Part shown: one piece after another, positions 1-64,000 of the stretch
How positions within the stretch are numbered: the first letter of the stretch is position 1
Layout of the letters: each line of letters begins with the position of its first letter
Assembly (NCBI GenBank): GCA_965208235.1
Contig: OZ242327.1
Location: 780,526 to 844,525 of the forward strand
DNA length: 64,000 nucleotides
Direction: 5' to 3'
Source of the DNA: Phototrophicaceae bacterium
Lineage (GTDB): Bacteria; Chloroflexota; Anaerolineae; Aggregatilineales; Phototrophicaceae
Notes under the pieces: model-generated
The model's input: only the letters and a program-made list of their open reading frames with translations
Told to the model about the DNA's origin: nothing
The model's database searches: none
Translations under genes and position numbers: made by a program

Positions 1-902
1 GGGATGATTCCCTGCGGCAAGTAATTCGAGTCATGAATGTCTTCCGGACGGATGCCGCAGACAACATCGGAGCCAACATGGCTTCTATAGGTATCGGCCT
101 TGTCTGCGGGCATGCGCAGGGAGAACGAGCCCAGATCCACGACAAGGTTGTCGCCATCCGGTTTGATGGTCGCATCGAAGAAGTTCATCGACGGGCTGCC
201 AATAAAACCGGCCACGAATACGTTGCGTGGATTGTGATACAGGTTATAGGGGGAATCGATCTGCTGCAGCATGCCTTCATTGAGTACACAGATCCGCGTT
301 CCCATGGTCATGGCTTCGACCTGATCATGTGTTACATAGATGAAGGTCGTTTCCAGGCGTTGGTGCAGCCGGCTGATAAAGGAGCGGGCTTCGACGCGCA
401 ACTTGGCATCGAGATTCGACAGAGGCTCGTCCATCAAGAAGACAGCCGGCTCGCGCACAATCGCGCGACCGACGGCGACGCGTTGACGCTGACCACCGGA
501 AAGCTGGCGCGGACGCCGATCCAGCAAGTGCCCGATACCCAATTCATTGGCGGCTTCGCGAACGCGCTCGTCAATGATTTTCTTGGGAGTTTTACGCAGC
601 TTCAAACCAAAAGCCATGTTATCATACACAGTCATATGCGGATAAAGGGCGTAACTCTGGAAGACCATAGCCACATCGCGATCCTTAGGCGCGACATTGT
701 TGACAACACGGTCGCCAATCAAAATCTCGCCCTCGGTGATTTCTTCCAGACCAGCAAGCATGCGCAAGCTCGTCGATTTACCGCACCCGGATGGTCCGAC
801 GAAAACCAGAAATTCCTTGTCGGCGACCTCAATGTTCAAGTCCGACACGACACGTTGATCGCCAAAATCCTTTGAAACATGATTGAATGTAACACCAGCC
901 AC
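1..902 (-). CDS. Sugar-type ABC transporter ATP-binding protein (MalK/UgpC/MsmX-like); the 3' end runs off the window
   Basis: Absent from the supplied ORF track because it has no stop inside the window. My minus-strand translation from GTG at 902 reads [19 protein letters not shown]...[14 protein letters not shown] (Walker A), [15 protein letters not shown] (ABC signature), [12 protein letters not shown] (Walker B) and YVTHDQ (H-loop). A GGAGG lies 5 nt upstream of the GTG. The listed + ORF 33..875 is its antisense shadow. Confidence 0.9.
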
Positions 903-1078
903 GAGAGCCTCCGGTCAATTACTAGATGGACGAAAATACTGTTAAAACTGCACAAAGAGCTAACTTGACAGCGAATTGCTTTTATAGTGGCAATTATAGC
1001 GGTTTTTTCTGATTTTGCAAATATTTTGGCGAATTGATGTAAAATTCCCGTAAATTCCCGGCGGAGCGCGAAGAAACC

Positions 1079-2299
1079 ATGGCTGACAACCCAAACGCAG
1101 AGATCATCGCAATTGGAACGGAATTGCTTCTGGGCGAGATTACCGATACAAATTCGGTCTTCATGGCCAGGCAGTTGCGGAACATCGGGGTCAACATTTT
1201 CTTAATGACGACGGTGGGCGACAACCTCGGCAGGATCGCCGAATCGATAAGAGCGGCTCTTGGCCGCGCGGAGATCGTTATAACTTGCGGCGGGCTGGGA
1301 CCAACTGTGGACGATATGACACGGCAAGCCGTTGCCGACGCCGCTGATAGACCGCTCGAGTTTCATCAATCGTTATATGACAACATTGCCGAGAGATTCC
1401 GCGGATTTGGCGTGCGCATGACCGCAAACAATCGACAACAAGCGTACTTGCCGCATGAGGCTCTATTGGTGGAAAACCCCGTCGGCACAGCGCCGGCCTT
1501 CATTGTCGAGTCGGACCTGGGCATTATTATCAGCCTGCCCGGGGTCCCGCGAGAAATGAAATATCTGCTGACCGAATCCGTCGTGCCCTATTTGCTGCGC
1601 AAGTTTGACCTGGGCATCATCGTTGCCAGGACACTGAGGACCGCGGGGATCGGCGAAAGTTCGCTGGATGACATGATCGGCGCGGAGATTCTCAATGAGC
1701 GCAATCCAAGCGTCGGTCTGGCGGCGCATCATGGTTGCGTCGATATCCGTCTGACTGCCAAGGCGAAGAGCAAATTCGAAGCGGAGTCGCTGTTGGACGC
1801 GATGCAGCAGAGGCTTTTTAACCGAGTCGGGGATCATATCTTTGGGACCGGCGAGGCGACATTGGAGGGTGTAGTTTCCCAGACGCTGGGGGCGCGCCAA
1901 CTCTCGATTCATATATTGGAAGCTGGCTTGCCGGGCGTCATAAGCGAGCGACTTGATTCGGGTCTGTCTCTTGTTAGTTCAGAGGCGCTTGCCCATCCAG
2001 GTGACTTGTTCAACAGACTGGGGCGGGATCCGCGGGATACTACGCTGAGAGAGTTGGCGGTGGATGCGGTTCAGCATTCTCGACGAGAAAACGGGGCTGA
2101 TGCCTGCGTTGTATCGCTGAGTTATCCCGATCTGGACGAGAACGCGGATGTCGAGCAGGGTAGCGCAATCGCTATCGCAACCGCCGACGGGCTCGCGTAT
2201 CGTGCCTACGGGTTCGGCGCGCGCTCGGCTCTGGCGCAGAACTGGCTGTCTCGCTGGGGGCTGGCCAACCTGTGGCGAATGCTCAAGGATGGGAATTGA
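1079..2299 (+). CDS. cinA: CinA-family competence/damage-inducible protein (MoCF-type domain plus C-terminal PncC-like domain)
   Basis: 406-aa ORF. The N-terminus AEIIAIGTELLLGEITDTNSVFMARQL...ITCGGLGPTVDDMTRQAVA is the typical CinA N-terminal domain. Confidence 0.85.
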   Translation: MADNPNAEIIAIGTELLLGEITDTNSVFMARQLRNIGVNIFLMTTVGDNLGRIAESIRAALGRAEIVITCGGLGPTVDDMTRQAVADAADRPLEFHQSLYDNIAERFRGFGVRMTANNRQQAYLPHEALLVENPVGTAPAFIVESDLGIIISLPGVPREMKYLLTESVVPYLLRKFDLGIIVARTLRTAGIGESSLDDMIGAEILNERNPSVGLAAHHGCVDIRLTAKAKSKFEAESLLDAMQQRLFNRVGDHIFGTGEATLEGVVSQTLGARQLSIHILEAGLPGVISERLDSGLSLVSSEALAHPGDLFNRLGRDPRDTTLRELAVDAVQHSRRENGADACVVSLSYPDLDENADVEQGSAIAIATADGLAYRAYGFGARSALAQNWLSRWGLANLWRMLKDGN

Positions 2300-2315
2300 G
2301 CGGAGGACTGGCGGA

Positions 2316-4115
2316 TCATTCGTCCAGACTCAATAGCGCCATGAAGGCTTCTTGCGGCAGCTCTACAGAGCCGATCATCTTCATGCGCTTTTTGCCTTTT
2401 TTCTGCTTTTCCAGCAGTTTCTTTTTTCGCGTGACGTCTCCGCCGTAACATTTTGCCAGCACATCTTTCCTCAGCGCTTTTACATTTGCGCGCGAGATCA
2501 CCCGTTTGCCGACAGCGGCTTGCACCGGCACCGTGAACATCTGCCGCGGGATCAATTTCTTTAGCCTGGTGATCAAACGCTGGCCACGATGATAGGCATC
2601 GTCGCGATGACAAATCATGGCCAGCGCGTCGACCGGCTCGCCATTGACCAAGACATCAATCTTGACCAGGTCGCCAGTACGATATTCTTCAAACTGATAG
2701 TCGAGGCTGGCATAACCCTGGGTCACGCTTTTGAGCTTGTCATAGAAGTCGATGATTATTTCCGACAGTGGTATGGAGAAATGCAAGATGACCCGCGACG
2801 CGTCGAGGTATTCGGTCGTTTCGTATAGCCCGCGCTTGTTGATTGCCAGATCCATGATCGCTCCGATATATGTTTGCGGCGCGTAAATCTGGATCTTCAT
2901 CCAAGGCTCCTGGACCTCGACTATCCCGTTTTCGTCCGGCAGCAAAGCCGGGCTGTCTATCAGGACTGTCTCGCCATTCTTTTGCAATACGCGGTATTCG
3001 ACGCTCGGCGCCGTGGCCAGGATGTCCAGGTCGTACTCGCGCTCCAGGCGCTCCTGTACGATCTCCATGTGGAACAATCCCAGGAAGCCCGCCCGAAAAC
3101 CGAAATTCAGCGCCTGAGATGTTTCCGGTTGAAAGACCAGGGAAGCGTCGTTGAGCTGAAGCTTGTCGAGCGCATCACGCAAATCGGCGTAGTCTTCGTT
3201 CTTCGTTGGGTAGATGCCGGCAAAGACCATCGGCTTGACCATTTCGTAGCCGGGCAAGGGGACCTGGCTGCCTTTGTTGCCCAAGGTTACGGTATCGCCG
3301 ACGCGGCATTCCTGGACGGTTTTCAGGCCCGTGGCGATATAACCTACTTCTCCGGCGCGCAAGTCGTCGACGGCGCGCATGATGGGGTCGAAGACACCGA
3401 TTTCCACAGGCTCGAAGCGAGCGCCAGTCGCCACGAGCTTGAGCATTTGCCGCCGATTGATCGCGCCATCAACCACGCGCACGTATGCAATGACGCCTTT
3501 GTAGGCATCGTAGTGCGAATCAAAGACGAGGGCGCGGAATGGCTCCCCGGCATCGGTTGAGGGCGGCGGCACTTCGACAAGCACTTTTTCCAGCAGGTCG
3601 CGCACGCCGATGCCATTCTTGGCCGAAATGCGGGGCATTTCCTTCGCTGGACTGCCCAACAAGTCTTCAACATCACCCGCCACGTCGCCCGGCTGCGCCG
3701 CGGGCAAATCAATCTTGTTGATGACCGGAATGATCTCCAGGTCTTGTTCCAAAGCCAAATAGACGTTGGAGAGTGTCTGCGCTTCGATTCCCTGGCTGGC
3801 GTCGACGACAAGAATCGCGCCCTCGCAGGCTTGCAGCGCTCGGCTCACTTCGTATGTGAAATCGACATGTCCCGGGGTGTCTATCAGGTTGATCGTATAC
3901 TGATTGCCGTCGTCGGCGTCGTAAAGCATTCTCACTGCGGAGGCTTTGATCGTGACGCCACGTTCGCGTTCCAGCGCCATGCTGTCCAGCAATTGTTCTT
4001 GCATCTCGCGCGCGGCAACTGTATTGGTCAGTTCCAGCAAACGATCCGCCAAGGTGCTCTTGCCGTGATCGACATGGGCTATGATACAGAAGTTGCGGAT
4101 TTTATCGATTTCCAT
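2316..4115 (-). CDS. lepA: Translation elongation factor 4 (LepA)
   Basis: 599 aa with IRNFCIIAHVDHGKSTLADRLL (G1), DTPGHVDF (G3), NKIDL (G4) and the LepA-type basic C-terminus GGDVTRKKKLLEKQKKGKKRMK. Confidence 0.97.
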   Translation of the reverse strand: MEIDKIRNFCIIAHVDHGKSTLADRLLELTNTVAAREMQEQLLDSMALERERGVTIKASAVRMLYDADDGNQYTINLIDTPGHVDFTYEVSRALQACEGAILVVDASQGIEAQTLSNVYLALEQDLEIIPVINKIDLPAAQPGDVAGDVEDLLGSPAKEMPRISAKNGIGVRDLLEKVLVEVPPPSTDAGEPFRALVFDSHYDAYKGVIAYVRVVDGAINRRQMLKLVATGARFEPVEIGVFDPIMRAVDDLRAGEVGYIATGLKTVQECRVGDTVTLGNKGSQVPLPGYEMVKPMVFAGIYPTKNEDYADLRDALDKLQLNDASLVFQPETSQALNFGFRAGFLGLFHMEIVQERLEREYDLDILATAPSVEYRVLQKNGETVLIDSPALLPDENGIVEVQEPWMKIQIYAPQTYIGAIMDLAINKRGLYETTEYLDASRVILHFSIPLSEIIIDFYDKLKSVTQGYASLDYQFEEYRTGDLVKIDVLVNGEPVDALAMICHRDDAYHRGQRLITRLKKLIPRQMFTVPVQAAVGKRVISRANVKALRKDVLAKCYGGDVTRKKKLLEKQKKGKKRMKMIGSVELPQEAFMALLSLDE

Positions 4116-4181
4116 CTTCGTCTTTGTTCCAGCCCTTTGAAAGTCATTATCATCGATTATCGATTGGCGGAGTAGGGCAAG

Positions 4182-4973
4182 CTACGACGTGGAATCAACC
4201 AGGCGCCGGATGATAGCGAGAACCTGGCTGTCCGAGCAGCTTGACCCGCCATTGCGAAGCCACATCAAGAATTCGACGTTGCCCTTTTTGCCGGTAATGG
4301 GCGACCGCATCAGATCCAGGATCGAGAAGCCGTGCGAGGCGGCGTACGCTGCAATCTCTTGCAAGACGCGCTTGTGCACCGCTGGATCTTTGATGATGCC
4401 GCCTTTGCCGACATCCGACTTGCCGGCTTCGAACTGTGGTTTGACCAGGGCAACAAGGTCGGCTTGGGGCAACAGCCATGCCTTGGCCGGGGGCAAGATA
4501 TGCCGCAGGGAGATGAATGAAACGTCGACGGCGATCAATCCGACGAGTTCGCCCAGCGAATCCAGATAACGCGCATTTGTCCGTTCCAGCAGGCGCACGC
4601 GCTTGTCCTGTCGCAATCCGAAGTCGAGTATGCCGCTGCCAACATCAATAGCGTGAACGCGCGCTGCGCCCGCCTGCAGCAGGCAATCCGTAAAGCCGCC
4701 CGTGCTCGCGCCGACATCAGCGCAGATTTTCCCTGCCACGTCGATTCTGAATTCGCGCAGAGCCGCTTCCAGCTTGAGCCCAGCGCGACTGACATAGCGC
4801 TGTTTCTCCTTGAGCCGAATGCACGCGCTGCTGGCAACCAAGGCGCCGGGTTTGTCAACGAGTCTGCCATCGACGTTGACCTCGGCGGCCATGATCATGG
4901 CTGCGGCTTTTGCGCGACTCTCGGCCAGCGCGCGGTCGACCAGCAGCATATCCAGTCTTCGCTTGTCAGTCAT
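4182..4973 (-). CDS. tlyA: TlyA-family rRNA 2'-O-methyltransferase (hemolysin A-like)
   Basis: 263 aa. An S4-like N-terminus (RLDMLLVDRALAESRAKAAAMI) is followed by the FtsJ-type SAM motif DVGASTGGFTDCLLQ. Confidence 0.85.
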   Translation of the reverse strand: MTDKRRLDMLLVDRALAESRAKAAAMIMAAEVNVDGRLVDKPGALVASSACIRLKEKQRYVSRAGLKLEAALREFRIDVAGKICADVGASTGGFTDCLLQAGAARVHAIDVGSGILDFGLRQDKRVRLLERTNARYLDSLGELVGLIAVDVSFISLRHILPPAKAWLLPQADLVALVKPQFEAGKSDVGKGGIIKDPAVHKRVLQEIAAYAASHGFSILDLMRSPITGKKGNVEFLMWLRNGGSSCSDSQVLAIIRRLVDSTS

Positions 4974-7194
4974 TTAAGTAACCGCGGACCAATTCCATGG
5001 TGATATCCACGGCGCGTTGGTCTTCCCCGAATTGAAAGCTATCGGCAGCGAGCGGCAGGTACCCGTCCGCGGCCACAATAACGCTATAGGGCGTATCCGC
5101 CGCCAGCGGCCGGGCAAATTGAAAATCGCCGTTGCGGTCAGTCGTTGAAGTGGAGAACACTTGCTCTTCTTTCCATTCAAACTCGCTTGCCGAATAATCT
5201 TCACTTATCAGGACGATTGTCACATTTGCTATTCCGGTCAATGTGGCGGCATCCAGCACAGTCCCGCGCAGCAAGGCGCCGTCGTATTCGGCCAGGCGAT
5301 CAATCGGCAATTGCCCGATGCCTACAGTTCCTTCAATTGCCAAAATCTGCAAATTATTCACGAGCAATTGCAATTGATATTTGCCGTCTGGGGGCGAGTC
5401 AACTGATAGCATAAAGTCGGATCCGCTCTCTACTGTGACCCAGGCATAAGTCGATTCGAAAAACGGCAGATCATCAACCAACCAGCGGACCGTCCAGTCC
5501 GTGCCAGCCGCGATCGCCTGCCAATCGAACAGAGCGAAAATCGACGGTACAGCTTCTGTAAATGTTGACGATGCAATCGAGTCTCTCGCGTCAAAGACGC
5601 TTGACGCGGAAACATAGCGCCCGTTGGAGAATACAGCGGGGAGCGGGCCGCCGGTACTCCCAGCGACGACGAAATCCGAGGTAGCGGACAGAACGCGATC
5701 GAGGTAAAGCTCCAGACGATACTTCCCGGGTATCAATCCGCCCAAGGGGCGCAGTTGAACAACGTCCGACCCGTTCGCGCCTCGGGACCAGATATCATTC
5801 GTGCGGCCGACCTCTGCGCCGCCGTAGTACCAGATCGCGCTCCAGGGTGTTCCGTCTGATAAATTAGCGTAAAGAAAGCGCGCATAGGCGATTGTGCCGA
5901 TTGGCAAGATATAGCCGTTGCCGATGAGGTTGCCTTGATTATCCAGCAGCCCAAACACGATATTGCTGAAGCGAGCCGAATTGTCCGCTCCGCCACCCAC
6001 GACGATGCGCTGGCTGGCCGCGGCCAGACCGTTGAGCAGCAGCGTAAACTGATAGGCGCCATTTGGCCAGGGCTGATCTCGACTTCCGATATGCCAGAGG
6101 CCATTCTGTCCGCCGCTCCAATGCACGGGCGGCAAGCTGAAAGTGACGTCCGGTATGCCGTCGCGCGTGACTCTCAGCTCATATACGGTTTCGGGTGTCA
6201 TGTTGCGGTAGTCAAAAAAAAGATAGAGGCTGTTAGTGTTGGCGGGCATCGCGCCAACAACTGTCGAAGGCAAACCATCTACCACCGAGGGAGAAAAAAT
6301 GAGACGGGAAACGGTGGGAGGTTCAGATGACAACAGCATCCTCGCAGGCACTGTATGGATTTGGACGCGCAGATCAAGAGCGGCGCCCCTGATCAGGCTT
6401 TGCGCCAGGCGAATCGGCCTTATCGTGCTGATGAAGTCGCCAGTGGGGACACAGTGATCGCTGCTGTTGATAAGTCCATCGCCGGTCGTATCTTCAATGA
6501 AACGACAGCTATCTTCCGTCACAGGGCGGCCATACTTCGCGCTGGTAGGGATGCCAATCAATTGTCCCAGACTGTCGTATGCGCCTCCGCCGGACATTGT
6601 CCCCGGTAGTTCAGCCCTGGTCTTGAACCAGGCCCGGGTCCCGCCGCGCGGCTCCGAGATGAAAGCTGTGATTGTCCCTCGCGCGATCGTCACGGCTTGA
6701 TTGCCTATGTCCCGATATCCGGACACGAATATGTTGTCGTCAATGTCAATATCCGCCGATGCCCCGATCCCGACGAAAGGCAAGACTGGCAGCGCGCCAG
6801 CCGCAATGGCGCGACCATCCAATTCGCGCGTAATGCGCAAAACCGCGATGTCCAGACCCTGGTCGGCGTTGGCGATCTCGGCGCGATATTTTGGCACTGG
6901 CGGTTCGTTGAGGTCGACATTCATGGAAACGATAAGCGTTTCGCCGTCGCAGGTTTGGCTTGGCACTACGCTATGCGCGCTGGTCACGATCAAGCCGTCC
7001 GCGCTGACGATTGTGCCGGTACTGACGCATTTTACGACCAGATCGTTGGCCAGACTTTGCGCTTGGTATATGAAGACTGTCGCCCGCTTGATGGCATCCA
7101 GATCCGTTTGGGCGACGCCAAACGAAGGCGCAAACAGCGAGAGCAATAGCCCGGCAAAAATATATATCGAGAGCTTATTCACCGTTACAATCAA
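4966..7194 (-). CDS. Secreted trypsin-like (S1-fold) serine protease with a long middle region and a C-terminal carboxypeptidase-regulatory-like domain
   Basis: 742 aa starting at TTG, with signal-like N-terminus IYIFAGLLLSLFAPSFGVAQ. Triad candidates are TSAHSV, LDIAVLRI and GTMSGGGAYD. The C-terminus reads GTVLDAATLTGIANVTIVL...TDRNGDFQF...YSVIVAADGY. It overlaps tlyA by 8 nt and the upstream gene by 4 nt. Confidence 0.65.
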   Translation of the reverse strand: MIVTVNKLSIYIFAGLLLSLFAPSFGVAQTDLDAIKRATVFIYQAQSLANDLVVKCVSTGTIVSADGLIVTSAHSVVPSQTCDGETLIVSMNVDLNEPPVPKYRAEIANADQGLDIAVLRITRELDGRAIAAGALPVLPFVGIGASADIDIDDNIFVSGYRDIGNQAVTIARGTITAFISEPRGGTRAWFKTRAELPGTMSGGGAYDSLGQLIGIPTSAKYGRPVTEDSCRFIEDTTGDGLINSSDHCVPTGDFISTIRPIRLAQSLIRGAALDLRVQIHTVPARMLLSSEPPTVSRLIFSPSVVDGLPSTVVGAMPANTNSLYLFFDYRNMTPETVYELRVTRDGIPDVTFSLPPVHWSGGQNGLWHIGSRDQPWPNGAYQFTLLLNGLAAASQRIVVGGGADNSARFSNIVFGLLDNQGNLIGNGYILPIGTIAYARFLYANLSDGTPWSAIWYYGGAEVGRTNDIWSRGANGSDVVQLRPLGGLIPGKYRLELYLDRVLSATSDFVVAGSTGGPLPAVFSNGRYVSASSVFDARDSIASSTFTEAVPSIFALFDWQAIAAGTDWTVRWLVDDLPFFESTYAWVTVESGSDFMLSVDSPPDGKYQLQLLVNNLQILAIEGTVGIGQLPIDRLAEYDGALLRGTVLDAATLTGIANVTIVLISEDYSASEFEWKEEQVFSTSTTDRNGDFQFARPLAADTPYSVIVAADGYLPLAADSFQFGEDQRAVDITMELVRGYLND

Positions 7195-7790
7195 AACTCC
7201 AGGCTTTGGATGAATCGATCCAACGTTGCCCGTTCACGCTGAAAGATGCTCGCGTCGGCGCGAAAGGAAACGATAACCGCTTGGCCGCGGCTGATCGTGA
7301 GCACGTCCAAGCCCGCGACAATTGCCGACAAGCCCTCCAGGAATGGGCTCGCGTCCCGGGAAACATAGGAATAGGACATCGTCACTGCTGTCGTGTCGTC
7401 AGGCAGAACATAGATATCATAACCGAGTACCGTATAGTCAATGAGCGTCTGGGAACGCCGAAGCGTCAAGCGGTCCAAAAGATTGCGCTCGGTAGTGTCG
7501 GGTCCAACGGGCAATGTGCGTACCTCAATTAGTGTGTTGAAACCCAGTTGCGCTGTGTTCTCTACACGAAAGACATAGTCCCCGGCCTCGCTCAACAGCC
7601 AGCGATCTGGATAGCGGGCTGTGATGCCGGCTTCGAAATTGTTGTATATCAGGGAGCGGTTGAGGCTGCTGTCGCGCAGGTTGGCGCCAGCGATCAAGCC
7701 GAGCCCGATCAATACAAAGCTGAAGAGCATCGACCAGCGCTGCCGAGGCGTCAACAAGACAGCTTGGGCGCGACCTGTATCAAATTCCAT
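7191..7790 (-). CDS. Hypothetical membrane-anchored protein
   Basis: 199 aa starting at ATG, with a single N-terminal TM (WSMLFSFVLIGLGLIAGA). Translationally coupled on both sides. No motif recognised. Confidence 0.5.
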   Translation of the reverse strand: MEFDTGRAQAVLLTPRQRWSMLFSFVLIGLGLIAGANLRDSSLNRSLIYNNFEAGITARYPDRWLLSEAGDYVFRVENTAQLGFNTLIEVRTLPVGPDTTERNLLDRLTLRRSQTLIDYTVLGYDIYVLPDDTTAVTMSYSYVSRDASPFLEGLSAIVAGLDVLTISRGQAVIVSFRADASIFQRERATLDRFIQSLEF

Positions 7791-8691
7791 CGCTGTCTCT
7801 GCTGCTTGCGAACGCTTCGCGTTCTCGTCTCTCGGATGCGTTGTACAAGAAAAATGTCAGCGCTCCTGTTAAACAGATTGCGACAATTAGAAATAATATG
7901 CCGAACAGGGGCCGATCTTCGTTTCCGGCGGTGCCTAATGGTCCGCTCATTATCCCGGTAAAGACTGGCGCGATGAGCCCGGTCGTGGCAGCCGCCGCGA
8001 TGACGTTTGTTGGCAGCACAAGCGGCATGGCGTTGCCGAAATAAGATTCTGTGATGCCCAAAGCGATGAACATGGCCGATGCAAACTGAATCGCAAGATT
8101 GGCAAGCACATAGTTGGCCGCAATTGCCAGGGATGGCTGGAGTTGCCAGACAATGGCTATATTGAGGTAAAAGCTGTAGCCGACTGCGCTCGCCAAGCAA
8201 TAAGCCACCGCATCGCTTCGCATTCGCAGTTCATCGGGATAAATGGTGAACCTAAGAACCAGCAGCTTGAGACCGGCATCGACAAGTCCAGCCGTCAGGG
8301 CGAAGCCTAGAATCCGGCGGAAGACCGTCTCCAGAGGCAACCATTCTTCCAAACGAAAAAAGTCCTGTACGAGCGGTAGACCGATAGCCGCGGCCGACAA
8401 AGCGGAGAGGACGGCGACGCCAAACAGGCGGCGCCTGGGCCGAGCGCTTTGAGTTTCAGGCGCTACCGCGATTGCCAGCCAAACAACGGGCACAAATAGA
8501 AGCAAGGCAGCCGTGAGAACACGGCTGACGTCGCTCTCCGGTTTCAGCGACAATGTTTCTGACAAGACAAGGAACAGGAGGCAAAGCGCGATTATCATGG
8601 CAAGCTGAATCACTATGTTTCGCCAGACAGGCACTGTCGCATGGCGCTGGCCATCGCCGGAAGCAAACAGTCCTTGGAAAGCCTCGGTCAT
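7780..8691 (-). CDS. Polytopic membrane protein, PrsW-like fold with degenerate catalytic motifs (tentative)
   Basis: ORF 7780..8715 has a TTG start. I prefer the ATG at 8691 (MTEAFQGLF). It has at least 7 hydrophobic segments. GLVDAGLKLLVL, AVGYSFYLNIAIV and ANLAIQFASAMFIALG line up by eye with the PrsW EExxK, GxGFxxxEN and H-containing motifs, but the acidic and His residues are replaced. Confidence 0.45.
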   Translation of the reverse strand: MTEAFQGLFASGDGQRHATVPVWRNIVIQLAMIIALCLLFLVLSETLSLKPESDVSRVLTAALLLFVPVVWLAIAVAPETQSARPRRRLFGVAVLSALSAAAIGLPLVQDFFRLEEWLPLETVFRRILGFALTAGLVDAGLKLLVLRFTIYPDELRMRSDAVAYCLASAVGYSFYLNIAIVWQLQPSLAIAANYVLANLAIQFASAMFIALGITESYFGNAMPLVLPTNVIAAAATTGLIAPVFTGIMSGPLGTAGNEDRPLFGILFLIVAICLTGALTFFLYNASERREREAFASSRDSDGI

Positions 8692-8866
8692 AGATTCACC
8701 GCAAATGGCGCGCAAGGCCGATGTTCAATCATACTTAAAAGCTACGCAACTTTGCCGCTCTTGTAAAGTGGAAAGGCCTGTCGCCAGTTGTCTATGCAAG
8801 ATTCGAGATCTGGGACGTCTTTCCAGCGCATGTGGTATGCTCGTTCCAAGCAAAGGTAAAGGCAAT

Positions 8867-10471
8867 ATGCGTCGATTATGCACTGCCGCCTTGGCGATTT
8901 GCATCGCATTCAGTCTCGCCGGTTGCGGGGGCGGCGGAACCCGCGTACCCTGCGGTCAAGACAACGGCTGCGTCCGTTATGCCTTGACCGCGGATTTCCC
9001 AATCCTGGATCCGCATATCGCCGAGCTTCCCGAAGCCGGCATGATCTTCCGTCAGATCTATGACACGCTCGTATACCGCGATACCCGTACAAAAGAGTTT
9101 CTGCCCGGCTTGGCGCGATCTTGGGAAACATCGCCGGATGGCCTGGTCTATACGTTTCATTTACGCGACGATGTTCGCTTTCATGACGGTACACCCTTCT
9201 CTGCGGCCTCCGTGGCGGCCAATTTGGACAGGATTGTGGATCCTGCCACTGTGTCCCGCCGCGCTCGGAGCCTGCTTGGTCCCTTTAGCCACTATGAAAT
9301 CCTCGACCCGCGCAGGATTCGTCTGTACTTGCATTCGCCGTTCGCTCCATTGCTTGACAGCTTGGCTCAGCCTTTTCTGGGAATCGCAAGCGAAGCTGCG
9401 CTTGCTTCGTACGATAACTTGCGCTATCAGTTTCATCAGTCCGGTAGCGGGCCCTTCGTCCTGGAAAAGTACTTGCCCGGGGACCGCATCGTGTTGCGGC
9501 GCTTCGACCTCTACGCAACCAAAGCGGGAATCTATTCGTCTTTGAGCGGCGGAGAGGCGCAACGAGTTGAATTCTACATAGTGGAAGGACAAAACGCGAC
9601 TTCGCAACAAGTTTTGAGCGAGGCTTTTGACATCCTCGACGAAGTCCCGCCAAAGACAGCCACGAACCTCGCGGGCAACAGCCGAATCCAGGTATTGCCA
9701 ATTGAGATCCCCGGGCAGACGGTTCAGCTTCTGTTCAACACCAGGCGCGAGCACGTCAATGAGGCTGATGTCAGGAGGGCATTGCTTATCGCTACCAATC
9801 GCGTAGCGATAGCGAACAACATATATGCCAATTACTCGCCTGTGGCCTGGGCGCCCCTATCAATAGCAACAGGATATTCTCACACCGGTTTTGTCAACGA
9901 ACTGGCTTTTGATCTGGGATTTGCTCAAGAAATACTGGAGCAGAGCGGATATCAAGACTTGGATGAGGACGGCATCCTGGATCGTGATGGCCTGCCGCTT
10001 AGACTTTCAATTGTTATTCCGCCGTGGGGACAGTTGCCCGAAGTTGCCGAATTCATTCGGGAACAGTGGCGGCAAATCGGCGTGCAGCTTGAGATCGATT
10101 CTGTACCTGGTTTCGGACGGCTCGCCGAAAAAATCCAGGCGGGTGAAAACGACTTGGTCGCTATTGAAAGTTATGGCCTGGATCCCGCGATTCTGGGCAA
10201 TATTTTCTCTAACCAAGCGATCTACTCGGGTTCTAGAATGGAAGACGAAGCGCTTAACGGTCTGTTGCTGAAGGCGGTGGAAACACTGGATCCGTCTTCT
10301 AGGCGCAGCCAATACTATGAAATCCAAGCATACCTGATGGCAAATGCGCTAATCCTGCCTATCCGTGAGAATGTGCGGTTGCGTCTTGCGAGATCAAACG
10401 TGCGCGACCTGCGTTTCGACGCCTACGGTTTCTATCCGTTATTATTCAACGTGCGGCTGGGCGACAACTGA
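8867..10471 (+). CDS. ABC transporter substrate-binding lipoprotein, family 5 (peptide/nickel/oligosaccharide type)
   Basis: The track ORF starts at 8615, but the ATG at 8867 gives a lipoprotein signal MRRLCTAALAICIAFSLAGC (lipobox LAGC). The body is about 530 aa and typical of SBP_bac_5 (FRQIYDTLVYRD..., DVRFHDGTPF). Confidence 0.8.
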   Translation: MRRLCTAALAICIAFSLAGCGGGGTRVPCGQDNGCVRYALTADFPILDPHIAELPEAGMIFRQIYDTLVYRDTRTKEFLPGLARSWETSPDGLVYTFHLRDDVRFHDGTPFSAASVAANLDRIVDPATVSRRARSLLGPFSHYEILDPRRIRLYLHSPFAPLLDSLAQPFLGIASEAALASYDNLRYQFHQSGSGPFVLEKYLPGDRIVLRRFDLYATKAGIYSSLSGGEAQRVEFYIVEGQNATSQQVLSEAFDILDEVPPKTATNLAGNSRIQVLPIEIPGQTVQLLFNTRREHVNEADVRRALLIATNRVAIANNIYANYSPVAWAPLSIATGYSHTGFVNELAFDLGFAQEILEQSGYQDLDEDGILDRDGLPLRLSIVIPPWGQLPEVAEFIREQWRQIGVQLEIDSVPGFGRLAEKIQAGENDLVAIESYGLDPAILGNIFSNQAIYSGSRMEDEALNGLLLKAVETLDPSSRRSQYYEIQAYLMANALILPIRENVRLRLARSNVRDLRFDAYGFYPLLFNVRLGDN

Positions 10472-10472
10472 T

Positions 10473-11264
10473 TTACGGTCGCAGGGTGATTCTAGTGCCC
10501 GTCCGCTGGTCTCGATCCATCAAGTCTGTCAACACGTTCGGTCTGCGGCCGTTAGCAATGATGACTTCCAGGCTCGGAACCTCAGCAACCAAGTCCACCA
10601 TCTCTTCCACCTTCTGCAACATGCCGCCTGTGACGTCAATACCGGACGAGCCCCCCATGACAGATCTGATCGAATCGAAACTCGATGGTGTGACCGAGGG
10701 GATCACGCGTCCGCGGGCATCCAAAACGCCATCAACTTCGCCTAGCAGAATGATCCGCTTGACCGGGAACGATTTCGCCAGATGCGCAAATAGCCGCTCC
10801 GTTGAAATGATGGCGCCGCCAATTTGGCTGTCAAGCACGACATCGCCATGCACCAGTGGAACAAGGCCGGATTCCAATGCTTGCGCGATCAAGCTCGTTT
10901 GCATTGCGGTGATTTGCCCGTCAGCCGATTTGATGATGGACGATGGCTGAAAGCGCATCGCTGGCAAGCCTTGCTCCAACAATTCGAGCAAAACAAGGTG
11001 GCTTAGCGCCAGAGCCGCCTCAGCCACTTTGGTGAAACCGAGCCACTGTTCCGCTGAGTTTACGCCGGCCGCTGTTTGATGGATTTTCGCCGCAAAATGA
11101 CCAAATGAACCGCTGCCGTGTCCAATGACCAGTCGCAAGCCGGGCTCAGCTTCCCATACTGCCTTTATCTGGCTGGCGATTGTTCTTGCGGCCTCCTGGC
11201 GAAATGCCCGCGCTTTGCCCTTGTCGGTGATGAGCGAGCCGCCAAGCTTGATAAGAGTAGTCAT
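10473..11264 (-). CDS. Isopentenyl phosphate kinase (amino-acid-kinase fold)
   Basis: 263 aa. LIKLGGSLITDK, IGHGSGSFGH, QPSS, LVPLVHGDVV, IISTE, EVDGVL and IDVTGGM match, motif for motif, the archaeal IPK pattern (ILKLGGS, HGGGAFGH, QPSS, VPVIHGD, DVDGV, IDVTGGM). Confidence 0.88.
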   Translation of the reverse strand: MTTLIKLGGSLITDKGKARAFRQEAARTIASQIKAVWEAEPGLRLVIGHGSGSFGHFAAKIHQTAAGVNSAEQWLGFTKVAEAALALSHLVLLELLEQGLPAMRFQPSSIIKSADGQITAMQTSLIAQALESGLVPLVHGDVVLDSQIGGAIISTERLFAHLAKSFPVKRIILLGEVDGVLDARGRVIPSVTPSSFDSIRSVMGGSSGIDVTGGMLQKVEEMVDLVAEVPSLEVIIANGRRPNVLTDLMDRDQRTGTRITLRP

Positions 11265-11277
11265 GAGAAACCAAGTC

Positions 11278-12225
11278 TTAGTTCAATACAAAATCGACGA
11301 CGCTCACGGCGCCCGCCAGACTTAAGGCTCGCCTTACCGCCTGGACGGTTGATCCGTCCACCAAGGCGATCATGTTGCCGCCCATTCCGCCGCCGGAGAG
11401 TTTGGCGCCCATAGCTCCTGCGGCAATGCTGGCGTCAACAAGCTCGTCCAATTCCGGAGACGATATGCCAAGCTGACGAAGCAAACGATGGTTCTCGTTC
11501 ATTAAGGCGCCCAATCGTCCCTGCTCGCCGCACTCAAGCGCGTGTCGCGCATCGCTTACAACTTGGCCAATTCTCAGGAATAGCTCCTCAGTCTCCGATT
11601 GTCGTTCGTCGTAGCGCTGGCGGACGCGGCCAACCGCCTCGCGCGTCATCGCGGCGCGGCCTGTATCAGCGATCACAATGTGGCAGGGACGCTCGACAGT
11701 CAGCAGTTCAAGGTCTTTGCCTCGTTCAAAGTAGACTGGGCGTTCGTATACCACGACAGTATTGTCTATTCCACTCGGCGTACCGTGATGAATCTTCTCC
11801 ATTTCGAACACGAGTTGATTCAGGTCTTCATTCGGGATTCCCCGACCAAACAGCGCCGCCAAAGCGCGTATCGCTGCGGCAGATACGGCTGCGCCACTTC
11901 CCAACCCGCCTGCGAAAGGAATATCCGATCTAATGACCAGGTTGCCGGTCGGTTTCCTGACACCGAAATGGCCAGATGCAATCTGCAGCAACTGTTGCAT
12001 CGGTCGCGCGGAATCATCGGGTAAAGGCGCGTCCATTGCGACGCTCTTTTCGAGCTCGACAGACCGGATGCTGAGCATCGTATCAGAGGGCTGGGCGCAA
12101 GCATAAGCGCGCAAAGACTGTATCGGCGCGGCAATCGCCGGCATTCCATATACAACAGCATGTTCTCCCAAGAGAATGATCTTCGCCGGGGCGCTTGACT
12201 TGAACGGGTGTCTGTTACAAGGCAT
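11278..12225 (-). CDS. mvk: Mevalonate kinase (GHMP kinase)
   Basis: 315 aa with SAPAKIILLGEHAVVYG and the GHMP motif PFAGGLGSGAAVSAAAIRAL. Confidence 0.85.
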   Translation of the reverse strand: MPCNRHPFKSSAPAKIILLGEHAVVYGMPAIAAPIQSLRAYACAQPSDTMLSIRSVELEKSVAMDAPLPDDSARPMQQLLQIASGHFGVRKPTGNLVIRSDIPFAGGLGSGAAVSAAAIRALAALFGRGIPNEDLNQLVFEMEKIHHGTPSGIDNTVVVYERPVYFERGKDLELLTVERPCHIVIADTGRAAMTREAVGRVRQRYDERQSETEELFLRIGQVVSDARHALECGEQGRLGALMNENHRLLRQLGISSPELDELVDASIAAGAMGAKLSGGGMGGNMIALVDGSTVQAVRRALSLAGAVSVVDFVLN

Positions 12226-13096
12226 AGAGAATTATGAAATAGGCAATACCAGCCAACATGACCGTAATCTGGATCGGCCGGTCAGAGAGTAAAATTTCTT
12301 CAGGCGCGCTGGCGGTTTCTTCCACATGCAGCAAGTATAAGTAGCGCAACAAGCCATAAAGCACAAATGGAACCGTAATCAGCCCCCAGTTCGCTCCGTG
12401 CTTGGTCATCGTTTCCACTTCTATCGTATACAGAATATAGGTAATGAGCGTGGAAGTAGTAACGATCCTCAGCATATCGTCCAGCAGGGGAAGATTGTAT
12501 TGCCGGAATGTTAGGCGCGTGTCCTCGGCTTGATCGCCAAGCATAACGAGCTCTTGCCGACGCTTGCCAACCACCAGGAACATCGCGAGCAAGCCGGTAA
12601 AGGCATATAACCAGGGCGAAACTTCGACATCGATGACGACGCCGCCGACCATAACTCGAATGACAAAGCCCGCAGCTACGATGAGTACATCCAGCAAGGC
12701 GATGTGCTTCAGACGAAGCGAATACGCCAGCTGAATAAGCAGATATAAGGCAAGCAGAAGGAATAGCTCGAAGTCCAAGCTATAAGCGAGCCCCAAGCTG
12801 ACAAGGGCGAGTATGACTGACGCCAGCTTCGCGACCGCCGCAGAGAGCGCGCCAGAGGCGATTGGACGATGGCGTTTATTGGGGTGCGCCCGGTCCTGAT
12901 CCCGGTCCATCAGGTCGTTGATGATGTAGACACTGCCCGACGCAAGAACGAGCAATCCAGCGACCGCGATTACCCGAAGCAACAAATCGAATTCCAGCAG
13001 TTTGGCGTCGAAGACAATCGCGGGGAAAACGAAAAGAATGTTTTTTGTCCATTGCTGAGGGCGCATGGATCGGATTAGCGCGCGAACCGTACTCAA
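12215..13096 (-). CDS. UbiA-family prenyltransferase, decaprenyl-phosphate phosphoribosyltransferase (DPPR synthase)-like
   Basis: 293 aa starting at TTG. MRPQQWTKNILFVFPAIVF and YIINDLMDRDQDRAHPNKRHRPIASG (NDxxDxxxD plus the KRxRPxASG signature), with 8-9 TM segments. It overlaps the mvk start by 11 nt. Confidence 0.75.
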   Translation of the reverse strand: MSTVRALIRSMRPQQWTKNILFVFPAIVFDAKLLEFDLLLRVIAVAGLLVLASGSVYIINDLMDRDQDRAHPNKRHRPIASGALSAAVAKLASVILALVSLGLAYSLDFELFLLLALYLLIQLAYSLRLKHIALLDVLIVAAGFVIRVMVGGVVIDVEVSPWLYAFTGLLAMFLVVGKRRQELVMLGDQAEDTRLTFRQYNLPLLDDMLRIVTTSTLITYILYTIEVETMTKHGANWGLITVPFVLYGLLRYLYLLHVEETASAPEEILLSDRPIQITVMLAGIAYFIILYAL

Positions 13097-13205
13097 GCTG
13101 TGCCTCGCTGTGCTTAGACAGTAGACAGGTTTATTAGTTTAGTGTTATCGTCCAGCTTTGCCAGATGCATTTGCCACAGCACAGCTTGGTCCGCGAATTG
13201 GAATT

Positions 13206-14204
13206 ATGGTCACTGAATATACTGCAACGGCCAGGGCGCATTCAAATATCGCGTTTATCAAGTATTGGGGCAACAGGGAGCCCGGGATCCGGTTGCCGGC
13301 GAACTCGTCGCTCAGCATGAATCTTGCCGCATTGCATTCCACGACTCGGGTAACCTGGTCTGAGGCGCTGGCAGAAGACAGCTTGATGATTAACGAGCAG
13401 CCCGCGGCGCCGGCAGCGTTTCTTCGAGTTCGCGCGCATCTCGATACTTTGCGCGAAGAACTGGGATCAACCTTACACGCCGATGTAGCTTCGAAGAACA
13501 ACTTTCCCATGGGCGCTGGTATTGCGTCGTCCGCCTCTGCTTTTGCCGCGCTGACCGTAGCGGCAACAGTCGCGCTCGGCCTGCGGCTTCCCGAGCGTGA
13601 ATTGAGCGCCTTGGCGCGGCGCGGATCCGGCTCGGCAGCTCGCTCGATTCCCGCAGGTTTTGTTGAATGGCGCGCCGGCGGCGCGGACAAGGAATCCTAT
13701 GCGGAGACTATTGCAAGTCCGGATTATTGGCCGCTTGAAGACGTGATCGCGGTTATCAGCCCAGATCATAAACATGTCGGTTCAACAGCGGGTCATGCCA
13801 GTGCCAATACCAGTATCTTGCAAAGGGCGCGGGTCGAAAGCGCAGCCGACCGGCTCGAGAGCGCGAAACAGTCCGTTCTAGCGCGCGACTTTGAGGCTTT
13901 GGCGCCCGTAGTAGAAGAAGATAGCAATTTGATGCACGCTGTCATGATGACCAGCAAGCCTACGTTATTCTATTGGTTGCCGAAATCCCTGCGAATCATG
14001 CTCGCTGTTCAAGAGTGGCGGCATCAAGGTCTACAAGTGTGTTATACACTGGATGCCGGCCCAAATGTTCATTGCATTTGCAGCGCCGAGGACGCAGCCG
14101 CAGTCGCAGCCCGCCTGAAAGAACTTGATTCGGAAATCGAAGTCATTCGTTCATCCGTTGGCGGGGGCGCGCAGATATTGAACGTCAATGACCGGATGGG
14201 TTAG
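13206..14204 (+). CDS. Mevalonate (di)phosphate decarboxylase family (MVD/MPD, GHMP)
   Basis: The track ORF starts at TTG 13158. The ATG at 13206 gives MVTEYTATARAHSNIAFIKYWGNRE, the canonical MVD N-terminus. GHMP motif NFPMGAGIASSASAFAAL. Diphospho- versus monophospho-substrate cannot be told by eye. Confidence 0.85.
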   Translation: MVTEYTATARAHSNIAFIKYWGNREPGIRLPANSSLSMNLAALHSTTRVTWSEALAEDSLMINEQPAAPAAFLRVRAHLDTLREELGSTLHADVASKNNFPMGAGIASSASAFAALTVAATVALGLRLPERELSALARRGSGSAARSIPAGFVEWRAGGADKESYAETIASPDYWPLEDVIAVISPDHKHVGSTAGHASANTSILQRARVESAADRLESAKQSVLARDFEALAPVVEEDSNLMHAVMMTSKPTLFYWLPKSLRIMLAVQEWRHQGLQVCYTLDAGPNVHCICSAEDAAAVAARLKELDSEIEVIRSSVGGGAQILNVNDRMG

Positions 14205-14210
14205 TTTTGC

Positions 14211-14240
14211 TTGCGCTATTTCACGCCTAAGTCCTATAAT
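14211..14240 (+). promoter_or_regulatory. Candidate sigma-70-type promoter upstream of rseP
   Basis: TTGCGC (14211-14216), 18-nt spacer, TATAAT (14235-14240), 35 nt upstream of the rseP ATG. Confidence 0.3.
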
Positions 14241-14275
14241 GTAGATTAGTTGAAGCCAGAACAAGGTGACAATTC

Positions 14276-15778
14276 ATGATCTTCCCCGCTGCAGGTAACG
14301 ACATCATATTGGCGGTATTGGCCTTTGGAATCATCTTGATCCCCGCCATCATCATTCACGAATTGGGGCACTTCTTTGCCGCCAGGCTGGTCGGCATCAA
14401 TGTTTTGGAATTCGGTATTGGATTCCCGCCTCGTTTGGGAAAATTGTTTATGTGGGGCGAAACCGAATTCACCATCAACTTGCTTCCTATTGGCGGGTTT
14501 GTGCGTCCGCTGGGCGAGGATATGATCGGTCCGGTCGCCGACGACAAAGTGAAGCGGGATCGCGAAACCCTGGAAGAGCGGTTTGACCATTATGGCGGGC
14601 GCTTGACCGAGCGAGAACAATTGCGTTTGCGCGGCGTCAATGAACAGCGAATGATGTCGGTAAACGAGGCGCCGCCGCTAGCGCGCATATTCTTTATGGC
14701 AGCGGGCGCGCTTGCCAATTTCGCCACGGCCATGATCCTTTTCTTCATTGTCGCATTGATTGGCTTGCCGACTGAAGTTGGTGGTTTGGCGCAATTGGCG
14801 GCAATCCCGGATGGCTCGCTGTTTGCTGACAGTCCTGCAAAGGTCGGCGATGCTATTGAAATGGTAAATGGCCAGCGCTTTGATAATTTCGAAGCGTTTT
14901 ACGAGATCCTGGAATCGTATAATAAAGATACGATTACGTTTTCACTGCTGCGGCAAGAGACAGGCGAGCCGTACACGGTTACGCTCAAGCCGGGTTTCGA
15001 ACAGCGACGCGCGTTTGTACAGGTCGTTGGAGTGCAAGAGGAATCGCCCGCCTTCCAAGCGGGTATTCAACCAGGCGACCTGCTTACCCACATTAATTCA
15101 GCGCTGATTCCGGCGACAGGCGACGCAGTGGCAGTCCTCCGGGAAATAACGCGCGAATACGAAGGCCGCGTCATGAGTTTGACGTTCTTGCGCGACCTGG
15201 ATGATCGCGAGCGGAGTCAAGTAGAGATTCGAGTCGTACCTCGCGTCAACCCGCCAGCAGGCGAAGGCCGGCTCGGTGTCGCAATACGATCCCAGTTCGG
15301 TTTGCATGACGAGACGCGTTTCGCAAATGCCGGTTACAAGACGGAGTTGATTCCGCAAAGCATTTCGGCAGCTATTTCTCACAGCCTTCAAACGACCCGC
15401 ACTACCTTCAAGCTTATCGCTTCGATCCCGGGGGATCTCCTTGATGGATCACTGAGCGGCAGGGATGCGCGTCCAATTAGCATTATTGGCATTAGCAAGA
15501 TCGGCGGCGAATTTCTCCAGCGCAGCTTGGAAGAAGGTCCGGGGTTAATGCTCAATTTCATCGCGCTCATCAGTATATTCCTGGGAATCAGCAATCTGCT
15601 GCCGATACCGGCGCTGGATGGCGGCCGCATCGTATTTGTCTTGCTAGAGATACTGCGTGGCAAGCCAATCAATCCCAGGATTGAAGCGCGTATTCATCAG
15701 ATCGGGATCCTGCTTTTGCTGGTGCTGGGAGTGATCATCATGGTGATCGATCTGTTGGATCCGCCCAGCATAACTTAG
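14276..15778 (+). CDS. rseP: Site-2 (M50) intramembrane zinc metalloprotease RseP
   Basis: 500 aa with HELGHFFAARLVG (HExxH), a PDZ-like middle (GIQPGDLLTHIN) and the C-terminal NLLPIPALDGG motif. Confidence 0.88.
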   Translation: MIFPAAGNDIILAVLAFGIILIPAIIIHELGHFFAARLVGINVLEFGIGFPPRLGKLFMWGETEFTINLLPIGGFVRPLGEDMIGPVADDKVKRDRETLEERFDHYGGRLTEREQLRLRGVNEQRMMSVNEAPPLARIFFMAAGALANFATAMILFFIVALIGLPTEVGGLAQLAAIPDGSLFADSPAKVGDAIEMVNGQRFDNFEAFYEILESYNKDTITFSLLRQETGEPYTVTLKPGFEQRRAFVQVVGVQEESPAFQAGIQPGDLLTHINSALIPATGDAVAVLREITREYEGRVMSLTFLRDLDDRERSQVEIRVVPRVNPPAGEGRLGVAIRSQFGLHDETRFANAGYKTELIPQSISAAISHSLQTTRTTFKLIASIPGDLLDGSLSGRDARPISIIGISKIGGEFLQRSLEEGPGLMLNFIALISIFLGISNLLPIPALDGGRIVFVLLEILRGKPINPRIEARIHQIGILLLLVLGVIIMVIDLLDPPSIT

Positions 15779-15795
15779 CGCTGCGAGGCAGAGGA

Positions 15796-16788
15796 ATGAC
15801 CAAGTCGGAGATCGCGTTGGAAGAATCGGGCTTAAGAAAGCCTGAGTTGACTGAAGTTATCAAGGCATTGCAAAGCGAAGCCCGTTCGGATTCATCAACT
15901 CATTCGCCTGCGGTGATCTATGGATTATCCGATTTGTCCAAACTTGAATTGGATCGGTTGGTCCCAGTTTGGGCTGGCTTGCCCGCGACCTACAAGCACC
16001 GAATCCTCAAGCAATTGGTAGAGACCAGCGAAACGGTATTTGAATTGGATTTCGGCGCGTTTGCTCATATGAACCTGACCGACAAAAGCAGTCTGGTTCG
16101 GTCGGCGGCCATTGAGTTGCTTTGGTCCGATGAGTCCGTTGCGACAATGCGGAAGTTGATGGACCTGGCTCGCAGCGACAGGTCTGATGATGTGCGCGCC
16201 CAAGCGTTTTCGGGTTTAGGTCGGTTTATTCTTTTGGGAGAATACGGGGACATCCCGCCCAATGACGCGCGCGAGGCGCAGGAGTTGGCGCTCATTTCGG
16301 TCAAGGATCATCATGCGTCGATAGAGATCCGCTGCCGGGCGCTGGAGGCAATTGCCAATTCAAGCCATCCGGAAGCGGCGGCATTGATCCAAGAAGCCTA
16401 TGATGATGGCAATCACTTGCTGAAAGTGAGCGCGATTTATGCCATGGGCCGAACCTGCGACAAGCGGTGGCGCGATACCGTCCTCGAAGAATTAGAAAGC
16501 GGCGACAACCAGATCGTATACGAATCGGTTCAAGCCTGTGGCGCCTTGCAGCTGGAAGAAAGCGTTCGATTGATCGGGGACTTGGTCGCCGGCGACGACC
16601 GAGAGATTCAGTTAATGGCTATATGGGCTCTGGGAGAGATCGGTGGAAGAGGCGCATTCGAAATCTTATGCCATCTGGAGGAGACCCTTGAAGACCGGGA
16701 AATCCTGGCAGCCGTTGAAGACGCCGTCGACGCCGCAAGTTTCAGCCTGAGCATGTCAGCGCTGGACTTCGAGTTCGACCAGATCTAG
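15796..16788 (+). CDS. HEAT-repeat protein
   Basis: 330 aa with repeated helical units: SLVRSAAIELL, DDVRAQAFSGLGRF, IEIRCRALEAIANS, LLKVSAIYAMGR, EIQLMAIWALGEIG. Confidence 0.6.
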   Translation: MTKSEIALEESGLRKPELTEVIKALQSEARSDSSTHSPAVIYGLSDLSKLELDRLVPVWAGLPATYKHRILKQLVETSETVFELDFGAFAHMNLTDKSSLVRSAAIELLWSDESVATMRKLMDLARSDRSDDVRAQAFSGLGRFILLGEYGDIPPNDAREAQELALISVKDHHASIEIRCRALEAIANSSHPEAAALIQEAYDDGNHLLKVSAIYAMGRTCDKRWRDTVLEELESGDNQIVYESVQACGALQLEESVRLIGDLVAGDDREIQLMAIWALGEIGGRGAFEILCHLEETLEDREILAAVEDAVDAASFSLSMSALDFEFDQI

Positions 16789-16880
16789 GTTTATTATGTC
16801 GAACTTGAAACTCGCTGCGGCGCTCATCAAGCGGGTATGGCTCGCTCAGGGTCCTCGCAGCAGCTCAGACCGACAGCAGG

Positions 16881-17210
16881 TCATTGGGCAAATATCATTT
16901 GCAATTTCATCGCCAGGCTCATATCGCCAACAATCTTGAGCTTGCCGGTCATGAATGCCTGCATCGCATTCTGTTGGCCGGTGGAGACCGCGTACCAGTC
17001 GTCAGCGCTGGCTTTCAAGGTCATCGCCGGCTGGCTGATTTCGCCTTCGCCGTGTTCGATCGATCCACTGCTAATCTTGAGCCAAAACATGCCTCCATTG
17101 TCCCCGCTAAGATCAAAGAGGATGGTTGCATCTATGCCATCGGCCTTTTCCGGCCGGAATCGCTCAACCATGTTTGGAAATATGTTCTTGACTTCGTCGG
17201 CAGCAACCAT
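16881..17210 (-). CDS. SCP2 sterol/lipid-carrier domain protein
   Basis: The ATG at 17210 is preceded by GGAG (the track ORF extends to 17282). DATILFDLSGDNGGMFWLKI...LKASADDWYAVSTGQQNAMQAFMTGKLKIVGDMSLAMKLQ is a typical SCP2 pattern. Confidence 0.65.
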   Translation of the reverse strand: MVAADEVKNIFPNMVERFRPEKADGIDATILFDLSGDNGGMFWLKISSGSIEHGEGEISQPAMTLKASADDWYAVSTGQQNAMQAFMTGKLKIVGDMSLAMKLQMIFAQ

Positions 17211-17320
17211 AAGAAACTCCTTGGACTCGTTTCGCGTATTGCAATCCTGGATTAGTATACATTTGTTGCCGCAACCGCCCAAGAGCAGCTTAGACTAACC
17301 GTATCAGACGAACATAAGCA

Positions 17321-18997
17321 ATGCGACTGCCCATCATTTCCAGTTTGCTACTTCTCGTTGTTGCTTCAGGATGCGCGTTTCCTGGCGCAACAGAAAATTC
17401 AGTTGCCGCGCAAGCCGCGACAGCTGTTTCTGAAGGGGGAACTACAGCGGCGAGCGCGCCATTGGCAACAGCAACGCCGCAAATACCGCAGATAAAGCTT
17501 TCGCCCACCGGCAATTCGCGGCAAACAGAAAGGGGCGCTACCGCGACGCTCCCCCCGCAATTGGCATCCCGTTTTGCCGACGCGACCGGGGACGCCGGCG
17601 CCGCGACAGGCAACTCGCAATCCTTGAACAATGTTTCAGAGTATGTCGTGGCTTGGGGCGATACCTTGTCAAGGATCGCCTCAATTCACGGGCTGTCAAT
17701 AGAAACACTGGTGGCAATAAACGACTTGCAGAACCCCGACTTGCTAAAGGTTGGACAAATCATCAAGCTGCCGAGGCCGCCCGAAGCAAATGGATCGTCG
17801 TTTCACATTCTGCCGGATACGAGGCTAGTGCGTTCCTATGGGGCTCAATCGTTTGATGTCCAGGAATATGTTCACGGGCAACCCGGCATATTGCGGAAAA
17901 TGGGCAGCACCGCTGTGTCGCGTCAAGCGGACGGCAGGACCGTCAATATCGCCCTGTCGGCTAGCGAAACCGTGCAACGGGTCTCCCTGGAGTACAGCGT
18001 CGATCCACGTGTCTTGCTGGCCTTCCTGGAATACCGGGCCGGGCTGCTTTCAAATCTTGATGTCGAAGGCGGGCAGTTGCTTTATCCCTTATTCTCGCCA
18101 GAAGCGCTAGGCGGCATTAACCGGCCCGGGCTATATGCCCAGTTGAGCTGGTTAGCTGACCAACTCAACTATGGATATTACGGCAAAAAATATCGCGGCG
18201 ACGCTATTATTGATTTCGCCGATGGCAGCCGCTTGCTTTATCATGATGATCTAAACCCCGGTAGCGCCGCGATTCAACATGTTTTCGCCAGAACAAGCTC
18301 CGGAGCGAGTTGGACGCATGATGTTGGCGACGGAGGCTTCTATCTCGTATATCGCAGCCTGTTTGGGGACCCTTTTGCAGATTACGAGCAGGAGGATGCC
18401 AGCGAGTTAAGACAGCCCAAGCTGAGCCTGCCGTTTCGACCGGGCGAGGTTTGGCGATTTACGGGCGGGCATCATGGCGGCTGGGGAAACGGCAGCGCTT
18501 GGGCTTCGGTCGATTTCGCCCCGCCCAAAGAGGCTGGTCCGGCGCCCTATTGTTATACGAGCAGTTTTCCTGTTACCGCGGTCGCGCGCGGCAAAATTGC
18601 CAGGCTGTCCGAAGGCGCTGTAATTCTGGATCTCGATCTGGACGGGGATGAGGGAAGTGGCTGGACAATCTTGTATTTGCACACCACCCATGCGGAGTCA
18701 TTGGAATTGGGGCAGATTGTGGAAGCAGGCGAGGTCTTGGGTTACCCCTCGTGCCAAGGCGGCTATTCAACAGCGACTCATCTACATATTGCCCGCCGCT
18801 ACAATGGCGAATGGATACCGGCCGACTGTGTCAATTGCCCGGTTTCGCTGCGTATACCGCCTTTTACAATGAGCGATTGGCAAGTGGTCGGATTGAAAAA
18901 TCAAGCATATCAGGGTTTTATGGTCAACTCGGCGGATAACCGCAGTGTGATTGCCGAGCAGGGTAGAAACACGACTATAAATCAAATATCATGGTAA
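17321..18997 (+). CDS. LysM-domain M23 peptidoglycan metalloendopeptidase lipoprotein
   Basis: Lipoprotein signal MRLPIISSLLLLVVASGC. LysM: YVVAWGDTLSRIASIHGLSIETLVAINDLQNPDLLKVGQIIKLP. M23-like C-terminus: GGHHGGWG...ASVDF...LYLHT...GYSTATHLHIARRYNGEWIP. Confidence 0.8.
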   Translation: MRLPIISSLLLLVVASGCAFPGATENSVAAQAATAVSEGGTTAASAPLATATPQIPQIKLSPTGNSRQTERGATATLPPQLASRFADATGDAGAATGNSQSLNNVSEYVVAWGDTLSRIASIHGLSIETLVAINDLQNPDLLKVGQIIKLPRPPEANGSSFHILPDTRLVRSYGAQSFDVQEYVHGQPGILRKMGSTAVSRQADGRTVNIALSASETVQRVSLEYSVDPRVLLAFLEYRAGLLSNLDVEGGQLLYPLFSPEALGGINRPGLYAQLSWLADQLNYGYYGKKYRGDAIIDFADGSRLLYHDDLNPGSAAIQHVFARTSSGASWTHDVGDGGFYLVYRSLFGDPFADYEQEDASELRQPKLSLPFRPGEVWRFTGGHHGGWGNGSAWASVDFAPPKEAGPAPYCYTSSFPVTAVARGKIARLSEGAVILDLDLDGDEGSGWTILYLHTTHAESLELGQIVEAGEVLGYPSCQGGYSTATHLHIARRYNGEWIPADCVNCPVSLRIPPFTMSDWQVVGLKNQAYQGFMVNSADNRSVIAEQGRNTTINQISW

Positions 18998-19013
18998 CAA
19001 GCTAATATCCAAG

Positions 19014-19781
19014 ATGTATGAATTGCTTTGGTTCCTGAGCTCGACAGCGCTGATCTGGATACTGGCGGCGCCGAACGTTGTCGTGGGAGCGCAGGCGCAA
19101 CGAACCGCCACAGCCATTACCGTCAGGCTTGTGACCGCAACACCGCCAGGCGCCCAGCCGTTTCCTCCAACAGTTACTAGCCTGCCTACAGCGACTTTGC
19201 CGGGTCCAGCCTTCCTCCAGGCCCCCGTGACCGCCGGCAATATCAACGTTCGCGCTGCTCCCAATCTGGATAGCGAGGTCCTGGGGACGATTTCCTTCGG
19301 CGCCCTCTATCCAGCCCTGCGCCGTTACTTTCAGTGGTACGAATTGCGCTACGAGCCCTCTCCAAATGGCAGAGCGTGGGTCTACGGAGAACTGGTAGAG
19401 GTAACAGGTGATTTAGATAACATTCAAGTTGTGGACAATTTTGCGGATATCAGCGTTATTCCAGGCGACGGTAACAGCCTTGAAGCGGAGGACGAGGTCG
19501 CAGCCGCGGAATCGGACGACGATTCGCGCGTTTTGGTTATCTCCACGGAAGATGGGGCGGCAGGACGCTCAGAAGCCGAAAGAATGGCGTCTCCCTTGCC
19601 AACCTTTACGCGTCCTCCAGATTTGCCAGCTATTATTCCGACCGGCAACATTGACGCGCCGACTCAAAATGAAGCCCGCACTGATCCCGACCGCCGCTCG
19701 CAACTCCCGCCTTTGTTTCCGATCGTGATGCTCGCTGGATTCGGCCTTGTCGGCCTGCTGATTAACTTGATCCGTCAGTGA
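19014..19781 (+). CDS. Secreted SH3b-domain protein with C-terminal TM anchor
   Basis: Signal-like N-terminus. SH3b-like GNINVRAAPNLDSEVLGTISFGALYPALRRYFQWYELRY...AWVYGELVEV. An acidic linker precedes the C-terminal TM LFPIVMLAGFGLVGLLINLI. Confidence 0.55.
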   Translation: MYELLWFLSSTALIWILAAPNVVVGAQAQRTATAITVRLVTATPPGAQPFPPTVTSLPTATLPGPAFLQAPVTAGNINVRAAPNLDSEVLGTISFGALYPALRRYFQWYELRYEPSPNGRAWVYGELVEVTGDLDNIQVVDNFADISVIPGDGNSLEAEDEVAAAESDDDSRVLVISTEDGAAGRSEAERMASPLPTFTRPPDLPAIIPTGNIDAPTQNEARTDPDRRSQLPPLFPIVMLAGFGLVGLLINLIRQ

Positions 19782-19860
19782 ATCTCAGTTGCAGCCAACC
19801 GATACCTAACCGCCGAGTGGCGGGCAAGTCTTGCGGAGTATTGCGTGCGCAATGGCTATT

Positions 19861-20286
19861 CTAGTAGCTGCTACAGGTGCCGCAACCTTCAGTGGCTGCG
19901 CCACTTTGGTCATCAGAGGACTTAAAGGAGTGTCCGCAGCCGCAACTGGAAACGGCGTTAGGATTGTCGATGCGAAAGCCTCCGCCGATGAGGGTATCGA
20001 CGTAATCGATCGTCGCTCCGCGCAGATACATCATACTGGTTGGATCCACTAGCAGGCGTACACTATCGGCTGATACCACAGTATCACCAGCCTCGGCAGA
20101 TTCCTGAAACGCCATGCCGTATTGCATGCCCGAGCAACCGCCGCCTGTCACGAAGACGCGCAGTGCATGCTCGGGAATCTCGCGCTGATCCAGCAAATCC
20201 TTGATGATGGCGACGGCCGCCGGCGTTACGGTCAATACGGAACTATCCACTTGAACTGCTGTCTGCATTTGCTGAGCGAGCGCCAT
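19861..20286 (-). CDS. Fe-S cluster assembly A-type carrier (IscA/ErpA/HesB family) with a Cys-containing C-terminal extension
   Basis: LRVFVTGGGCSGMQYGMAF and IDNPNAVSSCGCGHSF are the three conserved Cys of A-type carriers. An extra tail KSSDDQSGAATEGCGTCSSY follows. Confidence 0.85.
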   Translation of the reverse strand: MALAQQMQTAVQVDSSVLTVTPAAVAIIKDLLDQREIPEHALRVFVTGGGCSGMQYGMAFQESAEAGDTVVSADSVRLLVDPTSMMYLRGATIDYVDTLIGGGFRIDNPNAVSSCGCGHSFKSSDDQSGAATEGCGTCSSY

Positions 20287-20355
20287 GGTCTTTCCTCTCC
20301 CTGTATCAGATCCGCCGTCAGTTTAACATAGGTCACACAAGATGTCAATTTCGCA

Positions 20356-20532
20356 TAAGCCTATGGGTGTATTTCAGATTATTGGCAATTAACCACCGAG
20401 GACACCGAGAGCACCGAGATTTAAGCTCTTGCCTGCCAAAAAGGAGGCGATGTAGGGGCGTTTCGCTGAAACGCCCGCAAACAGAAATGATCTTTGTATT
20501 TCTCTGTGCGCTCTGTGGCTCTGTGGTGAGTT
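20356..20532. repeat. Interspersed palindromic repeat element, copy A (two inverted arms plus central hairpin)
   Basis: Arm TTAACCACCGAGGACACCGAGAGCACCGAGA (20389-20419) is imperfectly complementary to CTTTGTATTTCTCTGTGCGCTCTGTGGCTCTGTGGTGAGTT (20491-20532). The central perfect hairpin is GGGCGTTTC-GCT-GAAACGCCC (20456-20476). Confidence 0.75.
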
Positions 20533-20618
20533 TTAGTTTGTTCGTTGCATTGCTCCACAAGATACCATTTTTGAAGCGGTTGCCCTGTGGACATCTGCCA
20601 AAATATTGAAATGCACCC

Positions 20619-20740
20619 TAAGCCTATCCCAGGGCAATCGCGCCAGGCTTTTCTTAACCACCGAGGACGCCGAGGGGCGCGTAGACACAGCCCGCCGACA
20701 CAGAGTTTAAGTTTTTTTCGACACTCCTGCCGCCAAAGTC
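20619..20740. repeat. Interspersed repeat element, copy B (single arm, degenerate)
   Basis: TAAGCCTAT...CTTAACCACCGAGGACGCCGAGGGGCGCGTAGACACAGCCCGCCGACACAGAGTTTAAG parallels copy A (TAAGCCTAT...TTAACCACCGAGGACACCGAG...GATTTAAG). The GCGTAGACAC core matches the complement of copies C and D. Confidence 0.65.
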
Positions 20741-20886
20741 AACGCCATGAGGGATTGCCCCTTAATTCAGTGTTTATTGATTTGCGCGAAATTAACCCTG
20801 AACATATACTGAAATCGCTAACACGTTGAAATGTTTCGCCAATCTTGTCCAATTGGGACAATATATTGAATATGTGGGGGGGGGAT

Positions 20887-21717
20887 ATGAAATCCTGCTA
20901 TAGTTGTCGTTTAGGTTTGGTCTTGTTAGTCGTTTTGCTTTTGCTAGCGACATTTCCAATAACGGGCTTTGCGCAATCACCACATTTGGTGGTCAACACG
21001 CACCGCCTGAATGTTCGTAACGGTCCGGGAGTCGGCCATCACATCATTACTTCGGTTCCAGGGGGCACCGAGCTGCCGGTGATCGCAATTGACAGCGGCG
21101 GGCTGTGGTATCAGGTTGATAGCCCCTTGGCAAGCGGCTGGGTCAACTCCAGTTATACCATCCCGCGCGGCGCTTTCTCCGGCATACCGAGAATTGGCAG
21201 GCCAACCGACCAGCCAACGGTCGCTCCCGGCACGCCTCACTTGGTTGTGAATACCGGTTACCTGAATGTCAGGAGCGGTCCGGGCATTGGCCATAGCATC
21301 ATTATGACAGTGGCTGGAGGCACCGAACTGCCGGTCATCTCGATTGGCAGCGACAACCTGTGGTATCAAGTGAATTCTCCGGCAGGTCCGGGCTGGGTCA
21401 ATTCGTATTACACGGTGACCCGCGGCAGTTTCGCAAGTTTGCGCCAACCCCGTCCACTGGACAACCCGGCGACGCCGACGCTGTCCGGTGCGACGCCGCG
21501 CGCGGTTGTGAACACGCATCGGCTGAACATTCGCACTGGCCCCGGCGCCAATTACGACATCATCACCAGCGTTCCCGGCGGATCGCATCTGGCGGTTTTG
21601 GGGCTTTCGCGCGGGCGGGGCTGGTACCTGGTCGAAGGCAGTTTTGGTCAAGGCTGGCTCAATAACGATTTCGTAGTATTCCGTGGCGACTTCAGCCGGG
21701 TATCTGTAGTCCAGTAG
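20887..21717 (+). CDS. Secreted protein with three tandem SH3b domains
   Basis: The ATG at 20887 gives signal MKSCYSCRLGLVLLVVLLLLATFPITGFA. There are three units of 66 aa at about 84-aa spacing (nt 20980-21177, 21235-21432, 21496-21693), each PHLVVNT.(R/Y)LNVR.GPG.GH.II..V.GGTELPVI.I....LWYQV.S....GWVNS.YT..RG.F. Confidence 0.75.
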   Translation: MKSCYSCRLGLVLLVVLLLLATFPITGFAQSPHLVVNTHRLNVRNGPGVGHHIITSVPGGTELPVIAIDSGGLWYQVDSPLASGWVNSSYTIPRGAFSGIPRIGRPTDQPTVAPGTPHLVVNTGYLNVRSGPGIGHSIIMTVAGGTELPVISIGSDNLWYQVNSPAGPGWVNSYYTVTRGSFASLRQPRPLDNPATPTLSGATPRAVVNTHRLNIRTGPGANYDIITSVPGGSHLAVLGLSRGRGWYLVEGSFGQGWLNNDFVVFRGDFSRVSVVQ

Positions 21718-21776
21718 CTGACGGTTCCCGTTGAACTATACAAGTAAGCGTAGAATGCGCCCCATCATCCGGTGGG

Positions 21777-23819
21777 GTGTATTTCTTTGGGCATAACATA
21801 ATGTTAAACGCAGCGGAGAGAATGAAATCAATAGGCCGGCGCGCCACCCCCGGTCCCTCAGCCTCCTCGATATTTGGCAGCACTGCCATCTTGTCCGACT
21901 CCCTCAATACAGAAGATCCTTTTCGCATCGCTGTCTATCCGATTATCAGCGATACGATGCCCGAGCTCGCGATGGGGATCGCATCCTGCCTCTGCTACTT
22001 GCTGGAGCAGTGGCCGGGCGTCAAGGTATATCGTTGTTTTGTCAAGATAGAAGCGGAGGAAGATGACAGCGACCTCACCAGCGACGATTACCAGTTCTCA
22101 CCGGCTGACTGGGAACTGGATGGGCTTGACGACAATTTGCTGCTGCATGGATCCGCAACTTTTCATGAGGGGGCAGCGCAACTGCAACTCCACATCGACG
22201 CGAGCATGGTCAATGTGGAAATAGACCGTATTCTTACATTCGATTATCAGAGCGTTCCGGAACTCATAGAGGCTTTGACGACAGTCGCCGCGGAACTTGT
22301 GTTGAATCTTTTTGATCAAGAGCCGCTTCATCTGGTGATTGATTATCCCAAGTTTGAACAGAACTCCGTTGTTCTTCAAAGCATGCTCGAAGACCTGTTC
22401 GCCTGGAATCTGGACCTTTATTTGAGCCATTGGGGCGTCGAGTGGCCAGCCGATGAAATCGAATCGCAATTCCTGTCCCTCGCCGAGATCTGCCGCGAAA
22501 TCGGAAGCGTTTTCGCTTTTTGGTGCCTCGGAATGGCCTGCCAACAGATAATGCAATTAGGTCTGGAGGGGGTGGGAGAGGCGCTCGTCCCGCTTGTCGA
22601 CCGCGCCTTTGGGGAGGCCGGCGCAGCCGTGCGGGGCCGGGCGCTGGCAGCGCTGGGCTTAAGCAGGTTGGGCCACGTCGATCCCGCGCTGACGACGCTC
22701 GAGGAGCTAGCGGCAAACAGCCCGGAACCAAGCCTATGGTATACATTGATCGAGATTTTCCTCGACGCCGGACGCGCGTCGGAGGCGATCGACGCTTGCC
22801 AAAGAGCGCTGGAAACCGGCCTTGAGCATCCTGCGCTGTACTGGAAATATGCCGAGCTTTTAATTATATCCGAGACGAACAACTGGTTAATCGAAGATGT
22901 GCTGCTGATTGACCCCGACGACATCGACGAAAGCGAACAGATTCCCGGCGAAATTATTGCCGCGTTAAAGACATTGTTGAAGTCGCAGCCAAACAATCTA
23001 GGGGCGCTGCAACTGGCGCTGATGTACATGATTGATGTCGAAGACCTTGAATTGTGGGACTACTTCGAGCAATTGGTCAAACGTGATGAGCATTCTGCAT
23101 ATCTGGGCGAGATCATCGAAAGGTTGGCTGATACCGAATCATTGACGCCGGCATATCAGATTTTGCAGAACGCGATTGCCGAGCCCGCTGGAAATCCATA
23201 CTTATATGCTAATTTGGCGCGGCTAGCCATCGTCGACGGCAAGTCCCAAATGGCCAAGCAACAACTGCAAGAATGCCGGCGCGTTACAGAAACTGTTGAT
23301 GAGGAATTGGAACTGGAATTGCAGAGGCTGGAACTTTCTGCCGAACGGCCGGGTTTTGAACAAAGTTTCGCCGAGATCAAAGTATTGCTGAACGCGAAGC
23401 GATCCATTCGCGAAAGCGACGTGGAACTGCTGGAAGAAGCCATTGAAATCGCGCCGAGAATGATAGACCTCTATGTCACATTGTCGCGTTGCTATTTGCA
23501 CTGGCAAGATAAAGACAGCGCTATTGAGGTATTGACCGAAGCAAAGAATCGAGCCGGAAATCATCCTCGGATCGTCTTGAGCATGGCGCAGATCCAGTGG
23601 ACAGGCATGATGCGCGACGAGGCTATCTTGAGGCTGAACGCCGGAATCGCCGAATTCCCAAACGATGTTTCCTTGTTGGCGCAGACTGCCAGCTATCTGA
23701 TAGAGAATGGCCAGCCAGACGATGCGAAACAGTTTGTCGAGCGGGCGGAAAGCATCGCGCCATCGCACGGCGCGCTAATGCAATTGAGGCGCTTCATTGC
23801 CGAGAGCATATCGGACTAG
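21777..23819 (+). CDS. Large TPR/helical-repeat protein
   Basis: 680-aa ORF with a GTG start. ATG alternatives exist at 21801 and 21822, so the start is unresolved. The C-terminal half has TPR-like units (PYLYANLARLAIVDGKSQMAKQQL, IDLYVTLSRCYLHWQDKDSAIEVLTEA, VSLLAQTASYLIENGQPDDAKQFVERA). Confidence 0.6.
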   Translation: MYFFGHNIMLNAAERMKSIGRRATPGPSASSIFGSTAILSDSLNTEDPFRIAVYPIISDTMPELAMGIASCLCYLLEQWPGVKVYRCFVKIEAEEDDSDLTSDDYQFSPADWELDGLDDNLLLHGSATFHEGAAQLQLHIDASMVNVEIDRILTFDYQSVPELIEALTTVAAELVLNLFDQEPLHLVIDYPKFEQNSVVLQSMLEDLFAWNLDLYLSHWGVEWPADEIESQFLSLAEICREIGSVFAFWCLGMACQQIMQLGLEGVGEALVPLVDRAFGEAGAAVRGRALAALGLSRLGHVDPALTTLEELAANSPEPSLWYTLIEIFLDAGRASEAIDACQRALETGLEHPALYWKYAELLIISETNNWLIEDVLLIDPDDIDESEQIPGEIIAALKTLLKSQPNNLGALQLALMYMIDVEDLELWDYFEQLVKRDEHSAYLGEIIERLADTESLTPAYQILQNAIAEPAGNPYLYANLARLAIVDGKSQMAKQQLQECRRVTETVDEELELELQRLELSAERPGFEQSFAEIKVLLNAKRSIRESDVELLEEAIEIAPRMIDLYVTLSRCYLHWQDKDSAIEVLTEAKNRAGNHPRIVLSMAQIQWTGMMRDEAILRLNAGIAEFPNDVSLLAQTASYLIENGQPDDAKQFVERAESIAPSHGALMQLRRFIAESISD

Positions 23820-23820
23820 C

Positions 23821-24432
23821 TTAGGACAGATTGACCAAAGAAACCTGGGCGGAAGTACGCTCTTGCAGATCCACGGAAAAAGCCGCCAAATCATCGGTGG
23901 CGAATCTCGCTATAATCAGAACCTGTGCCGCAAATTCTTCCTCCTGGATTTCTCCACGGTAGGATGCGATTAGCCTTTTGACGATGTTGTAAAGCGAATA
24001 GGGCATCTCGAGACCAATCACTCGCTTCTCGACTTTCAGTTCCGTTTTCAGGATTGACAGCGCTGCTTGCGCCGACTCGGTATAGGCGCGCACCAATCCG
24101 CCAGTCCCCAGCTTGGTACCGCCAAAGTAGCGCGCCGTCACCAAGGCGATGTCCCCGACCCCCGAACCGCGGAGCACCGCCAGTGTAGGCGGGCCGGAGG
24201 TGCCCGTCGGTTCGCCATCGTCGCTCATGCCTTCCGTCACCGACTTCCCGAAGCCGACGCGAAAAGCGTAAACATGGTGGTTCGCATCCGGCATTTCCTC
24301 GCGCAGGCGGGCGATGACAGCACGCGACTCCGGCACGGAAGCCGCCAGTAGCGCGGTGGAAATAAATCGCGATTTTTTGATGACGATTTCTGTTCGAACC
24401 TGCGCGGCCGGGATCAAGTAGCTGGAGGGCAT
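23821..24432 (-). CDS. yigZ: YigZ/IMPACT-family (UPF0029) protein
   Basis: IKKSRFISTALLAASV...ANHHVYAFRVG...DGEPTGTSGPP...VTARYFGGTKLGTGGLVRAY is the family signature. Confidence 0.8.
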   Translation of the reverse strand: MPSSYLIPAAQVRTEIVIKKSRFISTALLAASVPESRAVIARLREEMPDANHHVYAFRVGFGKSVTEGMSDDGEPTGTSGPPTLAVLRGSGVGDIALVTARYFGGTKLGTGGLVRAYTESAQAALSILKTELKVEKRVIGLEMPYSLYNIVKRLIASYRGEIQEEEFAAQVLIIARFATDDLAAFSVDLQERTSAQVSLVNLS

Positions 24433-24554
24433 CCGCGATTGTCTTTCGTTGTCGATTTAGGATCTCCAGGTGTATCGGACTGATGGATCGGAACTGCGAC
24501 GCATATTTAACTCTTTATACATCTGTTTCTATAGGGTTATTTCACTATAGTCGT

Positions 24555-27500
24555 TTACACGTATTCAGTCACTTCGAGAGCGATCCTAAACTCATCAATG
24601 TGATTGGCAGTGAATGTGACAAGTAATGATTTTCCACAAAGCTCCACAGAGATATCGTGCCCTTGACCTTCTTCCGATGATCTAATCTGGTCGAGAATGT
24701 CCAAATCTGGCGTGCTTCGTTCACCATGCTTCCATTGAGCCGCATGATGGGCGCACAGGCATACTGCGTTTCTCGGATGATCCAACCACTGCGCGCTTGT
24801 GCGCGGGATGATGTGAACGGCCTCAAAATATGGCGAACCGTCCCTTTTGAGGAATGAATGTCCACAGCCATGAATCTGGCAACCTCCGGGATACTTTTCT
24901 TTCAGAAACTTTCGTGTCTCGGGGTTTTTAGGTTTCCAGCTTCTTTTGATTCTTAATTCATATCGGTCTTCTGGATCGGGTTCGTTGCCGATTTCGAGCT
25001 CGGCTTTGACCCGCTTGTCCTCGAAAGTATCCTCAAAATGGTCGTAATCCGGTGGTCTAGGGATTGGCGGCGACCCACTCCGGTTAAAGCCGCTCCCAAG
25101 TTCGGACGAGTATTCGTCGGGCTCCAATGTCTGGACGGTTTCTCGCTCCTTTTCTTTCTTTTCGTCATATAACCGAAGCGCCTCTGCGATCGCTTCGGGT
25201 GAACGCCCGTCAATTAGTTCAAGCTTTCGTCGTTCGCTGCTGGGAGTGTCGTCGCGCTCAAGCAGATCCTGGATGCTTTTATTTGCTGTGCGCATGCCAA
25301 GCGCATTCGCTAGCTTATCGTCTTTGTAAAGATCGTCTGGTAAGTCTTCTAGCGAAAGCTCCGATGGCTTTACGAAGTTCCCATTACAGTCCGGCAACCA
25401 GGCTTTTTCGCGGACGAGTTTCCCCACGATTGAGACTTGCTCATTAATCTCTGTGAATCCATCAAAATACTGTCTTGTAGAAGACTCGACCTCACCTGAA
25501 ATGCAATTTTTGTTCGGCAATAGCAGCTCATTCCAAATGAATTTAGACCGTTCAATGGTGGGACGCCTCAATGCAAACTCAAGTCCGTCAATTTTGAAGT
25601 CGGGATCAAATCCATTCAATCCGCGCTTATGTGGATTAGAAAGACTTCCATAATGCGGTCTGCAAATCGTTACATGTCCGAAGTAGCTTGCTTGTTGTAG
25701 CCATTGCCTCACATCTTTGGAGATATCTAGTTGCTCAAGATGTCGAACACTGACATACGGATCATAACACTCAGAAATAAACCAAGCGTCAGGATTTCCT
25801 TCAAAATACATTTCCAGTTGCGAATTGCGGATATATAAATTATCGCCCGGTTTGCGAAAAGCGGAGTCACCCACCGCGTTTTTCGCCCAAAGAAACGGGG
25901 TTTTTGTCAATAAGTCTATTAGCTTTGTCTGCCGCTGTTGCGAGTCGTCGCCTAGCGCTTTTACAATTAACTTGATGTCTTCCCAATGTTCAGCGTCATC
26001 GATTTCTACTGATGCCGTGTATTTCGGAAGGAGAAAATCAATAACTTCGTCAGTTATATCTGGTTTCTTAAGCCCAAGATTCTTGAGGAACCCGAGCGAT
26101 TTATCGCTGTCGCAGACTTCGCGCTTGACTGTTGGAAAGCGACTTTCGTGTTCTGAAGGCAAGTAAGCTTGGGGATCGTCGCCATGCAACGGCTTGACAT
26201 GCTTGCCATCTACCAGACGGATAATGGACTTTTGCTTCAATATGTTGAATGGACTGGAAGAGAAATATGATCGGCTGTCAAATGTGGAGGCGTATTCATA
26301 GAAGTCGCGAATCCAGTCGTCGGATTGACGGGATAAAAAATCTTCATCAATTCTTCTTGCGAGTTTTTCTGGATCAAGTTCCTCAATTTCGACCTTATCC
26401 CTGAGATATGTCCAAAGCTCTTGAGTTCGCTGTGCTGTTGTTATTTCAGCAGATACCCACCGAGATGCCTCCTTTGAATCGAGAATCCGTGGCAATTGCT
26501 CGTCATCCAGTAGTTTGCGTAACGCTTCGCTTCCCCCTAAGACTGCCTCTTGTCCTGACACGTAATGACCGTCGTATGCAGGTATAAGTGGTTCTTCCTT
26601 TATGGCTGCTAGAAATCTGTCATAAATGGGGGTGAAAATAGTTTCAACATATCTGTAAGACTTATAGTCGCGGAATTTGTCGTATTCTAGCGGCATCGTA
26701 TTCAATATATTGACGGTTAGCCAATCCCGATCGCGCAGCCACCGCAGCGCCTCCACGACCAGTTCACCGGTTTCTTCGACTAGCGAGATGTTGAAGCCTT
26801 TATTGTCCTTCGGGATATCGTCACGAGCGGAATTCGTCATGTAGGGACCCTGCACCAAAAAACCCAGATGAGTTTCCCGCTCAGTAGGAAAAAATACATT
26901 AACGCATGATTGCGACAATTTGATGATATTGGGCCGGCCATTCTGCTCATATTCCGAAACCAGAAAGGCAATCTGTACTGTGAGGCTAGAATTATCTGCA
27001 AACTGGTGATTATCACCTACCGGATGAGCAATGTTCCTCTCGAAGACCAGCCACTTCTCTTCGGTTTGCTCACCAGAACGTTCGTCGATTACCGCAACCT
27101 GCTTGATGAAATCCAGTTCAAGGAAATCAGCTCTTTGCCTGAGGTAAGTTCCACTGTTGCCATCTTCAATTCTGTACGAGACTTCGTCGATATTTCTTAG
27201 GAATAACAATGTACGAGCGCCCAGGTCTTGCAGCCCTTCGGCAATCACGTGATGCGATTCTTCTCCAGATTTGTTCGCATGATTGAAAGGAAAGACAAAT
27301 AGCGTTCGCGTTGTAATTGAACGCGCACCTGTCGAGCGTGGTTGCACGTAATTGTCGATGGCGAAGTGTTCATCTTCCGAATGAATTTCTGGCGACGACG
27401 TATGGGCATATACAGACTTAAAGCCGATTCCAAACTTCCCTATCTTGTTGATATCGTCTCGCTTCGTGCCGATTACGAGTCCGCAAATGCCTCGAACATC

Positions 27501-27725
27501 GGCTTCGTTGAAAGGGCGCCCGTCGTGTTCGAGTTCAAGGCGATCAGGGTAAAGTCTGAATTGCACTTGAGTCGCCTCAGCATCTTCAGCATTCTGAAGC
27601 AACTCAAAGATGAAGTGGGTCTGATCGCTGTATAGATTCTCTAGCAATACAGGTCCATATTGGCCAATATCAGTACCATATTTCTTAATGTTTTCTTGAC
27701 GAATCAAACAGTAGTCTATGGACAT
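24555..27725 (-). CDS. Large GHKL-ATPase (sacsin/MORC-like N-terminal module) - HNH nuclease fusion protein; candidate stand-alone nucleic-acid-targeting/defence protein
   Basis: 1,056 codons from ATG 27725, with GAAGGA 6 nt upstream. The track ORF starts at TTG 27746. N-terminus: FIFELLQNAEDAEA, LEHDGRPF, IGKFGIGFKSVY (Bergerat-fold N/G1/G2 boxes). C-terminus: GGCQIHGCGHSF...YFEAVHIIP...HPRNAVCLCAHHAAQW (HNH). The coding sequence is much more AT-rich than its neighbours. Confidence 0.75.
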   Translation of the reverse strand: MSIDYCLIRQENIKKYGTDIGQYGPVLLENLYSDQTHFIFELLQNAEDAEATQVQFRLYPDRLELEHDGRPFNEADVRGICGLVIGTKRDDINKIGKFGIGFKSVYAHTSSPEIHSEDEHFAIDNYVQPRSTGARSITTRTLFVFPFNHANKSGEESHHVIAEGLQDLGARTLLFLRNIDEVSYRIEDGNSGTYLRQRADFLELDFIKQVAVIDERSGEQTEEKWLVFERNIAHPVGDNHQFADNSSLTVQIAFLVSEYEQNGRPNIIKLSQSCVNVFFPTERETHLGFLVQGPYMTNSARDDIPKDNKGFNISLVEETGELVVEALRWLRDRDWLTVNILNTMPLEYDKFRDYKSYRYVETIFTPIYDRFLAAIKEEPLIPAYDGHYVSGQEAVLGGSEALRKLLDDEQLPRILDSKEASRWVSAEITTAQRTQELWTYLRDKVEIEELDPEKLARRIDEDFLSRQSDDWIRDFYEYASTFDSRSYFSSSPFNILKQKSIIRLVDGKHVKPLHGDDPQAYLPSEHESRFPTVKREVCDSDKSLGFLKNLGLKKPDITDEVIDFLLPKYTASVEIDDAEHWEDIKLIVKALGDDSQQRQTKLIDLLTKTPFLWAKNAVGDSAFRKPGDNLYIRNSQLEMYFEGNPDAWFISECYDPYVSVRHLEQLDISKDVRQWLQQASYFGHVTICRPHYGSLSNPHKRGLNGFDPDFKIDGLEFALRRPTIERSKFIWNELLLPNKNCISGEVESSTRQYFDGFTEINEQVSIVGKLVREKAWLPDCNGNFVKPSELSLEDLPDDLYKDDKLANALGMRTANKSIQDLLERDDTPSSERRKLELIDGRSPEAIAEALRLYDEKKEKERETVQTLEPDEYSSELGSGFNRSGSPPIPRPPDYDHFEDTFEDKRVKAELEIGNEPDPEDRYELRIKRSWKPKNPETRKFLKEKYPGGCQIHGCGHSFLKRDGSPYFEAVHIIPRTSAQWLDHPRNAVCLCAHHAAQWKHGERSTPDLDILDQIRSSEEGQGHDISVELCGKSLLVTFTANHIDEFRIALEVTEYV

Positions 27726-27795
27726 GGCGAATCCTTCTAAACTCAAAGTCGATTTTACAAAACGAAAAACTGCAGCGAGGGGAATGGCGAATAAG

Positions 27796-27868
27796 ATGCC
27801 CCATAGGAGACTCGAACTCCTGTTTTGGCCTTGAGAGGGCCACGTCCTAGGCCACTAGACGAATGGGG
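27796..27868 (-). tRNA. tRNA-Glu (anticodon CUC)
   Basis: Minus-strand read: GCCCCAT TC GTCT AGTGGCCTA GGAC G TGGCC CTCTCAA GGCCA AAAC AGGAG TTCGAGT CTCCT ATGGGGC A. This is a full 73-nt cloverleaf with anticodon loop CT-CTC-AA. CCA is not encoded. Confidence 0.92.
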
Positions 27869-27904
27869 CTTGAGTGACGATTCTAAACCAGCCTGCGGAC
27901 ATGG

Positions 27905-28924
27905 TCAAGACGGCGCCAGGAATCCCATGCGATCCTGCGCCAGCTTCAACGTCGGTTCGGCGACGGCGCTGGCCTTCTCCCGCCCCAGCTTCAGCACGGA
28001 ATCCAGATAACCCGCCTCGTCCATGAGTTCATTGTAGCGCGCTTGCAAGGGTTCGAGCGTTGACACAACAGCCTCCGCGACAACCTTCTTCAAGTCGCCA
28101 TAGCCCTTGTCGGCAAATCTTTCTTCGATCGCTTCGCGCGATTCGTCGCTGATCGCCTGATATATGGTCAGCAAATTATTGACGCCGGCGCGTTCCGGTT
28201 CGTCGCTGAAGCGTATGTCGCGATAAGAATCAGTCACCGCGCGCATGATCTTCTTGCGGGCGCGGGACAAATCATCGAGCAGAAAGACGGCATGATTTTC
28301 CGAGTCTTCGCTCTTGGACATTTTGGCTCGCGGGTTGTCCAAGCCCATGATGCGGGCGCCGGCTTGCGGATTCATCACCGAGGGCAAGGTGAAAGTCTCG
28401 CCATAGAGATGGTTAAAGCGCTGCGCCAGATCGCGCGTGAATTCCAGATGCTGATTTTGATCATCGCCCACCGGCACCAGATCGGCGTGATAAAGCAGAA
28501 TATCCGCGGCCATCAGCGAAGGATAATTGAGCAGCCCGGCGCCAATCGACTCTTGATTCTGCTTCCCCGCCTTGTCCTTGAACTGCGTCATACGCTGCAG
28601 CCATCCCAGGGGCGCTATGCAGGTCAACATCCAGGCCAATTCGGAGTGCGCGGGTATATGTGACTGTACGAAGATCGTAGAGACTTCCGGATCGATCCCG
28701 GCCGCAATGTACATCGCCGCGCTTTCACGGGTTTTCTGCCGCAGTTCGAGGGGATCCTGCCCAGCGGTTATGGCGTGGAGATCCACCACGCAGTAAAAGC
28801 AGTCATAGTCCCGCTGCACTTGCACCCATTGCTTTAAAGCGCCAAGGTAGTTGCCGATGGTCAAGTTGCCGGATGGCTGAATCCCGGACAATACGCGGGG
28901 CTTGTTGATATTGGTATTTGCCAT
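27905..28924 (-). CDS. trpS: Tryptophan--tRNA ligase
   Basis: The ATG at 28924 gives MANTNINKPRVLSGIQPSGNLTIGNYLGALKQWV. KMSKSE motif present. The track ORF extends to 28993. Confidence 0.95.
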   Translation of the reverse strand: MANTNINKPRVLSGIQPSGNLTIGNYLGALKQWVQVQRDYDCFYCVVDLHAITAGQDPLELRQKTRESAAMYIAAGIDPEVSTIFVQSHIPAHSELAWMLTCIAPLGWLQRMTQFKDKAGKQNQESIGAGLLNYPSLMAADILLYHADLVPVGDDQNQHLEFTRDLAQRFNHLYGETFTLPSVMNPQAGARIMGLDNPRAKMSKSEDSENHAVFLLDDLSRARKKIMRAVTDSYRDIRFSDEPERAGVNNLLTIYQAISDESREAIEERFADKGYGDLKKVVAEAVVSTLEPLQARYNELMDEAGYLDSVLKLGREKASAVAEPTLKLAQDRMGFLAPS

Positions 28925-29005
28925 AGTGTAGTCTAGTCTCTGGACAGCTCTCTCGAGTGCGGCGATTCTAACATCCCCCAAGACGCCATTCAACCGTCGT
29001 GTAAC

Positions 29006-29476
29006 TCAGTCGTTCGAGTAGCGCTCCTTTAGCGCCCTTGCGATTTGCCGATCCGCGTCGCGCTTGGCCAAGTCGGCGCGCTTGTCGTACCGCTTCTTGC
29101 CTTTTGCAATGCCGATCTCCACTTTTGCCCGGCCGCGCTCCAGGTAGACTTGCAGCGGAATGGCGGTCATGCCGTTCTCCCGAATGTGCGTGATGATCCG
29201 GTTGATCTCGCGACGGTGCAGCAGGAGCTTGCGAGGTCTCCGCGGATCGGTATGGCCGAAACGTCGTGCCTGCTCATATGGCGCGATATGCGCATTCATC
29301 AGCCAAAGTTCGCGGTCCTTCTCTTGCACGAATCCGTCGCCAATGTTGATGCGATGCGCCCGAATCGATTTGATCTCCGATCCCAGAAGCACTAAACCGG
29401 CATCGTAGCGATCGTTGATCAAGTAATCTCGATGCGCCTTGCGATTCTTGCTGATGACTTTTCGTCCGTCGGTCAT
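29006..29476 (-). CDS. smpB: SsrA-binding protein SmpB
   Basis: The ATG at 29476 gives MTDGRKVISKNRKAHRDYLINDRYDAGLVLLGSEIKSIR...RPRKLLLHRREI. The track ORF extends to 29545. Confidence 0.95.
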   Translation of the reverse strand: MTDGRKVISKNRKAHRDYLINDRYDAGLVLLGSEIKSIRAHRINIGDGFVQEKDRELWLMNAHIAPYEQARRFGHTDPRRPRKLLLHRREINRIITHIRENGMTAIPLQVYLERGRAKVEIGIAKGKKRYDKRADLAKRDADRQIARALKERYSND

Positions 29477-29644
29477 GGGCTTCTCGTGATCATTTGAAGG
29501 CATGTATAGCGGCGGGCCAGCGAATCCGCCAACTCTAGCATACAAAGCGTCGATAGCTGCCTAATGGATATTGTAATCAGTGGCGGGCAATAGGATAGTC
29601 GCGATGCAAGGCGTCGCCTACACCCTGTACGGATGGAAACGCGC

Positions 29645-30901
29645 TTATGCCAAGGTGCGCCAAGCTCTCTGGAATGCCTTTTCGTCGATCGCTTCCGCGG
29701 CGAAATCATTGAGGACGCTGCGCGCCACGCCAATAGTCCGCACGCTGGCCTTAGGGTCTGCGCAATTCAGCAGGCTCACGGCGAAGGCTTCAATCTGCGC
29801 GGGGATGCTGTCGGAGACGCTCGCTGCCGCATTCATGACCGCTTGGAGACGAACATTGAATTCCGGACCCGGCTCCGCGCAAACTAGAATATCAAAGGTC
29901 ATGCCGAGTTCAGACTGTCTCGCGGCGCTCCGAGACGCATCTATCGAAAAATCGGTGATCTGCTCGCCGACAAGATCAATAAGCCTTTCCACTTCGGCAG
30001 CGGGCAACGTGGGCGCCGCGGTGGCGGACAACGCGGGCGCTGCCGTGGCGGACAACGCGGGCGCTGCCGTGGCGGACAACGCGGGCGCTGCCGTGGCGGA
30101 CAACGCGGGCGCTGCCGTGGCGGACAACGCAGGCGCTGCCGTGACGGACAACGCGGGCGCTGCCGTGACGGACAACGCGGGCGCTGCCGTGGCAGACAAC
30201 ACGGGCGCTGCCGTGGGCTCCGTCTCCGCAACGGTTTCGGCTGTAGGCTCCGATGTCGGATCCGATGTGAGACCGCCGGTCGCGGTTGGCGAGATCACAG
30301 ACGCCGCAACCGTCGCCTCGTCAGTCGATTCAGGCTGCGAGGGCAAATCAGTCTCGGTTGCTTCAACGGTGGGCGCGACTACGACAATGATTGGCTCGTT
30401 CGTCGGTTGGGTAAACAGCGACAGGATCTCATCAATATCAATCGCTCCTGAAAGAACGAGCACGGCGCCAGATGCCAATATCAGAAGCGCCACGATAATC
30501 AGCACGAAACCGCGACCCGCGCGCGGATTCGCAGGAGCGTCTTCAACCGCGGGTTTTATCGATTCCCAGTCATCAATGTCGGCTTCGTCAACAAGTGATG
30601 TTTGCGCGCTTGCCAAATCCAGTTCAGAATCCAGATCGCCGGCCAGCGCGCCTTGCGCTGAAAGCGCCTCCGCTTTTAATTCACGCGCCCCGGGATACGC
30701 TGGATCGAGTTGCAACACGCGATCAAGCGCGGCAACACCGATTACGCTGTCAGAGACGGCATGAGCGTATACCCACCAGAGCGCTGGATTATTATCCTCG
30801 GTCTCCAGCAACGGCGCCAACAGTTCTTCCGCTTGCTCAAGCTGATCGTTTTCGATCAACTCGTGCGCGCGGCGCAATATGGCATCGGTGGATTCACTCA
30901 T
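29645..30901 (-). CDS. Single-pass membrane protein: N-terminal TPR-like domain, TM, Pro/Thr/Ala-rich linker with (ATAAPALS)n repeats, C-terminal globular domain
   Basis: The ATG at 30901 is preceded by AAGGA and gives MSESTDAILRRAHELIENDQLEQAEELL...NPALWWVYAHAV. TM: FVLIIVALLILASGAVLVLSG. The track ORF extends to 31282 but would run through tRNA-Leu. Confidence 0.6.
   Translation of the reverse strand: MSESTDAILRRAHELIENDQLEQAEELLAPLLETEDNNPALWWVYAHAVSDSVIGVAALDRVLQLDPAYPGARELKAEALSAQGALAGDLDSELDLASAQTSLVDEADIDDWESIKPAVEDAPANPRAGRGFVLIIVALLILASGAVLVLSGAIDIDEILSLFTQPTNEPIIVVVAPTVEATETDLPSQPESTDEATVAASVISPTATGGLTSDPTSEPTAETVAETEPTAAPVLSATAAPALSVTAAPALSVTAAPALSATAAPALSATAAPALSATAAPALSATAAPALSATAAPTLPAAEVERLIDLVGEQITDFSIDASRSAARQSELGMTFDILVCAEPGPEFNVRLQAVMNAAASVSDSIPAQIEAFAVSLLNCADPKASVRTIGVARSVLNDFAAEAIDEKAFQRAWRTLA
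30023..30214. repeat. Perfect or near-perfect 24-nt tandem repeat, 8 units (plus one degenerate unit at 29999-30022), in-frame inside a CDS
   Basis: Unit GGCGGACAACGCGGGCGCTGCCGT. Units 1-4 (30023-30118) are identical and units 5-8 carry 1-2 substitutions each. On the minus strand it encodes ATAAPALS repeats. Confidence 0.95.
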
Positions 30902-31004
30902 GCAAGCGTCCTTAGTCGAGAGCCAGATTCTCCACAGGAAGTTTACATCTGCTTCATATTGAGCGCAACAAAAAAGCTCGCCAACGGCGGCAAGCCATTT
31001 GAGA

Positions 31005-31086
31005 TGCCCTGAAGAGGACTCGAACCTCCACCCCGTTAAGGACACGGCCCTCAACCGTGCGCGTCTGCCAGTTCCGCCATCAGGGC
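31005..31086 (-). tRNA. tRNA-Leu (anticodon GAG)
   Basis: Minus-strand read: GCCCTGA TG GCGGAACTGGCAGACGC G CACGG TTGAGGG CCGTG TCCTTAACGGGGTG GAGG.TTCGAGT.CCTCT TCAGGGC A. It has a long variable arm (class II) and anticodon loop TT-GAG-GG. Confidence 0.9.
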
Positions 31087-31239
31087 AAGCTGTAGCGAAT
31101 AGTATATGGTTTTCGCCCTTAATGTCAATCCTCTGCATAGTTCCCCCATTATCCTTAATCGAATCTTGAGCAAGCCCCCTTCCTGTCCTATTATTAGCAC
31201 TTGTCGAATTTGGCTGATTCCAAAGAAAGTCTTGGATAC

Positions 31240-32265
31240 ATGCGCATTGCAGTGGATGCGATGGGTACGGACACTCGTCCAATTGCGGATGTCGCCGGGG
31301 GCGTTATGGCCGCGAACGAGTTTGGCGATACGATTGTCCTCGTGGGTGACAAGACCACAGTCGAAGCCGAGCTAAAAAAGCACGATATCAGCGCCGGCAA
31401 TGTAGAGATCCTGCATGCGCCCAAGGACATCGCTATGGACGAGAAACCGGCGGATGTGCTGAAGTCCAAAGCGCGGTCTTCGATTCACGTTGCGCTTGAC
31501 GCTGTCAAAACAGGCGATGCCGATGCCTTTGTTACGATGGGCAATACCGGCGCGGTGCATGCGATCGCGACTTTGAAAACCTTGCGCCGGATCCCGGGTG
31601 TTAAAAGACCGGTGCTGTCGGCACTGTTTACTATCAGCGATCATCGGATGATTTTTCTCGATGTCGGAGCCAATACCGATGTCAAACCCGAGTGGGTCAC
31701 GCAGTTCGCCATGATGGGCAGCATCTATGCGCAGCGCGTGCTTGATTACCCGCAGCCGCGAATAGCCTTATTGTCCAATGGAGCGGAAGATACCAAGGGC
31801 AACCTGCTCATTCGTGAAGCCTCGGATATCCTGACGCGAAGCCAACTGAACTTCGTTGGCAACGTCGAACCGGTTCAGCTCATGGGTTCCGTCGCCGACG
31901 TCATCGTGATGGACGGGTTCGTCGGCAACATCGTGCTAAAGATGTTTGAAGCGACGACGCACTATGTCGCAACATTGATTCGCCAGGAGATTCGCGGCGA
32001 CGTGATTTCCTTGCTTGGCGGCGCGCTGGCGCGGCCAGCCTTCAACCGCATCCGTCGCAGGGTCGATACTTCCGAAATCGGAGGGGCGCCCCTTTTGGGT
32101 GTCAATGGTGTTGTCATTATTGGACACGGGCAGAACTCCGCGACCGGCATCAAAAACGCGATCAGGCAAGCGCGCACTGCTGTGCAAGAAAACGTCATTG
32201 GCGCAATCCGCAGCGGCATATCACAGTCTACCGGAGCCTCGCAAAATGCAATTGACGCGACATGA
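31240..32265 (+). CDS. plsX: Phosphate acyltransferase PlsX
   Basis: The ATG at 31240 gives MRIAVDAMGTDTRPIADVAGG...; later VTMGNTGA and GAPLLGVNGVVIIGHG. The track ORF starts at TTG 31201. Confidence 0.92.
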   Translation: MRIAVDAMGTDTRPIADVAGGVMAANEFGDTIVLVGDKTTVEAELKKHDISAGNVEILHAPKDIAMDEKPADVLKSKARSSIHVALDAVKTGDADAFVTMGNTGAVHAIATLKTLRRIPGVKRPVLSALFTISDHRMIFLDVGANTDVKPEWVTQFAMMGSIYAQRVLDYPQPRIALLSNGAEDTKGNLLIREASDILTRSQLNFVGNVEPVQLMGSVADVIVMDGFVGNIVLKMFEATTHYVATLIRQEIRGDVISLLGGALARPAFNRIRRRVDTSEIGGAPLLGVNGVVIIGHGQNSATGIKNAIRQARTAVQENVIGAIRSGISQSTGASQNAIDAT

Positions 32266-33508
32266 CCGCAGGCGGGTCGTCATCACTGGACTGGGCGTCG
32301 TTTCTCCCTTGGGGGCAAAAAACGAGTTCTGGGAAGCGATCGCGCAGGGTCAATCCGGTGTACGCCGCCTGCAAAATGTTCAGACAGAACACCTGAATGT
32401 CAAGATCGGCGCCGAAGTTCTAAACTTTGATTCGTCGCAGTACATCCCTCCCAAGCAAGCGCGTCGCATGGGCCGCGCGTCGCAGTTTGCCATTGTGGCG
32501 GCTGTCCAGGCGATAGAAGACGCTGGATTCCAGGTAGAGGACATTGTCGAGATAGGAAACCGGGTAGCGACCATATTGGGCACAACGCTCGGCAGTTACG
32601 AAATCGGCGAATCTGGCATCCGTGACTGGCGCGGCTCCGATTACAAGCGCGCCAATCCGATGAGCATTATCAACGCCCTGCCCAATATGCCCTCCCACTA
32701 TGTTAGCCGCATGATGGGCGCTGTCGGTCCCTTGATAACGCCATCGGTGGCTTGCGCCACAGGCGTTCAAGCTGTGGGAACCGCGACAGATCTGATTCAA
32801 TTTGGCAGATGCGATGTCGCGATTGCGGGCGCGGTTGACGCCGTTATGTTTGATTATATTCTCGCCGGCTTTAGCGCCACCCGCGCCCTGACCCGGGAGT
32901 ACAACGAAAATCCAGCGGCAGCCAGCCGTCCTTTTGATGCCGATCGCTCCGGCTTTGTGCTGGGGGAAGGCGGCGCCGTCTTTCTTGTCGAAAGCCTGGA
33001 ACACGCGCTAGCGCGCGACGCGCCGATTTATGCCGAGGTCCTGGGATATTCATCCTCGTCCGACGCCTACCATGTTGCCGCGCCCAATCCTGAGGGCGCA
33101 GGCGCCCAGCGCGCCATGCAGTGGGCTTTGGACGACGCCCGGGTTGAGCCGACGGAGATCGAATACATCAATGCGCATGGTTCATCGACAGCTGCCAACG
33201 ATTTGATCGAAACGAAGGCGATCAAGCAGGTCTTTGGCGAATCCGCCTACGGCATCCCTGTTAGCTCGACTAAAAGCATGATCGGGCATGCCATGGCCGG
33301 ATGCGGTTCCCTGGAATTGTCGGCCTGCTTGATGACGCTCGAGCGCGAGCTCTTGCACCCGACCATAAACTACGACAGTCCGGATCCCGAGTGCGATCTT
33401 GATTATGTACCCAACCATGCGCGCGAAGTCCCGGGCATCAATACCGTTATGTCCAACAGCTTCGGCTTGGGCGGGCAAAACGCCTCAATTATCATCCGGC
33501 GACTCTAA
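32246..33508 (+). CDS. fabF: 3-oxoacyl-ACP synthase II (FabF)
   Basis: The ATG at 32246 gives MQLTRHDRRRVVITGLGVVSPLG. Active-site Cys in PSVACATGVQAVG, His motifs INAHGSST and GHAMAGCGSLE, and C-terminus SNSFGLGGQNASIIIRR. It overlaps the plsX stop by 20 nt. Confidence 0.92.
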   Translation: MQLTRHDRRRVVITGLGVVSPLGAKNEFWEAIAQGQSGVRRLQNVQTEHLNVKIGAEVLNFDSSQYIPPKQARRMGRASQFAIVAAVQAIEDAGFQVEDIVEIGNRVATILGTTLGSYEIGESGIRDWRGSDYKRANPMSIINALPNMPSHYVSRMMGAVGPLITPSVACATGVQAVGTATDLIQFGRCDVAIAGAVDAVMFDYILAGFSATRALTREYNENPAAASRPFDADRSGFVLGEGGAVFLVESLEHALARDAPIYAEVLGYSSSSDAYHVAAPNPEGAGAQRAMQWALDDARVEPTEIEYINAHGSSTAANDLIETKAIKQVFGESAYGIPVSSTKSMIGHAMAGCGSLELSACLMTLERELLHPTINYDSPDPECDLDYVPNHAREVPGINTVMSNSFGLGGQNASIIIRRL

Positions 33509-33523
33509 AGGACGGCAGCCTCA

Positions 33524-34906
33524 ATGAACCATGGCGTGACAGTGATCGGCGGCGGATTGGCAGGTTGCGAAGCCGCTTGGCAATTGGCGGAACGCGGGCG
33601 CCCCACCCGGTTATACGAAATGCGCCCCCAGCGATCGACCGGCGCTCACGTGAGTGATCGGCTGGCGGAATTGGTTTGCAGCAACTCCCTTGGTTCCAAG
33701 TTGCCCGATCGCGCGACAGGTATCTTGCAGGCGGAAATGAAAATGCTGGGTTCGCTGCTCATGCGTTGTGCCGAAGCGGCTTCCGTGCCGGCTGGCGGCG
33801 CCTTGGCGGTCGACCGGCTGCGCTTCGCTGAAAGCGTCACTGAAACATTGAATCTTCATCCCAACATTGAGGTGATACGAGAGGAAGTTACCGAATTGCC
33901 CGGGGACGCGCCCGCGATTGTCGCGACGGGTCCGCTGACCTCGCCCGCGATGACCAAAGAGATCGCGCGGTATACCGGTGAAGACTACCTTTACTTTTAT
34001 GACGCCATCTCCCCTATTGTAGAGGCCGGCAGCATCAACATGGCGCGAGCTTTCTCGGCCAATCGCTACGGAAGAGGCGACGATGCCAGCGGCGACTACA
34101 TCAACTGCCCCATGGACAAAGATCAGTATCTGCGCTTCGTCCGCGCCCTGCAAAGCGCCGAGACGATAGAGCTGCGCGACTTCGAGCGTGAAGACTCGAA
34201 TTTTTTTGAGGGCTGTGTTCCTATTGAGCAATTAGCGAAGCGCGGCGACGATACGCTGGCTTTTGGTCCGATGCGCCCGGTCGGCTTGACCGATCCGCAC
34301 ACGGACCGTCGCCCCTATGCGGTCGTGCAATTGCGGCAAGACAACCTCGCTGGCACCCTTTACAATCTCGTTGGTTTCCAAACCAACATCCGCTGGAAAC
34401 AGCAAAAAGAGATACTCAGGCTCATTCCCGGGCTGGAAAATGCCGAGTTTATTCGCATGGGGCAAATGCACCGCAACACTTTTTTGAATGCGCCGGCGCT
34501 CCTGCATGCGACCATGCAGTTTCGTCAGAATCCAAATCTGTATTTTGCCGGTCAAATCACCGGCGTCGAAGGTTATGTCGGCAATACAGCCACCGGCTAC
34601 ATCGCCGCGCTCAATCTGTCGCGACAACTGAAGGGCTTGCGCGAATGGACGCCGCCGCAAGAGACAATGTTGGGCGCCCTGTGTCACTACGTGACGAATT
34701 GCCCGCCAAAAGAATTCCAACCCATGAAAGCGAACCTGGGTATATTGCCGCCGCTGGCGGTCAAGATCAAAAACAAGGCGCAGCGCAGACAAGCGTACTC
34801 CGAGCGCGCGCGCAAGGCGATGTCGGCCGCGCTTCTGGAATTAGATGATCAGGTGATTCAAGCAAATCTCGAAAACAGCGAGTTGGAGCAACATGTCGAA
34901 ACCTGA
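33524..34906 (+). CDS. trmFO: Methylenetetrahydrofolate--tRNA-(uracil54-C5)-methyltransferase TrmFO
   Basis: VTVIGGGLAGCEAAWQLAERG, ELVCSNSLG and LYFAGQITGVEGYVGN. Confidence 0.92.
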   Translation: MNHGVTVIGGGLAGCEAAWQLAERGRPTRLYEMRPQRSTGAHVSDRLAELVCSNSLGSKLPDRATGILQAEMKMLGSLLMRCAEAASVPAGGALAVDRLRFAESVTETLNLHPNIEVIREEVTELPGDAPAIVATGPLTSPAMTKEIARYTGEDYLYFYDAISPIVEAGSINMARAFSANRYGRGDDASGDYINCPMDKDQYLRFVRALQSAETIELRDFEREDSNFFEGCVPIEQLAKRGDDTLAFGPMRPVGLTDPHTDRRPYAVVQLRQDNLAGTLYNLVGFQTNIRWKQQKEILRLIPGLENAEFIRMGQMHRNTFLNAPALLHATMQFRQNPNLYFAGQITGVEGYVGNTATGYIAALNLSRQLKGLREWTPPQETMLGALCHYVTNCPPKEFQPMKANLGILPPLAVKIKNKAQRRQAYSERARKAMSAALLELDDQVIQANLENSELEQHVET

Positions 34907-36266
34907 GCTAATTGCAAACGAACATGCCGAACGAGCCTATTTGGTTGGAATCGAGGTGCAGCAGGAGTCTGCGCCTTTTTCAGTAGCTGATTCCTTAAGT
35001 GAGCTTGCGCTCCTCGCCGAAACCGCCGGTCTTGAGGTCGTCGGGCAAACCTTTCAGCGCCTGCGGAAGATCAATGCCAAGACTTTCATCGGATCCGGCA
35101 AGCTTGAGCAAATCATAGACGAGATCTCTTTACTCAATGTTCACGTCATCGTATTCGACGAAGAGCTCTCTCCACGTCACCAGCGCGAACTGGAAAAACA
35201 GTTTGGCGAGACGATTCGGCTGCTGGATCGTTCGGCATTGATTCTGGATATATTTGCGCGGCACGCGCGAACCAGCGAAGGAGCGCTGCAGGTTGAACTG
35301 GCGCAATATGAGTATCGTTTGCCGCGTTTGACGCGGCAGTGGACGCACCTCGCCAGACAGGCCGGGGGCGGAGGCGCGCGTGGCGGCTCTGGCGGCGTCG
35401 GATTGCGCGGTCCAGGCGAAACCCAGCTCGAAGTCGACCGGCGCGAGATTACCCGGAAGATCACCAAACTAAAAGCCGCGCTCGAACAAGTACGCTCGCA
35501 CCGCAGTCTGCATCGAAGTCGGCGCCGGGGCTCCGGGTTGCCATTGGCAGCGCTGGTGGGTTATACCAACGCCGGAAAATCGAGCCTGCTGAATGCCCTG
35601 GCGGGTTCCGACGTCTACGCCGCCGATCAACTTTTTGCGACGCTTGATCCCACGACCAGGCGCATTGCTTTGCCTAATCACTCGGACGTCCTGCTAACCG
35701 ATACCGTCGGCTTTATCCAGAAGCTGCCTACCACGCTGATTGCCGCCTTCCGCGCGACTCTTGAAGAGGTCGTTGAAGCTGATCTGCTCTTGCACATTGT
35801 TGACGTTAGTCATCCAAACGCCTTGCAACATATTGACGCGGTGGAAGATACATTGGCGGAAATTGATGCCGCCGGCATGCCCCGGCTCTTGGTATTGAAC
35901 AAGATTGACCTGCTGGACGGACCGCTTCCACAGTTGCCGCTCGTCGACAATTATCGCAGCGTCGTCGCTACCTCCGCCCTGGACAGCAGTGGTATTGCCG
36001 ACTTGCTGGCTACTATGCGAGACGTCTTGGCCGAGCGGGATACAACGCTTGAGGTGCTGCTCCCCTATCACGCTGGGAGCGAGTATTCAAAACTGTACGA
36101 GCGCGGATATATTCGCCGTCAGTCTACGAAAGAGAATGGTTGGCTCTTGACTCTGTCCATGCCCAAGCAAGTCAGCAGCTACTATCTGAAGTTTGCTATC
36201 GACAGCACGGAGTCAACTGAAACAAGCCGTCCTTATGCTTGTCAGGCTGGCAACTGCGCCCAATAG
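34893..36266 (+). CDS. hflX: GTPase HflX
   Basis: HflX N-domain (ERAYLVGIE...LSELALLAETAGLEVVG). G1 GYTNAGKSSLLNAL, G3 DTVGFI, G4 NKIDL. Overlaps trmFO by 14 nt. Confidence 0.9.
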   Translation: MSKPELIANEHAERAYLVGIEVQQESAPFSVADSLSELALLAETAGLEVVGQTFQRLRKINAKTFIGSGKLEQIIDEISLLNVHVIVFDEELSPRHQRELEKQFGETIRLLDRSALILDIFARHARTSEGALQVELAQYEYRLPRLTRQWTHLARQAGGGGARGGSGGVGLRGPGETQLEVDRREITRKITKLKAALEQVRSHRSLHRSRRRGSGLPLAALVGYTNAGKSSLLNALAGSDVYAADQLFATLDPTTRRIALPNHSDVLLTDTVGFIQKLPTTLIAAFRATLEEVVEADLLLHIVDVSHPNALQHIDAVEDTLAEIDAAGMPRLLVLNKIDLLDGPLPQLPLVDNYRSVVATSALDSSGIADLLATMRDVLAERDTTLEVLLPYHAGSEYSKLYERGYIRRQSTKENGWLLTLSMPKQVSSYYLKFAIDSTESTETSRPYACQAGNCAQ

Positions 36267-37207
36267 ACTTCCGGGCGGAAGCGGCTGTGCAAGAACAGCC
36301 GCAGGTCAGGTGAGAGCGCCAGTGATACAGGCGCCGGTATATCCGAGAAGACAAGCATTTCTGTCTCGTCCCCGCTACAGCCATCCTCCAGACAATGATC
36401 GGGATCGACGCGCCCAACAACGGCGCGCGTGCCCAGCGCGTAACCGAAATACAGTAGCCCGTCACCACCGAGGATGATGTTAGTTGTGTTTTGCAAGCCC
36501 TTCACCAAGGGTTTCGGCCCGGAGATCGCGCCATTTTCTTCTACCTGCATCCACTCTATCCCGCGACGCGCGCTGCCGCCGTTTGCGAAATAGATCCGGG
36601 ACCCGTCGATGGCGATGCCGGTTGGCGCCCGTAGCCCTGAGGCGATGATAATCGCTTCACCCGCCTCGCTTACTTGAAAAATGGCGTTTGCCTTGGTGTC
36701 AGACACCAGAAGCGAGTCCTCGTCAATACGAGCTATACCCCAAGGCGCTGCAAGTTGGTCGAACACGCTTTCTGGAGCAAGCCGATCTTGGTTGACCTTC
36801 CACAGCGTCTCACTTTCGGGATCCGGAACCCACAGGTCGAAGCCCTCATTAGTGCTCTCCATGAGCATGCTGTGGCCATTCTTGACGCCAAACACGTATG
36901 TGATGGTATCGCCAGTCCGATCATCAATCTGGTAAATCGTCCAGTCTCCATTGCAGACGGTGTAGAGGTGATCCTCAAACCAGACCATGGCATTGGGTCG
37001 CTGCACGTTGCCCACCAGCAATTGCAGATCATCCTGCAAAAGCGGAGTCGCCAGCGCGACAACGCCGCTCTCATCCGCATCATCCATGCCCGGCACAGCA
37101 GTTTCGACGGTTGATGCCTCTGCATCCTTTGAATCCGAAGGCGCGCTATCTTGGGCGCTGGCGACAGTGGCAATCACTGCCAAGAACGTGAGTATAGCGA
37201 GCTTCAT
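36242..37207 (-). CDS. Secreted beta-propeller-like protein (NHL/SMP-30-like; family uncertain)
   Basis: The ATG at 37207 is preceded by GGAG and gives signal MKLAILTFLAVIATVASAQD. Blade-like repeats are present (PWGIARIDEDSLLVSD, APTGIAIDGSRIYFAN, GGDGLLYFGY). Its 3' end overlaps the hflX 3' end by 25 nt. Confidence 0.5.
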   Translation of the reverse strand: MKLAILTFLAVIATVASAQDSAPSDSKDAEASTVETAVPGMDDADESGVVALATPLLQDDLQLLVGNVQRPNAMVWFEDHLYTVCNGDWTIYQIDDRTGDTITYVFGVKNGHSMLMESTNEGFDLWVPDPESETLWKVNQDRLAPESVFDQLAAPWGIARIDEDSLLVSDTKANAIFQVSEAGEAIIIASGLRAPTGIAIDGSRIYFANGGSARRGIEWMQVEENGAISGPKPLVKGLQNTTNIILGGDGLLYFGYALGTRAVVGRVDPDHCLEDGCSGDETEMLVFSDIPAPVSLALSPDLRLFLHSRFRPEVYWAQLPA

Positions 37208-37539
37208 TGACACTCCAGCCGATTAGTTCCAGAAACAGTGAGAGCAGAACGATTGCGCGCTTGAGCTGTTATGCAAACCGCGTCGCTCAGCCGACGAGAA
37301 GGCTTATTATTTTGCCCTCGTTCGGATGACTGCGCCTTATTCTACTACACGCGCTGCCCGGCAACTAGCTCGCAGCCGCAGCCTGGAAATACGCTAGCGC
37401 CGCGTTCCCGCCACTGTTCAGGCGCTGCGCTATAATAGTCTCGCCGGCCAGTTGGCGAGGTCAATCTGGGCGGCCTCGGCGGAGACGCCAGGCATTTGCA
37501 GGTTATTTGCAGAACATTGAAACGGGGAAGCAAGCACAA

Positions 37540-38595
37540 ATGCGCAAGCGGGCAAGCCGTTCCAAGGAATACGAGGTGGAGTGCATTCCCGGTTTGGAGG
37601 CCTTCGCAATGGACGAACTTAATTCCTGTGACGCTCGCAGCTTGGAGACCCTTAGACCGGGATTCTTCCGCTTTCGCTTTTCCGGGGACTCTCGACCGCT
37701 CTTAACGCTTCGATCAGCAATTGCGGTCTACGGCGTGCATCGCTTCGAGGTCCCGCGCCCTAAAGCATTGTTGGGCCATCAGCATCTCACGCGATTGATC
37801 GGTATCTTGCGGGCAGTCATGCGCGACTGGACTTTGCAAAATCCCAGACTGGGTCTTGGCGCCGCAGGAGCGAACTCGCAGGTGATAATGCGTCTGAAGG
37901 AAGAATTGGCCAGGTTGCTCGATGTTGAATTGGCGGAGGAAAACAAAGGCGAACTCTATCTGCGCCTGGCAAGGCCAATTGATCGGTCGGCTTGGGAAGT
38001 TCTCGTTCGCCTCGGATCGCGTCCGCTGTCGAAGCGCGATTGGCGGATAATCAATGTGCCCGGCGCGCTGAACGCGACAGTCGCTTACGCCATGACCCAG
38101 ATCCAATCACGAGACGCGCAGGATAGAGTCCTTAACTTGTGCTGCGGTTCGGGAACCATTCTCGTGGAACATGCCCATAACAAAACCTCGGATCAATTGC
38201 TCGCGGTCGATAACAGCGCCAACATGCTAAGCGCGGCCGAGCGCAATCTGCGCGCATCCGACACGAAGCATCGTGTGATTCTATTGCATGCTGACGCGGG
38301 GCGCACACCTCTGCCTTCACGCGCTATTGATCGTATCTACGCTGATTTGCCCTTTGGCGGACAGGTCGGTTCACATGCCGACAATCTCCGGCTGTATCCA
38401 GCTTTGCTGCGAGAAGCCTACCGGGTTTCCAAGCCGGACGCAGTACTGATTCTACTGACACATGAGGTTAATTTACTTCGCAACTGTATCGCCCAATCCA
38501 ACTGGCGAACGATTTCGGAAACCAAGATAACTCTCAGCGGCTTGCACCCACGGTTATTTGTCCTCAAAGGAAAATCGACTACGATATATATGTAA
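37540..38595 (+). CDS. THUMP-domain SAM-dependent (RNA) methyltransferase
   Basis: The ATG at 37540 gives MRKRASRSKEYEVECIPGLEAFAMDEL. The track ORF starts at TTG 37507. SAM motif I VLNLCCGSGTILVEHA and motif IV YADLPFGG. Confidence 0.7.
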   Translation: MRKRASRSKEYEVECIPGLEAFAMDELNSCDARSLETLRPGFFRFRFSGDSRPLLTLRSAIAVYGVHRFEVPRPKALLGHQHLTRLIGILRAVMRDWTLQNPRLGLGAAGANSQVIMRLKEELARLLDVELAEENKGELYLRLARPIDRSAWEVLVRLGSRPLSKRDWRIINVPGALNATVAYAMTQIQSRDAQDRVLNLCCGSGTILVEHAHNKTSDQLLAVDNSANMLSAAERNLRASDTKHRVILLHADAGRTPLPSRAIDRIYADLPFGGQVGSHADNLRLYPALLREAYRVSKPDAVLILLTHEVNLLRNCIAQSNWRTISETKITLSGLHPRLFVLKGKSTTIYM

Positions 38596-38625
38596 TTATC
38601 AAAGGACTCCAAGAGGACCGGAATC

Positions 38626-40218
38626 TTGATCCGCTCTTGCTCGTTGGCCTTCATCTTGCTTGTCCTGGTCTCGTGTCGAGCGCCAGTTGAAGAAGTAACG
38701 GTGAACGTTTCCTTGCTTGCTGATGGCAAAACGCAGACCTTTACTTACGCTTCTCGGGTATCTGTCGAAGAGCTGCTGGCGAACGCCAAAATCGTTCTGG
38801 GTGAACTGGATCGAGTCAGTCATCCTCTAAACCTGCAACTCGCGGACGGAATGCATGTCACCGTGCGCCGAGTGCGGGAAGAGCAAGCCTGCCAGCGCGA
38901 AAGCCTGCCCTTCCAGCGTCAGCGGATTCCATACGAGGGCATCGCCCCCGGGCAAGAAAGATTGAGCCAGGTCGGGAGGACCGGCCTGCAGGAAGCCTGC
39001 TACCGCGTCCTTGTTGAAGACGATGTCGAGTCCAGCCGGAGCCTGATTGGGCAAGCGACTATCCTCACCGAACCACGGGACGAAATCGTGCTTGTAGGTC
39101 CCTCGCGTTCGGTCGAACCGTTCGCGCTTGCGGGAAGGCTAAGCTACATTAACAACGGGACTGCCTGGAGCATTCATGGCAACACCGTGAATAAGAGCGC
39201 CTTGCGCAATAGCGAGAATCTGGACTCGTTGGTATTTGCTGCCAGCCCTGACGGATCGGTTCTGCTTTACACCGTGGCGAGCAGCGCAACAGACAAGTTT
39301 TTTAACGAACTCTGGATGGTATCCCTTGATGACGACGACGAGCCCGTCAAGTTAGCGCCAACCGACGTCCTCTTTGCGGAATGGCGGCCAAGATCCAGCA
39401 ATACAATTGCCTATTCGACCGGCGAACGAGGCCAGGGACGGGCGCCGTGGAAATCTCTTAACAACTTATGGCTTATGCAGATCGACCGTCAAACGGGTCG
39501 TACGCTTTCCATCCAGGAGATCATTGGGGAAGATGCAGGAGGACCATTTGGATGGTGGGGGACCAACTTTGCCTGGGCGCCGCGCGGGGACAAGCTCGCC
39601 TGGGTCAAAGCCGACAGTGTGGGAGTGGTTGAGATTGAAGGCAAACAAGTTCATACTTTGCTTGAATATCCGGAGTTTAACACCTCCGGATCTTGGGTCT
39701 GGCTCTCGCAGGTGTCTTGGTCCCCCGGCGGGGACTTTATTTCCGCCACAGCGCATGGCGGCCCGCTGGCCAGCGAACCCGCCACGACCAGTCCGGTATT
39801 TGATCTCGCGATTCTTGACGCCAATGGCGGATTTAAGGCGACAATGAGACGGGCTGTCGGGATGTGGGCGGCTTCGAATTTTTCACCGCGCATTGACTTG
39901 CCGGGCGCCGAAGGCTCTGAAGGCTATCTGGCCTGGTTGCAGGCGCGCGAACCCTACAATAGCATCTACAGCGAGTACGACCTCGTTGTCGCGGATCGCG
40001 ACGGCAGCAACCAGAAAGTAATCTTTCCCGACGCCGATCAACCCGGCATTCGCAAAAGCGACTTCGGTCTGACCGCCACCGACATGAGCTGGAGTCCGGA
40101 TTCGCGTCACATCGCTGTCGTATACCTGGGGGACATTTGGTTGGTCGACATAGAATCAGGCGAAAGCCGCCAGATAAGTTTTGACGGTGGCGCAAGCAAC
40201 CCGATTTGGACGCGATAA
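38626..40218 (+). CDS. Lipoprotein with DUF348-like and G5 domains followed by a PD40/TolB-like beta-propeller
   Basis: TTG start. Signal MIRSCSLAFILLVLVSC. G5-like ESLPFQRQRIPYEGIAPGQERLSQVGRTGLQEACYRVLVEDDVE...EIVLVG. PD40-like repeats (AWAPRGDKLAWV, SWSPGGDFISAT, SWSPDSRHIAVVY). Confidence 0.6.
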   Translation: MIRSCSLAFILLVLVSCRAPVEEVTVNVSLLADGKTQTFTYASRVSVEELLANAKIVLGELDRVSHPLNLQLADGMHVTVRRVREEQACQRESLPFQRQRIPYEGIAPGQERLSQVGRTGLQEACYRVLVEDDVESSRSLIGQATILTEPRDEIVLVGPSRSVEPFALAGRLSYINNGTAWSIHGNTVNKSALRNSENLDSLVFAASPDGSVLLYTVASSATDKFFNELWMVSLDDDDEPVKLAPTDVLFAEWRPRSSNTIAYSTGERGQGRAPWKSLNNLWLMQIDRQTGRTLSIQEIIGEDAGGPFGWWGTNFAWAPRGDKLAWVKADSVGVVEIEGKQVHTLLEYPEFNTSGSWVWLSQVSWSPGGDFISATAHGGPLASEPATTSPVFDLAILDANGGFKATMRRAVGMWAASNFSPRIDLPGAEGSEGYLAWLQAREPYNSIYSEYDLVVADRDGSNQKVIFPDADQPGIRKSDFGLTATDMSWSPDSRHIAVVYLGDIWLVDIESGESRQISFDGGASNPIWTR

Positions 40219-43200
40219 TGCGACAGTTGATACTGGTCCTTATCAGTTTGCTGCTGCTTTCGGGCAGCTTGATAGCCACACTCGGCACCATTCATTTTCG
40301 GGATTTCGAGTTGCGCGGCTATGTTGATCCAACGGTGGATCAGAATCTCCCCTTCCTGACGCCTCGGCCTGGCGTAAATGTTGACTTGCGTCAGTATGAG
40401 CTTGACAGCCTGCACGCAAATCTCGCCCTTATCAGCGAAACGGGTTTTGTATGGCTGCGACAATTCGTCTATTGGGATGAAATTGAGCCTAGCAAAGACC
40501 AGTACGATTGGGCGCAGTGGGACGAGATCTTTACTGTTCTGCGCGAGTACCCGCGTTTGGAACCTGTAGTCGTGCTCATGCACTCCCCCCAATGGGCGCG
40601 CGTATCGCCGCCGGGGATAGAGGCGACGGAGACGGCGCCGCCCCAGTCCCTTGATGACTTCGCGCGCTTTGCGGGCCGCTTCGCGCGGCGCTATGGCGAA
40701 TCAGTAAATTATTATCAGATTTGGGACGAGCCGAATCTCGATGACGCTTGGGGATCGCTTCAGCCCAGGCCAGCTGATTATCTGGCTCTGCTCGCCGCTG
40801 GCGGGGGGGCAATCCGCGCCGAGGACCCAAGCGCAAAGATTATCGCAGCGGCTTTGGCCCCGACCACCGAGGCTGGCGGCCAGAATATCAGCGACCTGCT
40901 TTATCTTGACGCGATGTATCAACTTGGCGGGGCGGAGCTGATGGACATCGTGGCTGGAAAGCCTTACGGATTCTCAACATCTCCATTGGATCGTCGCGTT
41001 GATGACAGCATCCTGAACTTTTCCCGGATTGTTGCCCTGCGCGAAGTGATGCTGGCGCATAATGATGGCCGCAAGCCGCTTTGGGCGAGCCATTGGGGCT
41101 GGAACGCATTGCCCGGCGAATGGGCCGGCGCCCCATCCATTTGGGGAAGCGTTACTCCGAACGAGCAGATCATGTATACGCTACAAGCATTCGACCGCGC
41201 CCACCGCGAGTTTCCCTGGCTAGGCGCCATGTTCTTGCACCATTGGCAGCCCAATGCAGAAAACGCCAGCGCCCAGTGGGGCTTCGCGCTGATTGGACCG
41301 GACGATCAGCCGTCACCACTGTTGCATGCAGTGCAGAATTATGATTTTCCCGTGCTGGCGCAGAACGGCCTATTTCATGCGCGCACAGAGCATGCCCGTT
41401 ACAGCGGCGTCTGGCAATTCAGCGAGTTAGGAGCGGACATCGGCTGGCTGGAAACGAGCGACAGTCAGCTCGAATTCGACTTCTACGGTACCGATCTCGC
41501 CATGCTCTTGCGGGAGGATGACTATATAGCCTTCCTGTATCCGACTGTCGACGGCAGCCCAGCAAATGCGACAGCCCATGACTCGGATGGGAACAGCTAT
41601 ATCTTTCTCCGAAGCGACACGCACGGTCCGGAACAGAATCTGGTTCCGGTAGCGCGCGACTTGCCCCTGGGTCAACATACGCTGCGCGCTGTGGCGGATC
41701 GCGGATGGGATCGTTGGGCGGTCGCCGGATACGCCGTCAGTTCAGGCAATTTATCATTCGCCTTCGATCGGCAGATTGCGCTCGGCGCTTTCGCGACGCT
41801 CTTGTCGCTGTTCATCGTATTGTTGACCTTTGCGACCTCGCCATGGCGCCGCTGGATTCCTCCTGTCGGGCTGGTGTTTGCCGGTCTGTCCGCGGCGGCG
41901 CACCTGGCGATTAGCAGCGTCGCGTCCTTGGCACTGCTCTTTGCCATGATCTGGACATGGACAAGTCACAGACCTGCCCTGTTCGTCCGCGACGAGATCA
42001 ATATCCTGATCGCTCTGGCAACTGGCGGCGTCCTTTACCTGTCGCCTTCGTTTTTCTTGACCATTGTTTCGGGGCTGGTTCTATTCGTACTGATCTTCCA
42101 TCGTCTGGAAACGGGCTTGATCTTGACCTTGTTCTGGGCGCCCTTCTTCCTAAGTCCAGTCGAGTTGTACCGGTTTGCTTTTCCAATGGCGGAAATCCTG
42201 ATACTGATCACCTCAATCGCAGCAATCTTTCGATTCTTCGTCTGGCTAGGCGAGCAGTATCAAATGGCAAACAGCAGCTATCCGTTAAAACTTCAGTCGC
42301 TATTTTCGCAGATAAAGTTTATTGACATCGGGGTGGCCGGGATCGCGCTTGTCGCCATCCTATCGCTCAGCTGGGCGCGCCATACCGATGCAGCGGCGAC
42401 AGAACTGCGCACGCTCGTTCTGGAGCCATTGCTCTTCTATGTGATATTCAGAGCCCTGCGTCCATCCAAGCGAACTGTTTTGCATTGCGTCTACGGGCTT
42501 GTCCTTGCTTCCATATTGGTCTGCGTCATCGGACTGTTAAGATACATTTTGGGAAACGATGTCATAGTCGCGGAAGAGGGCGCGCGTCGTCTCATTTCGG
42601 TCTATGGCTCTCCCAACAACGTTGGCCTTTTGCTTGGCCGGTCGCTGCCTTTCGCGCTGGCGCTGCTGCTGGTCGGGCATAGCGCGCGCATGCGTTTAAG
42701 CTGGGCAGCGGCGCTGGTCATCATGGGCATAACCGCGCTCTTGACGCAGAGTGTGGGCGCGATACTTCTCGGAATCCCCATGGGAATTGCCGTAGCGCTG
42801 ATCGGTTACGCTCAACGAAGGGCATTCGTCCCGATCTTGGGCATCGGCGCTGCGCTAGCGGCTGGATTGGCTGTGTTGACGCAGGTTTCGGCGCGTTTTG
42901 CCAATATACTTGACTTCACAAGCGGCACCAGTTTTCTCCGCCTGCGGCTATGGGAAAGCGCCATCGAAATCATTCGCAATCATCCTGTTTTCGGTATCGG
43001 ATTGGATCAGTTCCTATATTATTACAGCGGAGAATATGTTCGGCCGGACGCGATCTGGGATCTGAACCTGTCGCACCCGCACAATTTTTTACTGGATTTT
43101 TGGACGCGCCTGGGTATTGCCGGGCTGATTATCTTTCTGCTCTTGCAGTTTGCATTTTGGCGATACGCCCTTGTCGCCCTGGGCAGACTGAGAAACAAAG

Positions 43201-43409
43201 ACAGAGACGGTTTCGCGATCATGCTGGGTCTGATGGGAAGCATGGCCGCGCTATTGGGTCATGGCTTAATTGACAACAGCGTCTTTGTGATCGACTTGGC
43301 CTTCATATTCATGTTCCAGTTGGCTGCAACCATGCGGCTACGTGAACTGGCGCCAGCTATAGAATCCGTTTCCGATTCCGATCACGAGCGAAGCCAAGTC
43401 ATGCCTTAA
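40218..43409 (+). CDS. Fusion protein: N-terminal clan-A glycoside-hydrolase-like (beta/alpha)8 domain plus C-terminal polytopic O-antigen-ligase/Wzy-like domain
   Basis: The ATG at 40218 overlaps the upstream TAA (TAATG). The track ORF starts at TTG 40206. N-half: YWDEIEP...YYQIWDEPNLDDAWG. C-half: at least 10 TM segments with GSPNNVGLLLGRSLPF and LSHPHNFLLDFWTRLGIAGLI (ligase-family H-N motif). Confidence 0.6.
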   Translation: MRQLILVLISLLLLSGSLIATLGTIHFRDFELRGYVDPTVDQNLPFLTPRPGVNVDLRQYELDSLHANLALISETGFVWLRQFVYWDEIEPSKDQYDWAQWDEIFTVLREYPRLEPVVVLMHSPQWARVSPPGIEATETAPPQSLDDFARFAGRFARRYGESVNYYQIWDEPNLDDAWGSLQPRPADYLALLAAGGGAIRAEDPSAKIIAAALAPTTEAGGQNISDLLYLDAMYQLGGAELMDIVAGKPYGFSTSPLDRRVDDSILNFSRIVALREVMLAHNDGRKPLWASHWGWNALPGEWAGAPSIWGSVTPNEQIMYTLQAFDRAHREFPWLGAMFLHHWQPNAENASAQWGFALIGPDDQPSPLLHAVQNYDFPVLAQNGLFHARTEHARYSGVWQFSELGADIGWLETSDSQLEFDFYGTDLAMLLREDDYIAFLYPTVDGSPANATAHDSDGNSYIFLRSDTHGPEQNLVPVARDLPLGQHTLRAVADRGWDRWAVAGYAVSSGNLSFAFDRQIALGAFATLLSLFIVLLTFATSPWRRWIPPVGLVFAGLSAAAHLAISSVASLALLFAMIWTWTSHRPALFVRDEINILIALATGGVLYLSPSFFLTIVSGLVLFVLIFHRLETGLILTLFWAPFFLSPVELYRFAFPMAEILILITSIAAIFRFFVWLGEQYQMANSSYPLKLQSLFSQIKFIDIGVAGIALVAILSLSWARHTDAAATELRTLVLEPLLFYVIFRALRPSKRTVLHCVYGLVLASILVCVIGLLRYILGNDVIVAEEGARRLISVYGSPNNVGLLLGRSLPFALALLLVGHSARMRLSWAAALVIMGITALLTQSVGAILLGIPMGIAVALIGYAQRRAFVPILGIGAALAAGLAVLTQVSARFANILDFTSGTSFLRLRLWESAIEIIRNHPVFGIGLDQFLYYYSGEYVRPDAIWDLNLSHPHNFLLDFWTRLGIAGLIIFLLLQFAFWRYALVALGRLRNKDRDGFAIMLGLMGSMAALLGHGLIDNSVFVIDLAFIFMFQLAATMRLRELAPAIESVSDSDHERSQVMP

Positions 43410-43456
43410 GTTTGCCATTTGTGGGTAGCGTATCCATTGCGGTTGAAAGAAAAAGC

Positions 43457-43550
43457 TTAACCGCCTAGGGCGCCGAGAATTGCTTGCGAAATAGTCCTAT
43501 TCTTTGTGTCCTTCGTGCCTTGACGGTCAGTGTCTACGCGACCTGTGGTG
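43457..43550. repeat. Interspersed palindromic repeat element, copy C
   Basis: CTTAACCGCCTAGGGCGCCGAGAA (arm), a central segment, then CTTTGTGTCCTTCGTGCCTTGACGGTCAGTGTCTACGCGACCTGTGGTG (43502-43550). Nearly identical to copy D. Confidence 0.8.
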
Positions 43551-43602
43551 AAACTGAATATGGCTCATTTGAATTTCAACCGAATTCGATACATTATCAT
43601 CT

Positions 43603-44592
43603 GTGGTACACTTTGCTCAGCCAATCAAATCGAGGTATCAAGACTTGCGTGTACTGATAACAGGCGGCGCCGGGTTCATAGGATCGCATTTGTGCGATCG
43701 ATTCTTGGGCGATGGTCATCGTGTGGTAGCGGTTGACAATCTCATCACGGGCACCCAGGACAACATCTCGCACCTGGCTGGCAATCGTCATTTCGAATTT
43801 GTGTATCACGATGTCAGCAACTTCATCCACCTTCCCGGTCAGATCGACGCCGTTTTGCATTTTGCCTCCCCTGCCAGCCCGATTGACTATCTCAAGTATC
43901 CGATACAGACCTTGAAAGTCGGCGCGCTGGGCACGCACAACGCGCTAGGTTTGGCCCGGGCGAAGCGCGCGCGCTTTTTGCTCGCGTCTACATCTGAGGT
44001 CTACGGCGATCCTCAGGTGCATCCACAGAGTGAGGACTATGCTGGCAATGTTGACCCGGTTGGTCCGCGTGGCGTATACGACGAAGCAAAACGTTATGCG
44101 GAAGCGCTGGTGATGGCTTATCATCGTCAACACGGTATGGACACCCGCATCGTACGCATATTCAACACCTACGGGCCGCGAATGCGCCTTGACGATGGGC
44201 GGGTCGTACCCAATTTTGTTGGCCAGGCGATCCGCGGCGAGGCGCTGACGGTCTATGGCGACGGCAGTCAAACGCGATGCTTTCAATACATTGACGACCT
44301 GGTGGAGGGCGTTGTGCGTTTGCTTGGCAGCGATTTCGTCGAGCCAGTCAATATCGGCACGACTCGCGAAGTGAGCATCCTTGATTTTGCGAATGTAGTC
44401 AATCGCGTCTCGGCCAACCCTGCTGGCATTGTCTTTGACGACAGACTTCGGATTGATGGCGATCCTCAGACGCGCAAACCGGATGCGAGCCGCGCGCATA
44501 ATCTGCTCGATTGGCGGCCGCAGGTGGCGCTGGAAGACGGCCTCGCGCGCACAATCGCCTATTTTCGTCAAGTTATCGCCGCCACCTCTTGA
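43603..44592 (+). CDS. UDP-glucuronate decarboxylase (UDP-xylose synthase), SDR family
   Basis: [18 protein letters not shown] (Rossmann), ASTSEVYG and [12 protein letters not shown] (YxxxK). The start is uncertain: GTG 43603 (maximal ORF), or TTG 43645 (MRVLITGG...) with GAGG 8 nt upstream. Confidence 0.85.
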
Positions 44593-44593
44593 G

Positions 44594-46054
44594 ATGCATA
44601 GGTTCCAGAACCTTTTGCCTGGTCGAATCTTCTGGCTTGTCATCGCAGTCGCCGCCGCGATTGCCAATCTCTTTATTCCGAGACCCGAAATCCTTGGGCT
44701 CAGCCTTGGGAGCTTCTGTTTGATCGCAGCGCTGGCCTCTCCAACGGCAATGCTTGTCGTTTTATTGGTTCTCGCGCCCTTGCGAGTGCTGATTGCGACA
44801 GAATCAAGTATTGACCTCCCGCTGGATATTGGTCAGATCCTTTTTGTTGTTTATTTTGGAGTTTGGGTGGCGCATCGAATCGCGCTTCGCAAACCTGTAG
44901 TTGCGTTACATCGCAACATCGTATTGTCCGCAATCTTGTGCCTTTGCGCCGTTTTCGCTCTCGGATCTTGGACAAGCGCCTCGCAGTCCGCCTGGCTGCG
45001 AGAGTGGCTCAAATGGATCTTGATGGCGGTTTTCGTATGGCAAATAACGATCTCGGAACATAGCTATTGGCCTTGGCTGGTATTCGCGCTGCTCGTCGCC
45101 GCTACAGCAAATGCGCTTGTCGGGCTGTACATTTTCTTGGGTGGAAGCGGCGCAGATCATCTTGCGATTTTGGGGCGGTTTTTCCGCGCCTTTGGCACGT
45201 TTGGGCAGCCGAATCCCTTTGCCGGATTCATGGGGCTGATGCTCCCGCTCGCTTTAATGGGGGCCTATGTTCAGGCTGCGTCGATTCTTTCTAAATACCG
45301 AAAGAAACACCGGGTTCACAGGTATTCCCTGGGGCTTCTTATCTGCTTCGGGCTGTCAGCAGCGTTGATTGCGGCCGCGCTGCTTGCATCCTGGAGTCGC
45401 GGCGCCTGGCTTGGCACGGCAGTTTCAGCGGCAGTTATGCTCTTCGCACTCCCCAAACGCGCGACAACCGGGCTTGCCGCCGCCCTTGGCCTCGCGTTTC
45501 TGATTGCGGGGCTATGGTTGGGAGGATTGTTGCCGCGATCCGTTATCAACCGGTTGACGGCTTCCGCTGACGATTTTCTCGCGATGGAAGATGTTCGGGG
45601 TGTTGATGTCAGCCCGATAAACTACGCGGTGGTCGAGAGAATCGCCCATTGGCAGGCGGCGCTTAATATGGCGCAATCCAACCCAATTTTGGGGGTCGGG
45701 CTGGGAAACTACGAAATCGTCTATGACCGGTATCGACTCATTAACTGGAAGGAGCCCTTAGGGCATGCGCATAATTTTTATCTAAATACACTTGCGGAAA
45801 CCGGCCTAGTCGGATTGGGCGCGTATCTGGCTTTCTGGCTCGTGATTTTTCTTGTCACCTGGCGCGCCCGCGCCCATCCGGATTCTTTTGCTCGAGCAAC
45901 AGCGATCGCTCTGCTTGGCAGTTGGACGTACCTGGCGGTCCATAGCATTTTTGACAACCTCATCGTAAACAATCTCTTTCTGCATATTGGTGTATTATTA
46001 GGTATACTTGCGATTTTGTATTGGCAACTTAATCACAAGCTGACTATGGATTAA
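44594..46054 (+). CDS. O-antigen ligase/polymerase (Wzy_C) family membrane protein
   Basis: The ATG at 44594 lies directly after the upstream TGA. The track ORF starts at 44429, inside the upstream gene. It has at least 10 TM segments and GHAHNFYLNTLAETGLVGL. Confidence 0.7.
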   Translation: MHRFQNLLPGRIFWLVIAVAAAIANLFIPRPEILGLSLGSFCLIAALASPTAMLVVLLVLAPLRVLIATESSIDLPLDIGQILFVVYFGVWVAHRIALRKPVVALHRNIVLSAILCLCAVFALGSWTSASQSAWLREWLKWILMAVFVWQITISEHSYWPWLVFALLVAATANALVGLYIFLGGSGADHLAILGRFFRAFGTFGQPNPFAGFMGLMLPLALMGAYVQAASILSKYRKKHRVHRYSLGLLICFGLSAALIAAALLASWSRGAWLGTAVSAAVMLFALPKRATTGLAAALGLAFLIAGLWLGGLLPRSVINRLTASADDFLAMEDVRGVDVSPINYAVVERIAHWQAALNMAQSNPILGVGLGNYEIVYDRYRLINWKEPLGHAHNFYLNTLAETGLVGLGAYLAFWLVIFLVTWRARAHPDSFARATAIALLGSWTYLAVHSIFDNLIVNNLFLHIGVLLGILAILYWQLNHKLTMD

Positions 46055-46056
46055 CT

Positions 46057-46662
46057 ATGTCCCAAGCGATTACGCCGGATGTCGCGTCTAAAGGCGAAGG
46101 TTACCGAGGGCTATCCACACCTATTGATCGTTTCATCATTGCCCTAGCAAGCCGGGTCGGCGGCAGGCGAGCGAAAGAAGTCGAGCGCTTCATCAAATTC
46201 GCATTCATCGGTTTACTGGGCTTTGTCATCGACTTTGGACTTCTGTTTCTTCTGCAGTCGACTGTCTTGCCAGCGGCGGACGAGCAAAACATGGCGTTGC
46301 CGCTCAACGTGGCGCTCGCCACTACCATCAGCTTTACATTGGCTGTTAGCAGCAATTTCACTTGGAATCGTCTTTGGACGTACCCGGATTCAAGATCATA
46401 TTCAGTTCGTCGCCAATTGACGCAATTCGCCATAGTCAGCGTGATCGGCTGGATCGGTCGCACCATCTGGATTACAAGTTCCTTTGCCTTCTTTGGCATC
46501 TGGTCGACCGCCGCGATTCAAAACATTTTTTCGAGTTACCATCCCGTTCTCCAAGACGAGTTAAAATTAGGCACGATGATCGCGCAGTTTATCGGCGTCA
46601 TTGTTGTGATGATTTGGAATTTCCTCGCCAACCGCTACTGGACCTTTAACGACGTCGAATAA
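46057..46662 (+). CDS. GtrA-family membrane protein
   Basis: FIKFAFIGLLGFVIDFGLLFLL and MIWNFLANRYWTF, with 4 TM segments. Confidence 0.8.
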   Translation: MSQAITPDVASKGEGYRGLSTPIDRFIIALASRVGGRRAKEVERFIKFAFIGLLGFVIDFGLLFLLQSTVLPAADEQNMALPLNVALATTISFTLAVSSNFTWNRLWTYPDSRSYSVRRQLTQFAIVSVIGWIGRTIWITSSFAFFGIWSTAAIQNIFSSYHPVLQDELKLGTMIAQFIGVIVVMIWNFLANRYWTFNDVE

Positions 46663-46663
46663 C

Positions 46664-47824
46664 GTGTCCCGTATTGCCATCGACTACACACCGGCTTACG
46701 AACAGGGTGGCGGTATTGGGCGCTACGTTCGCGAGTTGACGGCAGCGCTTGCCACGGAAGATCCTGTGACGGACTACCGGCTCTTCGTCGCGGGCGCGCA
46801 ACGCGAGCAACTCCCGCATCCGCCCGGACCCAACTTTGACTGGCGGACGACAATCTTGACACCACGGTGGCTGGCGAGAATCTGGCAGCGCGCTCAACTT
46901 CCATTGCCCGTCGAAATTATCACGGGTCCTGTGGATTTATTCCATGCTACCGACTTCGTCTTGCCGCCGACTTTGCCCCGGACGCGCAGCCTGCTGACAG
47001 TGCATGACCTTTCCTTCCTTCGCGTGCCAGATGCCGCCAGCCCATCTCTAAGACGATACCTGGAAGCCGTGGCGCCGCGTTCTGTTGAGCGGGCGGATCA
47101 CGTACTGGCGGATTCTCAAGCGACTAAAGACGATCTCATAGAAATCTACCGGACGCCTGCCGACAAGATCAGCGTTTTGTATTCCGGGGTGGATGCCCGT
47201 TTCGATCCGGTGATGGACCAGATGACATTAAAAGCAGTATTGGATAAGCACAATTTGAAAGATATAAAATATGTCCTGTCCGTCGGTACCGTCCAGCCAC
47301 GCAAAAACTATAGCGGAGCAATCCGCGCATTATCAAGAATACGGGATCAAGGCATAGACTTGCATTATGCCGTTGCAGGCGGCCCTGGCTGGCTCGAAGA
47401 CGAGATGTATCGCAGCATCAGGGAAACTGCCATGGAGGATCGCGTCCATATACTTGGTTTCGTCCCTGATGAGGATCTGCCTGCGCTCTATTCAGGCGCG
47501 CGCGCGCTTCTTGCTCTCTCTTTATACGAGGGCTTCGGACTACCGGTTCTGGAAGCCATGGCCTGTGGAACACCGGTGATCACGAGCAATTTGTCGTCGC
47601 TGCCAGAAGTTGCCGGCGACGCGGGTATTCTGGTCGACCCGCTGGATAGCGAGGCAATCAGCGATGCGATAGTGAAGACCTTGACCGACGCGGCCTTGCG
47701 ACAGCAGCTAGTTGCTGCGGGCTTTGAGCGCGTTAAACGTTTCTCTTGGGCGAGCGCGGCGAGCCAGCTTAAGGCCATCTACGACGCAATGCTTGACGGG
47801 TCATCTAATACCATAATCCGGTAA
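46664..47824 (+). CDS. Glycosyltransferase family 4 (GT-B)
   Basis: GTG start 1 nt after the gtrA-like stop. LSLYEGFGLPVLEAMACGTPVITSNLSSLPEVAGDAGILVDP. Confidence 0.85.
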   Translation: MSRIAIDYTPAYEQGGGIGRYVRELTAALATEDPVTDYRLFVAGAQREQLPHPPGPNFDWRTTILTPRWLARIWQRAQLPLPVEIITGPVDLFHATDFVLPPTLPRTRSLLTVHDLSFLRVPDAASPSLRRYLEAVAPRSVERADHVLADSQATKDDLIEIYRTPADKISVLYSGVDARFDPVMDQMTLKAVLDKHNLKDIKYVLSVGTVQPRKNYSGAIRALSRIRDQGIDLHYAVAGGPGWLEDEMYRSIRETAMEDRVHILGFVPDEDLPALYSGARALLALSLYEGFGLPVLEAMACGTPVITSNLSSLPEVAGDAGILVDPLDSEAISDAIVKTLTDAALRQQLVAAGFERVKRFSWASAASQLKAIYDAMLDGSSNTIIR

Positions 47825-47852
47825 AGAATCGAGGCGCCCAAGGCGTGTGAAC

Positions 47853-48464
47853 ATGGCGAATAGTGAAAAAAACTCTGGCGGGAACGAGGTACTTGTTCTC
47901 TTGCTGTTGGCGCTGGCAGGTTATCTGTTGCCTTGGATAACAGCCCCGAATGCAGCTATGACACTCAACGCATTCGATTTGGCCGAATGGACGAGCTTGC
48001 ATCCATTGCAGCAGCAAGCGACGCCGCCATTGATTGCGCCATTGCTGCTGCGCGCGCAACTGTCGATTCTAGCGGCTTTAATCACGCTTTGGTCGACGGG
48101 CCGAAAGGAGCGTTTTCTGGCTTTTCTATTCGTTGCCTTGCTCTCGGTTTCACAACTCCCTCCGCTGGAGTTCCTGAGCAACGTCGCCGATCCAAATTAC
48201 CGGCAACTGCTGTTTCTCGCCATAGCGACAATCCTCTTGTCAACAGGGCTGGGCTTCATTCTGCCGGCGCAGTTTGAGCGCCTTGTCATTGTCTTCCTTG
48301 CGGTTACGGGAATCGTCACATCACTCGTGGGACAGTCGCAAGCGATTGAGTTGTATCAAGTTACGCTGGAGCAAGGCGCGACAGGCGGCGGCTTGTGGCT
48401 AACCACAGGGGTTTATGCCGCTTTCATTTTTTATGCGCTGCCCAACTTCCGAACCCGCCGCTGA
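47853..48464 (+). CDS. Hypothetical polytopic membrane protein
   Basis: About 203 aa with 5-6 hydrophobic segments. No motif recognised. It lies at the end of the glycan gene string. Confidence 0.45.
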   Translation: MANSEKNSGGNEVLVLLLLALAGYLLPWITAPNAAMTLNAFDLAEWTSLHPLQQQATPPLIAPLLLRAQLSILAALITLWSTGRKERFLAFLFVALLSVSQLPPLEFLSNVADPNYRQLLFLAIATILLSTGLGFILPAQFERLVIVFLAVTGIVTSLVGQSQAIELYQVTLEQGATGGGLWLTTGVYAAFIFYALPNFRTRR

Positions 48465-48540
48465 AGCGAGCGGAAAATGAAAAGAGGCAGCAGTTGCCGC
48501 CCCGTTCAGTTTAGAAAATGCCCGTTGCCTATTGGATTGA

Positions 48541-48777
48541 TTATTCCATGTTGGATTGAATGTACTCCACGGCTTGACCAACAGTTTCGATTCGCTGAGC
48601 GTCCTCATCGCTGATTTCGCCGCCGAATTCTTCCTCAAATGCCATAATCAATTCGACGAGGTCGAGCGAGTCGGCTTCCAGATCTTCGCGGAAACTCGCG
48701 GTACTGACGACGCGTTCTTCTTCCACACCAAGCAACTCGACCACGATTCCTTTGACCCGATCTTCAATAGATGCCAT
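48541..48777 (-). CDS. acpP: Acyl carrier protein
   Basis: The ATG at 48777 lies 9 nt after GGAGGA and gives [18 protein letters not shown]...[23 protein letters not shown] (DSL phosphopantetheine site). Confidence 0.92.
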
Positions 48778-48956
48778 CTTGGTCACTCCTCCCCAACGGA
48801 ATCTTTAGAACTCGCATAAGCGCCAATTATACCGTTAATCACTTTCCATGCCAGCCTGTATGGTGGCGACGCGCATAATTGACACCTGAAAACTTCGACA
48901 GTACGATAATTCGGCGGCGACCTGGATTACCGCCTCAATAAAGGGAACACTTCGTT

Positions 48957-50000
48957 ATGCCAAAAGTCACGGAAACGCCCTCAACCGAAAGCCGCAAACT
49001 GGACCATATCCGGATCAACCTGCAAGAGGATGTTCAATTTCCCCGCATTAGCACCGGGCTTGAACGCTATCGATTGACTCACCAGGCGCTTCCCGAGTTA
49101 AGCCTGCACGATATCGATACCTCGGTTCAAGTATTTGGCAAGCAACTGGGGTCGCCGATCATGATATCATCGATGACAGGCGGTACCGACGCCGCGAGGC
49201 GCATCAACAGACATCTTGCGGCGGCGGCTCAAGAACATGCGATAGCAATGGGTTTGGGCTCGCAGCGAGCCGCGATAGAAGACGAATCCTTGAGAAGCTC
49301 CTTTCAAATCCGCGAGCTTGCGCCGGACATTCTGCTTTTCGCCAACCTCGGCGCCGTGCAGCTCAATTATGGCTACGGCATTGAAGAGTGTCGCAAAGCG
49401 ATCGACATGGTGGCCGCCGACGCCTTGATTCTTCATTTCAATGTTTTGCAAGAAGCGGTTCAAGCCGAGGGTGATGTCGATTTTTCCGGTCTCCTTAAAA
49501 AAGTAGAGACGATATGCAGGCATCTCACTGTGCCGGTTATCGCCAAAGAAGTTGGCTGGGGCTTTTCCCACAGAAACGCGCGCGATTTGGCCAACGCAGG
49601 CGTCTCGGCAATTGACGTGGCTGGTTCAGGTGGCACGTCTTGGAGCGAAGTGGAGTATCACCGCGCGCCGACGCCCTTCCACGCGCGCGTGGCCCGCAGC
49701 TTCGCTGACTGGGGAATCCCCACCGCTGAGGCGCTAACTTACGCGCGGGCGGCGGCGCCAGATTTGCCGGTCTTCGCCAGCGGGGGCTTGCGCGACGGCG
49801 TCGATATTGCCAAATGTATCGCATTGGGCGCTTGTCTTGCCGGCTTGGCCAGCCCGTTCCTAAGCGCGGCGGACGAATCCGCCGAAGCGGTTGCTTTATT
49901 AATTGACGAATTGAACGCGCAATTGCGCATCGCCATGTTATGCACGGCTTCCCAAGATATCGCCCAGCTGCGCAATGCGGAGATCCAATCAATTGATTGA
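48957..50000 (+). CDS. fni: Type 2 (FMN-dependent) isopentenyl-diphosphate delta-isomerase
   Basis: [36 protein letters not shown] and ASGGLRDG. Confidence 0.9.
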
Positions 50001-50005
50001 ATTGC

Positions 50006-51178
50006 TTAGACCAGCTCCCGGATAACCGCGTTGCTAAGCAGCCGACCCCGCTCGCTCAAGCGGACGCGGTCGCTTTCCACATGAATCAAGCCCAAGGTCT
50101 TCATTTTTCGGATGCCGTCAGGGAACTTGTCGGCGATGTCCAGGCCGAAACGCCTTCGGAATGTCGGACGATGTATCCCCTCGCGGGTTAACCTTATGCT
50201 CATCATGACAGTCTCATAAAGGTCTTCCTCGCTGTTGACTGTTGTCGATTTCGCTACGGCTGGCGTAAGAGGAAAATCATATTTCGCGGCTGGGCGCTCG
50301 TTGAGCGACTCGACATAGCGTATGGGATTGGCTATGTTGGAATAACGAAAACCGCCTGCGAAACCGTGCGCGCCCGCGCCGAGCCCAAGGTAGGGCAAGT
50401 TGCGCCAATACTGCAAGTTATGGCGACATTCGAACTGCGGGCGCGTCCAATTGCTAATCTCGTATTGCGCGTAACCGTCGCCTTCCAGGCTGCGCGACGC
50501 ATATTCGTACATATCCGCGAAAATATCGTCGTCGGGCCCTGGCAATGCGCCGGCGTCGACTTGCGCGCGTAAAGCTGTTCCGCCTTTCAGCTCCAGACCG
50601 TACATCGAAACATGTTCCGGCGCATAACGGAGGATAGCGTCAACAGTACGCTTCCATTCATCGAGGGTCTCGCCAGGCGAGCCAAATATGACGTCCAGGT
50701 TCACATTTTCGAAGCCCGCCTGTCGCGCGCAGCGCAGGGCGCGTTCGACGGCATCGAGGTCATGGCGGCGCTCGAATAGACGAAGGACTCTTTCCGATGC
50801 GGACTGCATGCCAATGCTCAACCGGTTGATGCCGATCTCGCGCAATTCGCGCAAATACGAAGTCGATATGTCATTGGGATTGGTCTCCATTGAGACTTCA
50901 AGATCGACAGCCAGGGAGAAGCGCTTCGCCAAGCAATGCAGGATGTCCCGATAGTAGCGCGCTGCGAGCAGGGACGGGGTTCCGCCTCCGAAGTAGACGG
51001 TATGAATCTCCCGATGCGGATTGTCCGCGGAGGCAAACTTGATCTCACGGAGAAGGGCGCGAATATACGCTGGAACCAGAGACCCAAGATCGGTGTAGAT
51101 GTTGAAGGCGCAGTAGCTGCAACGCGTCTCGCAAAAGGGTATGTGGATGTACGCGGAATATGGCGCTTGTGAGCTCAT
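50006..51178 (-). CDS. hemW: Radical SAM HemN-like protein (heme chaperone HemW / coproporphyrinogen-III oxidase family)
   Basis: The ATG at 51178 gives MSSQAPYSAYIHIPFCETRCSYCAFN (CxxxCxxC), then YFGGGTPS. The track ORF extends to 51241, abutting repeat copy D. Confidence 0.85.
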   Translation of the reverse strand: MSSQAPYSAYIHIPFCETRCSYCAFNIYTDLGSLVPAYIRALLREIKFASADNPHREIHTVYFGGGTPSLLAARYYRDILHCLAKRFSLAVDLEVSMETNPNDISTSYLRELREIGINRLSIGMQSASERVLRLFERRHDLDAVERALRCARQAGFENVNLDVIFGSPGETLDEWKRTVDAILRYAPEHVSMYGLELKGGTALRAQVDAGALPGPDDDIFADMYEYASRSLEGDGYAQYEISNWTRPQFECRHNLQYWRNLPYLGLGAGAHGFAGGFRYSNIANPIRYVESLNERPAAKYDFPLTPAVAKSTTVNSEEDLYETVMMSIRLTREGIHRPTFRRRFGLDIADKFPDGIRKMKTLGLIHVESDRVRLSERGRLLSNAVIRELV

Positions 51179-51244
51179 GATCGCGGCGGTTTCAACGCAA
51201 GGTTGGCAGATGTCCACAGAGCGTACAGAGAAATGCCTCATTTA

Positions 51245-51305
51245 CTTTGTGTTCTTCGTGTCTTGACGGTCAGTGTCGGCGGTCAGTGTCTACGCGACCT
51301 GTGGT
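51245..51305. repeat. Interspersed palindromic repeat element, copy D (arm only, with internal 13-nt duplication)
   Basis: CTTTGTGTTCTTCGTGTCTTGACGGTCAGTGTCGGCGGTCAGTGTCTACGCGACCTGTGGTT. It matches copy C apart from 3 substitutions and the duplicated GGTCAGTGTC(GGC). Confidence 0.8.
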
Positions 51306-51379
51306 TGGCCATGCTTTCGACCGGGAAAAATCGCTTGACTTGCCAATAATCTGAAATGCAGCCCAACGCAAGCCAGAGA

Positions 51380-51408
51380 TTGCGCCAATGTTATTGCTAA
51401 AATATAAT
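51380..51408 (+). promoter_or_regulatory. Candidate sigma-70-type promoter with about 195-nt leader before the PP2C gene
   Basis: TTGCGC (51380-51385), 17-nt spacer, TATAAT (51403-51408). Confidence 0.3.
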
Positions 51409-51603
51409 TATGCAAGTCAACGTTCCCAGACATATTCGCTAGAGAGTCTGGTCGGGTCGGCAACTCCACAAACTAGCAGGCAGGATGTTGTGCAAGCCCG
51501 AAGCAGTCGAATCCGAACAATCAGCGGAGCTGAATCCACGGATATGGACGCGGCAAGTGTTTCTATTTGCAAAAGCCATGACCTCCGGCATTAGGGAAAC
51601 GCG

Positions 51604-52728
51604 ATGAATTTTTTGCGGCGTCTACTTGGCATGTCTCCTGACCACATGGGAAGGGATGGGACGACTCGTCGTGTGGCGCATGTTACACGCAGCCGGGACG
51701 CGCCAGCAGCGCCCATACCAAGCGCGGTCGACACCGAAACCCAGCTAGTGTACGACGAAGTTGATTTAGAAGAATTGCCCCCCGAGCAGCCTCCGCTGGC
51801 GGACGAGGATAGAGCGGATCCAGAAACCGAATCCGGCGAAGAGCCACAAGTACAGCCGGTACAAAGGCAAGCCAAAATTCAACGGTGGCCACGCGCGGAA
51901 CCTGCGCCGCCGCGTCGCGAGCCGCCTCGGGAGTATAAGCCCAAGCGCGCTTTGACCTATGGCATCGCGACAGATGTTGGCAAACTGCGTGACAACAACG
52001 AAGATGCCTGTTTCGCCATGCAGTGGCATACGATGACTGTGGAAAATCGCCCGGACTTTGGTTTCTTTGTTGTTGCGGATGGCATGGGTGGGCATCTCGA
52101 TGGCGAAAGGGCGGCGGGCATCGCCGTGCAGACGCTCGCCTCAGAGATGCTGCAAAGCGTCTATATGCCCTTGCTGCGGAACTTCAGAGCCGCGGAAAAG
52201 ACTACAATCCTTGAAGCCTTGGTCGCCGCGTCGGAAAAAGCCAATTCAGCGGTCATTGACGCAGTGCCGGGCGGCGGCACGACCTTGTCCACTGTTGCAA
52301 TTGTGGGCAATCTTGCCTATCTCGCGCATGTGGGCGACAGTCGCGCCTATCTGATCCACAATGATGAAATCGAGCAGTTGACAACCGACCATACCTTGGT
52401 GCAGCGCTTGGTTGAGATGAAAGAACTCACGCCCGAAGAAGCCGAGTATTACCCGCAGAAGAATGTGCTATACCGAGCGATCGGACAGGATGAGAGCCTA
52501 AAAGTGGAAAGGTTGATTCGCAATTTGCCCTCGGCGGCGCAAATGATAATCTGCAGTGATGGTTTATGGGACCTGGTGGACGACGAAACGATGAAGCGCG
52601 TGACGCTCAAATCATCAAGCCCGCAAGAAGCCTGTGATCAGCTGGTAAGCCTTGCCAATGAGCGCGGGGGAACGGACAATATCTCCGTCATCATACTGAA
52701 AGTCCCGGGGAACGACGTCGCTATCTAG
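51604..52728 (+). CDS. PP2C-family Ser/Thr protein phosphatase with a roughly 110-aa Pro/Glu/Arg-rich N-terminal extension
   Basis: GIATDVGKLRDNNEDA, VADGMGGH, CSDGLWD and GGTDNISVI. Confidence 0.85.
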   Translation: MNFLRRLLGMSPDHMGRDGTTRRVAHVTRSRDAPAAPIPSAVDTETQLVYDEVDLEELPPEQPPLADEDRADPETESGEEPQVQPVQRQAKIQRWPRAEPAPPRREPPREYKPKRALTYGIATDVGKLRDNNEDACFAMQWHTMTVENRPDFGFFVVADGMGGHLDGERAAGIAVQTLASEMLQSVYMPLLRNFRAAEKTTILEALVAASEKANSAVIDAVPGGGTTLSTVAIVGNLAYLAHVGDSRAYLIHNDEIEQLTTDHTLVQRLVEMKELTPEEAEYYPQKNVLYRAIGQDESLKVERLIRNLPSAAQMIICSDGLWDLVDDETMKRVTLKSSSPQEACDQLVSLANERGGTDNISVIILKVPGNDVAI

Positions 52729-52843
52729 ACGATGTCGCATCTCGTTGTGACTGCATGACTGCAAACAATAATCGTAGCTTTTTGCATGATCTGCAGCATG
52801 AAGATGCTCTGTCCAAGACTTGTGAAGGAATAGACTGGAAAAA

Positions 52844-53584
52844 ATGAATTCAGTGCCATCCATCAATCGGATTCGCAAGCGCAAGACTATATTGGTTGTT
52901 GACGACGAACCGCGCATGATTGGCTTCATCCGAATGAATCTCGAATTGGAAGACCATCAAGTAATCGAGGCGCATAGCGGCTTGGAAGCGCTTGACGCGC
53001 TCCGCACGCAATTGCCGGATCTGGTTCTCCTCGACGTCATGATGCCGGATCTGGACGGCTTCGAGACCTTGCGCATGTTGCGAGAGTTTTCCGATATTCC
53101 GGTCATTATGTTGACCGCCAAAGGCGAGGAAAACGACAAAGTGCTGGGTTTGGAACTGGGCGCCGATGACTATATCACCAAGCCCTTTGGACCACGGGAA
53201 CTGTCAAGCCGCATCAAAGCGCTGTTCCGGCGGCTGGAAAAACCATCGACAGAAGAAGCTATCTTGCGCGTTGATGATCGGCTTAGTGTGGATTTCAACC
53301 AGCGCCAGGTCATTGTAGACAGCGAAGCCGTGAAGTTGCGGCCGACGGAGTATCGCCTTCTCTATCATCTGATTCGCAACGCCGGCTGGACGGTGCCGCA
53401 CGATCAGATCTTGCAAAAGGTCTGGGGATACGAATACAGAGATGAGGCGCATTACGTGCGGCTCTATGTCAACTATTTGCGGGAAAAGATTGAAGAAGAT
53501 CCTTCCAATCCTCGTTATATCATTACCGAACGCGGCGTCGGCTATCGTTTCATCAACTTCAGGGATCAAGAGCAACAGGCTTAG
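52844..53584 (+). CDS. OmpR/PhoB-family response regulator
   Basis: ILVVDDEP, LVLLDVMMPDLDG (acceptor Asp) and LTAKG. The winged-helix C-terminus reads LRPTEYRLLYHLIRNAG...RGVGYRF. Confidence 0.9.
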   Translation: MNSVPSINRIRKRKTILVVDDEPRMIGFIRMNLELEDHQVIEAHSGLEALDALRTQLPDLVLLDVMMPDLDGFETLRMLREFSDIPVIMLTAKGEENDKVLGLELGADDYITKPFGPRELSSRIKALFRRLEKPSTEEAILRVDDRLSVDFNQRQVIVDSEAVKLRPTEYRLLYHLIRNAGWTVPHDQILQKVWGYEYRDEAHYVRLYVNYLREKIEEDPSNPRYIITERGVGYRFINFRDQEQQA

Positions 53585-53586
53585 GC

Positions 53587-53928
53587 TTAGTCTAGCAAGA
53601 AGCCGAAGTCCAGGTACAGGCACACTTGATCGGAGCCGACCGATGCGTATTCCGAGCATGCCAGCGATCCGTAATCACGAAATACAAAAACCTTGCGATT
53701 GCGCCGCTTGAGTTTTTTCTTGAGCGTGTTCCACTGCGATTTGCTTGGCATATCCGCGCCATCGATCAATTCGAAATAGCTCCTGCGGAAAAGCGCGCGA
53801 AAGTGATGGTCGTCGTATTCAATCAGCTTTATCAGACAGGCGCCGCGCGGACCGGACAAGGCATCATTGATAAAGTCCGCCGCAAAATGACGGCGCACTT
53901 TTTGGAACTTTGGCAACTCATGGCGCAT
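53587..53928 (-). CDS. Hypothetical protein (113 aa)
   Basis: The composition is protein-like and better than the overlapping + ORF 53626..53952. No motif recognised and no clear SD. Its stop lies 2 nt from the response-regulator stop. Confidence 0.4.
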   Translation of the reverse strand: MRHELPKFQKVRRHFAADFINDALSGPRGACLIKLIEYDDHHFRALFRRSYFELIDGADMPSKSQWNTLKKKLKRRNRKVFVFRDYGSLACSEYASVGSDQVCLYLDFGFLLD

Positions 53929-54122
53929 TTTCTAGACTGTCCCTTTTTATAGCCCCCTTGCTCGCGCAAGGAGAAGGTTACTTATTTTGCGCGAGCGCGG
54001 CCTGCTTGTGGATAATTCGCCGGTTGCGCGCCGAGCGGCTGTGCTAGACTGAATAACAATAGAGATCGTCCATCGCCGCATTGTTTTTCGGTATTCATTG
54101 TCCGCCAGAACCCGGAAACGAT

Positions 54123-55724
54123 ATGCACCGCGTCCTCAATTTCCTTTTAATTATGCTGTTCAGTTTGATGCTTGTACATACCTTGGTGTACCTGGCTTTT
54201 GGCGTCGCCCTCATCCCTTTTCCCTTTGATTACGACCAGGCCGAGGGCTTTGAACTCAATAACGCGGTCTTGCTGGCGTCGGGAGGCTGCCCCTATTGCG
54301 ACAATGATGTCTTCCCCTTCTACGGCAGCGGCTATCCCCCGCTGTTTCATCTGTTGATGGTCCCCTTTGTGAAACTGTTTGGACCGCAGTTTTGGTATGG
54401 TCGTCTGATGATTTTCGGCGCGACGCTCGTCACCGCATGGGCAATCGCTTGGGCAGTGTTTCGCGATTCCGGGCATCGGATGATCGCCATGATCGCCGGG
54501 TTGGCCTTTTTGTCCTCCAATTATGTCTATCACATCGGTCCCCTGCTGCGTCAGCATTTGCTCATGGTGATGTTCGAAACCTTGGCTGTGGCAACCATAG
54601 CGGGCGCCTTCGAGCCCCGCGTCAATACAAGGCGACGCCTGTTTGTCGCCTTTGCCCTGCTGCTTTGCGCCGGCTATACCAAACAACTGGCCTACACCAG
54701 TTGTATCGCCGTCTCGTTATGGTTATTCTTGCGCAATCCGCGCGCCGCGATTCAATACAGCTTGGGTCTTGCGCTGGCGGCTGGCGGCATTTTCGCGCTT
54801 TTGACGCTCGTGACCGACGGTCACTGGTGGATCAACATAATCGCCGCAAATCAGAATCCCTACCGAATGGACCAGTTCCTCGGTTTGCTGCAGCAGTTCC
54901 TGAGACTCCACGGCTGGCTGCTTGCGCTGGCAATTAGCATGGTCGTTTACGAGCTGTACTTTGATCGATTGTCGGTCTTCTCAATCTGGTTCCTTGCCGC
55001 CTTCATCAACACCAGCGCCGCCGGAAAATGGGGCGCCGGGGACAGCTACTTCGTTACCGCGCTCGCCGCCATCTGTATCTTGAGCGGGATTTTCCTTGCC
55101 CGATCGGCAGCCGGAACTTGGCATTTGCCGGGCAACTATCTGTCGCGCTTCCTGAAGCCGCCCGGGGGGCTTGCGGTTGGCAAATTGCTCCCGCTTTCAG
55201 CCACCCTGCTCTTCCTGGCATACGGCATCTCCGTTTTCAAATTGCCGACATCGGGACCAGTCTTCGCGCCTATCGCCTCAGCCCTCAACATCCAACCGCT
55301 GCCATCCTGGCGTTACCCTTTATACGATCCCGCCGGGTGGACGGTCGGCTATGCGGTAACCGGCCACTTGCCCTCTCAAGACGACTATGAGGGGGGCTGG
55401 GCGATTGTCGATGCGATCAAGCAGGCTGACGGGCTGCTGCTCTCCGAAGATGCCGGCTTCAATCTGCGCAGCGGGCGCGAAGTCATAGCCAATGCCATAC
55501 AATTGAAAAATTTGTGGGAGAACGGTTTGTTCGACCCGACAGAGTTGATCGAAATGATCCGGTCTCACAGTTTTGCAGTGGTGATTATCCGCGCGAGCCT
55601 GTTCCCCCCGCCGGTGATGACCGCGATTATCAGCGATTATCAGCTTGATCAAATCATCTCGATGAATGGCTTCGATTACCAATTGTGGAGGCCCCGGAGG
55701 AGCGCAAGCGCCGGCGATGATTGA
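54123..55724 (+). CDS. Polytopic membrane protein, GT-C-fold glycosyltransferase-like (ArnT/PMT/GT87-style), tentative
   Basis: The ATG at 54123 gives MHRVLNFLLIMLFSLMLVH. It has at least 11 TM segments and an acidic first-loop motif FPFDYDQAEGF where GT-C enzymes carry their DxD/DE motif. A soluble C-terminal domain of about 150 aa follows. Confidence 0.45.
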   Translation: MHRVLNFLLIMLFSLMLVHTLVYLAFGVALIPFPFDYDQAEGFELNNAVLLASGGCPYCDNDVFPFYGSGYPPLFHLLMVPFVKLFGPQFWYGRLMIFGATLVTAWAIAWAVFRDSGHRMIAMIAGLAFLSSNYVYHIGPLLRQHLLMVMFETLAVATIAGAFEPRVNTRRRLFVAFALLLCAGYTKQLAYTSCIAVSLWLFLRNPRAAIQYSLGLALAAGGIFALLTLVTDGHWWINIIAANQNPYRMDQFLGLLQQFLRLHGWLLALAISMVVYELYFDRLSVFSIWFLAAFINTSAAGKWGAGDSYFVTALAAICILSGIFLARSAAGTWHLPGNYLSRFLKPPGGLAVGKLLPLSATLLFLAYGISVFKLPTSGPVFAPIASALNIQPLPSWRYPLYDPAGWTVGYAVTGHLPSQDDYEGGWAIVDAIKQADGLLLSEDAGFNLRSGREVIANAIQLKNLWENGLFDPTELIEMIRSHSFAVVIIRASLFPPPVMTAIISDYQLDQIISMNGFDYQLWRPRRSASAGDD

Positions 55725-56091
55725 CGGATTCACGCTCGGTTTTCGCCGGTGATATTTCGCGCAAGTCCCATTAGAATGCCCTCAACACAGCCGCCCATGA
55801 GCGACGCGGTTTATTAAAAAGAGGAAAGATCCCGCGACCTGATTGCCGGCATGCCGCCGAAGAAAATGTTTTTTCGGCAGTTTGGCAATTTGGCGGGTGG
55901 TTGTTAATGTGCAAGCGAGGTCAGGGTAGTGGGGATCCGGGCGAGCGTGGCGACTAAATGGTCGCGGGTTGGATTCACCACAGCCGCTCGGCGCGCAAGC
56001 GGCGAAAAAGTCCCAGGAATGCCCCGCCCACAGGAAATAACAAGCTTTCTCCTTGCATGAGCAAGCGGGTGTTAAACAAGAGGGAGATTTC

Positions 56092-56595
56092 ATGAGCGAA
56101 GTCGACGGTCAAGCATTCAAGAACATCCTGGCCTGCTGGACGGCTGGCATCACCGTAGTTTCTGTTTCGTCCGAGGGAGATTGGCAGGCGATCACAGTCA
56201 ACTCCTTTGCCAGCGTGAGCATGAGCCCGCCCCTGGTTTGCCTGAACATCGCCAATCGGCTTGATACACGCGCTTACATGGCGCGCGAGGGGCATTTCTC
56301 GGTGAGCATTCTTTCCGACCAGCAATTGGAGCTGGGCAAGCGATTTGCCGGCTACTCCGATGATATACTTGATAACCGCTTCGACGGGCTGAACTGCGAT
56401 ACAAGCTCGCTAGGCGATCCCATCATCCCCGATGCGATGGCCTGGCTTGGCTGCACGGTCGAGCACATGATCAATGTAGGCGAGAATTCCATGTTTGTTG
56501 GTTATGTGCGGGAAGGCGGCTGGACAAGCGACAAAACGCCGCTCTTGTATCACAACCGATTGTGGGGAACTTTTGCGGCTACAGAGGAAAAGTAG
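56092..56595 (+). CDS. Flavin reductase-like (FMN-binding split-barrel) protein
   Basis: The ATG at 56092 lies 6 nt after AGGGAG. FKNILACWTAGITVVSV...AITVNSFASVSMSPPLVCLNI... Confidence 0.8.
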   Translation: MSEVDGQAFKNILACWTAGITVVSVSSEGDWQAITVNSFASVSMSPPLVCLNIANRLDTRAYMAREGHFSVSILSDQQLELGKRFAGYSDDILDNRFDGLNCDTSSLGDPIIPDAMAWLGCTVEHMINVGENSMFVGYVREGGWTSDKTPLLYHNRLWGTFAATEEK

Positions 56596-56629
56596 TCGAT
56601 AATGCCCCACTTTCAACGGGATAAAATAG

Positions 56630-57367
56630 CTAGACCAGCTCGCGGGCGGCGATTGCCGCGCCAATGATCCCGGCTCGATTGCGCAATTGCGCCGGCACAA
56701 TTTTTGTTGCGCAGGAAATATGAGGAAAGAACTTATCGTATTTCTTGCTGACGCCGCCCCCGATGATGAAAATATCCGGCGTGAAGAGCGCTTCAATATA
56801 GCGCAGGTGCTCGGAAATGCGCTTGCCCCACTTGCGCCAACTGTATCCGTTTTCCTGGCGTCCGCGGTCGGATGTGCGATCTTCGGCATCTTTGCCCCGA
56901 ATAATGAGATGGCCAAATTCGGTGTTCGGTATCAAAACGCCATCTATGAAAAATGCGCTGCCGACCCCAGTGCCCAAGGTCAGGATGACGACCAAGCCGC
57001 CCTGGTCTTTCCCGGCGCCAAACTGCAATTCCGCGATGCCGGCCGCGTCAGCATCATTGAGGACAAGCACCGGGTTAGCGCTAGCCGCCCGAAAGAGCGC
57101 CTGCGCATCGGCATCAATCCACTCGTCATCGACATTTGCCGCCGTACGGGTTATCCCATGCTGTACGACAGCGGGAAAAGTGCAACCAACTGGTCCTTCC
57201 CAGCCAAAGTGCCTGACAATCTCGCCGACGACATCGGCGACGGGTTCGGGTTTGGCCGGTTGCGGCGTTTCGATGCGAAGACGCTCAGTGACGAAGATGC
57301 CCTTGCAGGTATCGACAATTGCGCCTTTGATGCCCGACCCGCCAATGTCTATGCCCAAGACTTCCAT
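56630..57367 (-). CDS. ppgK: ROK-family polyphosphate/ATP glucokinase
   Basis: MEVLGIDIGGSGIKGAIVD, LNDADAAGIAE, TLGTGVGSAFF and IIGGGVSK. Confidence 0.85.
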   Translation of the reverse strand: MEVLGIDIGGSGIKGAIVDTCKGIFVTERLRIETPQPAKPEPVADVVGEIVRHFGWEGPVGCTFPAVVQHGITRTAANVDDEWIDADAQALFRAASANPVLVLNDADAAGIAELQFGAGKDQGGLVVILTLGTGVGSAFFIDGVLIPNTEFGHLIIRGKDAEDRTSDRGRQENGYSWRKWGKRISEHLRYIEALFTPDIFIIGGGVSKKYDKFFPHISCATKIVPAQLRNRAGIIGAAIAARELV

Positions 57368-57548
57368 GCTCTGCCCTCTCCGCTGAGCTCGAATTCAAAC
57401 TGTGCAATCATACCAAATTCGCAAACGATGTCATAATAGCAACTGAATCAAAGATATATGATTGGATGCTGTTGGGCTGTTGGGGTTTCTATGGTCGGAG
57501 CAACAAGGCGCGGAAACCTGCGATTGCTCTGCGCGTTGATACACGAGC

Positions 57549-57578
57549 TTGAATTGCCAAACATTTGGCTGTTATAGT
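57549..57578 (+). promoter_or_regulatory. Candidate promoter of the L,D-transpeptidase gene, with an embedded palindrome
   Basis: TTGAAT (57549-57554), 18-nt spacer, TATAGT (57573-57578). The spacer contains GCCAAA-CA-TTTGGC. Confidence 0.3.
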
Positions 57579-57605
57579 GATAGTGAAGAGTCATTGAGCA
57601 AATTG

Positions 57606-58649
57606 ATGAGACCGCAAATGCTTCGTTCCACCCTTTGCATGCTTGTTTTTGTCCTGATTCTGAATGTATCTGGCTTTGCCAGCGCGCAGAATAGTTGCGC
57701 GGCTGGAAGCTGCGGGCTGGATCAAAGCGCCATCGCTTCATACCCCAGACCACAGGTGGTTCCATTGCAAATTGATGAAACGCTCCTCAATGACCGCGAA
57801 TACCGACAAGTCAGCGCTGGACTGGATATCTACGATCAACCGGCCGGGCAGGTCATAGAAAGTCTCGGCGCCGGTTACAGCTTCGTCACTGTGCAGGATG
57901 AGTTGGACGGCTGGGCGCATATTGGCGACGGCAAGTGGGTCTTGTCCGATAGCCTGGGAGAGCCGTGGAGGCCCTCAAGGTTTGCCGGCGTGAAATTGCC
58001 GGACCAGGAGCTCCCCTATACCATGGCTTGGACCTTGCGTCACGTGAATGGTTCGCAGACCCCGGGCGGGCCCGAATCCGCGAGCAACCCGTTTCTCTAT
58101 CGCTACTCCCGGGTCAACATCTACTCAACTGTCGTCGTTGACGGCTACAACTGGTATCAAATCGGGAGCAATCAATGGGTGCATCAATTCAAGGTCGCCA
58201 AGCTCCTGCCAGTGGCAAAGCCGGAAGGGGTTGATACGCATAAATGGGTCAGCGTCGACCTTTACGAACAAGTCGCCACCGCCTACGAAGGCGACAAGCC
58301 GGTCTTCGCCACATTGATTTCCTCGGGGCTGGAAGAATGGCCCACTAATAGAGGCGTTTTCCATGTCTATGTGCGTTTCCCTCGAACGCTCATGAGCGGC
58401 GCCTACAATCAGCCAGATTTCTATTATCTCCAAGAAGTGCCTTGGACGATGTATTTCGACGGGGATATTGCCTTGCACGGCGCTTACTGGCACGACGGAT
58501 TCGGCTATCGCAAGAGCCACGGTTGCGTAAACATGACCATTACCGACGCCCACTGGCTGTTTCAATGGGCGGAAGATGAATATGACTTTGCCAACGGGGA
58601 CTATACCGGTCCGGCCGTCTATGTCTACTCGAGCGGCGAGTATAATTGA
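57606..58649 (+). CDS. L,D-transpeptidase (YkuD domain) with an N-terminal SH3-like region
   Basis: The ATG at 57606 gives signal MRPQMLRSTLCMLVFVLILNVSGFASAQ. YkuD core: WVSVDLYEQVATAYEGDKPVFATLISSG...ALHGAYWHDGFGYRKSHGCVNM (catalytic Cys). Confidence 0.8.
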   Translation: MRPQMLRSTLCMLVFVLILNVSGFASAQNSCAAGSCGLDQSAIASYPRPQVVPLQIDETLLNDREYRQVSAGLDIYDQPAGQVIESLGAGYSFVTVQDELDGWAHIGDGKWVLSDSLGEPWRPSRFAGVKLPDQELPYTMAWTLRHVNGSQTPGGPESASNPFLYRYSRVNIYSTVVVDGYNWYQIGSNQWVHQFKVAKLLPVAKPEGVDTHKWVSVDLYEQVATAYEGDKPVFATLISSGLEEWPTNRGVFHVYVRFPRTLMSGAYNQPDFYYLQEVPWTMYFDGDIALHGAYWHDGFGYRKSHGCVNMTITDAHWLFQWAEDEYDFANGDYTGPAVYVYSSGEYN

Positions 58650-58677
58650 GCTTCATTTGAGCATCATTCCGCGAGGA

Positions 58678-59760
58678 TCACTTCGCCATAGCAAGTTCCG
58701 CCGCCGGCGAACCTTGAATGTATCCCCGCACCGCCAGCAATTCCGCGTTCAAGATGCTGCATCCCGCGGCGCCCCGCACCGTATTATGCGATAGCGCCGC
58801 GAACTTGTAACCCAGTATGGGACATTCGCGCAGGCGGCCGATACTCGTCACCATGCCCTGACCGGCGTCGCGGTCGCGTCTGGGCTGGGGACGGTCAATT
58901 TGCTCCAGATACTGTAGCGGGCTGTCGGGCGCGCTCGGCAGCGAGGGCACCGGGTCCGGTCCGCGAAAGGTCATCCAGTCCCGGATGATCGCATCGTAAT
59001 CCGGCGCGTCTTCAAGCTCGACCGAGATATTCACCAAGTGGCCGTCAATCACCGGCACGCGCGTGCAAGTGGCGCTGACAACCATTTCCAGCTCATCAAT
59101 CGCGCCGTCGCGAAAGCGTCCCAGCATCTTGCGCGATTCGGTCTCCATCTTGTTCTCGTCGCCCGGCACATAGGGGATGATATTGTCCAGGATGTCCAAG
59201 GAAGGCACGCCGGGATAGCCCGCCCCGCTAAGGGCTTGCTCGCTGACCAGGTGCAGGCGCCGGATCCCATATTTCAAAAGCGGCTTCAAGGACATGACCA
59301 CCGGCATCACCGTACAGTTTGAGTTCGCCACGAGCGCGCCGCCAGACCAGCCCCTGCGATATCGCTGGACATCAATCAAGCCAATATGATCCGCATTGAC
59401 CTCTGGCAACAATAGCGGGACATCCGGCGCCATACGGTTTACGGATACATTTGTACAAAGCACATGACCGGCTTCGGCCAACTCCACTTCGCGATTGATC
59501 GCCGCTTCCTTGGGCAGCGCCGAGAAGACCAAGGGAGAATCCAAGGGGTCATTCAGCGCTTTGACGGTCAGGTTTGCGATATTGTCCGGCGGATTGCCAT
59601 TGAGCGCCCAGTGAGCGGCTTCGCCGTAGGGTCTGCCCGCGCTGCGGCTCGAGCCGATGACTTCGCGCGCCTGAAACCAGGGATGCCCCTCCAGCAGTTG
59701 AATGAACCGCTGGCCGACGGCGCCGGTTGCGCCCAGAACCGCTACATCAATTTTTTGCAT
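58678..59760 (-). CDS. asd: Aspartate-semialdehyde dehydrogenase
   Basis: The ATG at 59760 gives MQKIDVAVLGATGAVGQRFIQLL. Active-site Cys in SNCTVMP. The track ORF extends to 59994, into pheA. Confidence 0.9.
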   Translation of the reverse strand: MQKIDVAVLGATGAVGQRFIQLLEGHPWFQAREVIGSSRSAGRPYGEAAHWALNGNPPDNIANLTVKALNDPLDSPLVFSALPKEAAINREVELAEAGHVLCTNVSVNRMAPDVPLLLPEVNADHIGLIDVQRYRRGWSGGALVANSNCTVMPVVMSLKPLLKYGIRRLHLVSEQALSGAGYPGVPSLDILDNIIPYVPGDENKMETESRKMLGRFRDGAIDELEMVVSATCTRVPVIDGHLVNISVELEDAPDYDAIIRDWMTFRGPDPVPSLPSAPDSPLQYLEQIDRPQPRRDRDAGQGMVTSIGRLRECPILGYKFAALSHNTVRGAAGCSILNAELLAVRGYIQGSPAAELAMAK

Positions 59761-59774
59761 CGTCCAAACCTGCC

Positions 59775-60608
59775 TCACATGCCTACAGTGCCGGACCGCA
59801 CAGCGGGGTAAGAGCCCAGCATTTTTACAAATGATGTCAAGTGCAGCAATTGCGTCAGAACATCCTGGCATTTCGGGTCTTGCCAGTGCCCCTCGAAGTC
59901 GAGATAAAACAAAGGCTCCCAGGGTCTGTTGCGGCGGGGACGGGATTCCAGCTTGGTCAAGTTCAAATCTCGCTTGGCGAACTCTCCCAGGCATTTATAC
60001 AAGGCGGCAGGCTGATTGCGCGTGGCGAAGACGATCGAGGTCTTGTTGTAATCCGAGGGTTCTGGATCGCCGTGGCCCATCAAAAGGAAGCGCGTATAGT
60101 TATAGGGCTCGTCCTCGATTTCCCTGGCGACTATCTCCAGACTATAAAGCTCCGCCGCCAATTCCGTCGCGATTACGCCCAGCCCCGGCTGAGGGTCATG
60201 GGAGAGGTCCTGCGCCGCGCCTGCGGTATCGTACCAACCTACAGGTTCCAAATTGTAGCGTCTGAGAAATCTTTTGCATTGCATCAAGGCTTGCGGGTGC
60301 GAGCGAACTTGCTTGATATCATTCAAGCTTGTGCCGGGAGTGCCCAGCAAGGCATGGTGAACATGAAGGATCACCTCGGCCTGGATGCGCACATCATGAT
60401 CGAGCAGCATTTCGTAAGCGCCGCTGACCGAGCCGGCCAAGGCGTTCTCTACCGGCAGCAAGCTGTAATCCGCTTCATCCGACTGCAAGACGTCAAAGAG
60501 ATGATTAAAATCCTGGCAAGGCAGGCAATCCACATCTGTCCCGAAATGCTGCCGCACAGCGATTTCTGAATTTGCGCCGGGAATCCCTTGATACGCTACG
60601 CTTGGCAT
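59775..60608 (-). CDS. pheA: Prephenate dehydratase (PDT plus ACT domains)
   Basis: VAYQGIPGANSE, NYTRFLL and the ACT region LTKLESRPRRNRPWEPLFYLDFEGH. Confidence 0.9.
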   Translation of the reverse strand: MPSVAYQGIPGANSEIAVRQHFGTDVDCLPCQDFNHLFDVLQSDEADYSLLPVENALAGSVSGAYEMLLDHDVRIQAEVILHVHHALLGTPGTSLNDIKQVRSHPQALMQCKRFLRRYNLEPVGWYDTAGAAQDLSHDPQPGLGVIATELAAELYSLEIVAREIEDEPYNYTRFLLMGHGDPEPSDYNKTSIVFATRNQPAALYKCLGEFAKRDLNLTKLESRPRRNRPWEPLFYLDFEGHWQDPKCQDVLTQLLHLTSFVKMLGSYPAVRSGTVGM

Positions 60609-60672
60609 AAGGTCGCCACTTCCAAAATCGAGTGCGCCGAATCATATCCGATGAGGGTGATTTATGAAAGAC

Positions 60673-60702
60673 TTGAAATCGCTCTATGCCGTGACGTATA
60701 AA
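60673..60702 (+). promoter_or_regulatory. Candidate promoter upstream of hsp20
   Basis: TTGAAA (60673-60678), 18-nt spacer, TATAAA (60697-60702). A second TATAAT lies at 60747-60752. No CIRCE or HAIR element recognised. Confidence 0.25.
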
Positions 60703-60782
60703 TGGCGAGGCGCCTTTGGTCTTGCGACCGATTACACCGAAACTCGTATAATGATATGAAGCCCTTGATGCCAGGAGACAAA

Positions 60783-61220
60783 ATGACCGGAGAACAGCGA
60801 TTCGACCCAATGAAAGAAATACAGAACATTGGCGAGCACATCAGCAAACAGATCGAAAAAGGTATCCGAAATGTCACAAGCGGGCCAGAGCAGCTCGCGC
60901 TTGATATGTACGAGGCGGAGGATCAACTTGTAATCCGCACGGCGGCCATTGACGGCTTGCTCAAGGAAAGTATTGAGATCAGCCTCGAAAGCAATGTGCT
61001 GACGATCTCGCTGCAAACGGAAGCCGAATCTACGCCGACAACAGCACGCTATTTCTTGCAGGAACGGCGCTTCGGCCGCGTCAGTCGTTCGGTCGAATTG
61101 TCAATACCCGTGAAGGGAAACGAAGCGCGGGCAAAAGTAGAAAACGGCAACCGCCTTGTCGTTACCATGCCGGTGGATGACAGCATTTATGGCAACATTA
61201 CCGTGACCCCGGTTGAATAG
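60783..61220 (+). CDS. Small heat-shock protein (Hsp20/alpha-crystallin)
   Basis: The ATG at 60783 lies 4 nt after AGGAGA. Alpha-crystallin core: LDMYEAEDQLVIRTAAIDGL...LTISL...ERRFGRVSRSVELSIPV...AKVENGNRLVVTMP. Confidence 0.85.
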   Translation: MTGEQRFDPMKEIQNIGEHISKQIEKGIRNVTSGPEQLALDMYEAEDQLVIRTAAIDGLLKESIEISLESNVLTISLQTEAESTPTTARYFLQERRFGRVSRSVELSIPVKGNEARAKVENGNRLVVTMPVDDSIYGNITVTPVE

Positions 61221-61269
61221 GCGCGGACCGCGCGCTTAGGCTACCTTTGGCCAAGGCATCCATGCCGAT

Positions 61270-62307
61270 TCAATTGTCGAGATGGCTTAGCCTGGCGAAC
61301 TCCAATTGCTTGTCGAACTTGTCAAGCAAGGTCTTCTTCCGCTCGTCTTCCAGGAACGACAGCTGAATGGATCTTCGAGCCAGGTCGACGACATCTGACA
61401 GATCCAACCCGCATTGTTCGACCGCCATGACGTATTCATCCACAAGAGAGCTCCGGTAAAGTCTTGGCATGCCCGAGGCCAAAAGCACTGGCGCGTCATT
61501 CTCCACAAGCGCGCGGAGCGGATAAGCGGTGGCATCGTCGACCAAGCCGCGCCGCAGCGCGCGACTTATGGAAACAACAATCGGCATGCCGGATTCGGCA
61601 AGGCTGTCAAGGATATCCGGTTTATCATGAATACCCCAGGTTTCGGTCAGCCGATGCGGTTCAAGCTCCTCCAACGCGGACAGCAAGTCGTCGGCGCCCA
61701 TGCTGCCGATTTGCGCTACCGTATAAATGCCCTTCTTGCGAGCGGTCGCGAATGCGCGTTTGAACTGGCCCAGCGGTTGCGCGCTATCTTCGCCGATCAG
61801 CCCGAGCGCAACCACGTTTCCACTTTTCGCCGTAGCGCCAGTGGCCCAGCGCGCCACGTCATCGCCGACTCGCGGATTATCCCGTGGAATGCAAAGGATC
61901 CAGGACATGTCGGCGCCCCAACCCCGCAGCGCGCGATCTCGACCGTCATTGAGCGCGTTGATAAAGACGTCAATGCTCATCGAAGAATGCTGCATGAATT
62001 CGGAGGGCGTGACAGCTATTTCAGCATAGCTGACCTTGGCTTTGGCAAGCCCGACGCCGATATCATATACGACCCGCGCAATATCCTCCGGATATCTCAC
62101 CCAGCTTGCGGCGACGGCGGCCAGTTCATCGATACGTTGATCATCGGGATTGACCAGCAAATCCGTCCAATAGGCAAAATCATCAGTCTCTGCGGGAAGG
62201 CCATTTTGGCGAGCGATCATCAGCAAACCTTCGTCAACGAAAGCGCCGGTCAACTGCAGGTTGAGATCCACTTTTGGGATAGCGGCAAAGAATTCGCGAA
62301 GGCTCAT
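61270..62307 (-). CDS. Adenosine/AMP-deaminase-fold protein with all catalytic/metal ligands substituted (probable pseudoenzyme)
   Basis: FFAAIPKVDLNLQLTGAF aligns with PKVELHxHLDGA. YTVAQIGSMG aligns with TxHAGE. HRLTETWG aligns with RIGHG. VLLASGMP aligns with SxNTDDP. Confidence 0.65.
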   Translation of the reverse strand: MSLREFFAAIPKVDLNLQLTGAFVDEGLLMIARQNGLPAETDDFAYWTDLLVNPDDQRIDELAAVAASWVRYPEDIARVVYDIGVGLAKAKVSYAEIAVTPSEFMQHSSMSIDVFINALNDGRDRALRGWGADMSWILCIPRDNPRVGDDVARWATGATAKSGNVVALGLIGEDSAQPLGQFKRAFATARKKGIYTVAQIGSMGADDLLSALEELEPHRLTETWGIHDKPDILDSLAESGMPIVVSISRALRRGLVDDATAYPLRALVENDAPVLLASGMPRLYRSSLVDEYVMAVEQCGLDLSDVVDLARRSIQLSFLEDERKKTLLDKFDKQLEFARLSHLDN

Positions 62308-62406
62308 ATCACATTCCTCGTAAACGAATAACTAGCCGGAGCAAGAATCGGCGAAGGCGCGCGGGAAACAGGGATGCGAGATGCTCATTGAGGGCACATT
62401 GAAGGC

Positions 62407-64000
62407 TCATTCGGCCGATTCCAGGCCGGGACGCATCGCGCTCGTCATGCTCGCTTTGGCATCGCGAAAGGCTGCGGAAGCGCCTAGGAAAGCCGAAAAC
62501 AGCGGATGAGATCGATTAGGTCGACTGAGAAATTCCGGGTGGAACTGCGTCCCCAACATGAATGGATGATCCTGAAGTTCGGAGATTTCTACAAGTACCT
62601 TGTCCGGGCTCAACCCGCTGAAGCTGACGCCGTTCTTCGCAAAAAGATCTCGGTAATCATTATTGAACTCGAAGCGATGACGATGACGTTCCATGATCGC
62701 CTTGAGGCCATAGGCTTGGGCTGCGAGCGAGTTCGGGACCAGTACACAGGGATATTCTCCCAGCCTCATCGTACCGCCCAAATCGGTAATCGCACGCTGT
62801 TCAAGCATAAGATCAATAATCGGATGTGGCGTGCTGACGTCGAATTCGGTGCTGTTGGCATCTTCCAAGCCGAGCGCGTTGCGGGCAAACTCAATGCACA
62901 TGACTTGCATGCCCAGACATAATCCCAAATACGGCACATTGTTTTCTCGCGCAAACTTGGCCGCTACGATTTTGCCTTCAATGCCCCGATAACCAAAACC
63001 GCCGGGGACCACAACTCCGTCGAGGTCCCGCAGTTTATCCCGATCTTTGCCTTTTTCCAATTCGCCAGAATGGATCCAAACGATCTCGACATCCTGATCC
63101 TTTTGAATCGCCGCGTGGACGATCGACTCCTTAACCGACATATAAGCATCATGAAGCTCCACATATTTGCCCACAATACCGATGCGCAGCTTGTCTTTTG
63201 CCGCCCGAAAACGCCTTACCAGCCGCCGCCACTCGGCCAAGTCCGGCGGCGCAGCTTCGATCTCGAAGCGGTCGAGAATGTAATCAGCCAACCCTGTCTC
63301 TTCGATCAGCAGAGGCACGGCATAGATGTTGTCCGCCGTTTCCAAGGGAATGACGGCGTCCTTGTCAACATCGCAAAAGAGCGCAATCTTGTTGACGATA
63401 TCATGGTTGACCGGGTGGTCGGTCCGAGCGATGATCACGTCCGGCTGGATGCCGATGCCGCGCAGTTCACGAACGCTATGTTGAGTCGGTTTGGTCTTCA
63501 GTTCATCGGTAGCGCCGATGTGTGGCAAGAATGTGACGTGAACATACAGCGCCTCGCTGCGCTTGAGCTCCGTGCGCAATTGACGCAGCGCTTCGAGAAA
63601 GGGCAAGCCTTCAATGTCGCCGGCCGTCCCGCCCACTTCGACGATGACAACATCGGCGCCGCTGCGCTGGCCCACCAATTTCATGCAGCGTTTGATCTCG
63701 CTGGTTATATGGGGAACAACCTGTATCGTGCCTCCGAGGTAATCTCCCTTCCGTTCTTTTTCGATCACCGTTAGATAGACTTGGCCGGCCGTGACATTTG
63801 ACAGCCGGCTGACATTTTCGTCGACGAAGCGCTCGTAGTGGCCCAAGTCAAGGTCTGTTTCGGCGCCGTCAGCGGTGACAAAGACCTCTCCATGCTGGTA
63901 AGGGCTCATCGTCCCCGGGTCAACATTGAGATAGGGGTCCAGTTTTTGTAGCGCCACTTTCAAGCCGCGCGCCTTTAGCATACGGCCAATCGCCGCGACG
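62407..64000 (-). CDS. pyrG: CTP synthase; the 5' end runs off the window
   Basis: The track ORF starts at M 63981, but the frame stays open to 64000 and reads ...VAAIGRMLKARGLKV, matching the conserved ...GKGIxAASxGxLLKxRG region, so the N-terminus lies outside the window. GATase motifs YLGLCLGMQ and RHRHRFEFN. Confidence 0.95.
   Translation of the reverse strand, partial: VAAIGRMLKARGLKVALQKLDPYLNVDPGTMSPYQHGEVFVTADGAETDLDLGHYERFVDENVSRLSNVTAGQVYLTVIEKERKGDYLGGTIQVVPHITSEIKRCMKLVGQRSGADVVIVEVGGTAGDIEGLPFLEALRQLRTELKRSEALYVHVTFLPHIGATDELKTKPTQHSVRELRGIGIQPDVIIARTDHPVNHDIVNKIALFCDVDKDAVIPLETADNIYAVPLLIEETGLADYILDRFEIEAAPPDLAEWRRLVRRFRAAKDKLRIGIVGKYVELHDAYMSVKESIVHAAIQKDQDVEIVWIHSGELEKGKDRDKLRDLDGVVVPGGFGYRGIEGKIVAAKFARENNVPYLGLCLGMQVMCIEFARNALGLEDANSTEFDVSTPHPIIDLMLEQRAITDLGGTMRLGEYPCVLVPNSLAAQAYGLKAIMERHRHRFEFNNDYRDLFAKNGVSFSGLSPDKVLVEISELQDHPFMLGTQFHPEFLSRPNRSHPLFSAFLGASAAFRDAKASMTSAMRPGLESAE

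Follow-up and report, generated by a model that had tools for sequence, protein, structure and literature searches.

The tRNA-Glu slot and its single-gene insert

The window analysed here (the whole stretch of DNA, 64 kb in length) carries a minus-strand gene whose product joins a sacsin-type GHKL ATPase to an HNH-like module. The coordinates of the features are collected in Table 1. The translation contains no internal stops and is 100% identical to a database entry (P0001), described at NCBI as the MAG Chloroflexota hypothetical protein OXT68_06060. The mechanical ORF list opens the frame at TTG 27746; nevertheless, ATG 27725 is preferred as the start codon, since 101 aligned homologues show next to no variation in Met1 and the 'MxSDY' N-terminus. 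The first-pass annotation had started the long ORF at this ATG with GAAGGA 6 nt upstream, and the motif was confirmed at 27737-27732.

Table 1. Features of the locus and of the encoded protein (positions in the window).
Feature	Position	Strand	Basis
CDS, 1,056 aa + stop: sacsin-type GHKL ATPase fused to HNH-like module	24555..27725	(-)	translation, database match
GAAGGA, Shine-Dalgarno-like motif, 6 nt before ATG 27725	27732..27737	(-)	read from sequence
tRNA-Glu(CTC), with the left insert boundary at its 3' end	27797..27869	(-)	ARAGORN
3,262-bp single-gene insert: 71-nt leader, CDS, 20-nt tail	24535..27796	(-)	pairwise alignment vs L090
Right flank common to the empty site; begins CTATAGAAACAGATGTATAAAGAGTTAAATA, runs into YigZ/UPF0029 (23821-24432)	24407..24534	(-)	empty-site alignment
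Residues ~26-300, Bergerat-fold ATP-binding domain	26826..27650	(-)	Pfam, NCBIfam, motif conservation, PDB profile, Foldseek
Residues ~301-810, middle region common to Tiamat TmtA	25296..26825	(-)	PADLOC TmtA match to residue 792, AF2, Foldseek
Residues ~811-900, low-confidence linker	25026..25295	(-)	pLDDT 45-68 (AF2)
Residues 901-1056, Zn-finger HNH-like (McrA/TagI-type) module	24558..25025	(-)	column counts, AF2, Foldseek, PDB profile

On one flank of the gene lie tRNA-Glu and TrpRS, on the opposite flank YigZ/UPF0029. In the sister genome L090 the slot is empty and 209 nt take the place of the insert; the empty-site alignment stops at 27797, which puts the insert boundary exactly at the tRNA-Glu 3' end. 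This tRNA gene had been overlooked in the first-pass annotation. L001, L002, L008 and L088-L093 all have this tRNA ahead of the gene or of the empty slot. As had been noted before, no partner is adjacent: the insert holds this gene alone, no methyltransferase, DrmA/B/C or other partner was found at the locus, and no SNF2 helicase is encoded within the 64-kb window.

The surroundings of the gene could suggest a lineage-specific housekeeping factor, engaged in MutL/MORC-like repair or chromosome maintenance and inherited vertically beside trpS and smpB. The order SmpB-TrpRS-tRNA-Glu-[gene]-YigZ is identical in six related genomes, and the divergence figure of 53-58% does not exceed what faster-evolving neighbours show (TPR protein 42-51%). 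However, of four further sister genomes, three lack the gene at the slot, among them the genome whose TrpRS is closest (89%), and L091 and L092 carry other genes there although their TrpRS is 86-89% identical. These empty sites largely refute a housekeeping role, which we consider very improbable. It is further contradicted by the low GC content (46.5%, GC3 47.5%, vs. 53-58% and 57-70% in the neighbours), an offset repeated in syntenic homologues, by the swapping of the tail between genomes, by the absence of synteny for relatives outside the Chloroflexota (Aggregatilineales-like) lineage, and by the occurrence of relatives on plasmids and in RM, TA or DISARM contexts. The first-pass annotation had reasoned that homologues consistently found in conserved housekeeping neighbourhoods would speak against defence; the neighbourhood is superficially of that kind, but the empty sites in sister genomes overturn this impression.

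The slot 3' of tRNA-Glu(CTC) is a variable hotspot in this lineage. Sister genes (e.g., those for P0033 and P0048), likewise solo and low in GC, occupy the same position; their products have the same core (48-51% identity over residues 1-~830), but identity collapses beyond ~830, where they carry a NOV_C/DUF3883 tail instead of the HNH (Pfam NOV_C, PF13020, 3e-18; PD-(D/E)xK-type). Unrelated cargo is also found at the slot (PhyH, YjbQ, SH3/fn3), which indicates a recombination hotspot rather than site-specific homing. Homing endonucleases often contain HNH domains, and a selfish mobile gene whose HNH drives homing-like spread into the tRNA-Glu-proximal site, with no host defence, would agree with the clean single-gene indel, its sharp boundaries and the absence of an integrase or att repeats there. 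Yet a 3.2-kb gene with a large ATPase is unlike any homing endonuclease, and the NOV_C sisters reside in the same slot with no HNH at all. Together with the unrelated cargo, these features make selfish spread a distinctly poor explanation.

The ATPase core and its relationship to Tiamat

The GHKL motifs of the N-terminal domain comprise the N-box (E41/N45/D48), G1 (D68-G69) and G2 (G96-x2-G99-x-G101). The strings reported in the first-pass annotation lie where it had placed them, namely the N-box string FIFELLQNAEDAEA (F38-A51), LEHDGRPF, and the G2 string IGKFGIGFKSVY (I95-Y106). Across 101 sequences E41, N45, D48, G69, G96, G99 and R301 never vary, and conservation of G101 is at least 90%. 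With its motifs intact and R301 unchanging, the domain is predicted to hydrolyse ATP. Of the HMM searches, those with sacsin models gave scores well above their cutoffs (Pfam SACS 2.6e-18, 67.2 bits vs. 32.8; NCBIfam P_loop_sacsin 8.8e-27, 93.4 bits vs. 50), whereas HATPase_c_3 (16.4 vs. 25 bits) and HNH_2 were both sub-threshold. The profile of the family, compared with the PDB, matched the crystal structures 5v44-5v47 of sacsin SRR (~1e-16), as well as Hsp90s.

Structure prediction and comparison, also proposed earlier, agreed with these assignments. The AF2 model of the whole protein (pLDDT 86.6) matched Hsp90/TRAP1 in Foldseek (E down to 6e-10) in alignments of 540-745 columns, which correspond to full-length Hsp90, followed by the ATPase regions of MutL/MLH1, PMS1 and GyrB. 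Motifs, HMMs and Foldseek all identify the ATPase as a GHKL of the sacsin/Hsp90 clade, and the sacsin-type assignment made in the first-pass annotation holds. The middle region has an Hsp90-middle-like part, is modelled mostly with pLDDT >85, and contains invariant R301, W471, Y476, Y569, F706, W731 and W776. The linker that follows it includes the junction at which sister genes exchange the C-terminal module.

In restriction-like systems, prokaryotic MORC/paraMORC GHKL ATPases, encoded in RM-like operons, act together with SWI2/SNF2 helicases and with HNH nucleases or nucleases of the REase fold (PMC2292703); Iyer, Abhiman and Aravind 2008 make no mention of sacsin (PMC2292703). The theme of GHKL, helicase and nuclease is the same (PMC2292703), but the GHKL clade is different, as the 1,056-aa protein best matches sacsin SRR and Hsp90, and the nuclease, usually a separate gene in the MORC/paraMORC operons, is here part of the same polypeptide. 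Membership in MORC/paraMORC was rejected on the basis of these best matches and of the HATPase_c_3 score. MutL resembles the protein in its N-terminal GHKL ATPase, flexible linker and C-terminal metal-dependent endonuclease (predicted here), and Foldseek matched the PMS1/MLH1 N-terminal domains; the endonuclease domain of MutL, however, is not an HNH, the sequences are related through the GHKL fold only, and the locus has no mismatch-repair context.

Among the closest known systems is Tiamat (TmtA), which Millman et al. 2022 reportedly described as an anti-phage system of one gene, and which is considered here as represented in PADLOC-DB/DefenseFinder. All nine PADLOC TmtA models match the N-terminal ~800 aa, the best being PDLC03972 (2.1e-69, 232.8 bits, residues 26-792). 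Its profile of 1302 positions is covered to ~59% (32-806); alignments to the remaining eight are partial and stay inside their N-terminal ~640 positions, and none of the nine covers the tail. A coverage of ~59% at 233 bits points to relatedness to Tiamat, not membership, and the match over residues 26-792 would make the protein a variant of a named family that differs in its C-terminal module. The matches to Pfam SACS, P_loop_sacsin and PADLOC TmtA are all far beyond chance. Judged by its sequence, the protein is therefore a relative or variant of the Tiamat defence family and not a new kind of system; the statement of the first-pass annotation that the architecture is not among named defence systems is not supported, given the match of residues 26-792 to all nine models.

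Tiamat is a validated single-gene system in the literature and is listed among single-gene PD-(D/E)XK systems (bioRxiv 10.1101/2024.10.26.620412). Both Tiamat and the protein studied here are single large proteins with a homologous sacsin-type GHKL, a ~500-aa middle region and a C-terminal nuclease-type effector, encoded by accessory genes of patchy distribution. They differ in the tail, PD-(D/E)xK-type as described for Tiamat and a McrA/TagI-type Zn-HNH in the 1,056-aa protein. Furthermore, an SNF2 helicase is no part of Tiamat, while most of the subfamily studied here pairs with one.

The C-terminal HNH module

The key residues of the module are C949, C954, C989, C991, H971, N986, H993/H994 and the invariant H1042. 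Conservation of the predicted Zn ligands is high (C949 and C954 100%, C991 99%, C989 96%), and at 994 the residue is either H or C. In the AF2 domain model (pLDDT 83) a beta-hairpin (968-971/987-990) is followed by a helix (992-1000), and the best Foldseek matches are all HNH nucleases (EcoKMcrA, ScoMcrA, Cap5). The module profile compared with the PDB matched the EcoKMcrA HNH domain (3.8e-7) and TagI (4.3e-5); the Zn and catalytic positions of McrA are matched by C949/C954, H971, N986 and C991/H994, with H971 opposite the second His of the McrA 'HH' and N986 opposite its 'DN'. Profile comparison thus places the module as a homologue of EcoKMcrA and TagI, both type IV restriction enzymes. With the single sequence, Pfam HNH_2 reached 19.9 bits, under the 21-bit gathering cutoff; several close homologues have a precomputed PF13391 match. 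The fusion of the ATPase to an HNH-fold module, proposed in the first-pass annotation, is borne out by these matches. The C-terminal string it had given was found (G947 to W998) but with other spacers, x7 between SF and YF and x8 between IIP and HPRN, not x9 and x10.

Nuclease activity of the module is plausible on these grounds. Its canonical last metal-binding His is absent: the His of McrA 'C-H' and TagI 'D-H' aligns to A995, a position occupied by C, S, A or V across the family, and H993, H994 or H1000 nearby could substitute as the metal ligand. Among the 100 closest homologues, position 971 (the general base) is His in 22 and Tyr in 77, and more distant relatives have Glu, Gln or Arg. 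With the last His missing and position 971 unconserved, catalysis may be weak, atypical or lacking altogether. The 'ATP-gated nuclease' of the first-pass annotation is thus a plausible but insecure description, given the prevalence of Tyr at 971 and Ala995 in place of the last His.

The tail might instead be a non-catalytic zinc finger for DNA binding or dimerisation, in which case the protein, as a MORC-like DNA clamp or compactor driven by ATP, would stop foreign DNA from being replicated or transcribed but leave it uncut. Apart from the exchanges at 971 and the absent last His, this would fit the loss of N986 in the E and Q types (typed by position 971) and the restriction of family-wide invariants in the module to the Cys ligands, Q950, F967 and H1042. 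The clade of the protein itself, though, retains H971, D982, N986 and a His at 994, and the nearest relatives in structure and sequence are active nucleases. Moreover, the NOV_C nuclease domain takes the place of the module at the orthologous slot, as expected of an interchangeable nuclease effector. The NOV_C tail of the sister proteins also matches the C-terminus of HmaA (SNF2-NOV_C) of the Hma system, whose NOV_C domain, of the PD-(D/E)xK superfamily, was experimentally a nickase required for anti-T4 defence (PMC11232893); HmaC was not matched by the 1,056-aa protein in the PADLOC models. A tail devoid of catalysis is accordingly unlikely in our estimation.

EcoKMcrA, TagI and ScoMcrA are modification-dependent type IV enzymes that work without a cognate methyltransferase. 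Their HNH is homologous to the module in sequence (EcoKMcrA, TagI) and fold, with the CxxC...H...N...C(x)C arrangement in common. They combine the HNH with a modification reader and have no GHKL ATPase, whereas the protein of the window has Ala995 and no modification-reader domain (SRA, PUA, EVE, McrA N-terminal, etc.) detected in residues 300-900 by Pfam, NCBIfam and PDB-profile searches. The latter result speaks against membership among the modification-dependent type IV enzymes. The PADLOC mREase_IV model matched only at 0.0033, over the HNH part.

Relatives, helicase linkage and the probable function

Relatives form at least 293 clusters at 50% identity (E <= 1e-30) and are patchily distributed over >12 phyla including archaea, as well as on plasmids. 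Most of the distant ones sit directly downstream of a DrmD-like SNF2 helicase, and the clade of the window protein is the solo form. In 42 of the 43 relatives with helicase linkage the SNF2 gene directly precedes the GHKL gene in the same orientation (gap <=35 nt in 28 of those 42 loci), and the helicase matches DrmD model PDLC02623 along its whole length (1.5e-129). Grouped by the residue at position 971, linkage is 20/21 for E, 4/4 for Q, 3/3 for R and 8/10 for Y, and plasmid-borne copies are likewise paired. The gene thus stands alone at this locus, as the first-pass annotation had it, but this is the minority state.

Because the partner of most relatives is missing here, the solo gene might be incomplete, that is, the orphaned half of a two-gene SNF2 and GHKL system whose helicase is elsewhere in the genome, or a decaying remnant that is inactive by itself. 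Against this, at least five diverged genomes (53-58% identity) keep the solo form, intact or cleanly split and with no ATPase or Zn/HNH residue lost, which speaks for selection even where no helicase is linked. NOV_C-tailed sisters in this slot are solo as well, and Tiamat, a validated system, also consists of one gene, as does the insert. We give the orphan explanation little credence.

The reading that we favour, with moderate confidence, is that of a horizontally acquired defence-type accessory gene, a TmtA relative with a McrA/TagI-type HNH tail, residing solo in the tRNA-Glu hotspot; its role is probably anti-phage. The ~800-aa core, made of the sacsin/Hsp90-clade GHKL ATPase and the ~500-aa middle region, would be joined by the flexible linker to a zinc-stabilised HNH. 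By analogy with MutL, MORC and Hsp90, ATP binding may lead to N-terminal dimerisation and clamping on DNA, and the conformational cycle would then position or license the HNH to nick or cut the bound DNA. The target feature might be a modified base or backbone, or else a structure that foreign DNA adopts during replication or packaging, and would be missing from the host chromosome. The first-pass annotation had left the sparing of self DNA unexplained; a candidate answer is offered by the McrA/TagI-type HNH, typical of modification-dependent enzymes that need no methylase. With such a type IV-style HNH and no methyltransferase, self DNA would most likely be spared by the absence of the target feature.

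More tentatively, the sacsin-type GHKL with its McrA-like Zn/HNH tail and the DrmD-like SNF2 may together constitute a widespread unnamed two-gene defence system, of which the gene of the window would be a derived, helicase-independent lineage. If true, the retained catalytic His and Asn would make the window protein a self-sufficient ATP-gated nuclease, the HNH-to-NOV_C swaps at one tRNA-Glu hotspot would mark the C-terminus as an interchangeable effector, and these natural tail swaps would provide a way into the mechanism of Tiamat.

A class 1 DISARM or an SNF2-GHKL cassette at the locus itself was rejected, as the 64-kb window has no SNF2 and the insert is a single gene; the window also lacks the DrmA/B/C and methylase of DISARM. 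The likeness to DISARM class 1 lies in the DrmD match of the distant relatives' helicase and in two Nostocales loci where DrmA and DrmB follow the GHKL gene, both being absent from 41 of the 43 SNF2-linked loci. Beside the DrmD-like SNF2 helicases, the neighbours of relatives include PemK toxins, RM genes and DISARM genes, an anecdotal observation and not a statistical enrichment.

The reading frame and its Tiamat-like core

The long ORF reported in the first-pass annotation is intact: translation gives an unbroken frame of 1,056 aa, and an identical protein is held at NCBI as 'MAG: hypothetical protein OXT68_06060 [Chloroflexota bacterium]'. The automatic ORF list placed the start further out, at TTG 27746; ATG 27725 is favoured here because Met1 and the 'MxSDY' N-terminus are nearly invariant among 101 aligned homologues. 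The GHKL and HNH-like strings quoted earlier were recovered at the residues assigned to them, except that two spacers are x7 and x8, not x9 and x10. Scanning 24300-28000 for promoters and terminators gave counts no higher than in shuffled controls.

The proposal of a GHKL ATPase is upheld, and the assignment, specifically to the sacsin/Hsp90 clade, is secure. The query matches Pfam SACS above its curated threshold (2.6e-18) and the NCBIfam 'sacsin N-terminal ATP-binding-like domain' (8.8e-27, 93 bits against a cutoff of 50), with a weak match to HATPase_c_3, and E41, N45, D48, G69, G96, G99 and R301 are invariant across the 101 aligned homologues. Foldseek searches with an AlphaFold2 model of the full-length protein (mean pLDDT 86.6, pTM 0.61) retrieved Hsp90, TRAP1 and HtpG over 540-745 columns with E-values down to 6e-10, followed by the ATPase regions of PMS1/MLH1 and GyrB. 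The family profile also matched crystal structures of sacsin SRR at ~1e-16. From the sequence we infer that the query hydrolyses ATP.

The same core links the protein to Tiamat, a validated single-gene anti-phage system whose mechanism is given as unknown in two 2025-26 reviews. All nine models of the Tiamat protein TmtA in PADLOC-DB matched the query, the best (2.1e-69, 233 bits) aligning residues 26-792 with profile positions 32-806 of 1302, and none of the nine covered the query tail. Every family subtype tested gave an equally partial match (167-252 bits), which indicates that a core of ~800 aa is common with Tiamat and the C-terminal part is not. The core is common to both; the tail is HNH-like in the query, whereas Tiamat is listed in one preprint (bioRxiv 10.1101/2024.10.26.620412) as a single-gene PD-(D/E)XK system; the text of the Millman preprint does not contain the name Tiamat. 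The earlier view that the architecture lies outside named defence systems was half right, as the core matches TmtA and the tail falls outside every TmtA model; more generally, what had been observed stands and its interpretation is supported in part. The query is best read as a variant in the Tiamat/sacsin-GHKL defence family that bears an HNH tail and is as yet uncharacterised. It does not amount to a categorically new system, and databases already list its homologues by the thousand under generic names. Our literature searches turned up no account of Tiamat relatives with an HNH tail.

A single-gene insert between tRNA-Glu and YigZ

The neighbours of the query are housekeeping genes; beyond the flanking tRNA-Glu(CTC) and YigZ they include TrpRS, SmpB, a TPR protein, SH3b and LysM-M23 proteins, an Fe-S assembly protein, PlsX and KAS. 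Three other Chloroflexota genomes of related origin (L001, L002 and the Aggregatilineales MAG L008) have homologues of 53-58% identity in the same interval, in each case with tRNA-Glu directly upstream. Homologues in conserved housekeeping neighbourhoods had been named in advance as evidence against a defence role. Such synteny is indeed seen, but it is overruled by low GC content, greater divergence, presence/absence and sharp boundaries. The query has 46.5% GC and 47.5% GC3 against 53-58% and 57-70% in its neighbours, and a deficit of 10-15 points recurs in the syntenic homologues; identity between these genomes is 76-86% for TrpRS, SmpB and PlsX, compared with 53-58% for the gene.

The interval was surveyed in four more genomes of the lineage with TrpRS (83-89% identical) as the anchor. 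It is empty in L090 (tRNA-Glu, 320 nt, YigZ), contains YjbQ and PhyH in L091 and PhyH in L092, and in L093 holds SH3/fn3 and PhyH together with the gene in split form. Against the empty site of L090, homology stops exactly at the 3' end of tRNA-Glu (27797) and returns at 24534, 21 nt past the stop codon, which defines a 3,262-bp single-gene insert replacing 209 nt. The tRNA-Glu-YigZ interval is therefore a variable hotspot in this lineage, found empty or with GHKL-HNH, GHKL-NOV_C, PhyH, YjbQ or SH3/fn3 cargo, and the query is a single-gene islet within it. The empty sites in sister genomes lead us to reject a vertically inherited housekeeping gene and largely refute a housekeeping role, which the syntenic setting might suggest and which we regard as very improbable. 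Around the insert no integrase was found, and direct repeats resembling att sites were of 12-25 nt and at chance level; a selfish homing-type element is an equally improbable account of this insert.

The split copy in L093 belongs to a subclade, also including L008 and the proteins P0011, P0013, P0023, P0024 and P0043, in which a ~200-aa ORF carrying the ATP-binding lobe precedes a ~850-aa ORF starting M-[EA]-F-[AV]-K-R. The second start corresponds to residues ~204-209 of the window gene, which is the fused form. The L008 and L093 copies were considered as pseudogenes and rejected as such, since the break occurs repeatedly at about residue 200, accompanied by a conserved Met start and in L093 by an ATGA overlap; judging from these sequences, the split is a recurrent gene fission and not a random frameshift.

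A side observation concerns the neighbouring TrpRS: the automatic ORF has 362 aa from a TTG, against 339 aa in all close homologues, and translation probably begins ~23 codons further in.

Coordinates of features at the query locus and at homologous loci
Feature	Source	Coordinates	Strand	Remark
YigZ/UPF0029	window	23821-24432		adjoins query
GHKL-HNH gene (query)	window	24555-27725	-	
GAAGGA	window	27737-27732	-	6 nt upstream of ATG 27725
tRNA-Glu(CTC)	window	27797-27869		adjoins query
TrpRS (automatic ORF)	window	27905-28993		
tRNA-Leu(GAG)	window	31003-31087		with tRNA-Glu(CTC) brackets TrpRS-SmpB block
Wzy_C protein, 1,067 aa	window	40206-43409		
Wzy_C protein, 541 aa	window	44429-46054		
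Split gene	L093	11529-12137 + 12134-14638		ATGA overlap
Split gene	L008	~10001-10625 + 10606-13161		
PemK/MazF-type toxin	L007	13161-13556		L013, L015, L016 at equivalent positions; different phyla, 74-82% identical mutually
DrmD-like SNF2, GHKL, DrmA-like, DrmB	L006 (Nostoc sp.)	1537-10685		also L023
Full-length relative	MT835838.1	689-3793		

The C-terminal module and its exchange

Residues ~900-1056 are common to 100 of the 120 best database homologues, with Y945, C949, Q950, C954, F967, E968, D982, N986, C989, C991, G1001 and H1042 invariant or nearly so. When the module was modelled separately (pLDDT 83, pTM 0.71), the sole confident Foldseek matches were HNH nucleases, namely EcoKMcrA (24-25% identity, probability 1.00), ScoMcrA (rmsd 2.7-2.8 A over 70 columns) and CBASS Cap5, with weak E-values of ~1e-2 and above. 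Independently of Foldseek, the sequence profile of the module matched EcoKMcrA (3.8e-7) and TagI (4.3e-5). In these alignments the first CxxC corresponds to C949 and C954, McrA 'YLEVHHVIP' to the query 'YFEAVH971IIP', the motif Asn to N986 and the second zinc pair to C991 and H994, while the canonical last His of HNH falls on Ala995. The module is thus predicted to be an HNH-fold zinc domain related to McrA/TagI.

The general-base position 971 varies: it is Tyr in 77 and His in 22 of the 100 closest homologues, and among 46 loci of diverse phyla H, Y, E, Q and R occur 8, 10, 21, 4 and 3 times, N986 and C989 being lost in the E and Q types. The HNH-fold tail proposed earlier is upheld, with H971 and N986 in place; as judged from the alignments, its active site is not a canonical one conserved family-wide. 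Nuclease activity is plausible for the clade of the query, in which the His and Asn are intact. A non-catalytic zinc-finger tail, serving MORC-like clamping or compaction, is compatible with Ala995 and the variation at 971, and appears unlikely beside the intact His and Asn and the tail exchange described below. The drift through H, Y, E, Q and R provides clear mutational hypotheses.

In two sister genomes (L088 and L089; TrpRS 79-82% identical) the same tRNA-Glu/YigZ interval is occupied by a related gene whose core shares 48-51% identity with that of the query (residues 1-~830); further on, similarity collapses. The tail there is Pfam NOV_C/DUF3883 (3e-18) and also matches the C-terminus of HmaA of the Hma system. 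In HmaA the NOV_C nuclease domain, of the PD-(D/E)xK superfamily, was demonstrated by experiment to act as a nickase without which anti-T4 defence fails (PMC11232893). The locus is a natural experiment with one core, one slot and two tail types. One ~800-aa core in one slot with either an HNH or a NOV_C/PD-(D/E)xK tail points to a modular nuclease effector at the C-terminus, with the GHKL core as sensor or motor. The strongest comparative argument for the effector role is this in-situ exchange of two unrelated nuclease folds at a linker of low confidence (pLDDT 45-68 between core and tail in the AlphaFold2 model).

In the best-supported model, drawn by analogy with MutL, MORC and Hsp90, the core would form an ATP-driven dimerising clamp, and DNA engaged by the clamp would be nicked or cut by the HNH module on its flexible tether. 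With no methylase present and a tail of McrA/TagI ancestry, a type IV-like logic is suggested, in which the target would be a feature missing from host DNA; this is the weakest part of the model, as no modification-reader domain was detected in the query. If confirmed, the model would carry the MutL/MORC logic, an ATP clamp that licenses a nuclease, over to a third GHKL clade, the sacsin-like one, in prokaryotic immunity.

The wider family and its SNF2 partner

A search with the C-terminal module returned 4,566 cluster representatives at E <= 1e-3, 1,308 at <= 1e-10 and 293 at <= 1e-30; the module is always C-terminal, typically in proteins of 1,030-1,090 aa. At 33-38% identity the family is patchy in one-genome-per-species data, with members in many groups, among them Chloroflexota, Cyanobacteria, Actinomycetota, Nitrospirota, Desulfobacterota, Latescibacterota, Planctomycetota, Binatia, Kiritimatiellia, Margulisiibacteriota, Proteobacteria and Bathyarchaeia, and 21 plasmid records carry a member.

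Clustering of 1,429 neighbouring ORFs from 88 loci revealed a sole conserved partner, an SNF2 helicase of ~1,020-1,040 aa. Of the 43 linked loci, 42 have the helicase gene 5' of the GHKL gene and in the same orientation, and in 28 of these loci the gap is <=35 nt or the two genes overlap. It matches the PADLOC DrmD model PDLC02623 over its full length (1.5e-129). Minor neighbours were a RecD-like helicase (5 loci) and, in four SNF2-linked loci, a PemK/MazF-type toxin gene directly 3' of the GHKL gene, adjoining or slightly overlapping it. On Rhizobium and Methanomethylovorans plasmids the helicase-GHKL pair lies amid restriction-modification, toxin-antitoxin and nuclease genes. An actinomycete subgroup (L027, L032-L087, many of them Actinomycetes/Streptosporangiaceae MAGs) has proteins of ~820-900 aa with the TmtA-like core and no tail, and an adjacent SNF2 gene in 3 of 42. 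Our literature searches found no paper on an SNF2-sacsin-GHKL cassette; the combination of GHKL, SWI2/SNF2 helicase and HNH or EcoRII-like nuclease described for MORCs by Iyer et al. (2008; PMC2292703) is an analogous theme.

Given the SNF2 pairing and the counts at position 971, the clade of the query is a solo, His-type minority. The 1,067-aa ORF of the window, considered as a possible SNF2 helicase, proved instead to encode a Wzy_C O-antigen-ligase-like membrane protein, and tblastn of the window with three SNF2 partners gave no match. Dependence of the query on an unlinked SNF2 helicase would accord with the pairing elsewhere in the family; we consider it unlikely. Together, tail swap, SNF2 pairing and catalytic-residue drift offer comparative clues to the mechanism of Tiamat.

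The family is not DISARM proper, as DrmA and DrmB follow in two Nostocales loci only. Membership of Hma was likewise rejected: the query has no HmaC match, and HmaA is nearby only in L004, two genes off and on the opposite strand.

In the two Nostocales loci (L006 and L023) the GHKL gene is flanked by a DrmD-like SNF2 gene on one side and, on the other, by genes for a DrmA-like protein of only 341 aa and DrmB (2e-181), about where the methylase stands in DISARM class 1, with a GmrSD_N gene and a DNA methylase fragment nearby; the arrangement may represent either a hybrid with DISARM or a DISARM locus in decay. Both Wzy_C proteins of the window carry an O-antigen-ligase domain, preceded in the larger by a ~830-aa N-terminal region with no Pfam match. 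Seven proteins of 1,500-1,700 aa (P0157, P0181, P0188, P0223, P0228, P0249 and P0251) have the same module at their C-terminal end, their length implying additional domains, N-terminal or internal, that may stem from fusions. A 16.8-kb contig from human faeces, labelled 'Bacteriophage sp.' and unannotated, encodes a full-length relative (99% coverage, 24.6% identity), which is either a phage-borne copy or part of a mis-binned bacterial contig.
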